Shown piece after piece: positions 1 through 64,000 of a stretch of 64,000 nucleotides of DNA. The notes below the pieces were generated by a model, which was not told the DNA's origin, did not search any database, and saw only the letters and a list, made by a program, of their open reading frames with translations. The stretch is from Mayamaea pseudoterrestris. Taxonomy: Eukaryota. Each line of letters begins with the position of its first letter. Position 1 is the stretch's first letter. The DNA is taken from NCBI GenBank assembly GCA_027923505.1, contig BROI01000001.1, forward strand, positions 806,001 to 870,000, given 5' to 3'. The translations under genes were made by a program, and so were the position numbers.

Positions 1-3000
1 GTGGCAAAAGCTGCAATATCGTCCAGCGGAGCACCAGTCGGCGAGCTGGCGTCCTTCCACAAATTGTAGCCGAGCGGATCCTCTGAATTGACGGCACTAG
101 CCAATGTTTCATCGCCACTCAATGCACGCAAGGCAGTCAATGTCTCGTCCAAGGTAAAGAATACTTCGAAAGCTGTTTCGATGTCTGCAGGTGCAGCACC
201 AGTCTTTGATTTAACTAAAGCGGCGGCATTGGCGATGCAATCGGGATCGTCTTTCTTGGTAAGCCGTACTTTCAATTCAACCTGATATCCCTGACCAAAC
301 TTGCTCTTCAAATGTTGAGCTGATCCAAGGCACCGTAAGCGACCATTTGCCATGATCGCGATACGAGGACAGAGCGCTTCGCATTCTTCCTGTCACGTAC
401 AAAAACATTCAAATGTTAGACAGCTTCGGTAATGCCAAAACGAGACAAATTCCGCACACTTGCCATGCTGTGCGTCGTCAAAATGACCGACGTACGCTCC
501 TCTTCTGGAAAGTCGCCTCCTGCTACCATTTCCGAGATCAGCGCCCAGATCTCCCGACGTGCAACTGGGTCGACTCCGGTCGAGCACTCATCAAGGAAAA
601 CGATGGCTGGCTGGCCGATTGTTGCACATGCTAACGATAGACGTCGCTTCATACCACCGGAATAGCCGGAGCTCAAACGATCGGCATCCTTAACGCTGAG
701 TCCGACTTCTGCCAGCTTGGCCGCTGCGGCCTCTTTGATAAACTGACGCGGTATGCCCTTGATAGAAGCGTACAGCTCGACATGCTCGCGTCCCGTTAGA
801 TTTTCGAAATGGGCATCGAATTGCGGGCAGTATCCTATGCGACGGCGGATCTTTTCGGGCTCTCTGCAGACGCTATGCCCAGCCAACGTTGCATCACCGG
901 AACTGGGCGGAAATTCGGCCGTAAGTATGCCCATCGTAGTCGTCTTGCCTGATAGAAAGGAGGAAGGGGAGAACATCGCTAATGTGTAAGTTTTCACCTA
1001 AACCAACACCGATTCCGTACATCGACAAGAGGTGATCATACAATAACTTGCCTGCGCCGTTGATGCCCAAAAGGCCAAAGCATTCACCGGGTGCGATACC
1101 GAAGGAAAGATTATTGACGGCCAGCTTGCCCCCGTCATATGTCTTCGTAAGTTGCGAAAGTACAATTTTGTCATCGTTCGCCTGGCCCAACAAAACACGT
1201 TCCTGCTCAGCCATAACATCATCGTCGTCAGGAATCGCCATTGTAATGTCGTCTCCAGATTGTCTGCGTCCAAAGCATCGGCACGTGATAAAACGAAGAA
1301 GCATGTTCCAGTAAGAGAGAACCCTTGGGTTTGTCGACCACTTGTCCAGTTGAATGGCAAGCGCAACATAAATAATTGACTCCCACGCCAAAAATATGAT
1401 TTCGTACAACATCACTGGTTCGCTAAAAACGGTTGTCACGTCATTTCCTTCAAGAAAAGCAATCGTTTCCAAATTCAAAACTGCAAATAATCCTTGACCC
1501 AAATTGAACGTTGGAAAGAAACGGAGAATCCATTTCAAAATATTGGCCGCATCAATGAGATCCTGTTTTGGTGCCCCAGGATCAGTTCCAATGAGAGTGA
1601 GAATGAACGACGCCAAGGGGCCTCCCATTCCAATCAAAAATCCACTGATGATTATGAAAACATTGCAGAGTGAAGGAGATGAAAAGGCAAATGAAACGCA
1701 ATATGTGAAGCCAGCCGCCGCTGGCCCGAACAGAATCAAGAGAATTAAAACGCCATATACAACGTCTTTCTCCGTTTTGATAAACACATCAACCCCAAAC
1801 GCAAAGATGAGAGCCACAGTGATCCACAAAGGAATCTGATAGTTCAAAACATCCCAAAGGTAGGTTGAAAGCCAGTAGCTACTCGGTTCGACACCAGCAA
1901 CAGTCTGCAAATGCTTAGCTTTAGATTGTCTCTCGTTTACAATAAAGGTGGCAAAGGCACCAGCGATGAAGGGGAAACTCAGAATGACGAGAAACCATGC
2001 CGAGAAAGCATCATCGGCATCCCGATTCGATGACTCTGACTTCGTGATCGGTAGAGGCGCAATAGTACAATCAATCGTGACGTTCGGCGAGTCGAGAGCT
2101 TCGCGGGCGAGTGCCTCGTCAGCAAGAATCTGGAATAGTGGCGCCGAGTGAAGCGCTGTGAAATTGTACTGAATCGTGTAGCCGAATCCTCCCGCCAGAT
2201 TGCTGCACTCGTCCGAGCTGGCGTAATCATTTGAAGCATTTGAGCAATGCGAAAGTACTGTCACATTGTAAAAATCTCCGCTGTCAATAGTGCTACCAGG
2301 TTCATGCGCGAAAAAAACAGCTCCGTACTTGCTAGCAGCAAACTGATCGGCAGTTGCCGAAAGACTTGCGGACGCTTCGTCAATTGTCTCGACAAGAACA
2401 GCACCGGCAAAAGCCCCATCTCCTGTAATTTCATCCATAATGTTTACAGTATCACTTATGGAACATAGCTCTTGACTTGTAAATCGACCCTGATAGCCGC
2501 AAAGAAAATACTGCTCGCCGGTTTGGTTGACGTCGAATACAGCGGGCTGGTAAGCGCAGACACCTGGCTGGCAATCAAAGGGTGCATCGGGGGAGTTAAA
2601 GACAATCGGATTGCGAGGAGGAGCGCTTATTCCAGGGTTGTACTCATCTAGCGACAAGTACAAGGGCTCCAGATCTCGAACAGGCGAGGCAAACTTAAAG
2701 ACTATCAACCCGACGAGAACAAAAATACTCGGGACAATGGTGGTGCAACACCACGCCTTTTTGTCCCTGCGGAAACTAGCTGCACGCTTTTTGAACAAAG
2801 CTCCAAGATGAGTAAAGAACAAGCCTTCTTTCGCCAAATCCATCTGTGAACGGTGGCTCTTCTCGGGATCCTTACTCAATGATTGGACTGCAGGCCGACC
2901 AGACGACGTAAAGTCTTGCTTTTCTTCCGAGCCGCCCCGCGCAACAAGCAAAAAGACCTCTTCAAGAGTCGTAAGACTCACGCCATATGAGCTTATGGCT

Positions 3001-6000
3001 TTATCGTCTACCAAACGGTCCAGCGACTCAAACATAGGCGGAAATTTTGAAGATGCACCAAGTGGAAGCTGATACGAAATCTCGGAGCCAACATTGCTGA
3101 GAAGTACAGCCTCCTCCACCGCCTTTTCAATAACTTGCTCCACCGACTCATTGTCCGTTGTATCGCAATCTTCAATCGCGTTACCTGCTGCCACAGTTTC
3201 AGCTTCCGATGCCGTCGCGGAGTTTATCTTGGCCGGCTCTGTTTGCTTGTGTGCATTGCTGCCAAATCGTTCGATCGTCAAACAATAACCTACACCATAC
3301 GTCTTCTTTAAAAAGAGTGAACTGCCGCAGCAACGCAGCTGGCCCTCGGCCATTATAGCAATTCTGTCGCCAAGGATATCAGCCTCGTCCATAAAGTGCG
3401 TGGTCAACAAAATGCAACGGTTTTGCCGATATTGTCGAATGACATTCCAACAGAATCGCCTTGCAAAAGGATCCATTCCAGATGTAGGCTAGATGTATAG
3501 AGAGACGGAGCAATGAGTATTTAAACGAGAAAAAAATCATAACACTAACCTCTGTATTCAGCTCACCTCGTCCAACACAACAACCTTCGATCCACCGCAA
3601 AATGCTATTGCTAGCGATAGCTTTCGCTTCATGCCTCCACTCAGATTTTTTGACATTATGTTGCGTTTTTCCGACAAAGCAACATCCTGTATAGCTTGAT
3701 CGATCTGCTCTTCCGCCTCGGCGTATGAAAGCTGTCCGTACAAACCTTTAACGCGCGAAAAGAACTGCAAGTGCTCTCGAACCGTCAACATCGGAAAGAG
3801 GCAATCATGCTGTAGACAAATCCCAATATCCTGACGAATCTGATTCATCTGAGTTCTCGTGTCCTTGCCAAAAATAGTGGCATACCCTTCAGTAGCATCT
3901 AATGCGCCCGTTAAGCAGCCAATGGTGGTCGTCTTGCCTGATTGGTTAATACGCGAATTTGCAAGCGGGTAAGTTCTGTGCTCATGTATGTAGCCAATTA
4001 TGAACAGTCAGGTACTGGACGAGAGAATCCCAAATTACTTACCAGCGCCATTGTGCCCCAGCAATGCCGTAATCTGCCCACTGTACATGGATAGCGTAAC
4101 GCCATCGACGGCAGTCTTGTCGCCAAACGACTTGCGCAAGCGATGAATCTCAATCGTCTTGTTTTCATCTGTTTGTCGCTGAAAATTATCGCCTACCGGT
4201 TCGTACGGGATTGCCGCATTATCGTCTACGTCGTCAGTGTCGGAGTGCGAAGCTGCGGCTCGAGACGGACACCAGTACCGAGGCTGAAAAATGAACCACG
4301 GGGGAAGTGCTTGGCCGTAATCTGGACGGATTACTCGATTCAGATAGAAGCAAAGAAATCCCCAGAGCACGCTGTCCAGTGCCAAATATGAGAGCGCCTA
4401 AAGAAGAAAGCAGTGATATAGCGGGGCAGATGGTTAGAGCTGATCGTTTCAAAGACGAATCATCATGCTTTGTCGTTGCAACAAACGCACCGTTACAAAT
4501 GTATATCCCGAAGGATTGTCGGTTTGATTAATCGTGTTCGCCGTGAGCCCTACACCACGGTCTTCCAAAGCACCAATCTCCTGCAGTCCGTAGGATAGCG
4601 CCGCGACCGGGTGCAGACTGATAATGCCGACAGCACCCGAACTTCCTGTCTCATAGCTCACCGCCAAGGTCAAGAACACGCCAATGAAAAAGACCAAGAG
4701 ACCAATCAACACGGCCCGAACCGTCTTGGCAGTAAACGCAGCAACAGCCATGGAAAAGACTGTGACCGACAAGAACACCAGAATCCAAAAAATCCAAAGG
4801 GGTAAAAACTCAGAGTTTTCGTAGAGCGACATGGAAACACCGGCACTAGCCGACGCTGTCAAGAAGGCCACGCTATAAAAGGTGACGAACCAAGCCCAAC
4901 CAATGTCGCTTTCCGTAACGCTCATCATCTTCATGAGCTCCTTTTGCCTCAACTCCTTTTCGCGCACCACATACATAATCATGGCTGCCACTGGATAAAG
5001 CAGTCCCAGCGTTACAAGCAAAGGCCCATATCCAGAGACGGACGCGTAAAACCCATTCTTAATATACTGCGGCGTGGGAAACTGGACAAACGCGACGCCA
5101 TTCTGCGATACAAAGTAGCCTTGCTCCTTGGCGCCAGAAATATCCATGAAAAAGTCATGGACCAATCGTTGCATGGTCAACACACCGTTGTAAACGTACT
5201 GCCCAGTGCAGGAACCTTCCAGTGGACCAAGAACAGCAGTTCCACCCTCCAGCATGCATGAATCATCGTCGTTCTTGGCGTAATCGTTAAACAACTTGTT
5301 TGTCGGCGGCGTCGTAAACATGGCCGGTCGAGTCACTTGCGGCGAATTGTAGTTTGTCGAGTTTTGTCGCAAAGAATATGATAGTTCCGTCAGCGAGTCT
5401 CCATCAAAGACAATCCCCAAGGCAAGCTTTGGTGTGTCTTCCGTCGTTCCATAGTCACCACTTTGAACATAGGCATCCATGTCGCTGGAACTGTCAAACA
5501 TGACAACCAATTCCGAATCAAACGGCACTTTCGCTGAATCCGTCACGGCCGGATACTCGCTGTACAACCAGTTGCGAAAGTTTCGAGCCCGCTGCAAGCC
5601 ACCCGCATCTGATCCAGACAATCCCAAGCGCATGAATTCGCAATACTTTGTCGCATCTTCTCCGTCGAAAGTACACTGGCGCGGATCGCACTTGACAAAG
5701 GGAACCTGCCAATTGTATCCGCCGGATGGTAGTCCAGTAATTTCCATAACACTAGTAGCTGCATCAGTATAGCAAACGCGCTGCGCCTGCATGGTGGTGA
5801 CATAGTCTTGAAAGGAGAGTGGAACGAAAGCCTTTTCGTTGGTGGGAAGGTAGGGAGGAACGGTTGTCGCGGCAAAGCCGGTCGTGTCTTGACTCGCCAC
5901 TTTGATGCCGACCAAGACTCCAATGAAACCGACGGGTAACAGGATTTCGAGTATCTAACGTGATGATAGATTTAAAGAATGGTGAACATGAATGACATTA

Positions 6001-6216
6001 CAATGACTGATGGACGACTCTTAGCGATTAGCGAGTGCTGGATCAAGGCTCGGAGTCTCAATCTCGCACCGACAGCCGACTATACCTGCAATAAAGTCCT
6101 TACATGCATGATTATCTTCATAAACTCGTTCTACTTACCGTTCCAATCCAGTTGCGACGACGATAGACAAGGTTGCGTCGCATCAAGGCGAACCATGCTC
6201 TCGTTCCGACGGCCAT
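1..6216 (-). CDS. ABCA: Full-size ABC subfamily A transporter (TMD-NBD-TMD-NBD), 3' end beyond the window
   Basis: Reconstructed exons (minus): 6216-6139 ([26 protein letters not shown]), 5954-4491, 4397-4043, 3937-3567, 3488-1052, 948-464, 389-<1. NBD1: [45 protein letters not shown]2: [44 protein letters not shown]. Large exocytoplasmic loops typical of ABCA. Confidence 0.95.
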
Positions 6217-6691
6217 GCTGCTGTTGTTGCTTCTCGCTTGCTCTTACAAAGTATAATTTTTATCTCTAGACTACTCTATTATGCGACTCCAGTCTTGGCT
6301 CTTTTAAGATATTCGACTCTCGTCGTCGCCGGATGCTTTTGTTTCGTGTTGCTCTTGGCAGGTTGATCCATTCGCTCGGAATCGAGTCGGATTGTTGTTG
6401 TTCCTGGATCATCATCATTCATCATGACGTGGCTGTTTGAATCTGGCGTCATGAATGCCCTTCGTGACGTGTGATAAGCAGGCACGTGAGTACACTTGGA
6501 GTCATAGATGAAACCAGCTCAGTCGATGTCGTAGAGCGACTCACAGCGTTCATTGCGACGCGTCAATTCGACCATGGCGACGCTATCACAAGACACAAGA
6601 CAGCACCACACAGGCGCAAATACTACAATCACCGATTACGAATAGCATATACACAGAGAATCCAATTTAATTTAGCTTTAACCGATAAATC

Positions 6692-9600
6692 ATGGCATCA
6701 CGAGGCTTCTTTGGAGTGCTGAAGGACGACGCTTCGTCGTCATCCGACGAGACCGACCAAAACGAGCACGCAAACAACACGCAACAATCAGCCGACACAG
6801 CAGTACAAGACACCAATCTGCATGTTCCAGCGTATGAGGATTTGTCGTCATGTCGCATGGACGAAATTACCGTGCTGCAGGTAGTCTACGGGGATGACTT
6901 TACGCAACGAGTCGGAACGTGGAATCTCGTCGTTCTACAAGTCAAGGTGCAACCACCCGATTTGGAGCCTGCCAAGATTGGGAGCAAATGCATACTATCA
7001 GTGACACTGCCAAAGAAGTATCCCTATGTTGTGCCATCGATTCAGTTGCTTGACATGGAAGGCTTGTCCAAGGAGGAAATTACCAATCTGCTGCAGCAGC
7101 TACACGAGAGAGCCACGGAGCTTGCCGCAACGGGTTCCGTCATGGTGGTCGAACTAGTGCAAGTGGTGGAAGACTTTTTGTTGACGCACAATCGAGACCC
7201 GACAATGTCGGCCTGGGATCGTGAGAATGCGCGGCAGGCTCTGCAACTGCAGGAGCAACGCCAGGCGCAGGATGAAATGACGAGACTCATGAATAGTCAT
7301 GATGCGAATGATAAAATTGCAACGGCACTGGGTGACTCGTCTTCAGCTGGCAATCTACAGGGACTTGGAGATGGCGAATCAAGCAGTCGAAATGCATTTT
7401 CGGCAACTCCTGTGTCATCCGGTGCCATTGAACGAGAATTACTGCGACAGCAAGAGGCACTCAGGATTGCCGGTCAGCAGCGTCGGACGCGATTCGCCTG
7501 GCAAATTGCCGTGGATGATCCGCATCAAAGTATCATAGAAAGCGATGACATGGAGGAAGCTTTTGTCGACAATGAATTCGAATTGGAGGACTCAGCAGAA
7601 TTGGCGCTTTCTGGATTGTCGCGCTACAAGTCCGATTTTGTGGAAATGGGCGTTCTTGGTCGAGGCGGGGGAGGCGAAGTCGTCAAAGTTAGGAACCGGC
7701 TCGACGGACGAATATATGCCGTGAAAAAGATTCTATTGTTGCAAGAGGCAGGTCGCACGGCCGAGGCCGCGGCAATTCAAAATCAAAAGCTGCGACGTGA
7801 AGTGACCACAATTAGCAGGCTGAGCCACAAGAATGTGGTTCGATACTACCAGGCTTGGGTTGAAGGAGACACGGCAGCGACTGCTAAATCCACACCAGCG
7901 AAATCTGACCAAGCTGATCCCGAATCAAGAATTGACGGATTGCAGTCGCTGGATAGTGACAGCGAGGCCGAGTCTGATGACAGTTCCAATGGCTGGTGGC
8001 AAGGCGACAAGGCTGCCGAACAATCGTCAGGACTGCACTCAACTTCAATGACCGACCTCTTGGAGCACGAGAATGAGCATGTTTTGAACACTCCATTGCT
8101 GAGTGGACTCGGATTTCCGAGTCCATATGGCAATCTGTTTGAGCGTAACACTGGAAGACGACACCAAACACACCCTTCCTCCAACGAGTCTGACAATGAT
8201 GTCATCTGGGATGATTCATCGGTAAAAATTACGGCAACGGCCGGTGTCTGTATACTTTACATTCAAATGGAATTTTGCTCGACAACACTTCGAAAATTAA
8301 TAGACGAAAACCAGGTGGCGCGAATGACTTCCAATGATGTCTGGAGACTGGTGCGACAAATAGTCGAGGCATTGAGATACGTTCATAGCCGGAACATTAT
8401 TCATCGAGACCTGAAACCCAGTAACATATTCTTGGACGCTGAGGGTAACGTCAGGCTTGGAGACTTCGGATTGGCAACGCGTCATCGGTCCAAGGGCGCA
8501 ACCCCCGACCTTTTACAGTCACAATCGCATGGCAATGACAAAGACGAAATGGAGGACATAAGTGATCTTTTAGGAAGATCGGCATTGTCTCAGCTGAACG
8601 ACATGAAGGCTTTATCGAATTATGAGTCTATTACTGCGGGCGTGGGAACGACATTCTACCGAGCGCCGGAGCAAGAGGCGTCTATATCTCGTTCGAAGCG
8701 AAGGGAAACCCCTTACACATTACAAGCTGACATTTTCAGTTTAGGCATTTGTATATTTGAGATCTTTTCTCCGCCCTTTACAACAGGCATGGAGCGTGCA
8801 GAGACACTCGGTCGACTGAGGGGAGACAAAAAGGTTGCCAATGAGCAATCGAGTCTTTCGGGCGAATCATTTGAAGACATTGCCGCTGAACATTTCCCGG
8901 CATCTTTTATCGAACATGTCCCTGAGACAGCACAGAGGTATGAAATGAATGATATTGCGATTCTCCTGGAAAAGAATACACACAAACACTTGATTGCTTC
9001 ATGTTTAGGATAATATTGTGGTGTTTAGATCGACAGCCGGATAAGCGTCCCACAGCAGAGCAGCTCTTAGCCAGCGATCTACTACCTCGAGTCATTGAAC
9101 TAGAGCAACAATACCTTGACGAAGCTTTGACAGTCCTGACTAGACCACAGGTAAGAAGGACACGATCAATGATGATATGTACTCTGAGTTAGTGAGCTGA
9201 TGATAACTCACCGTCGCTTTATCTAGTCCGAGAGCTATTTCCAGATTATTCAGTCCATGTTCAACCGTCCGAACAATCCAGAACTTGAATTTACTTTTGA
9301 TACTGACGTAGAAGCGAAATCGCGACAGGTATGGCTTGACGCCGAGAGCGCGAGTGGTGCAAATGGTGTTCCACCTCTGGCAATGGAGCTCCTGCGCGCC
9401 ATTGGCGACATTCGAAGTATTAATTTAGCGACCCTGCGATCCATCACGATGAATCCATCGTCTATGATTGCTGCGACAGCATCTCTACGACGAGCTCGGA
9501 ATGCTGGGAACTTGGGGAAGGCTGGAGGGAGCCTTAAAAGAGCGACCAAGCGGGCAGCCGGAATACTAGCGATGCGCGCAGCGACCTCTGCAGCTATAAC

Positions 9601-12007
9601 TGGTTCGCTGGACGGGGTACATGGATCAGATCCGCTTGTTGTTGAGCGCCTTTCGCAGAGACTAAAGGCAATTTTCTCTATTCACGGGGCTGTTCGCTTG
9701 CGACCTCCTCTCCTTCGTCCCAAAAAGCCGGGCGAAGAAAATAATTTAGCGTCAGGTGGACCCGCAGAATTCATAAGCCAAAGAGGATTTTGCGTCATTC
9801 TTCCAGAAGATTTGACTGCACCTTTTGCACGAGCAGTTGGTCGCGGGGGAACGGCGACTTCTAGGTTAAAGCGCTACGATATAGGGCGTTGTTATCACAG
9901 GTCAGTTGTCGGAGGACATCCGAAAGAAACGTTGGAAGCCTCATTTGATATTGTCCAGGAGGACTTGGCAGGAACGCAGATGATTGAAGCGGAGACAATT
10001 GTGGTGGTTTATCAGGCAATCAGGGCTCTTCCGGATTTTGGCGGCACTTGGATGATTCGCGTGAATCACACACGCTTGACCGATGCCTTGCTTGATCTTT
10101 GTGGAGTCAGTTCAAGAGAGCAGACTAGACAAGCTGCTCTCTCAATACTTGCTCGATTCGCCTCACCTCTTCCAGTGCTTTTGACGAAAGAAGCGAGTGT
10201 CAAAGATTTTAACAACTTTCGCGATGCCTTGAACTCAGTTTTAAAGGAAGCCGTATCAGACCACTACCTACTGAAACAAGCCGCTGAAGCACTTCGGCAT
10301 TTTATCGAGAGCATCTACCCTTTGCCTTGTGATGTTCGAAAGGCAATCGACAAACTCAAAACTGGTATTGCTGCTATCAAGAGTTATGGAGTCGGGATAG
10401 ATTCGCGTAGGGGAAGGCGATTTGAAGATGCAGCGAAATCCTTACGCTGCATACGGGATCTGATGAATATTTTGATGTTGATAAACGACGATCCGGTGCT
10501 TCCGATGCAGTGCGACTCGAGTCGACATGAGAGCATGTCTCGGTCGCCGTTTTTCTCGCTTGATATTGGCTTGAGACAACGCCGTAAGCATTATCATGGT
10601 GGCATTGTTTACCAGTGCATTGTGTTCCCCACAATGAACGACATCACAATGGAGGACTGCAACGAAAGTCTCTTATCCTCCGGTAAAGGGATCAAGGTAG
10701 CAGAAGGCGGAAATTACTCTGACTTGGTGAGAAAATACCGACCTCCTGGAGACTTCGCTGGCGCTGCCATAAACTTCTATGCGGCAGCACCTATCCCAGC
10801 TTGCGCTGGAGTTCGCTTCTCCATTGGCAAGATGGTCGGCCTTCTTTACCTGCATGCTGCGTATGCAGGTCAAGCGGTGACGCTGGGAAAAGACAATGGC
10901 TGGTCTGACACGCAAAAGCACCCATCCGACAAGCAGGGACTAGATGCTTTGCGGGTAAGCCTCGGCCACCCTTTTCAATTTGCTCGATCAGTTACTTGTC
11001 TTATAGCGAGCGTGCATGGAATGGACGCAGGTAGCGTGCAGGAACGTTTCGTCGTCGCTCGTCGTCTTTGGACGGAGGGTATCAGTGCAGAATATCTACC
11101 GCAGAGTGGAGTCATGCTGAGCTTATTGCGACGATTCAATGACGCGGGCGATGACAACAGTGTGAATGCAAGCGACTGGACGCTGTCTGAGCTCTTCGGC
11201 GCTTGCTCTGTGTTAAATATTCAGTTTGTTGTGATTGTGCAGGGACACCTGCTAAAAGAAAAATCCTTGGTTCGCCTGCGCCGTGTTTCGACTGAAGATA
11301 TGGCGTCATCAACTTTAGGCGCCGGCAGTGAGATTATGGTTGCATTGGATGATCTGGCGAGTTCGATACGTGGGGACGCATCTGTTATGAACGCGTCGGA
11401 AGATGGACAGCCAGCAAACATCAGCGGATCTCTGAATGGCCGTGTCAGCAAAGATGTGAGTTGTGACTGTATATTTGTTGACCAGGATCAATACTTCGGC
11501 TCTTCAGCTGGACGTGAAGTCTCCAAGAATGAAACACCGCAATGGAGGTCCTATTTAAAAAATATGAAAACGATTGGACTTCTCGCTGAAAATTTCTTAT
11601 CGTCGCATCATGACTCTCGAGCCCAATCGACGTTCGGCATTCAAGGCTGGCCCGTCTTTGCTGTTTCCGGAGTGGATTTTTGGATATTGCGCGAATTCGG
11701 AACGGAGCTGATGCGTCACGAGCGAGTGGAGCAAAGTCCCTTGAAAGCTTCCAACACCATTGGCCAGCGGTATCCCGAACACTCTCGCGCACTTAAAACC
11801 CTAGCCAGCGCCATTGACAATTACATGCGAAGGAACGGCTTGTGGGGCGGAGTGAAGGGCAAACAGACGGTCGGTCAACGGGAACGCGAGAAGTCGAGTG
11901 GTATTATGTTGACAATGCTCCTGTACAGCAAACCAGACGATCGCTTCGATATGATTTCACTGGAATGCAGCAGCCGATGGCATAACAAGAATAGAAGTCG
12001 CATATAG
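6692..12007 (+). CDS. GCN2: eIF2-alpha kinase GCN2 (RWD + kinase + HisRS-like + anticodon-binding-like)
   Basis: Exons 6692-8937, 9009-9150, 9227-12007 (GT-AG introns). RWD motif [10 protein letters not shown]; kinase [32 protein letters not shown], long insert, [34 protein letters not shown]; HisRS-like [39 protein letters not shown]. Confidence 0.93.
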
Positions 12008-12699
12008 TGGAAGAGAGCTCATTCTCTCAAGACTTTATGGTCTCCAAGCGAACTTAACAGCGATATCTTATTTCCTTTCTCGTGCAGCTGTGAAAAGCGT
12101 TCGGATGGTTGTTACATTCACAGACAGTGGATTCGGTACGCTACGCCTATCCAGCGTGTCCAGCCAAATCATGGGCTAAATGCGAGCTTTCGCCACAGAA
12201 TGATAGAAAGACAGGACGGCGTTCTCAGTGCACTGATGAAGGAACTTTGAGGATGCGATGGACATTCAGATGGATGCGACGCCTTCGTCGCATAACCACG
12301 AAAAGGGTCAAGCTATTCAAGATATTTATTGATAAAGTCATTTGGAAGTGTTTGTGTCAGCAAGAACATATTTCTATGGGCTACGCGCTCGGAAGCCTGA
12401 TAACAACTACTACAATAGTACCGCTATCATACTCGTACGGTAGGTTTACAATGTTCCTGACATCGTCTGCGATAAGTAGCACGACTGAAAACGTTTAAAT
12501 TACAACATTGCTGCGTTGAATCGGACCGTTGCATCTAAGTAATGCTCCGGTAATTCCCAACGGACGCGCCAGCCGATCAGCCTTTTCGTGGGCCTGCCAC
12601 CATGACGAAACAGGGACTGCGATTATTCATCGTCCATCGATATTTCGATATATCAAGTCAAACGTTTACACACCACAGACTGCAGCGTAACAAGGTGCC

Positions 12700-13904
12700 A
12701 TGGTGAAATTTACAGGCTTTTGGTTCGTAATTACGCGACGACGTTCGATGGAGTGTCGTGAGATTGCTCATCTTGCAACAGGCATCTCGGCATCTCACTC
12801 ATTCGTCCTTGCCCATGCACGCCACTCTCATACCTCGTCCACAAGCTCACTTTTTCACTTCTAATCTGTAAATTACAGCACATATCCACATGGTGGCAAG
12901 GCAACGACTGGAATCTTTTTCGTCGTTGCGGCTGCACTTTCCGCAACTTGCTACGGAATTGCTTCGTGTCGGTTGCTTGTCTTGACGTTTGATGCAAGCG
13001 GAACGGGCAGCGAGGGTGGCGTTGGTTGCTTTGAAGAATACTTTCAAATTCACAACGATGTATCGAGTGGATGGGATAATTCGCAATCAACAACAAATAG
13101 TAATGCAACAAGCGCAGCAACGTGGTGTCAAGTCGGCATGGGCTTGTTCCAATGGATGCGACCAAACGAGATTCGTTCTATAGAAAGCAATAGCACAAGC
13201 AGCAGCGATTGGCAAGACGGCTACTGCGTGGGTTACCAACAAACAATGCTTGATTCACTTGGAGACGACGATCCCTTATTTCACGTGGCCCGCGGCCTGG
13301 GTATTTTTAGCGTTATACTTTCATTTGTCTTGCTGGGTTGGACCTTTGTCATGTCTTGCTTGGAACTGAATTGGATGCAGATATTTCTGCTGCGACTTTG
13401 TTGTTTGATGGCGAGTTTGACGAGTGAATTGTCCTTTTTAATGAAGAAAACCGCCATTTGCTCAAGCATGTTTGACGCTACAGCGAATTGCAAGCTTGAT
13501 CAAGGCGGACTTGCAATGGTAACCGCATGCATACTCTGGCTTATCGCACTTGTCATGAGCATTGTATTCATGGAGTCATCAACATATTGTCCACTTTGTA
13601 GGCGACGAACCAATGGCAAGGAGCGAGCAATAGAATCTGCCAAGACGACGCTAAAAGCTCGAGGGACAGTCTGCATGGGCATACCTATTCATTTGACTCG
13701 ACCGAGTCTTGGACGAAACCGATCAAGAAGCCCCGCGATAACGTAACAGTGGATGAAGCCACTAATGATGGCCAAATGGAAGTATACATAAGTAGTCGGC
13801 TGGATCGGATTGAGTGCCTGGCCGATGATGATGACGATCACGAGGAAGAGGAAGTAACAGCTCTACAGCATAGAAGGCTAGCAGCGCGAGAAGAAGCTAA
13901 ATAA
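12700..13904 (+). CDS. Four-TM Cys-containing membrane protein (claudin/tetraspan-like topology), with an apparent frameshift near 13730
   Basis: Exon 12700-12722 (MVKFTGF), GT-AG intron 12723-12878, exon from 12879 (C-TYPHGGKATTGIFFVVAAALS...). Four hydrophobic segments. The frame stops at 13746, but an acidic coding-like tail (VTVDEATNDGQMEVYISSRLDRIE...EEAK*) continues in another frame to 13904. Confidence 0.65.
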
Positions 13905-14544
13905 TAAGCCTTGTAAATATCAATTGTGGTGACAACAACCTAAATCATTGACGATCAGCATACGGTACCAGTATATGTACTTCTATGGTTCTCATTCCTC
14001 CCGAACCAAAAAAGCCAATGTTCGTCAGTCAAAGAGTGCAATCAGTAGAATTTGAGTCTGTGCATGCTACTTTAATTTCCTCGCAGGTACAGTAAGATGA
14101 AAATGATCGCTATCATACCCATGCACTGAATGCTGATGCCACGCCGCACCGGCGTCTCGTGCGACACCTGGACGTGTTCAAGATTAAAGCAGGCAGCAAT
14201 GACTACTTTCGTTCGGGGGTTCGGACTATCAGTGCAAATGGAAGAACACTAAAGAAGTTGCACATGCTATTTTGAACCTGTATCTGTAATAAAGTACTCA
14301 GTCAGTCGTTTCTGATCATTGTTGGCACGCTTTTGCGAGATGACGCGCCGAAATGGAGGTCACGTTTCTCAAAGCGGTTGAGTGGCCGTTGAATTACTTA
14401 TAACAAGGGCGAAAGACTCCGTGCCTACAGCCACTGAAAATTATTTAGCTGATCAAGTGACTCAATATGAAATGCAAAGATATCGCACGATTGCCAGCGC
14501 CTCGAGTCCAGAATGACCATTCTTTCGTAAACGAGAGACGCAAC

Positions 14545-17500
14545 ATGAGAATGAAGTACATTCAAGGTCTTCGTCGAGTTATCTTAACCCTCTTGCTCTT
14601 TATGAAGCTCAAGCAGGTTGTTGCTCAATCAACGAGGAACTTGCGTCGAGTCGCGCCAAGGATGCGGCGACGAAAAATCACAATCAACCAGTTCGCCAGC
14701 CGCTGCTTCGTTCTCAATGACTGGAACAGGTGCAAGACGATATGTCAACGTCAACGAAATTTCAAGCGCTGTGTCGTTCGAACCACCAATCGCAATTGCC
14801 AGGCTGTCCTTGGCTTGGTGCAACCCTCCCAGCGAGATGCCGCGAGAATAGCCTTGTATCAAAAGGTATTGGCCAAGAAATGCAGAGCGCCCATGATGAC
14901 GGTGAATATTCCTGTTGTTCCCTTAACTAAGGAACCAGCAAAAGCTCCAACAAAGCTCCCAACAGTTGCACCCATTCTTGTTCCCTCGACAATGCCTTCG
15001 ACGTTTAGCTTGCGACTGCCATCAAGCGCTAGCCGTCGCCCGTCGCTCCTGCCAACCGTTAGTGACGTAACGTTAGTGCCAGTGAGTCAATCTCCGACAC
15101 GGATCTTAAGCGCCATGCCGAGCAAGCTCCCAAACGCTATGATCAGCGCCAATCCGACAATACATACGAGCAGGAAACCTTCAAGTCAACCATCAAATCG
15201 TCCATCATTGGAACCCAACACAAATCTATCAAATCTACAAAGTTCATTTCCAAGTCTGCTACCAACCATCTCTACAAGTGCACTGCCAAGCAAGCTGACG
15301 GTAAAAAGCCCAAGCAACTATCCCTCTGCCTTTCCTAGTGCACTTTTCAGTTTTCTGCCAACATTAAAAAATTCACCCATTGCACAACCCTCTGCTGCTC
15401 CCAGTGCTCTGCCAAGTGTGATCCCCAGCGCCATTCCCTCTGCATTGCCAAGCAGCATACCCAGTGTGCCTCCCAGCCATACTCCAAGCGCACAACCCTC
15501 TGCTGCTCCCAGTGCTCTGCCAAGTCTGATCCCCAGTACGGTTTTAGACACACCCACGCGCCCAAGCTTGCAACCATCTGTAGCTCCCAGTGCTTTGCCA
15601 AGTGTGATCCCCAGCACCATTTCCTCTGCATTGCCAAGCAGCATACTCAGTGTGCCTCCCAGCCATACTCCAAGCGCACCACCCTCTGCTGCTCCCAGTG
15701 CTCTGCCAAGTCTGATCCCCAGTACGGTTCCATCTTTGACGCCAAGCAGCACGCCCAGTGTGCCTCCCAGCCACGCCCCAAGCTTGCAACCATCTGTAGC
15801 TCCCAGTGCTTTGCCAAGTGTGATCCCCAGCGCCATTCCCTCTGCATTGCCAAGCAGCATACCCAGTGTGCCTCCCAGCCACGCCCCAAGCTTGCAACCA
15901 TCTGTAGCTCCCAGTGCTTTGCCAAGCTCTGCGCCAAGCATACCCAGTGCCCTCCCCAACGGTTCCATCTTTGACGCCAAGCAGCACGCCCAGTGTGCCT
16001 CCCAGCCACGCCCCAAGCTTGCAACCATCTGTAGCTCCCAGTGCTTTGCCAAGTGTGATCCCCAGCGCCATTCCCTCTGCATTGCCAAGCAGCATACCCA
16101 GTGTGCCTCCCAGCCATACTCCAAGCGCACAACCCTCTGCTGCTCCCAGTGCTCTGCCAAGTCTGATCCCCAGTACGGTTCCATCTTTGACGCCAAGCAG
16201 CACGCCCAGTGTGCCTCCCAGCCACGCCCCAAGCTTGCAACCATCTGTAGCTCCCAGTGCTTTGCCAAGTGTGATCCCCAGCGCCATTCCCTCTGCATTG
16301 CCAAGCAGCATACCCAGTGTGCCTCCCAGCCATACTCCAAGCGCACAACCCTCTGCTGCTCCCAGTGCTCTGCCAAGTCTGATCCCCAGTACGGTTCCAT
16401 CTTTGACGCCAAGCAGCACGCCCAGTGTGCCTCCCAGCCACGCCCCAAGCTTGCAACCATCTGTAGCTCCCAGTGCTTTGCCAAGTGTGATCCCCAGCGC
16501 CATTCCCTCTGCATTGCCAAGCAGCATACCCAGTGTGCCTCCCAGCCATACTCCAAGCGCACAACCCTCTGCTGCTCCCAGTGCTCTGCCAAGTCTGATC
16601 CCCAGTACGGTTCCATCTTTGACGCCAAGCAGCACGCCCAGTGTGCCTCCCAGCCACGCCCCAAGCTTGCAACCATCTGTAGCTCCCAGTGCTTTGCCAA
16701 GTGTGATCCCCAGCGCCATTCCCTCTGCATTGCCAAGCAGCATACCCAGTGTGCCTCCCAGCCATACTCCAAGCGCACAACCCTCTGCTGCTCCCAGTGC
16801 TCTGCCAAGTCTGATCCCCAGTACGGTTCCATCTTTGACGCCAAGCAGCACGCCCAGTGTGCCTCCCAGCCACGCCCCAAGCTTGCAACCATCTGTAGCT
16901 CCCAGTGCTTTGCCAAGTGTGATCCCCAGCGCCATTCCCTCTGCATTGCCAAGCAGCATACCCAGTGTGCCTCCCAGCCATACTCCAAGCGCACAACCCT
17001 CTGCTGCTCCCAGTGCTCTGCCAAGTCTGATCCCCAGTACGGTTCCATCTTTGACGCCAAGCAGCACGCCCAGTGTGCCTCCCAGCCACGCCCCAAGCTT
17101 GCAACCATCTGTAGCTCCCAGTGCTTTGCCAAGTGTGATCCCCAGCGCCATTCCCTCTGCATTGCCAAGCAGCATACCCAGTGTGCCTCCCAGCCATACT
17201 CCAAGCGCACAACCCTCTGCTGCTCCCAGTGCTCTGCCAAGTCTGATCCCCAGTACGGTTCCATCTTTGACGCCAAGCAGCACGCCCAGTGTGCCTCCCA
17301 GCCACGCCCCAAGCTTGCAACCATCTGTAGCTCCCAGTGCTTTGCCAAGTGTGATCCCCAGCGCCATTCCCTCTGCATTGCCAAGCAGCATACCCAGTGT
17401 GCCTCCCAGCCATACTCCAAGCGCACAACCCTCTGCTGCTCCCAGTGCTCTGCCAAGTCTGATCCCCAGTACGGTTCCATCTTTGACGCCAAGCAGCACG

Positions 17501-20500
17501 CCCAGTGTGCCTCCCAGCCACGCCCCAAGCTTGCAACCATCTGTAGCTCCCAGTGCTTTGCCAAGTGTGATCCCCAGCGCCATTCCCTCTGCATTGCCAA
17601 GCAGCATACCCAGTGTGCCTCCCAGCCATACTCCAAGCGCACAACCCTCTGCTGCTCCCAGTGCTCTGCCAAGTCTGATCCCCAGTACGGTTCCATCTTT
17701 GACGCCAAGCAACACGCCCAGTGTGCCTCCCAGCCACGCCCCAAGCTTGCAACCATCTGTAGCTCCCAGTGCTTTGCCAAGTGTGATCCCCAGCGCCATT
17801 CCCTCTGCATTGCCAAGCAGCATACCCAGTGTGCCTCCCAGCCATACTCCAAGCGCACAACCCTCTGCTGCTCCCAGTGCTCTGCCAAGTCTGATCCCCA
17901 GTACGGTTCCATCTTTGACGCCAAGCAGCACGCCCAGTGTGCCTCCCAGCCACGCCCCAAGCTTGCAACCATCTGTAGCTCCCAGTGCTTTGCCAAGTGT
18001 GATCCCCAGCGCCATTCCCTCTGCATTGCCAAGCAGCATACCCAGTGTGCCTCCCAGCCATACTCCAAGCGCACAACCCTCTGCTGCTCCCAGTGCTCTG
18101 CCAAGTCTGATCCCCAGTACGGTTCCATCTTTGACGCCAAGCAGCACGCCCAGTGTGCCTCCCAGCCACGCCCCAAGCTTGCAACCATCTGTAGCTCCCA
18201 GTGCTTTGCCAAGTGTGATCCCCAGCGCCATTCCCTCTGCATTGCCAAGCAGCATACCCAGTGTGCCTCCCAGCCATACTCCAAGCGCACAACCCTCTGC
18301 TGCTCCCAGTGCTCTGCCAAGTCTGATCCCCAGTACGGTTCCATCTTTGACGCCAAGCAGCACGCCCAGTGTGCCTCCCAGCCACGCCCCAAGCTTGCAA
18401 CCATCTGTAGCTCCCAGTGCTTTGCCAAGTGTGATCCCCAGCGCCATTCCCTCTGCATTGCCAAGCAGCATACCCAGTGTGCCTCCCAGCCATACTCCAA
18501 GCGCACAACCCTCTGCTGCTCCCAGTGCTCTGCCAAGTCTGATCCCCAGTACGGTTCCATCTTTGACGCCAAGCAGCACGCCCAGTGTGCCTCCCAGCCA
18601 CGCCCCAAGCTTGCAACCATCTGTAGCTCCCAGTGCTTTGCCAAGTGTGATCCCCAGCGCCATTCCCTCTGCATTGCCAAGCAGCATACCCAGTGTGCCT
18701 CCCAGCCATACTCCAAGCGCACAACCCTCTGCTGCTCCCAGTGCTCTGCCAAGTCTGATCCCCAGTACGGTTCCATCTTTGACGCCAAGCAGCACGCCCA
18801 GTGTGCCTCCCAGCCACGCCCCAAGCTTGCAACCATCTGTAGCTCCCAGTGCTTTGCCAAGTGTGATCCCCAGCGCCATTCCCTCTGCATTGCCAAGCAG
18901 CATACCCAGTGTGCCTCCCAGCCATACTCCAAGCGCACAACCCTCTGCTGCTCCCAGTGCTCTGCCAAGTCTGATCCCCAGTACGGTTCCATCTTTGACG
19001 CCAAGCAGCACGCCCAGTGTGCCTCCCAGCCACGCCCCAAGCTTGCAACCATCTGTAGCTCCCAGTGCTTTGCCAAGTGTGATCCCCAGCGCCATTCCCT
19101 CTGCATTGCCAAGCAGCATACCCAGTGTGCCTCCCAGCCATACTCCAAGCGCACAACCCTCTGCTGCTCCCAGTGCTCTGCCAAGTCTGATCCCCAGTAC
19201 GGTTCCATCTTTGACGCCAAGCAGCACGCCCAGTGTGCCTCCCAGCCACGCCCCAAGCTTGCAACCATCTGTAGCTCCCAGTGCTTTGCCAAGTGTGATC
19301 CCCAGCGCCATTCCCTCTGCATTGCCAAGCAGCATACCCAGTGTGCCTCCCAGCCATACTCCAAGCGCACAACCCTCTGCTGCTCCCAGTGCTCTGCCAA
19401 GTCTGATCCCCAGTACGGTTCCATCTTTGACGCCAAGCAGCACGCCCAGTGTGCCTCCCAGCCACGCCCTTGATCCCCAGCGCCATTCCCTCTGCATTGC
19501 CAAGCAGCATACCCAGTGTGCCTCCCAGCCATACTCCAAGCGCACAACCCTCTGCTGCTCCCAGTGCTCTGCCAAGTCTGATCCCCAGTACGGTTCCATC
19601 TTTGACGCCAAGCAGCACGCCCAGTGTGCCTCCCAGCCACGCCCCAAGCTTGCAACCATCTGTAGCTCCCAGTGCTTTGCCAAGTGTGATCCCCAGCGCC
19701 ATTCCCTCTGCATTGCCAAGCAGCATACCCAGTGTGCCTCCCAGCCATACTCCAAGCGCACAACCCTCTGCTGCTCCCAGTGCTCTGCCAAGTCTGATCC
19801 CCAGTACGGTTCCATCTTTGACGCCAAGCAGCACGCCCAGTGTGCCTCCCAGCCACGCCCCAAGCTTGCAACCATCTGTAGCTCCCAGTGCTTTGCCAAG
19901 TGTGATCCCCAGCGCCATTCCCTCTGCATTGCCAAGCAGCATACCCAGTGTGCCTCCCAGCCATACTCCAAGCGCACAACCCTCTGCTGCTCCCAGTGCT
20001 CTGCCAAGTCTGATCCCCAGTACGGTTCCATCTTTGACGCCAAGCAGCACGCCCAGTGTGCCTCCCAGCCACGCCCCAAGCTTGCAACCATCTGTAGCTC
20101 CCAGTGCTTTGCCAAGTGTGATCCCCAGCGCCATTCCCTCTGCATTGCCAAGCAGCATACCCAGTGTGCCTCCCAGCCATACTCCAAGCGCACAACCCTC
20201 TGCTGCTCCCAGTGCTCTGCCAAGTCTGATCCCCAGTACGGTTCCATCTTTGACGCCAAGCAGCACGCCCAGTGTGCCTCCCAGCCACGCCCCAAGCTTG
20301 CAACCATCTGTAGCTCCCAGTGCTTTGCCAAGTGTGATCCCCAGCGCCATTCCCTCTGCATTGCCAAGCAGCATACCCAGTGTGCCTCCCAGCCATACTC
20401 CAAGCGCACAACCCTCTGCTGCTCCCAGTGCTCTGCCAAGTCTGATCCCCAGTACGGTTCCATCTTTGACGCCAAGCAGCACGCCCAGTGTGCCTCCCAG

Positions 20501-22741
20501 CCACGCCCCAAGCTTGCAACCATCTGTAGCTCCCAGTGCTTTGCCAAGTGTGATCCCCAGCGCCAGTTCCTCTGCATTGCCAAGCAGCATACCCAGTGTG
20601 CCTCCCAGCCATACTCCAAGCGCACAACCCTCTGCTGCTCCCAGTGCTCTGCCAAGTCTGATCCCCAGTACGGTTCCATCTTTGACGCCAAGCAGCACGC
20701 CCAGTGTGCCTCCCAGCCACGCCCCAAGCTTGCAACCATCTGTAGCTCCCAGTGCTTTGCCAAGTGTGATCCCCAGCGCCATTCCCTCTGCATTGCCAAG
20801 CAGCATACCCAGTGTGCCTCCCAGCCATACTCCAAGCGCACAACCCTCTGCTGCTCCCAGTGCTCTGCCAAGTCTGATCCCCAGTACGGTTCCATCTTTG
20901 ACGCCAAGCAGCACGCCCAGTGTGCCTCCCAGCCAGAGCCTGAGCTTGCAACCATCTGTAGCTCCCAGTGCTTTGCCAAGTGTGATCCCCAGCGCCATTC
21001 CCTCTGCATTGCCAAGCAGCATACCCAGTGTGCCTCCCAGCCATACTCCAAGCGCACAACCCTCTGCTGCTCCCAGTGCTCTGCCAAGTCTGATCCCCAG
21101 CGCGGTTCCATCTTTGACGCCAAGCAGCACGCCCAGTGTGCCTCCCAGCCACGCCCCAAGCTTGCAACCATCTGTAGCTCCCAGTGCTTTGCCAAGTGTG
21201 ATCCCCAGCGCCATTCCCTCTGCATTGCCAAGCAGCATAACCCCAGTGTGCCTCCCGCCCCCAAGCTCTGACCCCAGTACGGGTTCCATCTTTGACGCCA
21301 AGCAGCACGCCCAGTGTGCCTCCCAGCCACGCCCCAAGCTCTGTAACCATCTGTAGCTCCCAGTGCTTTGCCAAGTGTGATCCCAAGCGCCATTCCCTCT
21401 GCATTGCCAAGCAGCATACCCAGTGTGCCTCCCAGCCATACTCCAAGCGCACAACCCTCTGCTGCTCCCAGTGCTCTGCCAAGTCTGATCCCCAGTACGG
21501 TTCCATCTTTGACGCCAAGCAGCACGCCCAGTGTGCCTCCCAGCCACGCCCCAAGCTTGCAACCATCTGTAGCTCCCAGTGCTTTGCCAAGTGTGATCCC
21601 CAGCGCCATTCCCTCTGCATTGCCAAGCAGCATACCCAGTGTGCCTCCCAGCCATACTCCAAGCGCACAACCCTCTGCTGCTCCCAGTGCTCTGCCAAGT
21701 CTGATCCCCAGTACGGTTCCATCTTTGACGCCAAGCAGCACGCCCAGTGTGCCTCCCAGCCACGCCCCAAGCTTGCAACCATCTGTAGCTCCCAGTGCTT
21801 TGCCAAGTGTGATCCCCAGCGCCATTCCCTCTGCATTGCCAAGCAGCATACCCAGTGTGCCTCCCAGCCATACTCCAAGCGCACAACCCTCTGCTGCTCC
21901 CAGTGCTCTGCCAAGTCTGATCCCCAGTACGGTTCCATCTTTGACGCCAAGCAGCACGCCCAGTGTGCCTCCCAGCCACGCCCCAAGCTTGCAACCATCT
22001 GTAGCTCCCAGTGCTTTGCCAAGTGTGATCCCCAGCGCCATTCCCTCTGCATTGCCAAGCAGCATACCCAGTGTGCCTCCCAGCCATACTCCAAGCGCAC
22101 AACCCTCTGCTGCTCCCAGTGCTCTGCCAAGTCTGTAGACCAGTACGGTTCCATCTTTGACGCCAAGCAGCACGCCCAGTGTGCCTCCCAGCCACGCCCC
22201 AAGCTTGCAACCATCTGTAGCTCCCAGTGCTTTGCCAAGTGTGATCCCCAGCGCCATTCCCTCTGCATTGCCAAGCAGCATACCCAGTGTGCCTCCCAGC
22301 CATACTCCAAGCGCACAACCCTCTGCTGCTCCCAGTGCTCTGCCAAGTCTGATCCCCAGTACGGTTCCATCTTTGACGCCAAGCAGCACGCCCAGTGTGC
22401 CTCCCAGCCACGCCCCAAGCTTGCAACCATCTGTAGCTCCCAGTGCTTTGCCAAGTGTGATCCCCAGCGCCATTCCCTCTGCATTGCCAAGCAGCATACC
22501 CAGTGTGCCTCCCAGCCATACTCCAAGCGCACAACCCTCTGCTGCTCCCAGTGCTCTGCCAAGTCTGAACCCCAGTACGGTGCCATCTTTGACGCCAAGC
22601 AGCACGCCCAGTGTGCCTCCCAGCCACGCCCCAAGCTTGCAACCATCTGTAGCTCCCAGTGCTTTGCCAAGTGTGATCCCCAGCGCCATTCCCTCTGCAC
22701 TGCCAAGCAGCATACCCAGTGCAGAACCTGCTGTGTCATAA
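14545..22741 (+). CDS. Giant secreted Pro/Ser-rich mucin-like protein; frame broken within the repeat in this sequence
   Basis: Signal-peptide-like start MRMKYIQGLRRVILTLLLFMKLKQVVAQ, then STRNLRR, a basic Cys-containing domain, then xxPS repeats to PSAEPAVS* at 22741. The xxPS frame moves between ORFs 14467, 15914, 19449, 21368 and 22157, with breaks at ~15930-15960, ~19470, ~21240-21345 and a TAG at 22136-22138. Confidence 0.75.
15383..22720 (+). repeat. Coding tandem array, 216-bp unit (about 33-34 copies), hierarchical 12 bp > 108 bp > 216 bp
   Basis: Lines 15961, 17041, 18121 and 19201 are identical, giving 1080 bp = 5 x 216. The unit encodes STVPSLTPSSTPSVPPSHAPSLQPSVAPSALPSVIP + SAIPSALPSSIPSVPPSHTPSAQPSAAPSALPSLIP (two related 36-aa halves, 18 tetrapeptides). 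Confidence 0.97.
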
Positions 22742-23062
22742 ATCATATCTCATGTTAAAAATTGTTGTGTCCAAGTAGCTTGTAGCTTAATTTATTCATA
22801 CATAAGTTTTGTTGCTATTTGTTTTCTGAATTTATCAGCTAAAGGTGTGTGTATCTACTTTGTGCACCTTTTTACAATATGGTACTACCGGTAGTTGTGG
22901 TAGCAATTTTGCAGATTTGGCAAGAAGCTACGAAATTTGTACAATTACTGGTGCGACATGAATGCTCGTTTTCAGTTGCGCTTTCCTGACGCAACGGTCG
23001 CTTTTGGATGACGACGGCCATGAACGAGGTTTGCGGCCCGACGGTTTGCATTGTTGACTCTC

Positions 23063-26000
23063 ATGTCCGTCTCCAATACCTACACAAACAGCTTGGCGCA
23101 GCAATCCTACCAGCCAAACCGATGGCTGCTCTTTGTATCTACGAATGCCTCGTGCAGAGGCGGCGTCGAAGCCATTCTCCAATCCAAGGGGCGAACCTCG
23201 TCGCAGCAGCAGCAGCTTCCTCCTATATCGAATTTGAGTATTTCCGAAACACAAATTGCAGCGAATGATGCAGCTGCAACTTTTAACAATGGAAGTAGTA
23301 GCAGTAGCAATCCATTTTCATTTCTAAGCGAACCCGAATCAGCGCCCAGTGCTTGTGCAGCAATCAGCAGCAAAAAACCATCATTTAAATCAAGCAGCAG
23401 CGGCAAACTCAACGTTGGCCGTTTGCTTCAAAGCGTCGCCACGCAAACATCGGCATCGTTTGAACGAGGTCTTCACTCCTTGGCCAAGACGGCGACCAAG
23501 AGTTATTCGGGTGGCGTTGGAGTCTTTGACATGCTATATATATCGAGTAGTGGAACAGAAGCAAGTACGGAGCGGCGAGCCAATGTGGAAGGAAACAATG
23601 CTGCTGCAGTGACAACTCGATTTACATTGCCAGTCATAGTTTCCGGTCGAGAACCACAAGTGACACTTTCACTGTTTATCAGGAGTGGCGTCTTGGGAGC
23701 AAGCAGCAGTAAACCGATTTTGCTTGCAACTTGCGTCGTGACAATCCCAAAAGCTGCAGGAGCTCCATCATTACCTTGTTTCCAAACGCTATTATGGCAA
23801 CCCGCGTCGCATGTTGCAGCCAATCTACTGCCTCCTTCGTCAGTCTTGCATGTTTGTCTCATGCCGGACAATAAATTTCCAACCCTTTGCGGTCCAGGAT
23901 GGTCCTTGGCCGACCCAACGCCGCAGGCTGTGGCAATGGCTGGATCGCTATACAATGTACCACTGGATCAGTCGTACGCCTACTCGCTGCCGCAGTCGTC
24001 AATGACAGCAGCAGTGCCAACGTCGCCGCAAACGCTGGAAACTTTTCTCGTGGCAACGGAGCGAGCCATTGAATCCTCCGTCGTTTTACCAATTGCTTCC
24101 GCCTTTGCCAAGCTGGCGGCTCAAGCAAGCACCAACAGTCTCAAGGCGGCGCAGCTTGCAACGGAGCGAATGAAATATGACGTTGTGGATGCAAACGTGA
24201 CGACTGACTATGTGCACGTGGAATGTCACGTGCAGTACTTGCAGCTGCATAACCATCACAATGCAACATCCATGAATATGCAGCAGCACCAGCAGAAACC
24301 ACCACTGGTTAGTTGCTCGTGGCAGCGACCAGATTCAATATTTGAAGTGGAACTACTAGCGCCATGCACCGTATCCACCGTGGCAACCAACGTACGGACG
24401 GCTGCCGGCGTAAAGTTCTTTCCGCGTCCAGTGCACGACGTCAATTCGATTCTTCCAAGTCTTCGGCCTCTTTTGCAAAAGTATCAGCTTGGATTCTTGC
24501 TGGGAAGTTTGAAACTGTCGGTGCAAGTGCCGAGTGATTTGAGCCAGAGTCAGCAGGTTGCGCCAGCGAATGGAGCTGCTGCTTCCGGTAATCCGTTTGA
24601 AGCGATTGCTGCGACCGGAACGCCTCTGACGAATGTCGCCACGGAGCCATGGTCACTATGGGAAGGTATGGTGCCATTGGAACCACTTGTCCAGCAGGCA
24701 ACGGGAAACAATCAGGCATTGAGTATTCCACTCTATGGCCGCGATGGTTCTCCGACTGGCTGCGCCTTGGTGGTGCACATGAGTGTCATGCGGCAACGAG
24801 GCAATGGGATTGGAGCAGCAAATGCAGCGGCGACTGGTTTACAGCATGGCTTGGTCAGTCTAACTGGATTGCCGCCATTGGTGCCGCTCATGTTGGACGA
24901 CGATGGAATTGCCATCGCACCAGATCCATTGCAGCAACCGCAAACTCAGCAACAACGACTCATGCAGCTCTCTACCATGGGCAAATTTTTGACGAGTTCA
25001 TATATGACTACCCATGTTCGTGCCGTGCGGACGGCGGATGTTCAGCTACTGCAGCAGCGATGTCAGCTTTTCACGTCGGCTGTCACGGAAGCTGCTGCAG
25101 CGGTCGCGACGATTTCCGTAGCAAGCAACAATCAGCAACATATAAATGTACCATCCCACCAAGATAGACGACCTCGCCCTTTTAGGCCTTCGTCGAGTCG
25201 CGTGGACCTTTCTCTTGCCGGCATTCCATTTAATGTCCACACTGTCTCGTGGAGCTTGCAGGTAATGGATTCCGATAGTAATAATCAATTGCAGCAGCCG
25301 CCACAAGGAGAATCCTTCTTTAATACAACGTGCGGAGCCCCTGCTGATCACGCCCGAGGATTCGGTAACATCATTCCTGCAGTGGCGACAACGAAAAGTG
25401 TTAGACAGATGGCAAACGAACTGGACGGAGGCGATTTCATTGTTTCACCGGTGGGACCCGTCACGGGTGGATTGCGACGCTTGGAAACAAAGAGGCGAGA
25501 AATTGCCGAGATAGTAAACAAGCTCCAGTCGGACCTCATCACGTCCGTGGCAGCTTACTTTGTCGCGGCACGCCAAAACAAATCACAGCAGCAGCCGCCA
25601 GTCACTCACATTCCGCCACGATGCAACATGCAGCAGCTGCATGATTTACGCCGAAAGTTAATTGACAGTGTACAAGCCTTGCATCATGTGACATGGATAT
25701 GTGCGGTGCGTCGGGCTGCCGTCTTTTCGCAAGCCTTGGGGATTGCGACTACATCGTATCTGGCGTCATTAAGCGAACCGTCCCAATGCCATTCAAGCTG
25801 GCCGGAATTTTGGGTAAAACATGGCTACCTAGTGTCGTTTGAAGGCTTGCTGAGTGCTGCAGGGAAGGAACTGGGTATGATTGAGGATGCGTCGGTCGCA
25901 ATAGACATGCTGCGAATGGTGCAAGTCGTCTTGGTGCGAGACGATCGAGGCAGTAATACGTCGCGCGTTCCGATTCCTGGATCACCCTACCTCTCGTGGC

Positions 26001-26803
26001 TTGACTTGTCGACAAGCATACAACAGTCTCAGCGTCAGTTTGTTCTGCAAATAGGCGTGAGTCCTGCTTACTTTGATCAGCGCGTTCCTCCGGCGTTAAA
26101 GAATGGAACACCGGTTCGATTCTACTCACTCTTGTTTGAAGTTGGCGTGGATATTCGCCAGTGGGGCGCCAACGCCGTTGGCTCGAGTAGCAAAAATCAA
26201 GCTGACGGTGAAAAGGTAGCTCCGGTGGGTCTTATTGATGACGAAGACGATGATGTTGGAGTCATGGACGAGGACGAGCTGGTGCAATTGAACTATGAGG
26301 CATTGCAAAAGCTAAACGCCTACGCCTACTGGCTATCGCCTGCAAACTCGACTGTCAGTCAACAACGGACGCACCCGTTGGTAGAAACGCTCCACCAGCA
26401 TGTTGTGAACTCTGCTGGCAAGATCAACCACGATATTTTGGACGAGGCAGCCCAGCTGGCGCAGCAGCTGGGAGGCGGCGGCGTTGTCTTTTGCAAGTCG
26501 GGAAAGGATCGAACAGCCATGCATGTCACTTACAAGCAGGCCCAGTTTCTCAATCGCTTCCGCGAGCGACGACCAAGTCCAGATCCCAATGCGGTTGCCT
26601 TTGTCGATACAACACTGGAGGATGCCTCCTTGATTCGCATTTGCGGAACTCGTTTGCCAATTTGCGAAAAGAATGTTGGACAAGCCAAGTATGCTTTCAA
26701 CGCGTTACAAGTCAAGTTCATGCCGGATGCTCTCAAGCCGCCCATGAATACTCTAGCTGGGTTCTTGAAGGGTGGCAAGGTGTTTGGTGGCATTGAGAGT
26801 TAA
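23063..26803 (+). CDS. Inositol polyphosphate 4-phosphatase-like (INPP4 family)
   Basis: Long ORF with first ATG at 23063. C-terminal Cx5R motif FCKSGKDRTAMHVT, plus VFSQAL, GYLVSFEGLLSAAGKELGMIED, LFEVGVDIRQ, GTRLPICEKNVGQAKYAFN, all characteristic of INPP4A/B. Confidence 0.88.
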   Translation: MSVSNTYTNSLAQQSYQPNRWLLFVSTNASCRGGVEAILQSKGRTSSQQQQLPPISNLSISETQIAANDAAATFNNGSSSSSNPFSFLSEPESAPSACAAISSKKPSFKSSSSGKLNVGRLLQSVATQTSASFERGLHSLAKTATKSYSGGVGVFDMLYISSSGTEASTERRANVEGNNAAAVTTRFTLPVIVSGREPQVTLSLFIRSGVLGASSSKPILLATCVVTIPKAAGAPSLPCFQTLLWQPASHVAANLLPPSSVLHVCLMPDNKFPTLCGPGWSLADPTPQAVAMAGSLYNVPLDQSYAYSLPQSSMTAAVPTSPQTLETFLVATERAIESSVVLPIASAFAKLAAQASTNSLKAAQLATERMKYDVVDANVTTDYVHVECHVQYLQLHNHHNATSMNMQQHQQKPPLVSCSWQRPDSIFEVELLAPCTVSTVATNVRTAAGVKFFPRPVHDVNSILPSLRPLLQKYQLGFLLGSLKLSVQVPSDLSQSQQVAPANGAAASGNPFEAIAATGTPLTNVATEPWSLWEGMVPLEPLVQQATGNNQALSIPLYGRDGSPTGCALVVHMSVMRQRGNGIGAANAAATGLQHGLVSLTGLPPLVPLMLDDDGIAIAPDPLQQPQTQQQRLMQLSTMGKFLTSSYMTTHVRAVRTADVQLLQQRCQLFTSAVTEAAAAVATISVASNNQQHINVPSHQDRRPRPFRPSSSRVDLSLAGIPFNVHTVSWSLQVMDSDSNNQLQQPPQGESFFNTTCGAPADHARGFGNIIPAVATTKSVRQMANELDGGDFIVSPVGPVTGGLRRLETKRREIAEIVNKLQSDLITSVAAYFVAARQNKSQQQPPVTHIPPRCNMQQLHDLRRKLIDSVQALHHVTWICAVRRAAVFSQALGIATTSYLASLSEPSQCHSSWPEFWVKHGYLVSFEGLLSAAGKELGMIEDASVAIDMLRMVQVVLVRDDRGSNTSRVPIPGSPYLSWLDLSTSIQQSQRQFVLQIGVSPAYFDQRVPPALKNGTPVRFYSLLFEVGVDIRQWGANAVGSSSKNQADGEKVAPVGLIDDEDDDVGVMDEDELVQLNYEALQKLNAYAYWLSPANSTVSQQRTHPLVETLHQHVVNSAGKINHDILDEAAQLAQQLGGGGVVFCKSGKDRTAMHVTYKQAQFLNRFRERRPSPDPNAVAFVDTTLEDASLIRICGTRLPICEKNVGQAKYAFNALQVKFMPDALKPPMNTLAGFLKGGKVFGGIES

Positions 26804-26981
26804 AAATATATACAAGACCGATTAGTACTAGAGTACCTTTCATGCAAAAGTACGTCTACAAGTATGAGAAGTGAAGGCTTTCAACAGAAGCAGAATCATG
26901 ACATTTACAGTTGTCATGCGAACGAAAGGGCATCTTAAAAGCGTTATATGTACGTGTAATACAACTTATGCGTCCATACAA

Positions 26982-27470
26982 TCATTTTGACATTTTTGCA
27001 GAAACATCATTGTCCAAGCTCTTGTGCTCGATTGCCAAATTAGTAAATACTTCTTCCAACGTCTTGTTGACCAAATTGCTAGGAGGCCTGGCTGCCCGAA
27101 TCTCCCCTGGTCGATCGACATATTCAATGACAGCCATATCAGCCTTATCTCCTCGTCGAGGCATGGCGAGCTTCATAATGCGCGTGTATCCGCCCGTACG
27201 ATGCTCGTACCTTGGACCAAGCACTTCCATCAACTTTGTCTGCGCCGTCGGCGTTCGGACAATTTGGTTCGCTTGACGCCTCGCATGCAGTTTATCAGGT
27301 CCTTTGGCTGTCGTAATCAACTTCTCAGCGAGTGACTGAACCTCCTTGGCCTTGGGGAGGGTTGTGACGACTCGCTCATGCTCAATCAAGGATGTCGCGA
27401 GATTGCGAAGCATGGCCCATTTGTGCGTCGGTGTCCGACCAAGCTTGCGAAATGCAATTCTCTTCTTCAT
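26982..27470 (-). CDS. MRPL17: Ribosomal protein bL17, probably mitochondrial
   Basis: FRKLGRTPTHKWAMLRNLATSLIEHERVVTTLPKAKE...RYEHRTGGYTRIMKL...GDKADMAVIEYVD is the L17 signature. There is no plastid bipartite leader. Confidence 0.93.
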   Translation of the reverse strand: MKKRIAFRKLGRTPTHKWAMLRNLATSLIEHERVVTTLPKAKEVQSLAEKLITTAKGPDKLHARRQANQIVRTPTAQTKLMEVLGPRYEHRTGGYTRIMKLAMPRRGDKADMAVIEYVDRPGEIRAARPPSNLVNKTLEEVFTNLAIEHKSLDNDVSAKMSK

Positions 27471-27989
27471 TGCGATCTAGTACAATTTACTATATAGTAA
27501 GCAGGAGCTGGAGATGGGTGACAGAGGAGTTAGACAAGCTATACAACAAGCTGCCAAGGCTCGACTCTTTGGTGAAACGAGCGGTGGTCACATTCGATTA
27601 AAGGTCTTACCGGTATTCCGCGGTCTGACTCGTCCGATTAATTGCGATCATGAAAATGACTCATGGATTGGGTCAATCGATGACTCTCGGGAAGCTTTTC
27701 AGTCGTTTAAATGCTTCGTCGGTCTAACTGTAAATAAAAGACAAATCGATGAGGAACTTGACTCTTCGTCGTGATCCCCTCATTGACTGCGTTGAAAGTT
27801 CACAGAGTATATCTCGTTGTTCTTTTAAAAGGTAGAAGACGTAACATGGCGAAATGGAGCGAAAATTACAATCTGCCTGCGATGGAAGAATGAAAAAGGC
27901 AACGTCGGAGACTCGAGCTTGTTGAAGATTTCTTCAACCTTCAACCAGAGTGCGTCGAAAACGATCAGCCTTTACAGCAGCCACCGATC

Positions 27990-28965
27990 ATGCAGCCCAT
28001 TCCAGAAAATACTGACCGGGACTTGGAGGACGATGAACTGGAAGCACTTCATTCGTCTGCTCGCGCCGTTTCAAGCAACAATTGCAACCACGGCACGACT
28101 CTTGACGATCAATTGCGAGCATTAATGAAGCAACATGGAATACAGTCTGTCGAAACTTCCTTTCACAACGTCAAGCAAGAAATGGCGAAATAAAGAAGAC
28201 GACTCGCTCGACTTCAGCAACGACATTCCGCCAACGACATTCGCTCAGATCCAGTTCACTGCCGCTGCAATACGAGCGCGTCCACCAACGCCATTAACGT
28301 TCACTACCTCGTCGACCCCTTTGTGACATTTGTGGATTTACAGACTCTATTTTCGCATAAGGAAGCCATTGACATTGTCAACATTTTGAACGAGACTCTT
28401 TACTCGGTTTGACTCCATCATGGACGAGTACAGTCTCAAGAAGGTCAGACGATTGGAGACTGCTACATGGTGACTGATATAACACATCGATCGAATGATG
28501 AGCGCTCGTGCGGTGCAGTGCGTCAGTTTGCCTTGGACTTGAACGCGGCCATGGACGAGTACGATGAAGAGCAACCCGACGAGCCATTACATCTTCGAAT
28601 AGGCATCAATCGCGGTCCGGTGGTTGCCGGTATCGTCGGCAAAACAAGATTTCTATATGATCTTTGGGGTGATGCTGTAAATGTTGCTACCGGTAGTCGC
28701 ATGGAGTCGAGCGGGTTAAAGGGACGCGTTCAAGTTAGCCAAGCGGTTTTATACCAAACGTGCCACGAATTTGATTATGAATCGAGAGGAAAATTTGCAA
28801 AAAAGGGCTTGGCATGATGGAAACATATCTCTTAAAGGGTGCAAAGGCCGCAAATCTGCTCGATCACAAAAATTTGTTCATTCAAAACTCATTGTCAATA
28901 ATCACAGTAGAAACATTATAAAGCGCTTGGCAAAAGTCGGCGAGAGCGAGAGCTGGAAAATGTAA
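27990..28965 (+). pseudogene. Class III adenylate/guanylate cyclase pseudogene
   Basis: Catalytic motifs are spread over different frames: LCDICGFT (~28319), KEAIDIVNILNE, LFTRFDSIMDEYSLKKV, TIGDCYMVT, LRIGINRGPVVAGIVGKTRFLYDLWGDAVNVA(TG)SRMESSG, then GMMETYLLKG after another shift. At least 4 frameshifts, plus a stop at 28191-28193 in the upstream coding-like stretch. Confidence 0.88.
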
Positions 28966-29249
28966 TGTCGATCAACCGCTCCTAGCCCACTGATGAACTA
29001 AAACCAAGCTCAGCGACGTTCACAAACAGTTCGACTGCGTTCGGGACGGATTTAGCCTCGCGCAAGTTGCCGCCACGAAGTCGAAGCTCTTATGCGTAGT
29101 CTTGCAAGCCTTAAAATGGTGAATAGAACACGCTTCACAAAAATATTCTTTGTCGTTACAAACGTTTATAACACATTGCTATAGTAAGCCTTATCTTGTG
29201 ACCCTCTCCGAAATTTCAAGAGGAGCGAGCATTAGACTCATTCATACTA

Positions 29250-31073
29250 TCAGTCTTCCAAAAACTCCGTCATGTTGGAAGCGCTCAAGTACATAGTCTT
29301 GAATATTTTGAAAAATTCTTGCTTGGTAACCCAAAATATGCCATCGTCCGCGACAACTGGATTAATCGCCTTTTTGATTTGAGGATAGCGCTTCCAGCCT
29401 GGACCATCGTCGTCAAACATCCCATCCTCAATCTCTCCCTTTCCCCAAGGATTGCGAACTTTGATGAGATCAATGCCAGATCCAGCCACGTTCTTTCGAC
29501 ATTCAATAACCGAGTACGCATGATTGTCAACCATGCCACCTGTGCTGTGCTTGTCGGAAGTCCCTTCCGTGCTCGCGCCCATGATATAATTGACCTTGTC
29601 CCACGCACACAGTTGCGCAAACATTTCATCCTGATTCAAATCCTTGTCTGCGTCGCCACCTCCACCAACACTTGGCCATGCCACCCGCCACATGCTTCCG
29701 TCGCAGTCATGCGGCGAGTTGGCATCGGCCGACCACGTTTTCGTATTTGGGTTGAACTTTGCATGGCATCCGTACTTGCCATTGGCATTGCGCTGAATCA
29801 TGTACTGCTCTCGACAACCGGTCATCATTGCCCACGCATGCGTGCACTGACCACCCGTAATCTTGTCCCAGCCGCCGCAGTGCGCGGCCAGTGCCTTTTC
29901 CAAGTAGCAGACCCATAGCTCGCCATCATCCGATGGTTGCGAGGCTAGTAAGCGACCGCTTCCGTCTGCCATGACGCACAGGCGCTCATCGACTTGTACA
30001 TTTACTTCCTTCCACGTTTTCAAATCCCATAGTGTAACGGTATACATGTTTGGTCCATCCAGTGGTCGCTGACTGAGTTGTGGCGTTTTGCGAAACAGCT
30101 TTTTAATGGCGCCATCAAACTCGGCTAGACTGCTAATTCCGGAAAGCATCCAGCAATTGCCAACGCTACCTTGCTTGATATCGGACGGATCAATGTCGCC
30201 AAACAGTTTCAAGTGCGGCGTGTCGCCGACTCCCATGCCGCGACCCGGCATGATTGGTAAATTCTGTTTCGAATGCAACTTGGTACGAACATGTGACATG
30301 TGATCCGTGTACTTGTCGCGAAACTTGGCTGGAAGTTCATTGTTGCCAAAGGGAGGAAGGCGCTGATACTTGTGCAGCAAGACTGTCATCCATCCACTGG
30401 AACTGACGCCCTGAGGAACGTATCCGTCGGTGCCGTCGCGATGAATGAGCGTGTATTGCTGCTGGTTGACTGGCCATTCTAGGCAACTCGTTTGGTAAGT
30501 GAGTGCAACATATTTTTCTGGTTGACTCTTAAAGGTTTGAATTCCTCTTTGTATGGATTCGCCCTTGACAAGCTGCTGCTGTCCAATGGATGAGTATTGT
30601 GCCGATCCAGCAAATTTTTGTTCGACAAGTTTCCATCGCGAAGAATCAGCCTTGCTGAACTGATTATTGTTGCTGCTGGAGGCAGAGTGTTTGCTGGGAG
30701 ACGGCTTGACATTTGCCTTGCTACTGCTGTTTCTTATGTTATTATTTGATTTGTTAGCCATTGGTTTGCTGCTCGATTTGTTGCTGTTGGACAGCTTTTG
30801 CTTCGAAGCAACTGTTTTAGGAGATTGTCGCTGCTGATGCTTTTTCATTTGACTGAGTGGAGGCGGCTTCGGCCGCTTATTGTTAGTCCTGCCATCTCTT
30901 CCTACATACTGCTTGGATGGAGAGACAGGAGAAGATGTCACTTGCGTCCTCGTGATGATTCTGGTTGTCTTGCCGCCGTTCTTGTTGGTCGCTGATGGTT
31001 TTCCGTTTCGAAAGTTCTGCGGCAGCCTATTCGAAGGTCGTGTCTGCGGCTCAGCACTCCGACAGTTTCCCAT
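29250..31073 (-). CDS. Calpain-family (CysPc) cysteine protease with MGNC N-terminus
   Basis: Catalytic triad motifs DIKQGSVGNCW, NHAYSV and VRNPWG; also ELWVCYLEKALA. Likely start MGNCRS at 31073, followed by a basic low-complexity linker. Confidence 0.92.
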   Translation of the reverse strand: MGNCRSAEPQTRPSNRLPQNFRNGKPSATNKNGGKTTRIITRTQVTSSPVSPSKQYVGRDGRTNNKRPKPPPLSQMKKHQQRQSPKTVASKQKLSNSNKSSSKPMANKSNNNIRNSSSKANVKPSPSKHSASSSNNNQFSKADSSRWKLVEQKFAGSAQYSSIGQQQLVKGESIQRGIQTFKSQPEKYVALTYQTSCLEWPVNQQQYTLIHRDGTDGYVPQGVSSSGWMTVLLHKYQRLPPFGNNELPAKFRDKYTDHMSHVRTKLHSKQNLPIMPGRGMGVGDTPHLKLFGDIDPSDIKQGSVGNCWMLSGISSLAEFDGAIKKLFRKTPQLSQRPLDGPNMYTVTLWDLKTWKEVNVQVDERLCVMADGSGRLLASQPSDDGELWVCYLEKALAAHCGGWDKITGGQCTHAWAMMTGCREQYMIQRNANGKYGCHAKFNPNTKTWSADANSPHDCDGSMWRVAWPSVGGGGDADKDLNQDEMFAQLCAWDKVNYIMGASTEGTSDKHSTGGMVDNHAYSVIECRKNVAGSGIDLIKVRNPWGKGEIEDGMFDDDGPGWKRYPQIKKAINPVVADDGIFWVTKQEFFKIFKTMYLSASNMTEFLED

Positions 31074-31364
31074 TGCATCAAAATAGCGCTGAATTGCGTC
31101 TCCTAGCACACTAGTTGCTTCGAGTGTATTGCTGGTGCAGATTATCCGATGCAGAATACACAAGGGTCATTCATGGTCAACACGAAGCAAGACCGAAATG
31201 CGCACGATTCGGGCTGACGAACAAGTGACATAAACGTAACCGAAACGTCCTTCTGTCTTTTCATTGCTGCTGAACTGACACGATCTTGTCGTTCCACCAT
31301 GAAGATGGTCAAAAATGCCCTGTTACTTGGATCCTCGCACTTTCTCGCAACTATTACTACCCCC

Positions 31365-32726
31365 ATGTCCGAAACAACCAAGGACAATAGAATCAATAAG
31401 AACAAAGAAGCTCTTGACAGCAGCAGCAGCAACTACTCAATTGCTATCATTCGAACGCTTCGATCTGCCGGCGTCAAGTTTCTTCGGTACTCGGCCACGG
31501 ATCTTTGCGGCAATGCTCGCTGCAAAGTAGTTCCTCTTGTCTATTTACACAAGAACCACATTTCCGTATCAAATGGGGTTTCCTTTGCATCGGCTTGCTT
31601 TGGAGGCTTACCTTCCTATGCGGATTGCATCATACCAGAAACTGGCTTGACGGCAGCTAGTGGCAGCGTCAGGCTGGAACCGGCCATGGAAACGTTACGG
31701 ATCCTTCCCTATGCGCGTCAATCGGCTCTGGTCATTTGTAACCTTGTCGATACTGCAACCGGACAACGCAGTGAGTATTGTTCTCGAAGCGTCTTGCAAA
31801 AATTGTTGCAAATATGCAAGGAGATACACAATATTGGATTTAACATTGGAGCTGAGCTTGAATTTACCTTGTACAATCTTGCCGGCGAACCAGTCGATGG
31901 ATGTCACTACGGCGCGAGCACTACATTGAATCAACAGCAATCATTCATTTCTGATGTTTACGAACAGCTAGCCGTGCAGCAGGACGTTGACATTGAGCTG
32001 CTCCATTCCGAGTCGGCGCCAGGCCAATTGGAGCTTGTATTGAGGCACCAGGACGATGCGGTTCGTCTCGCGGATTACGCATTTCTGGCCAAGGAAACGA
32101 TTATAGCGGTAGCGCATCAGCATCAGTTAAAAGCAATCTTTTTGCCAAAGACGGACGCGAATCAAGCTGGAAATGGATTGCACTTGCATATTTCCATGTA
32201 TAGCACGGAACCTGGTAGATTTATATCACAGGATACTAGAAGCTCCTTTTTGAAAGGCATTTTGCAGCAGTTGGACTCCTTGCTAGCCTTGACATTGCCG
32301 TCGATGAATTCTTTTGCTCGCGTCGGCCCCGGTTGCTGGACTGGTCACGACGCCTCTTGGGGCATGGATGACAAGGAGGCAGCGATTCGTGTCTTGTCAC
32401 ATGACTTTGAGCACTTTGAGTACAAGCTTTGTGACGCCAAGGCCAATCTCTACCTTGCATTGGCGGGAATACTCTGGGCTGGTATGGTTGGAATTAATTA
32501 TCGCTTGAAACTTCGGCCATCCCGCCAAGATACAAATCTTGAAGCGGTGGCGCAGCTTCCCACGAGTCTTTTGCAGAGCCTGAACTTTTTGAAAGATTAT
32601 GACTTGCTTTCACATGAAATGTCGCCGGCGTTGCTCAAAGCGTACATTGCCTTGAAGCGGGCCGAAGCAAAGCACGACGAAAAGTTGACGATGAGCGACC
32701 AATTGAATCTGGCTCTTACTGAATAA
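31365..32726 (+). CDS. Glutamine synthetase-like protein (GSI-type, FluG/NodGS-like or gamma-glutamyl-amine ligase-like)
   Basis: DLCGNARCK, GAELEF, HSESAPGQLE, FLPK, AGNGLHLHIS, WGMDDKEAAIRV, HFEYKLCDAKANLYL. Start is either 31299 or 31365. Confidence 0.88.
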   Translation: MSETTKDNRINKNKEALDSSSSNYSIAIIRTLRSAGVKFLRYSATDLCGNARCKVVPLVYLHKNHISVSNGVSFASACFGGLPSYADCIIPETGLTAASGSVRLEPAMETLRILPYARQSALVICNLVDTATGQRSEYCSRSVLQKLLQICKEIHNIGFNIGAELEFTLYNLAGEPVDGCHYGASTTLNQQQSFISDVYEQLAVQQDVDIELLHSESAPGQLELVLRHQDDAVRLADYAFLAKETIIAVAHQHQLKAIFLPKTDANQAGNGLHLHISMYSTEPGRFISQDTRSSFLKGILQQLDSLLALTLPSMNSFARVGPGCWTGHDASWGMDDKEAAIRVLSHDFEHFEYKLCDAKANLYLALAGILWAGMVGINYRLKLRPSRQDTNLEAVAQLPTSLLQSLNFLKDYDLLSHEMSPALLKAYIALKRAEAKHDEKLTMSDQLNLALTE

Positions 32727-33053
32727 AAGGCTGGGTAATGACTATTACAAAGGATTCTGGTGATACATACTTGTAGCAACATCCTGGCTGGAGTACAGTA
32801 TAACGACCTGCGACAAGGGAGATTATCTCCCTTGACCTGCGACTGGGCCAACTTTCACATCACACGACTTGAGATGTCGTATGCGACTCGTAGCGCGTTT
32901 GAAAAAGCATTTGCACCACAAAACGCGGGCCAGTGATTCGACCATGGAATTGGATTGCCGGTGCTCAGTAGCTTTCTTCTATTGCGAAAAGACAAAATCA
33001 AAAATTCAGCAAAGTCATCCTAATTGTTAAGCGTATAAAGAATCGTAATCGCC

Positions 33054-36000
33054 ATGTCGCGCTGGGGACCTTCCAAGTCTGACCGTGATGCTGCTGCATC
33101 TACGCACGAAGGTGCGGTTGATGCCACGGCTACGGATGCAGCATCCTTGGATCCAGCATCGCTTGCTTCCAGTGAGACTGCTGAAACAGATAATTTTGCT
33201 GCTGCTAATGAAACTAAGGATAACGTCGACGAGTCTGGTGATGCGAATGGCGATGACCTTGTCGATACGGATGATGAAGGAACCGATGCGAAACATCACG
33301 ACGACGACAATGACTCTTCCAAACTATCAAAGGACGAGTACGACGACTTTGAAACCATTGTCAAGGTCGAATGGGGTCCCCGCCGCGGCGAGGACGGCTA
33401 CGATACCGATCAGGAGCTTGCGCCGCGTCCCCGTCAAACGCCCGAGGAAACGTGTCAGTGCGCTCGCGCGCCCGGCGCCTGCAGCGACTATGGTTGTCTA
33501 CTGTTTGCCTGTCATGAGGAATGTCGAGCCAAGTGTCCGGCGGGAGAGTACTGTGGCAATAAGCGACTGCAGCAGCCGTGGCTGTTTCCGAAACTAAAGG
33601 TTGTAGACTGTGGGCCAAAGGGTAAAGGATTGGTGACGCGCGACGCTATTAGCAAAGGACAAGTTTGCGCTGAATATGTTGGACGAGCCGTCAAGGCGAA
33701 TAAACTAAAGCAACTATTTCGGCGATATCAACTTGATCGACGCTTATATATCATGGCGCTCGATGAAGGCGTTTACTTGGATGCTCGGCAGCGAGGAAGT
33801 ATAGCGCGTTATGTCAATCATTCGTGCAACCCGAACTGCAAGGTTGAACGATGGAAGGTCCGAGGCGTTGTGAGAGCCGCTGTCGTTGCTTTGAGGGAAA
33901 TCAAACCAAATGAGGAACTTTCCTTTGACTACAAGTGGGAGCGGAAGCGGGGACGAGCGCCAACAAAATGTCACTGCGGTGAATCGAACTGTCGAGGCAC
34001 GTTGGAACTGGCAAAGTCACTCGATGAGGCAAACTTGGAGCAGCAGCTACAGGATCAATGGCTTCGGACATCGCTCACGGATGCGTCCATTGTCAATAGC
34101 ACCGTTCGTGTCTTTTCCAAGGAGCATGATGAATATTTTTTGGGAGAAGTAACCGGATATGATTCCGATATACAGCAGCATTCCATTCTCTACCGACACG
34201 ACATGAATGAAGCATGGGAAGATTTGCGCAAGGAGGACTGGATGATCCTTGACGCCAATGTCGACAGGAGCGATTTTTTGATTGCTAAAAAGTCGAACCG
34301 CAAGCGAAGGCAGTCTCCCACGGAAGGTCTCATTGCGGCGCCACCGTCCAGTGAGGAAGTCCTTTCATTCAAGAACTATTTATATATACAATCTCCAGTG
34401 CATCAAATCCTGCAAGCAAAGCATTATTTCGAGCAGTGCGAGCGAAATCACGTAGTTCATATTCATATTCAACAGCTTTGCAAGCCGCCATTGCCGCCTA
34501 ATATGAAGGATCCGGACGACGTGGCAAAGTATAAGGCATTGGAGTCATCGGCAGATGGAACAGTTTGGAAATTGTCCATTTCTGGATCGGGAGTCGGTGA
34601 AGCCTTTGTGGCTTTGGAGAAGCAAGTGCTCTATTTGGACAAGAAGTTTGAGCAGGATTATGCGGCCGGGGGTAGTCTTGCTGCATCCTTGACGAATCCC
34701 GCAATATCCGCAGCCACTGCGGCGGCAACACTTGCTTCGGAGCAGCAAAGTCGACATCAAATAATTTTTCCGCGAGAGATCAGCGATCACCTGAAGCGAG
34801 ACCTTCCGGCACTGCGCGCCCGGTGTCGAACGGTCAATTTAAACATCTTTCCGTCGGCTTCTGTCTCAAAGCAGTTTGGCCGTTTGGTTCTCGATGGGGC
34901 GCTTGAGTCTGACATTGCTTCAGCCAAGGAAACCATTTGGAATGCACTGCTGGTGCTATGTGTCGAAGCACAAGCGCCATTAGCTCCAAACAAAATGCCA
35001 AAGAATCTTGGATGCTACGCGGGTGAGCTAACAGCTGCGCAGTTTCGATTGCTGAGCAGTGGCAATGAAAGAGACAAGAGCGAATTGGCGGAAAAGAACC
35101 GTCTACGGATGGATGCATGCGAGAATTTACGGAAACTTTGTCCTTTTTTTGTATCGTTCGAAAATACGCAGCAATGTACAGTTTGGGTTCAAGCAGATTA
35201 CGATAAGGGTCGCATTAATTCGAACAATCAAATTGTAAGCACTAGCAATTCGAATAGTCCGAAGCACTTCTTCATTGGCTATTCGCCGAAAGAGATACCA
35301 CGTTTATGGACATTAATACAGACGCGTGTATCAGAGCTCTCGCGAGGTGTCAAATATTTACACCTAGGGATGGATCGGGTGTATCAAAAGCTTATGATGA
35401 TGAATGGCAACAAGTTTTTTGACTTTGTCATGCGTGTTGCGTCTGTCAAGTTGGATATTGATCCAATGACAGGAGATCATATACGGATAGACGGTAGATT
35501 GTCGCCTCATGCAACTGTTCCGCCCGAGCTTTCGTCGAAGACGGAACCAGAACGTGCTTTGCTCGCCGAAGAAGTGATTATGCTGCAGATTGAAATGTAC
35601 CGCGACCATTGTATCCGCGAGCAGAGCTGGATATTTGGTCGAGATTGGTCACTAGTTGCTAGTGCTGTGCCTGTCGTTGTTGAGACTAATGCGTCTGGAT
35701 CGGCTTCACTTGGACAGCTGGACTTAAAATCAGCGGCGCAGGGTGCCACGGACATTGCAGACACCATTGCGATGTTGGGGCTAGATCCGAGCGTGGCTGC
35801 GCATGCAGCCATTATCTTGTACCGTTTTGTTGTTGCCAATACCGAAACATCGATCAAAATACGAGACGCTGTGCTTGCATGTATCTATCTGGCTAACAAA
35901 GCCCAAAAACTGCACAATTGGAAGCGCCTTGATCAGGTTGTCAAGGTGGGTTTTGAAGCCATGTACAAATCAAAATTTGATGAGAATCAAGACATTGAGA

Positions 36001-38489
36001 AACTTTCCGAAAAGGTTCTCGCTACGGAAGCTTTTATTCTCGAATCGCTGGACTATGATATCTTTTGGCGTGGTGTTGACTGGATCCGTTCAGCAGCAAT
36101 TGGTGCTGGACAATTGCAACCAAGACAAATAAACGAAATATTCGAATTTATGTTCACTGGTCCAGTCCTTGGATGTGGTCATGACTTATGGCTACGATAC
36201 GGATTTGAATATGTCTTTGCTGTCGCCTCCGGGCTTCTCCAAATTGAATCGAAATACTTATTTTCTGCTTTATCACTAATTCCTCTAAAAGTTTCGCGGG
36301 CGGCAGAGCTACTTGTTGAGTCGTTGAAGTTGAACCGCTCACCCGGCAAAAGTTTAAAGCATCACCATTTGTTAGAGGGCAACAAATGGGAGCTTGAGAG
36401 GCGACTTCCGCTTTTGAAACAGGCATGCATTGATGCCATGACATCATCGCTTCAGCAACGAGCTTATGATTCTACTATAATATCGGCGGCGGACCAGCGA
36501 TATAAACTCATTGGGCAGCAATGCCAACAATGGTATGTGATTTCGGGCATCCCCACGCAGCAAATGCGAGACTTTATAATGCCACATCTTGCCAGAGTAT
36601 CGGCAGAAAGCAACTGTACCATCTTTATTGAACGGGGCAGTGCTGATGGCATGGAGGACATATTATTTGCGGGCACGTGGAGAGCTATATACCTCGCCGA
36701 CAACCTCTTGCGACTCGCTTTAAACGACACCTTGACATTGCCCGTCGTCACCAGGGGCTCGGAATCGCAGCAAGACAACGCAAAAATTCAGTCAAAGACT
36801 GCACCCGGGCGCATTGGACGGAAGGAGTTGTTGATTGATAGTAAGTGGGAAGGCACGAGTTTGTCGAAGATTTGCAACGAGTCCGTGGGCGATCGCTTTC
36901 TTGGCGGAAAAAGCTTTGCAGCTGGTCGAGTTACTGTCGGAAGTCTTCGTAATTCCGGCCTTCGTTGGTGGCTTTCTAAGGAGCTCAGCTTTTGCCCAAG
37001 TGGTTCATTGATCGACACGTTTGTGGTTCGTTCATCAGACGGTTTAGCGAGCCTCGGCCAGTTCGCAAGGGCTTTGGAAAGCGAGTCTGCGAAGTTTCCC
37101 ATGCTTTCCAGTACTGCTTTTAACGATACCCACAGCCAAATGTCATACCCTTTTGCTGCAGTCTCATCACAAGAATGGCCATCCGCCAAAGTCGCAAAGA
37201 TTGAGGCTGCGAAGGCTTCCAAAGTAAAAGGGGCAAGTGGTCTACCGGTGGCTGGCATATCAGCGGCGGCGCTGCAAGAAATGCAGCTGTTGACTCAGCT
37301 ACATTGCCTGATCACCGGCCCGTTGGGGCATCCGAATTTTCTTATCCCTTTTGCAATTGCCGCTACTGTTAAGAACAACAGTGAGTTAGATGCTAAGGCA
37401 CCAAACAGCATTATGACACATCCCATTGACCTTTTGAATGATCCAATGCACTCACTGTTTCAAACGCGCGACGAGAGTGCCAAAAAGTCTGGCTGTACTT
37501 CTTCAAATCAACCACATCTTCTTTTCCAACCGACACCGTTTCGCTTGCAACGTTTTCTTTCGAAGAAATACAACCGCGGGGTCGAGGATCTTCGGTCACA
37601 TTCGGCTCTAGTCGCATCATGGTTTCATGATTTGCTTTCGGCTGTTGTTCATTGTCATTCGAACAGCATTATTCTTCGAAATTTTGATTTGGATGAAATT
37701 GCCGTAGACCAAACCGGAACGCTCAAATTTACAAGTCTTTACCGGTCCAAGCTGCTGGAGAGTAAATCGCGAGAAATGATAGCCGGGAAGGTTCATGCCG
37801 AGCTGTTAAAGGCTGCACGGGCGAAGAGCAAGGAAAAGGGCAAGAAAAGTAAATGCGACGACGACGACAAGCCTAGTCCGTATACACCTCCAGAAATTCT
37901 GCTTGGCTGCCCATTGCACAGTCGAGAGAGCGATATATGGACCGTCGGCTGTATCTTAGCGCACTTGCTGCTCAACAAACCTCTTTTCGTCGGTGATGAT
38001 CGCGCGAAGCTTTTTGAATCCATGGCCAAGTTAGTAGGCACTCCTCGCGAAGATAACTTTGAGCTGCTTAAAAAATTTCCACACTTTCCGAAAGTGAAGA
38101 AGAATTATAAGCGCGGTGTCGAAAAAGGCTTGGAGCACATGCTGAAAGACGACGCTTCCGAGTACGAAAAGGCAATTGACCTTCTTGGTCGCATGCTGCA
38201 CTTGGACCCAACGAAACGATGCACTGCTGCGGAAGCCTTGGGTCACGAGTACATGGCTGACTACATGGAGAAGACCAATACAAGTAGTTTTCGCGAGCAA
38301 TACGTGAAGCAGTGGATGACCGTCAAAACCACGACACTCAAGCAAGCGAAAGGACTTGCTGACAGCTCACAAACCAAGCGCAAGCCCATGCTGATGGATT
38401 CGCGGGCAACCGAGGATGACGACGATGACTTGTACGGAATTGACGACTTGATGGCCGAACAGCCAAGCAAGCGACGAAGGAATGACTGA
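33054..38489 (+). CDS. 1811-aa multidomain protein: AWS-SET-postSET methyltransferase + Tudor-like + KH-like + cyclin fold + CDK-like (pseudo)kinase
   Basis: One uninterrupted ORF. AWS (EC...CPAGEYCGNKRLQ), SET (KGKGL, EYVG, LDARQRGSIARYVNHSCNPNC, EELSFDY), postSET (KCHCGESNCRG). Cyclin box (AAIILYRF...LACIYLANKAQ...LATEAFILESLDYDI). CDK-like region (GISAAALQEMQLL...HPNF, HCHSNSIILRN, YTPPEILLG, SDIWTVGCILAHLLLNKPLF, DLLGRMLHLDPTKRCTAAEALGHEY). Confidence 0.9.
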   Translation: MSRWGPSKSDRDAAASTHEGAVDATATDAASLDPASLASSETAETDNFAAANETKDNVDESGDANGDDLVDTDDEGTDAKHHDDDNDSSKLSKDEYDDFETIVKVEWGPRRGEDGYDTDQELAPRPRQTPEETCQCARAPGACSDYGCLLFACHEECRAKCPAGEYCGNKRLQQPWLFPKLKVVDCGPKGKGLVTRDAISKGQVCAEYVGRAVKANKLKQLFRRYQLDRRLYIMALDEGVYLDARQRGSIARYVNHSCNPNCKVERWKVRGVVRAAVVALREIKPNEELSFDYKWERKRGRAPTKCHCGESNCRGTLELAKSLDEANLEQQLQDQWLRTSLTDASIVNSTVRVFSKEHDEYFLGEVTGYDSDIQQHSILYRHDMNEAWEDLRKEDWMILDANVDRSDFLIAKKSNRKRRQSPTEGLIAAPPSSEEVLSFKNYLYIQSPVHQILQAKHYFEQCERNHVVHIHIQQLCKPPLPPNMKDPDDVAKYKALESSADGTVWKLSISGSGVGEAFVALEKQVLYLDKKFEQDYAAGGSLAASLTNPAISAATAAATLASEQQSRHQIIFPREISDHLKRDLPALRARCRTVNLNIFPSASVSKQFGRLVLDGALESDIASAKETIWNALLVLCVEAQAPLAPNKMPKNLGCYAGELTAAQFRLLSSGNERDKSELAEKNRLRMDACENLRKLCPFFVSFENTQQCTVWVQADYDKGRINSNNQIVSTSNSNSPKHFFIGYSPKEIPRLWTLIQTRVSELSRGVKYLHLGMDRVYQKLMMMNGNKFFDFVMRVASVKLDIDPMTGDHIRIDGRLSPHATVPPELSSKTEPERALLAEEVIMLQIEMYRDHCIREQSWIFGRDWSLVASAVPVVVETNASGSASLGQLDLKSAAQGATDIADTIAMLGLDPSVAAHAAIILYRFVVANTETSIKIRDAVLACIYLANKAQKLHNWKRLDQVVKVGFEAMYKSKFDENQDIEKLSEKVLATEAFILESLDYDIFWRGVDWIRSAAIGAGQLQPRQINEIFEFMFTGPVLGCGHDLWLRYGFEYVFAVASGLLQIESKYLFSALSLIPLKVSRAAELLVESLKLNRSPGKSLKHHHLLEGNKWELERRLPLLKQACIDAMTSSLQQRAYDSTIISAADQRYKLIGQQCQQWYVISGIPTQQMRDFIMPHLARVSAESNCTIFIERGSADGMEDILFAGTWRAIYLADNLLRLALNDTLTLPVVTRGSESQQDNAKIQSKTAPGRIGRKELLIDSKWEGTSLSKICNESVGDRFLGGKSFAAGRVTVGSLRNSGLRWWLSKELSFCPSGSLIDTFVVRSSDGLASLGQFARALESESAKFPMLSSTAFNDTHSQMSYPFAAVSSQEWPSAKVAKIEAAKASKVKGASGLPVAGISAAALQEMQLLTQLHCLITGPLGHPNFLIPFAIAATVKNNSELDAKAPNSIMTHPIDLLNDPMHSLFQTRDESAKKSGCTSSNQPHLLFQPTPFRLQRFLSKKYNRGVEDLRSHSALVASWFHDLLSAVVHCHSNSIILRNFDLDEIAVDQTGTLKFTSLYRSKLLESKSREMIAGKVHAELLKAARAKSKEKGKKSKCDDDDKPSPYTPPEILLGCPLHSRESDIWTVGCILAHLLLNKPLFVGDDRAKLFESMAKLVGTPREDNFELLKKFPHFPKVKKNYKRGVEKGLEHMLKDDASEYEKAIDLLGRMLHLDPTKRCTAAEALGHEYMADYMEKTNTSSFREQYVKQWMTVKTTTLKQAKGLADSSQTKRKPMLMDSRATEDDDDDLYGIDDLMAEQPSKRRRND

Positions 38490-38570
38490 GGGATTTATTA
38501 AATATGTCGCAACTTGCAAACCGAAACCACCTTTTGGTTTTGAACTCAGACAATAGACTAATAAGCTCTG

Positions 38571-39332
38571 CTACATCATTCTTACTTTGTCAATATATCT
38601 ACGTAGATACCGCAGCTGTCCGAATGCCTGTTATGAAGAGGCAAGAGTAAAAATCAATGAGGAAGTGTGAGTACATTCATGAAGAAACGAAAGACACTGC
38701 TTTCAATTCACCATACGCACCACAATCAAGACAAGCACGAGCTCGGCAACGCTCCAAGCCACAACGTAGCTAAAGGTATCCTCATGTACCATTCGATGTT
38801 GAGCTTCCCTCGCCTTGATGTAGTCATAGAATTCTCCCAGTTGCGTCATGCCAGTGCCCAAATCTCCAGCAAGCTGCATCCATTCTTCCGCAAAGAGATT
38901 GGTTTCAACTAACACTGGTGGAGCTTCCGATACAATTGGCCGTAGGTGAAACGAAAACTTGACAGTCTGCGATGGCAGTGTTTCATCGGCTGCAACATTT
39001 TGGAAGCAAATCCAGTAAGCGTGCACGGTGGAGCCTGGCAAGTCGATGCGAAACGTGTCCTTGGCTATGGACTTTGACTCGTAAAGAGCTTTGTCCTGGT
39101 AATCCAAAATTAATACATTGAGAGAAGAATCTGATGATGTAGGTATATTGCTGTTGTCTTGCTGTGATACGACTAGCTCAAAGCTTCCTTGCAGCATTCT
39201 TTGCTTCGATGTGCGTATTTGAAAGCATTCTTCATCCGACGCACCGAGTCGAAGAAATAGAGGGGTTGATGCTGATTTTCGTACATCAAAAACAAGGAAA
39301 TAGGTTGCTATGATTAGTATCCTTCGAGTCAT
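38571..39332 (-). CDS. p24/emp24/gp25L (TMED) family GOLD-domain protein
   Basis: Exons 39332-38721 and 38627-38571 (GT-AG intron). Signal peptide, EECF and YWICFQN, coiled coil YIKAREAQHR, TM, and tail AFGQLRYLRRYIDKVRMM*. Confidence 0.85.
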
Positions 39333-39655
39333 TGTCGTTCTCAAGTGGAACAGGAAAGTCGGTGCACGCATAATAAATGCGCCATGGTCGAATTCGTGGA
39401 TGGTCGCATTTGTCAGTGTCGTACTGGTGCTGCCTCGTATTCATTGTCGCTTAGACACCTAGCGACGCGACTCCGCGAGCGAGTCGGACTTGCAACGGTC
39501 ACGTGTTTTGCCTCATTGCAATTCAAGCGTCAATTTACCGTTGCTTTCGACCATGAGATTGCAGCACGCCGAGGCGGACAGCAGCTAAACCTGACATTGC
39601 ATACTACAGACGAGCAGCACTAAAGAAAAGTTGCTGCACGCAATATAGAAGAGCC

Positions 39656-42600
39656 ATGGATCCTCCGGTATCAGCGCGATCACATTCGCCGTCGACCATG
39701 CTGACGAGTCCCGATGCTGCTGCACCAACCCCCAAGCAATCCAAGCGGCGCGTTCCTCGCTCGCCTCGTCGAAGCTTGAGTCCCACCAAAATGTCAAGCT
39801 TGGACAAGGCGAGAGCAAGTCCTATTCGCATGTCAAGTCCAGATGTTGCAGCATCAGACATCAAGGGACGCAGCAGTCCATTGACAACCACACCGCGGAG
39901 CTCCACGACGACAGTCGAGCGACGAGACTCTCCAGCTCCATCACTGACAGTTCCAGATCTCCGCAGTAGTAACAAAAAGACTGAAGGGAACAACAATGCT
40001 GAACTATCGACGAGCAAACCGAGTCGTCCATCGACTCCAGCAGTTGCACGAAGTACGCCGAGTCGATCGGCAAGCAAGGAACTGACTCCGCCACCGACAG
40101 CGTCTAGCAGCAACACGCCAGCGACTGGCAACAACAACAGCAACTCGCAGTCTTACCTCAACCGCAAAGCGCACAAATTTAGTAGTTTGAAAAAGAAGAA
40201 GCAAGCTTCGGCGGCGGCTGGCGCTGCATCGTCTGGTCCATCATCTCCTGGATATTTCATGAGCAAGCTCTTTTGCCACTCGCTTCCGGACGATCGAAAC
40301 GATCAGAATACAACGACAGCAACTGAAACTTCAGCATCGGACGCATCCAAGGACAATGGAGCTGCAGATGAGCCAGAGCAAGGCTGCTTGTCCATTGCCT
40401 TTACGCAAGCGGCCGAGTCTTTGCGACTGGACAGTGAACGAACGGTGCGGCGCAACATACAAAAGGGCTTGTCGCAGGCAATGGAAGCGTCGACCGACCT
40501 GCATGTTTGCGAGGAGGTTTCATCGTCGTGTACGGAGATGCAGACGGACGCCAAAATGAGTTGTCAGGAACGAACGAGTGGAACGTGCGGACCGGTGAAA
40601 AATGGCAGCCCCAAGGCGCTACTGAACGAACAAGAGATTCATCAGCATCGCGAAATGGATAGCTTGACAAACAATATGACCATGGATAGTCAGGAAGAAG
40701 ATGGAGACGACGACAATGATGATTATGCCGACGATGAGTATGACGATGAGGCGGAACCAGCGGCTCTCCCAATTACAAAAGTTGCTTCGCTCTCCAAGCA
40801 GGAGCAGCAATCGTCGCCTACCAAGATGCTGCCATCTCCAACCAAATCAGCAACGTCCTCCCCTCGGCGGATGTCGTCGCCAAAAGTTGCAATTTCGACG
40901 CAGGAGCTGCAAGCGACTTCCTTCATTGCTTCCTTGACGCTACAAAAGAGCGAGGAGGAAATGGGCCGCGAGGAAGAGGAGGATGAATGGGAGACGACGG
41001 TTCAAGAAGCGCGGGACGATACAGTCGCAAAGGACACGGTCGTTGTTGTTGCGCCAAAGACTCCCTCCCCCAAGAACCTTCCGTCTTCTCCGGATCGGCC
41101 AGACGACGAGGAACAGGAGGATGCCATTACGATTGCGCGGCAGTCTTCGTCGCAGAGTCAAAGCTTCAGACAGAGCATGTCAGATCGGTCATCGCCCAGC
41201 AATGACTTTGACGATGACGACTTTTTGCCGAGCGACTTCAAGGCAACAAATAGCAGCAATCCAATGATGACCATTTTAAGCAATGTCATGAGCGCCGTGA
41301 GCCCGAAAGCCAGTCCAGCATCCACTAACAATCAACCTGGTTCACCCGCAGTAACCTTTACTTTGACTGAGGTACAAGACAAAGTTGCTGCCGCCGTAGA
41401 AGCTGCGCACGAGCAATGGGAAGCGGCAACGTTGGAGGACTTGGAATTTCAGCACAACGTCAAGCTCGCCATGGCGGTCAATGAGCATCGAGAGGAAGCG
41501 GAGCGTACTCTCCAGCTGCACACGGATCAGCTAAAGGAGGAGCATGATGCGGAAATGACAGCGCTATCCGAAACTTTCCAAGCCAAGTTTCACGACCTTA
41601 AAAATCAGGCAGTCTCCTCAAAGCAATTGGCGCGACAACGCGAAGAGGAAATGTATGAAATGGAAGCGGAATTAAACACGCTGCGCGAGACATCTACAAC
41701 TCATTCGGAGCTGCAAAGCAAGTATGCCGAGCTTGAGAAGCAGATTTTTGAAAAGTCACTCGCACACAATGCTACGTCGGAAGAATTAACCAAGGAGCGC
41801 AAGACAATTCTAGAGCTCAAGGCCAAGGGCCGGCAAGACTTGCTGGCACTGGAAAAAGAGAAGGATCAGCAGGTGACTGCTTTTCAACGCGAAATAACCG
41901 CCTTGGAAGATATGATACGCAAGTTAAACGCTGACCTTGTCGAGTCCAAGCATGCAGTGGAGTTTGAATTGAACGAACACATTGAAATTGTTAAGAACGA
42001 TTTGCAATCGGCTCAGCACCACCTTAAAGACACACAATTCGAGCTGGACAAGTGCCGCGAAGTGGTGGCGGACCGCGATATGATAATTGCGAAGCTTGAA
42101 GATGAACTTTCGGTCAATATGATTGAACTAACGGCGTGCAGGCGAACTTTGAGCGACAAGAAGGAGCAGATTGAAGCGCTTCGTGAGCAGCTCAACGACA
42201 CCATGAGTACTGCGCCTGATTTCGCACATTACCCGCAACTGGACCAGCTACAGGAGTCTTTAAACGAGAAGCATGCTCAGGTTGATATTCTCGCTTGCAA
42301 GCTTGCCGACAAGGAGAATGACCTTGGCGAAGCAAAGCAACAGCTGGCCGAAAAGCAGTCCCGTATCGACAATCTCCAGCAAGAGCTTGCTATCAAGGAA
42401 AGTGAAGTCCGCAACTCTCCTATAAAGCTGCGACAAGAGATGGCAGGTCTTCGACGTGAGAATGATCAGCTGGAACACGAGCTCAGGGTGCAGAAGAAAC
42501 TAGCGTCGCAGGATCTGCACCTATCGTCATCGGAGGATTCTCAAATGTCAACAGCATCGAGAGCGTCTGGCATTACGCCACCTCGACCAAGCATATTTTC

Positions 42601-45340
42601 TTCACCGACTCAAGGCACACCCTCCAAGCGACAGTGGCAACGCCAACCCAACATGAATTCTACTTTGAAGGAAAAGGACGACCAAATTGCCGCTCTTGAA
42701 AAAGATCTAAAAGAGATCCGCAAGAAGCTGCACGACGCAGAAGACGAGATGTTATGCATTAGTTGTGGCGGAATGCTTTCGCCGAGGAAGAAGGTGCGCT
42801 TTTTCGGTGAAACGGCAACTGACGAGAAAGAGGATGCCATTGTTCCTGAAAATCCGGCAATAACTGAAGAGCTTCTAAACGACGAAGGGTCCCATTCAAG
42901 TGTAGCCATTACGAATTTGCAGCAGCGCATTGAAGGCAAGATTCATTCTGTCCGAGCTAACATGCGCAAGAGCAACGAAAGTGATGCGAGTCGCTCTGAT
43001 ATGGTCGACATTGAGGCGCTCAAGTCTAAAATATGCGTCTTGGAACAACGATTGTCTGAAAAGGATATGGAGCTGGCCGCAAAAGTTTGTGAGATGACGG
43101 CGCCAGAGCATTCCACCGAAACAGATGCACTAATCAAAGCTCGGCAAGAATTGGCAGATCTTAAAAATCAACAAAAGGACATGATTGCTGCAAAGGAACA
43201 TGAGATCAATGAGCTTCGACTGCGTCTGATGTTCGTCCAAGAGTCGCTTGCTGAAAAGGAGAAAGAAATGTCCGCGCTGCTGGCTCGGACACAGCTACTT
43301 CGGATGTCTGACTCGTTTAGCCATGCATCCTCCCCGGCTGGCCAAACTCATTCAGCCAAATCGCGTACTCCCGCATCAAACATCAACGATAACCTCCGAG
43401 ATAGCATTGAACTGCATGAGAAAGAGAAGGAAGCCTATCGGCAACAAATTGCTGTCTTGGAAGAGCAAATTGAGACGCTGACAATGGGGCACGAGAAGTC
43501 ATTTGCTGAATTGAGACGCGCGAGTGAACAAGAACTTGTCGAACTCAAACGAGAAATGGAAATGCGTATTGAGAAGCACATGCGTACTGAGCGCGAGCTC
43601 AAAGACACCCTTTCTTCAGTTGATTCTGCAGATAAAGAAGATCTCATCGACAAGATTGAGCAACTTGAAAGTGCAAAGAAGGCAGATCGAACGGGTGGTC
43701 TCCGTGAAGTTCAAAAGAAGGAGGAACTTTTGCAACGCATCTTGCTCCTGGAGAAGAAGGAACGCGAACTGGCCAACGAACACGAGTTCAATCTCCAGCG
43801 GGTACGAGAATCCAGCGAACAGGAGATCCGTCGGCTGCGAAAGGAAATCGAAAGGACTCGGACCGACAGTCAAGAAAGAGAGTGGCAATTGCAGCAAGCC
43901 ATCTCAGCTACTGCCTCGTTTGAGAAGGAAGAGCTTCTGCAGACAATCGATAAGCTCGAAGCCAAATTGGAAAGCGAACGGAATTGCAGCGTGCTTGTCA
44001 AGATGAAGGTTACGTCGCTCGAAAAAGAAGCAAGATCTATTGCTGAAGCCCACCGAGATGAGCTTTTAGAACACACCAACCGTTTTCACGCTGAAGTGGA
44101 TTACCTACGAAAGCAACTTGCTGAATTGCATGGGATCGAAGATGCCATGCAAATTACAACCAATGATCGCGATACCCTCGAACAAGAGCTCCGGCAAACA
44201 AAAGAAGCCCTTGAACATTGCCAGACTGACTATCACGATCGCTTCAAACAGATGCAGGCGTTGCACGAAAAGGAAGTTGCGGATCTTCGTATGGAAATGA
44301 ATGCCGACATCGAGAAGACAGAAAACAGTGCAATGGAATCAGTAGAAGAGCTGGAAAGCAAAATTATAGAACTCAAAAGCAAGCTGGCCGCAGCAGACGC
44401 TGAGACTAAACAGATGAAGGAAGAACTCGACAGCACGAAGATATCCGCCAACGAACAGCTACAGAAACAGGAGAACGAATTGATTGGCCTCAGAAACAAG
44501 GTTACTTTAGATGCACAGGCACATCAAGCACAGATACGTGCTTTAGAACGCCAACTCGCAAACAACTCTGAAGTGCTAGCTGACCAATTAAAAACCAAAA
44601 CGAAAGAATATGGTACCAAGATTGATGCACTCCAAAAGCGTTTGGACAACAAGGACGCAGCACTCGTCGCATTGGGCGACCAATTGGCGGAGGCTAAAAG
44701 TCGATGTAAAAGTTTGGAAGATTCAGTGCTTTTGACAAAAAAGGAGCTTGAAGGGAGCAACGATTCAGCTAAAAAAGCTTTAAATGAGCTCGCTACAGTC
44801 GCGTCTGAATTGGCGGATCTCAAGGCAGCCCACGAACAATATATTGCAGAATGTATCATTGCGACAGAAGTTGCCTGCGACGAAGCTCGGCAAGAGACGA
44901 TACAACATGCCGAAATCCAGTTTAAGCAAGCCAATCAGCTGTACATCAAACTCAAGAAGCAGTACGATCTCTCCAAAAAGAAGGTTGAAAATCTCGAGAA
45001 AGATTTGCAAGTGACCAAGGGACGATTGGAGACCGCTGAAGCGACAGAAGTGAAGTGGAAAAAGGAAGTGGCCGAGCTGAAGCAATCGAAGTCCAAGATT
45101 GAGTCTGACGCAGCGATTAAAGCGAAGGAGTATCGCCGCGAAATGGAGCGACTTCTCACGGCAGCCGAAGGTTTTGAAAAGAAAACAAAGGAAGCAGAAG
45201 CGACAAATCGGACAAATCTTAAGAAGCTTATTCATGCCAATTCCGAGAAGGACAAGCTTCAAAAGGAATATATCGAGATCAAGAATGTGTGCGAGGAGCT
45301 TATGTCCATGGTGGAGGCACAGCAATCGGGGTCGCCATAG
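39656..45340 (+). CDS. 1894-aa protein: Ser/Pro-rich disordered N-terminus and long coiled coil with a TACC-like C-terminus
   Basis: Single long ORF with many SP motifs, then E/K/L heptads. The C-terminal EYIEIKNVCEELMSMVE resembles the end of the TACC domain (family call tentative). Confidence 0.8.
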   Translation: MDPPVSARSHSPSTMLTSPDAAAPTPKQSKRRVPRSPRRSLSPTKMSSLDKARASPIRMSSPDVAASDIKGRSSPLTTTPRSSTTTVERRDSPAPSLTVPDLRSSNKKTEGNNNAELSTSKPSRPSTPAVARSTPSRSASKELTPPPTASSSNTPATGNNNSNSQSYLNRKAHKFSSLKKKKQASAAAGAASSGPSSPGYFMSKLFCHSLPDDRNDQNTTTATETSASDASKDNGAADEPEQGCLSIAFTQAAESLRLDSERTVRRNIQKGLSQAMEASTDLHVCEEVSSSCTEMQTDAKMSCQERTSGTCGPVKNGSPKALLNEQEIHQHREMDSLTNNMTMDSQEEDGDDDNDDYADDEYDDEAEPAALPITKVASLSKQEQQSSPTKMLPSPTKSATSSPRRMSSPKVAISTQELQATSFIASLTLQKSEEEMGREEEEDEWETTVQEARDDTVAKDTVVVVAPKTPSPKNLPSSPDRPDDEEQEDAITIARQSSSQSQSFRQSMSDRSSPSNDFDDDDFLPSDFKATNSSNPMMTILSNVMSAVSPKASPASTNNQPGSPAVTFTLTEVQDKVAAAVEAAHEQWEAATLEDLEFQHNVKLAMAVNEHREEAERTLQLHTDQLKEEHDAEMTALSETFQAKFHDLKNQAVSSKQLARQREEEMYEMEAELNTLRETSTTHSELQSKYAELEKQIFEKSLAHNATSEELTKERKTILELKAKGRQDLLALEKEKDQQVTAFQREITALEDMIRKLNADLVESKHAVEFELNEHIEIVKNDLQSAQHHLKDTQFELDKCREVVADRDMIIAKLEDELSVNMIELTACRRTLSDKKEQIEALREQLNDTMSTAPDFAHYPQLDQLQESLNEKHAQVDILACKLADKENDLGEAKQQLAEKQSRIDNLQQELAIKESEVRNSPIKLRQEMAGLRRENDQLEHELRVQKKLASQDLHLSSSEDSQMSTASRASGITPPRPSIFSSPTQGTPSKRQWQRQPNMNSTLKEKDDQIAALEKDLKEIRKKLHDAEDEMLCISCGGMLSPRKKVRFFGETATDEKEDAIVPENPAITEELLNDEGSHSSVAITNLQQRIEGKIHSVRANMRKSNESDASRSDMVDIEALKSKICVLEQRLSEKDMELAAKVCEMTAPEHSTETDALIKARQELADLKNQQKDMIAAKEHEINELRLRLMFVQESLAEKEKEMSALLARTQLLRMSDSFSHASSPAGQTHSAKSRTPASNINDNLRDSIELHEKEKEAYRQQIAVLEEQIETLTMGHEKSFAELRRASEQELVELKREMEMRIEKHMRTERELKDTLSSVDSADKEDLIDKIEQLESAKKADRTGGLREVQKKEELLQRILLLEKKERELANEHEFNLQRVRESSEQEIRRLRKEIERTRTDSQEREWQLQQAISATASFEKEELLQTIDKLEAKLESERNCSVLVKMKVTSLEKEARSIAEAHRDELLEHTNRFHAEVDYLRKQLAELHGIEDAMQITTNDRDTLEQELRQTKEALEHCQTDYHDRFKQMQALHEKEVADLRMEMNADIEKTENSAMESVEELESKIIELKSKLAAADAETKQMKEELDSTKISANEQLQKQENELIGLRNKVTLDAQAHQAQIRALERQLANNSEVLADQLKTKTKEYGTKIDALQKRLDNKDAALVALGDQLAEAKSRCKSLEDSVLLTKKELEGSNDSAKKALNELATVASELADLKAAHEQYIAECIIATEVACDEARQETIQHAEIQFKQANQLYIKLKKQYDLSKKKVENLEKDLQVTKGRLETAEATEVKWKKEVAELKQSKSKIESDAAIKAKEYRREMERLLTAAEGFEKKTKEAEATNRTNLKKLIHANSEKDKLQKEYIEIKNVCEELMSMVEAQQSGSP

Positions 45341-45808
45341 AAGCTGAAGATAGAGCAGCGCTACAAGTGCACGGGGACGTTCTTACTACCTCAATTATAT
45401 GACAATTTGTATTCATGATATACACCTTTATCCATCAGTAACTTTAGCAGTAGACTGATTAGCTGGCTGCAATCGTTTGCTGGAGGACATTTGGGAGCGA
45501 GCCGATTTACTCGTACCTGTACGCATCTACGGTAGCTCACAGGGCAGCGCAGCCACAATGAGTGGCTTGGAAAGATGCCAAGGAGCGGCCTCGACGCTCA
45601 CTGCGCTTCTACATTTGACACTGCAAGTGTCATCAGCCAGCTATGCTTAAATTTAAGCGGAGTTGACCCCACAGCAGTGGCTCAAGGCATTAGGTTTCCA
45701 CACAAGATCATGACCGACTTATATATATATTATACGCGCAACTAAACACCTATTTATATTATCTATTATCTGTCTTGCTCATCCTGTGCTAAAGTAATTG
45801 CTTTCTCG

Positions 45809-47920
45809 TCAAGGCGTCGCTTTGAGGTTCCGCCATGCACTCGGAAATAGTTCACCGGGAATTCCCATGGCATGTCGAAATGCATTCGGCAAGAAGATGT
45901 CCGACGAGTATGGCAGATCATACCAGTAAAAGGCTTCTGCTGGAACGTCTGGTATCGTAGCAATATTTTCTATGGGCCGACCGTCCACTTTCGATTCATA
46001 CCAAAGAACCACCGAGTACACCCACGAGCCATCGTCCTCGTCTTGCCACGCCCGCAGATTATCGCATCGATAAATCTTTCCATGTCCGTCCCGAATAAAG
46101 TCTTGCAAGGTTCCGTTGCGCTTGTGCTCGCGCCAAACAAAGTCGCGAAAAAGGTTGTTGCACCAAAGCTCCACCGACGGTTGCTGCAGAGACGGATTGT
46201 CAATAATGTCAAACTCGGTCGGCACCCGCGATACTTTATCGGCGTTCAATTCTACTGCCGGTTTGTAGCGATCAGCTCCAGGCAGTGGTTTCCAATTCTG
46301 CATGTGCGTCTGCCAAGCTTGCTCCCAGTCGTCTCCATAGTCGAGTAGTATTTCCTCGCCTTGTAAAATATTGCGCGTCGCTACAACGTCAAAGGCCAGT
46401 TTGGCCGTGGCGTCGCCATCCAGACTTGTCAAGTTGTGTAGCAGAAGCTTGGGCATGTGGTTGCCTCTCGCTGCATCGGCCCACACAATCTTGACATTGG
46501 CTTGCGTTTGGTTGTGGTTAATGTAGCTGGATATTGGTCCATACGGACACAGTAGCAGGGAGCTTTCGCCGTGTCCAAAGCAGTAGTTGAGCAGCAACTG
46601 ATGCGATCGAACGCCAAATACTGGATGCGAGACTGGTATTTCTTGCTTCAGTGACTCGGGGTCAAAATGATACATTTCCAAAATGGTTCTATCGGAAATG
46701 TGAATGAGCGGCATGGCGGCGACGCGAGTACCTTGCGGCAAATTTCGAGCGGCAAAAGCGCCCATGCCAGCCTGCGGCAGCGTTGATCGCTGGGCCGTAA
46801 TGTGGTCTCCGCATGTACCATGCTCCTGCAGCCATCCAATGGAGCGTGTTGATTGTTCAATCCGAAGCTGCGTAATGGTCTTGTTTTGCCGCAGCAAGCG
46901 GTCCATTTCCGCATGGTCGGAATGATGGAAAGCACCAATGACGCGAGAATCAACAAAAGAAGTATTGCGAACAAACATATTCCATATATCGTCCAATGTT
47001 TCAGGCAAAAGTTTAAGACTCTGACGATCAATCAAGTCCTTGTACTGCTCGACGAGTCGATGCGCATGATCCAAATCGTCCGTCAACGGAATGGGTCCAA
47101 GTGCCGGCCTCGTAGTGAACCAATTCTCGCCGTAGGAAACAAACAATTCCTCTCCAGCAAGTAAATCGCGACTAGCAGTCGTGGTTCGATTACCATAGGC
47201 GCTGATTGCTCCGGCTCCCGGGTCCTTGCTCCGATGCAACTGCTGGGGATTCACGTGCGATGGGTTCCATTCGTCAATGTTCAAAATGGGTAGGAAGCAA
47301 TTTGCAGCCGCGCCGAATCCCATGGATGCAGCATTCACATCACTGTAACCTTCATGGTCCATCTATACAGAATTAGCAATGAGGGAAGTGCATAAAGTGA
47401 GACAAAAATTGAAGTAGAATTTAGTTTGCACGTCATGCGTCATGCAACCGCAACTCATAGCCTGACGTACATTCAACGCTTCCGCATTCCACGTATATTC
47501 ATCCCACAGAAAGGAATCAAAGTTTGGATTGTGCTTGTTGTGAAGCCGCAAGTCAATGATGGACAGTGTCAAGTCGCCCGTCGCTTGCAGTTGCTCGTCA
47601 GCTTTGAAGGGCCGACCCGAGTACAATCCAAGGCCGGCGCCAGGAATGGTCGATGGCGCTAGCCATACCCCGCACTCCAATGGTTCCATATTATTGTGAA
47701 TTGATTCTGCATTCAGTGTACTAGTTGTTTCGTTTGCTTGCAGTAGAGGTAGATATAGTGACGATCCTGTGCCAGCATAGGATGATGCTGCTGCAGATAA
47801 ATCGCCATTCAAGGGAGCGGAGACGGAGCTTTCCAATGCAGCGAAACTGCAATTATAGAGACATGTTAAGAGTAGGAATCGATGTAGTTGCGAATTGCTT
47901 AGATTAAAGGTCATGTTCAT
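45809..47920 (-). CDS. Secretory-pathway double-SET-domain protein (diatom BacSET-like)
   Basis: Exons 47920-47471 and 47362-45809 (GT-AG intron of 108 bp). Hydrophobic leader LHRFLLLTCLYNCSFA. SET1: CGVWLAPSTIPGAGLGLY...AANC...RDLLAGEELFVSYGENWF. SET2: STLPQAGMGAFA...LLLNYCFGH...YINH...ATRNILQGEEILLDYG. Tail SDIFLPNAFRHAMGIP. Confidence 0.85.
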
Positions 47921-48200
47921 GGTGGTACAGTAGTAGTTGACATGTTCTTGATGATCCGTCCCTCGTGCCAACCGAGCCGTCGCCAATGGTGTGTTTCACC
48001 GTCCGTTGACTATTGGATACAATGAGGAGGATACCGTGATCCTATCGCGCCAGTCCATGTTGGTTGGATGCGTTGAGTGGGGCGTGGGCGTCGCGAACTC
48101 TGCCGCACCATCACTCAAAGTGCATCCGTGCAAAATGACCATGGCGAAGACACTGCTGCGATTATTTTTCCGAACGTCCATATATTTAGTACAAGCAACG

Positions 48201-48983
48201 ATGACAGACTCCAGTCATGAGGAATCTATTCCTCTACTGAGTCCATTTGGAACTTATCCGAATCCGCTTGTCATTACTGAATCGGATCGAGCCAAACACT
48301 TGCACCCAGTCGTCGTCTTTGCCACCAAGCCATTGATCATGGACTTTACCAAGCCATCCAATGAGCGACATTTGGCGATGGAGGAGGAGCGACTTGAACG
48401 ATCCAAGCAATATTCAATGTCATTACTGCCGGAACAAAATCAAACTGCTGCATCAATATTTGCAATTGGCCGCTACGATGAAAATCGCGTCAACATGTAC
48501 ACTTCGCCCATGTTTGACGATGTAAATCATGACATTGACGGCTACGCCGGCCGACGAACGATTCATGTTGGCATTGACTTGGGTGGACCAGTTGGAACGC
48601 CAGTCTACTCTTGCTGCGACGGCACTGTGCACAGCGCCGGCTACAATGGCGAGCTTGGTGACTATGGTTACGTGTTAGTCGTTGAGCATTGCATCCAGCG
48701 AGAACATGGCAGCAGCGATATAGTTTTTTACGCACTCTACGGACACTTGGATGGCTCGGTGAAGCAGTGGAACACTGGAGACGTTGTCAAGGCTGGCCAA
48801 GTGCTGGCAAAGATTGGCGACTACCACGAAAATGGCGGCTGGTTGGCTCCGCACGTTCACTTTCAGATTGCCACTACTGCGCCCGAAACGCATGACATGC
48901 CTGGTGCTGTTTGCGTTAACGATAGAAGGCAAGCATTGATTGACTATCCGGATCCGCGCTATATACTGGGGGAGTTGTATTGA
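48201..48983 (+). CDS. Peptidase M23 family zinc metalloendopeptidase
   Basis: HxxxD (IHVGIDLG), GTPVY, DYGYVLVVEH, YALYGHL, GDVVKAGQVLAKIG, and HxH (PHVHFQ). Likely start MTDSS at 48201. Confidence 0.9.
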   Translation: MTDSSHEESIPLLSPFGTYPNPLVITESDRAKHLHPVVVFATKPLIMDFTKPSNERHLAMEEERLERSKQYSMSLLPEQNQTAASIFAIGRYDENRVNMYTSPMFDDVNHDIDGYAGRRTIHVGIDLGGPVGTPVYSCCDGTVHSAGYNGELGDYGYVLVVEHCIQREHGSSDIVFYALYGHLDGSVKQWNTGDVVKAGQVLAKIGDYHENGGWLAPHVHFQIATTAPETHDMPGAVCVNDRRQALIDYPDPRYILGELY

Positions 48984-49282
48984 ACACGCAGGTGTGTGTG
49001 TACGACGAGGCTGCGAGGCTGTGGAGAGGACGACGTAATTGACGGTCACGATGATTGAAGAGGAGACTGATTTGCAAGACATCGAAAGTTGCATCCAGCC
49101 TTGATCAAAACATATATTGAGACAGGTCGGGAATTTGCCATTACTGTATGCATCTTATACACAAAACAAACGCTGGAGCAACCATATCGCATGGCCCTGG
49201 CAGTCCCTTTCCCCGTAAACAAATTGAGTATAACCGATACCAAAAAATATCGCTGTACTATTTAAAAGATGAAATTCCGCAC

Positions 49283-50779
49283 CTACATGAAACTTGCAGC
49301 CGAAAAGCCGCCTCCTTCGTTCCGCGTTCTAGCGCCTGCACCCTGCAAAATCTTGTCGGCCAGCTTGTTCAGCGGCAGACTCTGCAACCACACAGTTCCT
49401 TCGCCTTCCAGCGTAGCCAGAAAGAGTCCTTCGCCACCAAAGAACATGCTTTTGAGTCCCTTGACCATTTGAATACTGTAGTCAATGCCAGGGTGCGTAA
49501 ACGCCACCAAACAGCCAGTATCAACCCGCAACTTTTCACCCCGTCGTAGCTCCTTTTTTATAATGCATCCTCCCGCATGACAAAAGACCATGCCATCGCC
49601 TTCCAACTTTTGCAAAATAAAACCTTCGCCTCCAAAGAAACCAGTTCCAATCCGCTTGTGCAAGTAAATACTCAACTTTGTTCCAAGCGCAGCACACAAA
49701 AAGGCATCCTTTTGACAAATAATAGCCGTCAAACCTGGAGTCGTCTTTTGCATGGCCAGCATGTCGAGTGCGACAATCGTTCCAGGATAGGGAGCGGCAA
49801 AGGCGACGCGACGCGCATTGGCGCTGTCGGAAGCAACGTTGGAGTGACCGCCGCCGCCATACATGCTACTACTGCCTCCACTACTCGCTCCACCAAGCGT
49901 ATTCGTAAAGTGAGTGACAAACAAACTTTCACCCGTCAGCAATCGCCCACCCGCCATGAGCGCATTCTTCCAAAACCCTTGCTTTGGTTCCGACCCATCT
50001 CCCAGTTTCGATTTGAAATCAACATCATTCTCCAAGTAAAGCATGGCACCCGCTTCGGCAATGACAGTCTCTCCCGGATCCAAAATGATTTCCACAAGCT
50101 GCAAGTCACCCGTGCCGCGAATCTCATAGTCAATCTTGTGGCACTTGATTGGCTGACCAATTTGTGTACAAATTCCGTGGGAAGGAGCTCCCGCAGTTGC
50201 ACCTGACGAGAGTGGAGTAGCATGAGCCACGGCTATTTGATTTGGTTGCTGCGCCGCGGACGCTTGGTAGGGATTGTAGGCCGTCTTGTTGGCACTAGTC
50301 GTCGTCGGCGAGTACGTGCTGCTGCTATTGCCGTACGTGGTGCCTGCAGTGGAGGGCGCGCCATACGCAAATGTTGCAGTTGGTGCACCGTACGATGACG
50401 TAGAGGTCGACGGAGCTGCTCCATATGTAGTACTTGGTTGCGCCATTTGTGGCGCCGGATTGCTCAATGCTGCTGAAAAAGGAGGCAAATTGCTGCTAGC
50501 GCTCGTGGACGAGTAGGTTGAAGTCGCTGCTGCAGGAGCCGAAGGAGCCCCAAAGTTAGTCGACGGCTGTCCATATGACGACGTAGACGACGGCTGACCA
50601 TACGCCGAAGGCTGATAGGCACCTATATGACTTGTATTTGATGGTGCGTAAGCATTCGTCGAAGGAGCACCATAGGGCGACGACTGCTGCTGTCCGTACG
50701 ATGTCGCTGCAGCTGCAGGCTGACTTTGACCATACTTGGTTTTGTTACCCGTATTAGTAACGTACGGAGCGTTCGACAT
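49283..50779 (-). CDS. AIM24 / TIGR00266 family protein with S/T/Y/G/A/P-rich N-terminal extension
   Basis: [101 protein letters not shown]. Confidence 0.9.
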
Positions 50780-50954
50780 GCTTGAATGCTTTCGTAGTCG
50801 ACTGCTATTCTAGATAAGTATGAAGTCGACCCACGTGAGAAAATAAGTCGGAAGCGCTGATGGGTTGCAAGAACGTCGAGGATCTTGTCGCTTCCGAGCG
50901 ATCGCCGATTCTTGTGCGACATCGAACGGTACTCATTTTCTATACCGGTACCGG

Positions 50955-51108
50955 TAGGCTTTCATTTCGAGTTTTACTAAGTGCATTTCCTACAGTCTCT
51001 AGGGACTAGTCTATATAGGCATGGGTTACATCCAGTTTTCTTTCGACACTTGATGGGGACTGGGTTAGAAAGCATGGGACGCATCTCCGGCAATCATTAT
51101 GTCGACGC
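50955..51108 (+). repeat. Diverged ~150-bp direct repeat, copy 1 (copy 2 at 54330-54482)
   Basis: Shared blocks in the same order: TAGGCTTTCA, TTACTA, GTGCATT, TCTAGGGACTAGT, GCATGxGTTACATC, TTTCTTTC, TTGATGGG, GTTAGA, ACGCATCTCCG, ATTATGTCGACGC. Confidence 0.85.
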
Positions 51109-51258
51109 GAGCCCGCGAGCCATCACTCGTCATTGTTGTCGATTTCCATTAAAACCGACGCTGACAGTTCGCACGACGTCCTTCGCTAAACGCCACCGCA
51201 GTAGAACAACCACATAAAATCTTCTACCCATTGGATTCTCTGCCAAAATTTCACAAGT

Positions 51259-52379
51259 ATGCTCGGATACAACGCACGCGGTGGACGAGGACGTGGACTT
51301 GGACGAGGGCGAGGCCGCAACACTCGCCCCGTAGACATTGTCGAGCAAACGGAGCGCAGCATGAAGGAGTGGGGTGTTCAACCTAATCGCAACGAGCAAC
51401 ATCGTAAATTTTGGGACGACTATCTTACATTGGCGCGAGAGATCAGTCGCGGGAAAGTGGAAGCTCAGGAAGCCAATGTTTTGGAAATTCTTCCCAATGA
51501 ACTGGTCAAGGCAGTGCGCCATGTCATGACAAGAGTTTAATGGGCAATCTAAACAAGAATGCCAGTGGCTTCCTTGTCGTTACTGATCGTCTCGCGGATG
51601 TATATCCAGATATTCCAGTCAAGCTTCCTCCTTTTGCGTTTGACACGTTTCAACGCGACTATTGCCTACGAACGGTTTATGAAGACTTGGAGGTGGATCT
51701 GGTTGACGTGGACCCATTGACTCGCTTCGAGTCGTTTAAGGAGCCAGTGATGCAGGGGCTTCGCCGTCAATATGTTGATGAAGATGGGGATCCGTGGAGC
51801 GTTGTGGCTCGCGCACTCGTTGCCCAGGAAGCTTGCCATGGCGCCAAGTGCGTCCATTGCGGCGCAGAATCGCTGCACTGGAATGGCTACACCAAAGACA
51901 CTGAGTATCGCTACTGGAAGAAGATGGTATGCAAGAGTTGCGGCAGCGTTTATGAGATCAAGACGGCCAAGACTTTGTCTGCGGTCGAGACCAGGTTTGA
52001 AAAATTCATTATGAATGCAAACTTTCTTGACGCATATCATGCTGTGCAAACGGAGCTTCGTAATGGCGCTAAGCAATACGTTGCTTTGTTGTGTGAAGAG
52101 CGCGAGTTTTACGAGGGAGTCGAGTGTTGGCCCGTGTACTATGCCGCGGTAAAGCAAGTTTACCCGCAGCTCAAGGCTGCTTCATTTTGTCCGTCAGATC
52201 ATGCCAAAATCTACTCCAAGTTCACTGTTGAAACACCAAATGATATTTCGCATCACTTGTGGTTTCACGTTCCTGTCATTGACAATGTGGATTGGAAGGA
52301 GATTGCCGAAGGCGTTATTGACTCTCTGGAAGAGAAAGCTGAAGCTGCTAAAAGCGAAGACTCCAAACATGAGGAATGA
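51259..52379 (+). CDS. Hypothetical protein with a Zn-ribbon/ExK (DpnI-like) domain, split into two ORFs overlapping at TAATG
   Basis: ORF 51259-51540 has an RG-rich N-terminus. ORF 51540-52379 contains CVHC-x(21)-CKSC-GSVYEIK. Probably one gene with a 1-nt frameshift. Confidence 0.65.
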
Positions 52380-52709
52380 TTTCCAGCATTGGGTACAGCT
52401 ATTGACAATTGGCAAGTGTGTTACTTTAAAATCATATACGTAATTTTTTATGGCAAATTCATTTATTTCGTCGTTGTCAGTCGATGGTGGAGAATGCAGA
52501 TACCGGTAGCTAACTGATAGCGCTACGACATTCTCAACCGGTGTTGAACGGACGCTTCTAATGCCAATGCGCGCGTCGTCGACCATGAGACACTCGACTT
52601 GCGAACAGCAGAGCCGCTCGTCTTTACAACAAGCACTTTGAACTGCCGGACTTCCTTCGAATTATCTCTCATTCCTATCAGCGCTTTCTGCTCTCAATTA
52701 TCTTTTATC

Positions 52710-54332
52710 ATGAATGTTGTTAGCTCATCAAGCCGACTTTCGCTCGATCGAGGAGGCAAGCACGATCCACTCGCTTCGTCGTCAAGCAGCACACCCTTTG
52801 TCAATTTGTATCGCGATCCTCCCAATGTTGAGCTCAGCTTGGATGACTTTGAAGTTTACGCACTCAAGCGCCTCAAAGTGAGTTTTAGTTTGGAATTTAA
52901 ATGCTGGAGAGAATGCATGTGATGTTACAATCAATGTCGAACGATCAACAAGCATTTTCATTTTCGTATAATTGAGATATTTTCCATTGCATCGTCCACT
53001 TGCTTATTCAATACGCATCATATTTCTTCACTCTTCAAACAGATCCTCCGCAAATTGGAGCAGCTCGAGAGTAATCGTGTTCCTCCGAATCAAGCCTCTC
53101 CCAAAATTGAACAATTGATCAAGCAGCAAGACTTGAACGATCCAAACATTGATTCCTACTCGCACTTTATTCTTCGCCTTTCCTACTGTCAGACGGAGGA
53201 ACTCCGACGCTGGTTTTTGCGATTCGAGTGCAAGCTCTTTCAGCATCGGCTCCTGCAGCTTTCACAGACGCAGCTGGCAGCCTCGGTCAGATCGTATGCC
53301 AGTTTGGCACCAATCGCCAAGGAGCAAAAGGAGCAACTCATGCCAGTCTTGCTGCAGCTGTACAATCCAACCGAAGTGGCAACCATGTCACTCTATGCAG
53401 TTCCGTTTACGCAGGCGCTTGAACTAGTTGCCAAGCGTCAAGTCATTCTGCAAAGTGGCAAGGTCTACGTGCCAGATAGCAAAGTTTATCCGATTTTGGT
53501 CGCCAAGTTTCGCATGGAACTATCCAAAAGCTTGGCACTGCTTTCACACAATAACATGGCCAGCGAGGAAACACGCATTCGACCGCTACTTCAAAACTTG
53601 CACCAGTGCTTGGCCGAGCCGGAACCAACCGGCATGGATGGATCGACGCATGGAGTGACACTCACGGCTGCTACCGTCCCTTCATTGCAGTCACATATGC
53701 CACTCTGCATGCGCCAAGTACAGACTGGTCTTGAGCGGGACCGCCACTTGCGCCACTGGGGTCGCTTGCAGTATGGCTTGTTTCTCAAGGGCGCTGGCCT
53801 GTCCATGGAGGATGCCATGCTATTCTTCCAGCGTCACTTTACCAAGGTGACTGGTGAGCAGTTCCAAAAGCAGTATGCCTACAATATTCGACACATGTAC
53901 GGTAAGGAAGGCAAGCGGGCCACGTACACACCGTACAGTTGTAGCAAGATTATCATTGGTAATGCAGCGCCGGCTCACGGCGAGCATCATGGGTGTCCCT
54001 ACAAGCACTATGACGTTGATCACCTTGGCCGAACCTTGCAGCAACTGAAGGTTGGAACGCCGCAGGATCGGTCGGCCATTTTGAAACTCAAGCAGGAGGG
54101 ACAGTTTCAATTGGCTTGCTTAAAGCAGTTTCAGGTGCAACACCCAAAGGCAGTGGAGCGCAACAATATGAGTCTGGATAACGTTGGCAATCATCCAAAT
54201 GCCTGGTTCCGAGCGAGTCTGGAATATGCAAGAGATGGAGCAGCTCCCTCAAATCTGGAAGCTGGTGCAGCGGAAAACAGCTTGCTGCCAGTGGAGAGTG
54301 ACGGTGAAGGACCAGCTATGGCAGCCAACTAG
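52710..54332 (+). CDS. PRIM2: DNA primase large subunit
   Basis: Exons 52710-52877 and 53043-54332 (GT-AG intron). LYRDPP..LSLDDFEVYALKRL, SHFILRLSYCQTEELRRWF, and Fe-S domain MPLCM, HLRHWGRLQYGLFLKG, YAYNIRHMYGKEGKR, YSCSKII, HHGCPY, ACL, HPNAWF. Confidence 0.97.
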
Positions 54333-54482
54333 GCTTTCAATTTGAATATTACTATTGTGCATTACTACGTCTAGGGACTAGTTTTTGTTAGCATGAGTTA
54401 CATCAAGCTTTCTTTCAAGCGTTGATGGGACTGCGTTAGACAGCACGATGGCACGCATCTCCGCCAATTATTATGTCGACGC
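54330..54482 (+). repeat. Diverged ~150-bp direct repeat, copy 2 (starts at the PRIM2 stop codon)
   Basis: Aligns by eye with 50955-51108; offset 3375 bp. Confidence 0.85.
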
Positions 54483-54631
54483 AACCGTCTTCGAAATTGC
54501 AAAGATGATACCGGTCCATATAAGTAAAAATATCCAATTTTTACAAGGTGTGTCAAGTTAAATAAAGCTGCAATTTTGCAGCCAAATCTCTATAATTCTT
54601 CGGTCAATTAGTCAGCAGCAACGTGCGCGTC

Positions 54632-55676
54632 TTACACTATCTCTCTTGCCGAATACAAGCCCCCAGATTCATTGTCTCTGTTCGACTCGCGCGTCCTGTT
54701 GCGACTGTAAGAATCATTGTCATCGTCACTATCAATTACATTGTTGTTTGCTTCATCGTGCTCATTCAACCGAAGGTCGTCACCGGTTGAATCATCGTTA
54801 ACGGGTTCGTCCTTGTAACGACCACCATCATCTTGTCCGCCTCTCGCCGCATTTGACACCGGCCGCGTACCATCCTCATACTCATCTTCCACATCGTCTC
54901 TTCCAAAAGTTGTCACGAGTGGCTGACACTGCGCGCGATCAAACACATATGCCATACACAAGGCCATTAACAAGTCTTGCCCCGGCCCCACCACGACGCA
55001 GTTGCGCCACTGATCCACATGCACCAACGCCTGTCGCGAGGCAATGCGACGAAAGGTGCAAGTCCAGCTTCCGCTCCGCATAATGGGCGTGCAGCAAACC
55101 GTCATGAATCCGTACCATGGGTTGTTAGCCACCATGCGTGGGGCTCTCAGCTTTTCGTCGGAACCAAAGAGCCGGTAAACGTAGCGTCCCTTGAGTGGAT
55201 ATACTTCCAAGTAACCGAACGGATATACTTTTTTGTTTTCGCAGTCAGTATCCTTTAGCGCACGCTGTCCAGGGTAGTTTGGTTGATATGTGCAAAAGTA
55301 GTAGCCATCCTGCCAAAATGCTTTGACGAGATGCCGCTTCACACAGACGAGTCGGCGACCGTACATGTCACCAAAGACAGCCTCGTAGGACCGCATTTCC
55401 TGCGTTTGATCAATCAAAACGAATATCTCATTGCCGTCCTCATCCGTAATGACAGTGTCGGGTTGCCAGCGACCATTGGGGATGAGTAACGTAAAGGTAT
55501 CGTTGGTGGGAGGAAAGCCGCAGAGAGTCTTCCAAGGCTGTGAATATAAACAATTTGCAAGGTGCATTGAGATGATTAAACAAATGAGGATTTTAAAAAC
55601 AGCTTCTATCCTGTTTTCAAGGTCTTGGAAGCAACCTGTCACAGGTCGCAAACGGAGTTTGCTTTCGGCTTACCAT
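54632..55676 (-). CDS. LURP-one-related / tubby C-terminal-like protein with acidic tail
   Basis: Proposed exons 55676-55674 (ATG only), intron GTAAGC...CACAG 55673-55538, exon 55537-54632 (PWKTLCGF...). ITDEDGNEIF, FGDMYGRRLVCVKRH and VVVGPGQDLLMALCMAYVFD resemble the LOR/tubby fold. Confidence 0.65.
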
Positions 55677-56041
55677 GACGACGACGTAATTTCGGCTTTA
55701 GCAATCTGATTGATCGTTCAAACTAAACTGCTAAGTTACTTCTGTAATGTATATAGTGTAAGCTATGGTCTAAATGACGGAGCGGCCCATGGCGTAATCG
55801 CAGCAAAGAAGCATTCATCGATCCAAAGGAAAAAGGCAACCGGATGATCTTGCTTGGTGGGTGGGTCATTTCCGGCGTCACAATGACTTTTCATGTCGTA
55901 GAGCGAATGACGTAAAGCATCGTGTACCGTTGCGATAAAATTTGTCACGCTCACACATGCGGCGAGTGGAAATGGCCTGCCCATACTTTCTTTTTCTCGA
56001 CTTCTTCCTCCGTCCACTACCGTCCAAGTACGTCTCAAATA

Positions 56042-58441
56042 ATGAGTAGCTTCTCTAGTTCGAAATTCTTTTTTCCAATAGTCGCCGTGACTCTGGCAGT
56101 TGGCGCAGCAACAATATTTTATGTTTTTAAGGAACAACGAAAGGAGATAGACGAGTCTGAAACCAAGACGAATAGAGGCTCTGCATCGGACGAAGCAACA
56201 GGATCAGCCAAAGATAGCGATATTGTAGCAGCTGCCTCCGCAAGTCAATCCGCAGCTACAAAGGCCAAATCTCCCACCCGAGCAGCTCCAAGTGCTCGCA
56301 GCAAGGCTCTTCAGGCACGCATTCAAGCATTCGATAAACTGGGCCCAGACAAACGCATTTACAATAGCGACGTGTTAAATTCAATCGAGTCGCTTGAAAA
56401 GGAAGGAGAAACAGCTCACAAAGCCAGCATTGATTCAATTTTGGCTGCCAACAAGTCCAACTCGCCCGTTCGACCAGCTTGGATGGAGAAGAAGCTTCGA
56501 AGCACTGCGTCGACGATTTCGAACAGCAGCACCCCTACTACTAGTAGTCCCACGAAGACACCGAAATCGCAAACGTCGACAACGCCAGAGTTTGTCAAGA
56601 TTCGAGCGCGCATGCAAAAGAATGAATCGGAGAGTGACGAACAACCAGATGCACCAGCGACGGGCGCACCTATTGATGAGCCCACGCCGTTTACCAACGA
56701 AACGAGCGAAAGCAATCCTGCAACTGGATCAACGGAAGACCCACTGGCAGCATCCTCCTCCGAGTCATTGTCATGGGTGCAGGTTGATGGTGGATCAGAC
56801 TCGCGGCGGTCTAGCCCTTCTAGTCCAACGCTGTCGGATGGAGTGATTGTGTCAGAGCAGCAGTCGCCAACCAATCAGCACAGTGAAGACGAGCGACTAG
56901 AGGCAGAAGCTGAGGCGGAAGCATACATGCAGGATTATCTCGCTAATCAGGCTGTCGACAATGCGCAAGCTGATAGAGTCAGCACTGTGGCTGGTGAGGA
57001 GGAAACGGCTGGATACGCCGAGGAGAATGCTAGGTTTGAAAGATGTGAGGCTTTAGAGGCTGCTCGAGTGGCCGACAAAGAGGCATCTGTGCAGCATGAT
57101 AAGGCGGAAGCTGCTAATATGGCTGAAGAGAATGCCAGAATTGAACGCTGTGAAGCGCTCGAAGCTGCTCGAGTGGCTGACGAGGAGGCGTCTGATGAGC
57201 ACGATAATGCTCAAGCTGCTAATCTGGCCGAGGAGAATGCTAGAATCGAACGCTGCGAAGCGCTAGAAGCTACTCGAGTGGCTGACGACGACCCGTCCGT
57301 AATATCCTACGGCGCAGAAGCCACTAGCTCCGAGAAAGAACAAGCTGACGAGAAAAGGGACGCAATTAATGCAGCACCTCTCCTAGCGGAGGAAAACGCG
57401 AGAATTAAATGCTGCGAAGCATTGGAGGCTGCTCGATTGGCAGAGGAGCAAGCTGCTATCGAGCGCGATGCTGCGGAAGCGGCTCGTTTAGCAGAGGAAG
57501 AAGCTAAGCGAGACCGTGAGGCGGCAAGTGAAGCAGCTCGTTTAGCAGAGCAACAAGCTGAATTGGAACGTGCCACTGCCGAGACGGCTCGTTTGGCTGA
57601 GGAGCAAGCCAGAAAAGATCGGGAATTGTTGGAAGCGGCACGCTTAGAGGAAGAGAAAGCCCAGCAAGAACGCGAGGCTGCCGCTGAAGCAGCTCGCCTT
57701 GCCGAGGAGCAAGCCCGGTTGGAACGTGAAAAAGCAGAAGCAGCTCGCTTGGTGGCAGAAAAAGTCAAAAAAGACTTTGAGGCCGCAACGGCTGCTGCTT
57801 TGGCCGAAGAAGAAGCAATAAAAGAAGCTACACGTTTGGCAGCCGAAGCGGCAGTATCGCAGGCTCAAAGTGTACGCGAAACAGCCGTTCGATTGGAGGA
57901 AGAAAATGGACGATTGGAACGCGAGACAGAGCGTTTAGCTGAAGAAGAGGCTTGCATTCAACGTTTGGCTGAAGAAGATGCAGCATCCGAGGCAGACGAA
58001 GAAGCTTCAATAGCCGAGGTCGCTCGTTTGGAGGCAGAAATGGAGGAAGCTTTCCGAAGACAGGTTGAGACTGTGGAGGCAGCTCGCAAAGACGCGGAAG
58101 CTGCTGAAAAATTGTTAGCCGAAGCCGAAGAAGCGGAGCTGGCTCGTCAGCAAAAGGCTATCGAATTGAAGCTCGACCAGGAGGCCGAAGAAGCTCGCAT
58201 GAGCGCAGAAGAATTAGCCTTGCGTAGAGAGCAGGAAGAGAGGCTTGCAGCTGAAATCGACTTTGAAAACAAACGACTTGAGGCGGCCCTCGCAGAAAGT
58301 GAACGAATTAGAGCTGCAACCAAGCGGGAGATGGAACTTGTGGCTGCGGAAGGGGAGGTGACAGCGCGACTGGAAGCCGAAATTGCATCCGAAATGGCCA
58401 AGCAGCATGTTAAGTTTGAGGGCTCACATCTTTACCGGTAG
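56042..58441 (+). CDS. N-terminally membrane-anchored protein with long Glu/Ala/Arg-rich helical repeats
   Basis: Start MSSFSSSKFFFPIVAVTLAVGAATIFYVF (single TM), then an S/T/P-rich linker, 35-aa repeats AEENARIERCEALEAARVAD, and EAARLAEE repeats. Confidence 0.8.
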   Translation: MSSFSSSKFFFPIVAVTLAVGAATIFYVFKEQRKEIDESETKTNRGSASDEATGSAKDSDIVAAASASQSAATKAKSPTRAAPSARSKALQARIQAFDKLGPDKRIYNSDVLNSIESLEKEGETAHKASIDSILAANKSNSPVRPAWMEKKLRSTASTISNSSTPTTSSPTKTPKSQTSTTPEFVKIRARMQKNESESDEQPDAPATGAPIDEPTPFTNETSESNPATGSTEDPLAASSSESLSWVQVDGGSDSRRSSPSSPTLSDGVIVSEQQSPTNQHSEDERLEAEAEAEAYMQDYLANQAVDNAQADRVSTVAGEEETAGYAEENARFERCEALEAARVADKEASVQHDKAEAANMAEENARIERCEALEAARVADEEASDEHDNAQAANLAEENARIERCEALEATRVADDDPSVISYGAEATSSEKEQADEKRDAINAAPLLAEENARIKCCEALEAARLAEEQAAIERDAAEAARLAEEEAKRDREAASEAARLAEQQAELERATAETARLAEEQARKDRELLEAARLEEEKAQQEREAAAEAARLAEEQARLEREKAEAARLVAEKVKKDFEAATAAALAEEEAIKEATRLAAEAAVSQAQSVRETAVRLEEENGRLERETERLAEEEACIQRLAEEDAASEADEEASIAEVARLEAEMEEAFRRQVETVEAARKDAEAAEKLLAEAEEAELARQQKAIELKLDQEAEEARMSAEELALRREQEERLAAEIDFENKRLEAALAESERIRAATKREMELVAAEGEVTARLEAEIASEMAKQHVKFEGSHLYR

Positions 58442-58646
58442 AGTTTCATGTAAAATGAGTAGAAGTCATCAATTTTACTTGTGTCTGTGACTACCAGGTA
58501 ACGATCAATTAGTCGCTACAGCTAATGGCTCATTGCCGACGATAAGAGGCATGCTATTTAATTTGACTTGATAACCCAGAAGGCTCTCAAAAGGGTACAC
58601 TATGAATGCTATGTATGTTTCCCAACCCTTCATTTCAGTCATTGAG

Positions 58647-59474
58647 CTATGGCACGGCAATCTTGTAGATGCACACACCTATTAGCAAGGTCATGCCCGA
58701 GACGAGTTCAAGTTCCGACCCACCAGCAAGTTGAATTAGCGGCTCATTTTCAGTGTAAATGTATGATCCATTGGTTGAACCAGTATCCTTGTAATAGAGT
58801 TTGCGCGTCTTTTTACTAACTCCAAACTCGGAATGCGTGGTTGAAACTTCCAAGTCATCCGACAAGCTCAACCCCTTGTTTGTAAAGTGAATGCCCCTAG
58901 AACGACCAACCTTGCATGGCTTCTCAAAAGTAGGTTGCACCACCCATTCTTTGCCAATGTAGCATTCGCCAGCCTTCTTTTGACTTGCAATGCATGTGAT
59001 TCGTATGTACGGAAGGTTGGGGTCAATGGTGCGACCGCAAATTGTTTCTGGTGGCGCCTTGCGTCCAACAGGCCTGGTAAAGGGCTTCTTCAATTCCTTG
59101 CCAGTCTTTCCAGCAAGTTTAGACGCAATGCTTTGACCTTGATTCTCCTTGAAATTGCCAGCGAGAGCATCGGTGTGAGTTTGCCACAAAGCATTCTTGA
59201 TTGTTTCAAACTTCGACTTGAGCGCATCAATTTTTGCGTCGTAGGAAGCGCTCATGATCTCACTCTGAAAGCCAAGCTCCTGCTCCAGGAGCTGTTCTAT
59301 TGACATGTCAGGTGGGACTAGAAGTAGAAGGAAGGAATGGAAGGATGAATGAGTCCCTGCCACAAACGAATGCATCACTATTTGCTTCGCGCTTCGCGCA
59401 CCATGCATCGCCAACAAGTAAATCACGCACGTACCATCATTAGAGAAATCGTAAGAATTGTATCGAAAATCCAT
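58647..59474 (-). CDS. FHA-domain protein
   Basis: Likely exons 59474-59435 and 59317-58647 (117-bp GT-AG intron that keeps the frame open). FHA motifs KVGRS, VSTTH and YKDTGSTNGSY. Confidence 0.85.
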   Translation of the reverse strand: MDFRYNSYDFSNDGTCVIYLLAMHGARSAKQIVMHSFVAGTHSSFHSFLLLLVPPDMSIEQLLEQELGFQSEIMSASYDAKIDALKSKFETIKNALWQTHTDALAGNFKENQGQSIASKLAGKTGKELKKPFTRPVGRKAPPETICGRTIDPNLPYIRITCIASQKKAGECYIGKEWVVQPTFEKPCKVGRSRGIHFTNKGLSLSDDLEVSTTHSEFGVSKKTRKLYYKDTGSTNGSYIYTENEPLIQLAGGSELELVSGMTLLIGVCIYKIAVP

Positions 59475-59721
59475 TGCAGTGCTAATGATTGTTTTGCAAT
59501 AGTAGATGAAGGTATCAACCAATGTAGCAGCTTGGTGCAGCGCTATGATGTGAGTTGGGATGGAAGATGGAATGGTCGCCAACAAAAAGTGGTCGTCGCC
59601 ATCGTCGCCTCGCTAACGAGCGGCCCGGCGCGCGTGCTGTCCCGGTGCGAGCTGCGATTAGAACCACTTTGCGCGTGTCACCATGCGCATTATTTGCCCC
59701 GCAATCACAACAGACGCAACC

Positions 59722-60304
59722 ATGGATTCAAACGTCCAAGACTTATCATTCTCGATTGTATGGTCGCCCCTTCCATTCGTTACATGGCTATTACCCTTCA
59801 TTGGCCATTTGGGAATCTGCGACAGCCAAGGCATTGCATCAGACTTTCGAGGCAGCTACTACGTTGGAAGTGATGGACGCATGGCCTTTGGAGCTCCAAC
59901 AAGAGCACTCAAAGTTGACGTTGGGGAAATAGGAGCGGAACAATGGGATGCAGCCATACGGCAGGCTAATTCCACTTACAATCAACGAATTCATAATATT
60001 TGCTGCGACAAGTAAGTGCCTGCACCACCATTGTGCCAATTGTGCCATTCTGAAGCATGAGCAAGCAAACGACAAACAAATGCAACATCTAACATTCTTT
60101 TCATCGCCCAGTTGTCACTCTCATGTCGCATGCGCACTGAATGACATGCATGTACGAGCCTTTGGGATTGAAAAGTGGAGCATGATCAACCTTTGCTTCC
60201 TCATGTTCTTTCGCTCCAGGTTTCTGTATCAATGGGCAATCTTGTCGCAGTTTGGACCACTACTCCTTCTGATATTGATTATTACTCTGGTCAAGACGCT
60301 TTAG
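59722..60304 (+). CDS. RTE1-like / TMEM222 (DUF778) membrane protein
   Basis: Exons 59722-60011 and 60112-60304. SIVWSPLPFVTWLLPFIGHLGICDSQG, DFRGSYYV, MAFGAPTR, WDAAI, and HNICCD-NCHSHVACALN restored across the intron. Confidence 0.92.
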
Positions 60305-60392
60305 CTAAATAGAGTTATTTGTATATATCTTCGCAGAGCCTTGTATGTTTGCAAAATGCAGTCGTAATGAACACTGCATGTACTCCACTCCA

Positions 60393-61340
60393 TTAACCAA
60401 ACACATCTCGAACAATGCGATCAGCTAGGCTTTCATCGTCCTTGTCCGAGTTTAAGAAGAAAGCATCGAGTCCACGGTAGACTGCCAGCAAGAAGACTGG
60501 TCCCATGATGTAGGTCATTGGCATGAGTGGCCAATGCCAGATAAACTTGCGCCAAGTAATCTCCGACCAGCGCCACAACATGGCTAGGTAGTTGGGATAG
60601 TGGATCAAGTGGTTATTGAAAAAGCTGACCATGATCAGCATCATGCAGGAAACAACTGTGGATATAAAGACGTTCATCTTCCTGACTGACAATGGTTGAT
60701 CTGGGCGTGGAATTCCAAACGTCAGCGCAATCGAGCCCAGCCAGTTGAGCAAGCCTTGACCGATTAAAATTTGACAAGTTAAATACTCAAACTCAAAGTT
60801 CTCGCGCAAAACTGACATTGGAGTGCTTTCACCATGCACATGAACCTTGGCCAAGGCGGCTGGCGGCAGTGCCATGAGCATGGATCTTGTAATGAGACTG
60901 AAAAAGATGCAGCTTAGCACCATGGTAAAGGCTGACACAAGGAGAAACTTGGTCATCTTCTTAGCTATACGAAGCATTTTGGAGTCTCCTGGTTTAATAC
61001 TCAAGTCGGAATCGGCGCGCATGATTTGGTAAAGGTTCGAAAGCACAGCTCCTGAAACCATTGATGCCGGCCCAGCAAGACTACCGACCCAATCACTCGC
61101 CTTGCCCACTAGCATTGCAGATTGATCTCCACCACGCAAATTCAGAATTGATGAAGTCGCCATAAGGATGCTTTGACTATCCGATGACGTGCTCGTCAAG
61201 GATTGCGGTTGAAAAGCCAACAAGCGAGGTCGAAGGACAGTCGAGTCGCTCGACGCACCGACAACACATGACAATAGAACAAGGCAGAGCAAAAGACAAA
61301 AGCGTTGTCTCATTGTGGATGTTGGAGCCATTTGTAACAT
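60393..61340 (-). CDS. Hypothetical multi-pass membrane protein with signal peptide and LRGG motif
   Basis: Signal peptide MRQRFCLLLCLVLLSCVVGA (alternative start 61313), Ser-rich spacer ending ILNLRGG, then about 5 hydrophobic segments. Confidence 0.75.
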   Translation of the reverse strand: MLQMAPTSTMRQRFCLLLCLVLLSCVVGASSDSTVLRPRLLAFQPQSLTSTSSDSQSILMATSSILNLRGGDQSAMLVGKASDWVGSLAGPASMVSGAVLSNLYQIMRADSDLSIKPGDSKMLRIAKKMTKFLLVSAFTMVLSCIFFSLITRSMLMALPPAALAKVHVHGESTPMSVLRENFEFEYLTCQILIGQGLLNWLGSIALTFGIPRPDQPLSVRKMNVFISTVVSCMMLIMVSFFNNHLIHYPNYLAMLWRWSEITWRKFIWHWPLMPMTYIMGPVFLLAVYRGLDAFFLNSDKDDESLADRIVRDVFG

Positions 61341-61909
61341 GGATTCGTTGTCGCTTAAGTTGTGGACCAGCGAACTTGATGCGGCTGATCCTTGTCATCC
61401 TTGGTGCAGTCGATCATCCAAGAAAAAATGGGAGCGCGCCGGGCGGCGTTCGAATAGTCCGTTCACTCAACTTTTTGGACGCTGCGAATTGTCATTGCTT
61501 CCTTGCCGAACAAAGATTTGCTCTCTGCAAGAAAGCAAGCTTTGAAGAAAGAGGCAAAAAAGTTTTAGCCTTCATGCGCGACCGCTGTAGCAGTACGTCT
61601 GCCGGCACACAACTTGAGCGCACCCCATAGAGAGTCCGCTTCACCACCTCTCAACTCCCCAGATTTTACCACACGAACATACCGCTAGCAAGCATCAGCC
61701 ACAGCCAGACAACACCTACGATATCATGCACTTGAACACGCACGATTAGTAGCCTACATCCAGGTGAAAGAGTGCTTTGTAAGGAACGTTGAGCCAGCGT
61801 ACGATTTGAGGGTTTTAAAGGGTGACTGCCGGAGATGATAGTTGACATGCACATACAGATTGAGCTATAGATTTGAGACGACATGTTAATTAGATTGCTA
61901 TATGAATCT

Positions 61910-63112
61910 TCAAATACCTTGAAAGACTTGATCATAGCTTGGTAATCCGTCATCACGACTCCAGCCACATCCATCGGATACTCTCTCGTAGACATGCTTT
62001 ACCAGAATGGGGTCCAATGGTAAATCCTGATCGGCAGCAGCAGTATCCATCGGAGCTGTCAACGCCGCCGCCCACGATGCATCTGTTGGAAACGGCCTCG
62101 CGGCTCCTGGAGTTGCTTCATCCCGCGTTCGAATGGACCTCCACAATGCCAGCATCAGCGAAACTCTTCGACAGTTACTACTTTCATCGACGTTATTAGC
62201 ATGACAATTCTTTGACGCTTCCAATACATTTCCCGGAACAACACAATGCAGCACTCGTCCATCCACGTGCAATACACGATTGGTGCGAGCATGCAGCAGC
62301 CAACCCTTGTCGGCCGCCTGTCGCGAGACAAGGCGCTGGTTGGTAATTAGAGTTGGACCGCCATGACTTGTCAAGTATATGATGGAAGTGGTCAATGGAT
62401 GTTTAATGACTGCATCGGCTCCCTCATTGTCCGAGTCAAAATGAAGCTGATGGCCCGTGGCAATGGGGCGGTTGTGTGCCCAAAGTTCCAAATACTTGGC
62501 TTGCTTGGCAGCTGATGGTTGAAAGACTGCAATTTGAGCGAGAATCTTTTGCACGATGCTACCCAGTAAAGTATTTGGAAAAAGCAATGGACTATCCAGT
62601 GGCAAAACATACGAATAGTATGGACTAGGCGGCTCGACTTGGTAATTGTGCGTCGTCCAATACGGAGCTTGCGGATTGAGATAGACGTGATGGAGCCCCT
62701 GCAGCTGTGACGGCGATAGAAAGTCATCAAAGCCGCAACAAGGCACCATAGTGGACGTTCGGCTCGTCGCCCTTTCCATCTGTGAGTTAGTCGCCAGTTG
62801 ATACCCAAGAATTTGTCGCGAAAGTCGACAGACGAAGCCGAGCGACTCCAAAATAGCATCAGCCTTGCGAATGGATTCATCATTGCCATTTTGAATCAGC
62901 AGCAGCGCTAAACGTTCGCTAGCAACCACTCTTTCCTCTGTAGATGATTCTGGATCTTTGTAGATGTGTTCAAAGACGTTTCGAACGTCTTGCAATTGTT
63001 GCGCAACGACCAGGGCATCATCGCGAGGATCCAATCCAAGCCAGCGCCTTCGCGCCTCCTCGAGTCGTAATTTTCTCGACGTATTTTTGTCATTCATCAT
63101 TTTGAAGCTCAT
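61910..63112 (-). CDS. 2-oxoglutarate/Fe(II)-dependent oxygenase-like protein
   Basis: ELWAH, GHQLHFDSD (HxD), IIYL, GGPTL, distal His in DGRVLHCV, and RRVSL (RxS 2OG-binding motif). Confidence 0.78.
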   Translation of the reverse strand: MSFKMMNDKNTSRKLRLEEARRRWLGLDPRDDALVVAQQLQDVRNVFEHIYKDPESSTEERVVASERLALLLIQNGNDESIRKADAILESLGFVCRLSRQILGYQLATNSQMERATSRTSTMVPCCGFDDFLSPSQLQGLHHVYLNPQAPYWTTHNYQVEPPSPYYSYVLPLDSPLLFPNTLLGSIVQKILAQIAVFQPSAAKQAKYLELWAHNRPIATGHQLHFDSDNEGADAVIKHPLTTSIIYLTSHGGPTLITNQRLVSRQAADKGWLLHARTNRVLHVDGRVLHCVVPGNVLEASKNCHANNVDESSNCRRVSLMLALWRSIRTRDEATPGAARPFPTDASWAAALTAPMDTAAADQDLPLDPILVKHVYERVSDGCGWSRDDGLPSYDQVFQGI

Positions 63113-63314
63113 GTGCAGCCACCGGTAGTGGAAAATGGTATACTGCTACAAACGGTGTCGCTACTTGGAACGATGCATTCGACTTGCAATTGTTCTTCGA
63201 CATTTTTTTCGTGGCGCTCAATCCGCTTCTCATTTTCGGCAAGGTTATGAGCGCATCATTCGAACGCTTTCGCGCATCCAAAGTTTGCCCTCACATTTTG
63301 CTGCATCCCTCACC

Positions 63315-64000
63315 ATGAGACGTTTGGCAGTTTCCATGACGAAAAGGCTTGCGTCGAACCGGCACAAATGCTCAAGGCATATTGCTGTAGCTGCGATTGA
63401 TCGAAGGATTTTCATCAATGACGCGAAGCCTTGCAAAATTGGCTTCTGGCGCATGTCGTCGACACTGACTGCTTCCGAAACGACCATTTCTCTCAAAGAC
63501 ATACAACAAGCCAACTTGCGACACGAGGGTCAAATACAAATTCGAGAGACTATAAACAAGGGATGGGGTGTCTTTTCGTTACAAAAGTTTCAAAGAGGCG
63601 ACCTCGTCTTGCGAGCCAAAGGCTTACAGACGTTTACACATGCCAATTCGCACACTATTCAAACCAATTGGCATACTCATGTCATTATGAATCTACCATG
63701 CTTGCTCCTCAACCATGTTTGCAATAGCGCCAATTTGGTAGCTCGCCGGAACGTTGACGGTGCCTACGACTTTTATGCGCATTCCGACATTGTTCCAAGC
63801 GACGAATTCACCTTTGACTACGAAACCACCGAGTACGAGCTGCAGAGTGCGTTTGACTGCCATTGCGGCGATGAAGATTGCCGCAAGCGACTAAAGGGAT
63901 TCAAGTATCATGGTGAAGATGTTTTGCGAGTGTTTGGAAGAGAATATGTCGCGCAATATCTACTGCAAGGCGACAATGACGACGATGAAGCACACGAACA
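63315..64000 (+). CDS. Small SET + postSET protein, truncated by the window edge (absent from the ORF track)
   Basis: Hand translation from ATG 63315: MRRLAVSMTKRLASNRHK...IRETINKGWGVF...LLNHVCNSAN...DIVPSDEFTFDYETTEY...FDCHCGDEDCRKRLKGF; open to the window end. Confidence 0.87.
   Translation, partial: MRRLAVSMTKRLASNRHKCSRHIAVAAIDRRIFINDAKPCKIGFWRMSSTLTASETTISLKDIQQANLRHEGQIQIRETINKGWGVFSLQKFQRGDLVLRAKGLQTFTHANSHTIQTNWHTHVIMNLPCLLLNHVCNSANLVARRNVDGAYDFYAHSDIVPSDEFTFDYETTEYELQSAFDCHCGDEDCRKRLKGFKYHGEDVLRVFGREYVAQYLLQGDNDDDEAHE

Follow-up and report, generated by a model that had tools for sequence, protein, structure and literature searches.

Results

Gene and family

The window analysed here is a 64,000-nt stretch of the genome of the diatom Mayamaea pseudoterrestris (contig BROI01000001.1, positions 806,001 to 870,000), and at 33054..38489 on its plus strand lies a single open reading frame (ORF) that begins with ATG and contains 0 internal stops across 5433 nt. 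By hand arithmetic, the chance of drawing 1811 random sense codons in a row (61/64 each) is ~1e-38. A sequence-only reading of this DNA had described one stop-free ORF of 1811 aa that joins a SET methyltransferase, a cyclin fold and a CDK-like pseudokinase in one polypeptide; both statements hold, and the domain order proves common to ~40 proteins (Table 1). Orthologues keep M1 together with the ensuing ‘SRWGP’ and thus support a gene start at M1, while the source’s own gene call (P0002), which begins at the internal M234 within the SET domain, is too short. Two in-frame allelic indels, of 3 nt at 33194 and 12 nt at 33297, lie in the N-terminal region.

Table 1. Features of the gene and its product (nucleotide positions are those of the window; aa, residues of the 1811-aa protein)
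Feature	Position (nt)	Strand	Remarks
Whole gene	33054..38489	+	Intronless single ORF, 1811 aa plus stop; kept full-length in 36 aligned orthologues
Acidic N-terminal region, aa 1-100	33054..33353	+	Weakly conserved (mean column identity 0.11-0.24 over aa 1-90)
AWS-SET-postSET, aa 133-317	33450..34004	+	SETD2/ASH1L/NSD class; catalytic motifs intact
Predicted Tudor domain, aa 341-399	34074..34250	+	Predicted-structure match to RDM15 Tudor; weak Pfam matches in relatives
Three alpha/beta modules, aa 442-540, 569-638 and 653-762	34377..35339	+	KH-like strand-helix order (DSSP of the model), without GXXG
KH type I-like domain, aa 763-859	35340..35630	+	Degenerate GXXG loop (NGNK / GGxF)
Double cyclin fold, aa 860-1111	35631..36386	+	Transcription-cyclin-like; predicted structure, and Pfam in members
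Two linker helices and fifth small beta-alpha-beta-beta-alpha module, aa 1112-1223	36387..36722	+	DSSP of model mf4ce382729c8, pLDDT 83-94
CDK-like pseudokinase, both lobes, aa 1257-1763	36822..38342	+	Large beta2-beta3 insert; Lys/Asp-rich insert in the activation segment
PSTAIRE-equivalent C-helix, aa 1401-1428	37254..37337	+	GISAAALQEMQLL...GHPN; S-P/A-A-A-L-Q-E, then HPN
Degenerate catalytic loop and DFG, aa 1541-1562	37674..37739	+	HRD = LRN; catalytic-loop Asn replaced by Glu; DFG = TSL
C-terminus: long helix, acidic stretch, basic KRRR patch at the end	38283..38486	+	Helix at model residues 874-913, then pLDDT <50

The ~40 long proteins of the family, named diatoms among them, are conserved end to end at 33-61% identity, and 38 carry both SET and Pkinase in precomputed Pfam annotation. 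Identity in 30-aa windows stays at 0.35-0.80 from aa 91 to aa 1800 except for a dip to 0.24 at aa 541-570, with the inter-domain linkers and the KH-like modules conserved along the family. Members include a full-length transcript from Thalassionema nitzschioides (MMETSP; P0032/P0053, 1801/1823 aa) as well as proteins of Cyclotella meneghiniana and Proboscia inermis, and the range of this conserved gene stretches from radial centrics to pennates. Three NCBI proteins of ~1400 aa (P0200-P0202) carry SET and Pkinase; the alignment of P0201 with the family runs from SET through kinase (hhalign E 4e-64). A locus search with SET-domain patterns returned generic SET genes at 78 of 80 loci; L001 and L007 alone cover the family, the gene at L007 being interrupted. 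Four sequencing runs from one study yielded DNA-like contigs in which genes and spacers are covered alike.

Four proteins that might have passed for SET-less relatives (P0104, P0105, P0108 and P0149) were rejected as truncated gene models because their cluster mates of 1711-2401 aa have SET. Two others, P0204 (an MMETSP ORF of 1217 aa) and the P0183 cluster (1493 aa, 12 members), begin after the SET-Tudor part, and given these sequences SET-less products or isoforms are possible. Together with the short source call from M234, P0204 and P0183 could also be taken as signs that two or three adjacent genes have been read as one ORF, or that the assembly is chimeric. We consider such an artefact the least probable of the explanations weighed here: the frame is stop-free over its entire length, a second species has an equivalent single ORF of 1824 aa at the DNA level (L001, 423..5897), the domain order recurs in ~40 proteins from independent assemblies and in the MMETSP transcript, the linkers are conserved, the four SET-less matches have full-length cluster mates with SET, and the flanking genes are unrelated and clearly distinct. 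The diatom gene is thus real and uncharacterised, and it encodes SET, Tudor, KH-like and dead cyclin-CDK parts in one chain.

SET methyltransferase domain

An AWS-SET-postSET arrangement is the hallmark of the Set2/ASH1/NSD class, and the sequence-only reading had placed one at ~33450-34000. Searches of the PDB with this region (phmmer) bear that out for nt 33450-34004, with SETD2 at E 1.5e-29, ASH1L at 8e-29, NSD2 at 1.7e-28 and the SETD2/ASH1L/NSD2/NSD3 matches together spanning 1.5e-29 to 1e-26, values so nearly equal that they point to the class as a whole rather than to a SETD2, ASH1 or NSD sub-class. Pfam SET matches the 1811-aa protein at E 1.9e-19; Pfam AWS alone reaches 17.6 bits, below its cut-off of 23.3. 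Both hallmarks of KMT3 enzymes, the domain arrangement and the catalytic motifs (NHSC and the Tyr of ELxFDY), are present: N255-H256-S257-C258 and F291-D292-Y293 are invariant in the alignment (36/36 members), as are the AWS cysteines and the post-SET C306/C308/C313 (CxCxxxxC). Judged by its sequence, the domain looks catalytically competent and of the SETD2/ASH1/NSD (H3K36-type) class, from which we infer H3K36 specificity for the fusion protein.

The SRI domain by which Set2/SETD2 bind the phospho-CTD is C-terminal. Neither SRI (PF08236) nor WW gave a match in HMMER searches, whose filters may hide very weak matches, at Pfam E<=1 in the 1811-aa protein or at E<=0.01 in 26 members, and their absence makes another targeting device plausible.

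Tudor and KH-like modules

Between SET and kinase lie a Tudor domain and some five KH-like modules, which the sequence-only reading had passed over and which could be alternative or extra targeting parts. The Tudor model (m3212f461a835) superimposes on the Tudor domain of RDM15 (7de9_A) with Z 11.8 and rmsd 0.8 over 58/58 residues at 26% identity (VIA), and Foldseek gives a TMt of 0.95; Pfam PTM_DIR17_Tudor matches in the relatives P0100, P0114 and P0194 are weak and below cut-off. W336, H376 and W388 are invariant in this region, Y380 and W396 nearly so, and Y361/F362 and Y369 conserved. We assign aa 341-399 as a Tudor domain on the strength of the modelled five-stranded barrel with its conserved aromatics, which would form the cage. 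Tudor is a methyl-lysine reader fold, and the RDM15 Tudor of Arabidopsis is a reader of H3K4me1.

The domain at aa 763-859 has the beta-alpha-alpha-beta-beta-alpha order of a KH type I fold and matches MEX-3C KH2 (Z 9.7), Nova-2 KH3 (9.2), and KSRP KH3 and vigilin KH14 (8.7) in VIA, a KH range of 8.4-9.7 that is modest beside the noise level of 7-8 stated for the structure comparison. The canonical GXXG nucleic-acid loop is found in none of the diatom members, which have NGNK, GGxF or SGxF instead. In the distant relative P0194, a canonical KH_1 (E 6.7e-13, IGKNG) directly precedes the cyclin domain, and an approximate alignment places this KH_1 as the equivalent of aa 763-859. P0194 also has a zf-CCCH (E 3.5e-6), and canonical KH_1 occurs in the distant relative P0197 as well. 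Apart from aa 763-859, the assignment of the KH-like modules follows from topology: the first two alpha/beta modules are putatively KH-like on the strand-helix order of the model alone, while the third is the sole one of the three that lies under a PDB match (KSRP KH2-KH3, Z 9.0, model residues 333-533). The ESM Atlas yielded no usable match for aa 440-860 or aa 1112-1365.

These modules open a route to chromatin in which the KH-like array, helped by a CCCH finger in distant relatives, and the Tudor domain would target the enzyme by contacting nascent RNA and a histone mark already in place, leaving the cyclin/pseudo-CDK pair as an allosteric regulator or scaffold of SET, or as a protein platform, rather than a recruiter. 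Such an arrangement would fit the Tudor match to an H3K4me1 reader (Z 11.8), the KH type I fold at aa 763-859, the canonical KH_1 and zf-CCCH of P0194 and the conservation of the KH-like modules along the family. It sits less easily with the degenerate state, in the diatom proteins, of the loop that holds nucleic acid, and with the assignment of four of the five KH-like modules from topology only, and we regard it as rather doubtful.

Cyclin fold

Comparison of the AlphaFold2 model in VIA shows that the cyclin region most resembles cyclin T1 (Z 18.2, 225 residues aligned, rmsd 3.5), L2 (17.8) and K (17.4), ahead of Ctk2 (16.6), A2 (16.5) and C (16.4). The tandem five-helix folds expected of a cyclin are present, with 203-233 residues aligned to T1, L2, K, A2, C and B1 at Z 16-18, and Foldseek matches cyclin T1 at E 2.9e-5 and TMt 0.61. 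The cyclin box proposed earlier at ~35730-36330 accordingly falls within a cyclin-T1-like fold (nt 35631-36383). Sequence signals are weaker: Pfam Cyclin_N covers aa 905-1003 at E 0.008 (16.3 bits, cut-off 23), is found at E<=0.01 in 20/26 members scanned (best 1.6e-6), and exceeds the Pfam cut-off in P0194 (30.7 bits), P0092 (27.1), P0108 (25.6) and P0100 (23.6). A search of the PDB with the sequence of the cyclin region alone returned nothing significant: its six matches were all to cyclin K, with an E of 1.1. The family alignment displays a cyclin-box motif LACxFLANKAQK and invariant K949, K952 and E992. The modelled fold appears slightly nearer to transcription cyclins, with a Z gap to cell-cycle cyclins of <2.

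CDK-like pseudokinase

The kinase region has a CDK-closest fold in VIA (CDK3 Z 23.6 with 274/287 residues aligned, CDK7 23.0, CDK9 22.9, CDK11 22.4), and the best 50 matches listed by Foldseek are all CDKs at E ~1e-11. By sequence, phmmer against the PDB finds CDK3 (8.1e-20), CDK1 (7.5e-19) and CDK12 (1.4e-17), and the Pfam Pkinase match (E 6.8e-18) is confined to the C-lobe (aa 1518-1734). The sequence-only reading was right about a CDK-like fold at ~37250-38250 but set its start too far downstream, the true start being ~430 nt earlier (~36822-38342); the C-helix string GISAAALQEMQLL...HPN that it had singled out is located at aa 1401-1428. Within that stretch G1401, S1403, A1406, Q1408, E1409, H1417 and G1425-H-P-N1428 are invariant (36/36), so that a PSTAIRE-type C-helix followed by HPN joins the CDK-closest fold in placing the region in the CMGC/CDK group. 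CDK12 as the nearest kinase of P0194 was discounted, since that search admitted only proteins of 1084-3451 aa and so favoured the long CDK12.

The beta3 Lys, the HRD Asp, the catalytic-loop Asn and the DFG Asp are all replaced in every one of the 36 aligned members, and the catalytic positions are likewise lost in the distant relatives P0194, P0201, P0183 and P0100. With all four catalytic residues gone, the region is a pseudokinase and not a CDK, as the earlier reading had called it. The C-helix, the residues of APE/subdomain IX-XI and the region around the degenerate catalytic loop nevertheless rank among the best-conserved parts, a pattern to be expected of a retained binding surface. A Gly-rich stretch with an invariant Lys ahead of the N-lobe strands (G1284-G1285-K1286), together with the invariant C-helix Glu1409 and HRD Arg1542, could be enlisted for a kinase with an atypical catalytic mechanism like those of WNK or CASK, and hence for a bifunctional methyltransferase-kinase. 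The joint loss of four catalytic positions in all 36 members and in four distant relatives makes this highly improbable, and no kinase devoid of both the catalytic Asp and the DFG Asp is known to be active. Beyond the kinase fold, the terminal KRRR patch may act as a nuclear localisation signal.

CKS proteins bind CDKs at the CMGC C-lobe. The conservation of this lobe, and the presence of CDK1, CDK2 and CDK3 among the best sequence and fold matches, raise the prospect that the dead CDK/cyclin is a decoy or sensor for CAK, CKS, CDK inhibitors or cyclin-docking motifs, tying the activity or stability of the methyltransferase to the cell cycle. Relevant here are the seven ‘hypothetical CDKs’ with divergent cyclin-binding motifs that Huysman et al. 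list in P. tricornutum, several of them described there as cell-cycle regulated (Huysman et al. 2010; PMC2872877). Nothing ties the diatom protein to the CAK, CKS or CDK-inhibitor regulators, however, and its cyclin fold is slightly closer to transcription cyclins; we judge the cell-cycle role improbable.

Predicted arrangement of cyclin and pseudokinase in cis

The AlphaFold2 model of aa 871-1811 has a pTM of 0.80, compared with 0.47 for aa 320-1115, which fits a fixed cyclin-linker-kinase layout and not beads on a string. Cyclin fold, linker module and pseudokinase appear, in the model, to form one rigid body, in which the cyclin would dock on the C-helix in cis. Complex predictions for the kinase (aa 1240-1790) with the cyclin (aa 885-1115), made with the alignment unused, scored 0.52, 0.34 and 0.47, and one control 0.38. 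Some VIA alignments (to CDK9, CDK8 and a fungal CAK kinase) start within the cyclin part (model residues 114-121); such starts would fit a cyclin helix beside the N-lobe, the reported ranges consisting of first and last residues only.

Discussion

Using a combination of gene-model comparison, family alignment and predicted structure, our work points to a diatom chromatin enzyme that would act in the nucleus, has remoter relatives among other protists and would combine an apparently competent SET domain with a non-catalytic targeting and regulatory remainder including a cyclin/pseudo-CDK binding module. We give this reading a probability of about 0.6. The ~1500 residues beyond SET would serve as targeting and regulatory apparatus made of the Tudor domain, the chain of degenerate KH-like modules and the C-terminal unit. 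With a kinase incapable of phosphorylation, the fused cyclin/pseudo-CDK pair most likely serves for binding and thereby positions or gates the methyltransferase. The leading candidate for its role would be docking on a transcriptional-CDK target, such as the Pol II CTD or a CDK partner, as a substitute for the absent SRI. Against this explanation, targeting could be the work of the Tudor and KH-like modules alone.

Transcriptional CDK-cyclin pairs (Ctk1/Bur1, CDK9/12 with cyclin T/K) are separate proteins that bring Set2 to elongating Pol II, and recruitment of Set2/SETD2 depends on CTD phosphorylation by Ctk1/CDK12-type kinases. A more specific reading would make the dead CDK/cyclin unit a receptor for the CTD or phospho-CTD that replaces SRI and hard-wires H3K36 methylation to elongation. 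This known dependence on CTD phosphorylation lends it some weight, as do the failure to find SRI or WW in the 1811-aa protein and 26 members, the CTD-kinase cyclins (T1, K, L2, Ctk2) at the top of the cyclin-fold matches, the presence of CDK9, CDK7 and CDK11 among the top kinase-fold matches, and the conservation of the catalytic-cleft region despite a dead kinase. Yet the preference for transcription cyclins over cyclins A, B and C amounts to no more than ~2 Z units, the kinase sequence is nearest to CDK3 and CDK1, contacts between CDKs and their substrates are normally weak and transient, and chromatin could be reached by way of the Tudor and KH-like modules instead. We put the CTD receptor forward as a tentative proposal.

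Carried to its broadest form, the proposal would be that diatoms, and probably further protists too, couple H3K36-type methylation to transcription via a fossilised CTD-kinase pair, a dead CDK and cyclin fused with one another and with the methyltransferase, which receives the Pol II CTD or a CDK partner and is assisted by the Tudor domain and a KH array derived from RNA binding. We offer this as a speculative generalisation. If true, it would represent an independent evolutionary solution to co-transcriptional chromatin marking, unlike SRI, and a rare recycling of a whole cyclin-CDK holoenzyme as a binding domain; the fusion may, in this sense, be a new way to aim histone methylation. In diatoms, as elsewhere, H3K36 methylation marks the bodies of transcribed genes (PMC10421102), and a diatom KMT3 candidate that is apparently active, to judge from its motifs, and is devoid of the usual Pol II-binding domain would provide a testable answer to how a gene-body H3K36 writer is aimed. 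Pseudokinase biology, for its part, gains a well-defined case of a fused cyclin and CDK kept for a non-phosphorylation role, and since genome editing works in model diatoms, the gene could be knocked out there and domains deleted.

The sequence-only reading knew of no characterised protein with this architecture. While nothing characterised has indeed come to light, a fusion of a methyltransferase with an inactive CDK-like kinase had been noted in Phytophthora in 2010, in the only relevant paper that our literature search on the architecture found (PMC3019232). There, Judelson & Ah-Fong (2010) describe PITG_14137 as an N-terminal histone-lysine methyltransferase joined to an inactive CDK-like kinase, a type reported as limited to three Phytophthora species; the passage concerned mentions no cyclin, Tudor or KH and reports no study of function (PMC3019232). 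Going by that published description, PITG_14137 and the diatom family agree in their two outer domains and in the order of these, so that, as far as the account in that paper goes, a one-sentence observation is here widened to a larger family with more domains. The same paper describes oomycete and ciliate CDKs with an integral cyclin, such as PITG_21617, which likewise hold CDK-like and cyclin parts in one chain, and states that neither T. pseudonana nor P. tricornutum has any of this type (PMC3019232). As described there, the catalytic Asp of subdomain VIb is replaced in PITG_21617-type proteins by Asn, and in the diatom family it gives way to Asn, Thr, Ser or Ala; in contrast, the PITG_21617 type has the kinase first, the cyclin C-terminal and no SET, whereas the diatom family has its cyclin ahead of the kinase and has lost the Lys and the DFG Asp as well.

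Among better-known systems, SETD2/Set2, ASH1L and NSD1-3 have in common with the diatom protein the AWS-SET-postSET core, NHSC, FDY and the post-SET cysteines. Unlike SETD2, ASH1L and the NSD proteins, it is without SRI, WW, PWWP, PHD and bromo domains and has Tudor, KH-like, cyclin and pseudo-CDK parts instead. Its Tudor domain has the fold of Arabidopsis RDM15, with the PTM/DIR17 Pfam matches in relatives below cut-off, and aa 763-859 resemble the KH type I domains of Nova-2, KSRP, MEX-3C and vigilin, apart from the degenerate GXXG loop. Cell-cycle CDK3 (Z 23.6) and cyclin A2 (16.5) match it about as well as do the parts of P-TEFb-type pairs, and the latter, namely P-TEFb (CDK9-cyclin T1), CDK12/13-cyclin K, CDK11-cyclin L2 and yeast CTDK-1, include the top structural matches of both halves. 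Contrasting with these pairs, which consist of two polypeptides and an active kinase, the diatom protein holds cyclin and dead kinase in one chain.

Results

A sequence-only reading had placed an H3K36-type SET methyltransferase, a cyclin fold and a CDK-like pseudokinase on one stop-free ORF of 1811 residues, and that frame holds from its ATG to its end. The source's own gene call, P0002 (1578 aa), follows the same frame from internal Met234, within the SET domain; because Met1 and the SRWGP directly after it are kept in the orthologues of the family alignment, the longer reading is right and the P0002 start wrong. Public DNA contigs show two allelic indels within the ORF, of 3 and 12 nt, which are a modest hint of coding constraint.

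Genes at the locus (window coordinates) and modules of the 1811-aa protein (residues)
Feature	Position	Strand	Remarks
SET–cyclin–pseudokinase gene	33054..38489	+	Single ORF, 1811 codons, ATG start, zero internal stops
Glutamine synthetase gene	31299-32726	+	Separate, unrelated neighbour
Calpain-type protease gene	29250-31163	-	Separate, unrelated neighbour
emp24/GOLD protein gene	38703-39371	-	Separate, unrelated neighbour
Tudor barrel	residues 341-399		Directly after post-SET; RDM15 Tudor domain Z 11.8, rmsd 0.8, 58 residues, 26% identity
First two alpha/beta modules			KH-like by strand-helix order in the model alone
Third alpha/beta module	before residues 763-859		Covered by KSRP KH2-KH3 match, Z 9.0
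Last of four alpha/beta modules	residues 763-859		KH type I domains, Z 8.4-9.7
Fifth module, cyclin to kinase	residues 1159-1223		KH-like by strand-helix order in the model alone
CDK-like kinase domain	residues ~1257-1763		Large insert between second and third strands; Lys/Asp-rich insert in activation segment

Around the gene, one contig from run X1 carries 73- and 106-nt skips or replacements in the upstream spacer (32800-33048) and a 4-nt insertion at 32762, also in the 328-nt stretch separating glutamine synthetase from the ORF; these differences are allelic variation in what is likely the promoter region. Directly downstream lies a second very long ORF (39656-45340, + strand, 1894 aa) that has a strong AT skew (0.22-0.24) and matches nothing in Pfam at E<=0.001. 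Elsewhere in the window, a tandem-repeat array of ~7.3 kb (15385-22721) is built on a 216-bp (72-codon) unit with a 108-bp sub-period, its long 216-bp arrays being 98-99% identical, with GC 0.60 and GC skew of about -0.35. Several of its frames are open on either strand, the longest ORF reaching 2473 aa, and the array is probably either a gene for a Pro/Ser-rich repetitive protein or an assembly-collapsed repeat.

Among 5.8 billion proteins, word-indexed searching gave 51 matches at E<=0.001. Of these, 40 (P0002-P0041) are relatives with 33-61% identity and a query coverage of 61-98%, the exception in identity being the window's own call P0002 at 100%. Precomputed Pfam annotation places SET and Pkinase together in 38 of the 40, with Cyclin_N as well in 7. 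Alignment A1 holds 36 relatives and leaves out P0002 (truncated) and P0019, P0023, P0024 and P0039 (shorter or partly covering). Conservation across it is full-length, mean identity per 30-residue window being 0.35-0.80 over residues 91-1800; low values are confined to residues 1-90 and some linkers, and a dip to 0.24 at residues 541-570 corresponds to the disordered linker joining the first two KH-like modules. One member is a Thalassionema nitzschioides MMETSP transcriptome contig (1801/1823 aa), so one mRNA spans all domains in that relative; since others carry the labels Cyclotella meneghiniana and Proboscia inermis, the family spans radial centric to pennate diatoms. The same ORF runs uninterrupted for 1824 codons in L001, a metagenome locus of another species. 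The SET-to-kinase protein is confirmed as a real single gene.

A search of 1.84 billion representatives by full HMMER, using residues 320-1115, a stretch that excludes SET and kinase, gave only 80 proteins at E<=0.001, of which 36 reach E<=1e-30. Some 25 have lengths of 1400-2200 aa and the remainder are fragments; by these counts the family is narrow. Against the reading of a single SET-to-kinase product stand, as open points, P0204, an MMETSP ORF of 1217 aa, and the cluster of P0183 (12 members, 1493 aa). Both begin after the SET-Tudor part, their alignment to the family covering KH-like modules through kinase only; they may be SET-less paralogues, isoforms or truncated models. Four other relatives that seemed to lack SET were rejected because their gene models turned out to be truncated. 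L007, a 120-kb metagenome contig, carries at 5213-13884 a more distant relative (34% identity over residues 131-1736) whose gene is divided between ORFs 5213-7813 and 11290-13884, so that this lineage has introns or changes of frame.

The assignment of the N-terminal part to the Set2/ASH1/NSD class as AWS-SET-postSET stands: residues 133-317 match solved SETD2, ASH1L, NSD2 and NSD3 structures at E 1.5e-29 to 1e-26. All 36 aligned relatives keep the AWS cysteines, the NHSC and FDY motifs and post-SET C306/C308/C313 unchanged, and the domain looks methyltransferase competent and of KMT3 type, its E-values against the SETD2, ASH1L and NSD branches being nearly equal. Neither an SRI nor a WW domain was found by Pfam in the window protein and 26 family members.

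Beyond the SET domain, the Tudor barrel retains conserved aromatic residues and is followed by four small alpha/beta modules. In the diatom proteins these modules have a degenerate GXXG loop. P0194, a distant relative of 1972 aa that hhalign matches to the family at E 7e-81 from SET through kinase, shows the parts more plainly: after AWS and SET come a Tudor-like domain, zf-CCCH (E 3.5e-6), KH_1 (E 6.7e-13, IGKNG), Cyclin_N (30.7 bits) and a pseudokinase. It argues that the middle of the family protein is derived from RNA-binding-type modules.

The cyclin box is recovered by fold. Pfam's Cyclin_N falls under its cut-off of 23 in the window protein (E 0.008, 16.3 bits) and is matched in 20 of the 26 members scanned (best E 1.6e-6), above the cut-off in several relatives. 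We modelled residues 320-1115 from alignment A3 (35 homologues, the window fragment first and full-length homologues below; pLDDT 79.1). Foldseek ranked cyclin T1 top (E 2.9e-5, TMt 0.61), ahead of T2, L2, C, B1 and K, and an independent aligner gave cyclin T1 Z 18.2, L2 17.8, K 17.4, Ctk2 16.6, A2 16.5 and C 16.4, over 203-233 residues and both cyclin folds (residues 860-1111), transcription cyclins leading the others by <2 Z units. The box motif LACxFLANKAQK (K949, K952) and an invariant fifth-helix Glu, E992, are reminiscent of the Lys/Glu pair through which cyclins contact CDKs.

Pfam detects only the C-lobe of the kinase domain in the window protein. The model of residues 871-1811 from alignment A2 (pLDDT 77.4) matches CDK3 at Z 23.6 (274/287 residues, rmsd 2.6), CDK7 at 23.0, CDK9 at 22.9 and CDK11 at 22.4, with other kinases from Z 21.5 downward; the best 50 Foldseek matches are CDKs throughout. 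Four catalytic positions are replaced in 36/36 aligned members: the beta3 strand lacks its Lys and reads AVSxQ, HRD has become [LMFI]-R-[NTSA], the catalytic-loop Asn position holds Gln, Glu, Ala or His, and the first residue of DFG is Thr, Gly, Ala or Ser. Four more distant relatives have likewise lost these catalytic residues. The PSTAIRE-equivalent helix (S-P/A-A-A-L-Q-E, then GHPN), the dead catalytic-loop region, the APE motif, the subdomain IX Asp and the subdomain XI Arg are invariant or nearly so. This pattern marks the domain, as proposed, as a conserved CDK-like pseudokinase with surfaces under selection.

Discussion

Our analysis confirms the original observation and supports its interpretation in part: SET, cyclin fold and dead CDK do share one polypeptide, and the Tudor and KH-like modules between them had been missed. 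Given a pTM of 0.80 for the C-terminal model, although it contains three folded units and some 140 residues of disorder, against 0.47 when Tudor, KH-like modules and cyclin are modelled, the cyclin fold, linker module and pseudokinase are predicted to form one rigid body, the remaining parts being a flexible chain. While we infer activity, substrate, location and partners, we suggest, with a probability of roughly 0.6 for this general form, that an active KMT3-type writer is joined to a targeting or gating apparatus, whose parts would be a reader of methyl-lysine, a degenerate array of nucleic-acid-binding type and, serving as a binding module, a dead cyclin–CDK holoenzyme. The sharper proposal that the cyclin–CDK module docks on the Pol II CTD, replacing SRI, is attractive yet rather unlikely. 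The writer-plus-apparatus arrangement should interest chromatin and pseudokinase specialists and can be tested directly in model diatoms.

That no characterised protein has this architecture holds for the literature searched. A full-text literature search on the architecture yielded a sole relevant paper, in which Judelson & Ah-Fong 2010 (PMC3019232) describe PITG_14137 of Phytophthora infestans, a fusion of SET with an inactive CDK-like kinase; the outer two domains together have thus been published once, in another lineage. The accessible text gives orthologues solely in P. ramorum and P. sojae, reports no functional test, and also covers four CDKs, stated to be absent from diatoms, in which cyclin domains sit at the C-terminus and an Asp has changed to Asn. 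NCBI proteins P0200-P0202 (~1400 aa) carry SET and Pkinase and may be PITG_14137-like; P0201 can be aligned to the diatom family over SET through kinase. Among diatom studies, as far as their available text goes, a 2023 paper on SETD2 homologues (PMC10421102) left additional conserved motifs IV-VII unnamed, and Huysman et al. 2010 (PMC2872877) listed seven hypothetical P. tricornutum CDKs with divergent cyclin-binding motifs; the available portions of two stramenopile chromatin-gene reviews (PMC3145265, PMC13076208) mention no SET–kinase fusion. Full architecture, diatom breadth and function are undescribed in the searched literature, and the protein newly combines known kinds of domains: whereas the accessible account of PITG_14137 mentions neither cyclin, Tudor nor KH, the diatom family has all three.
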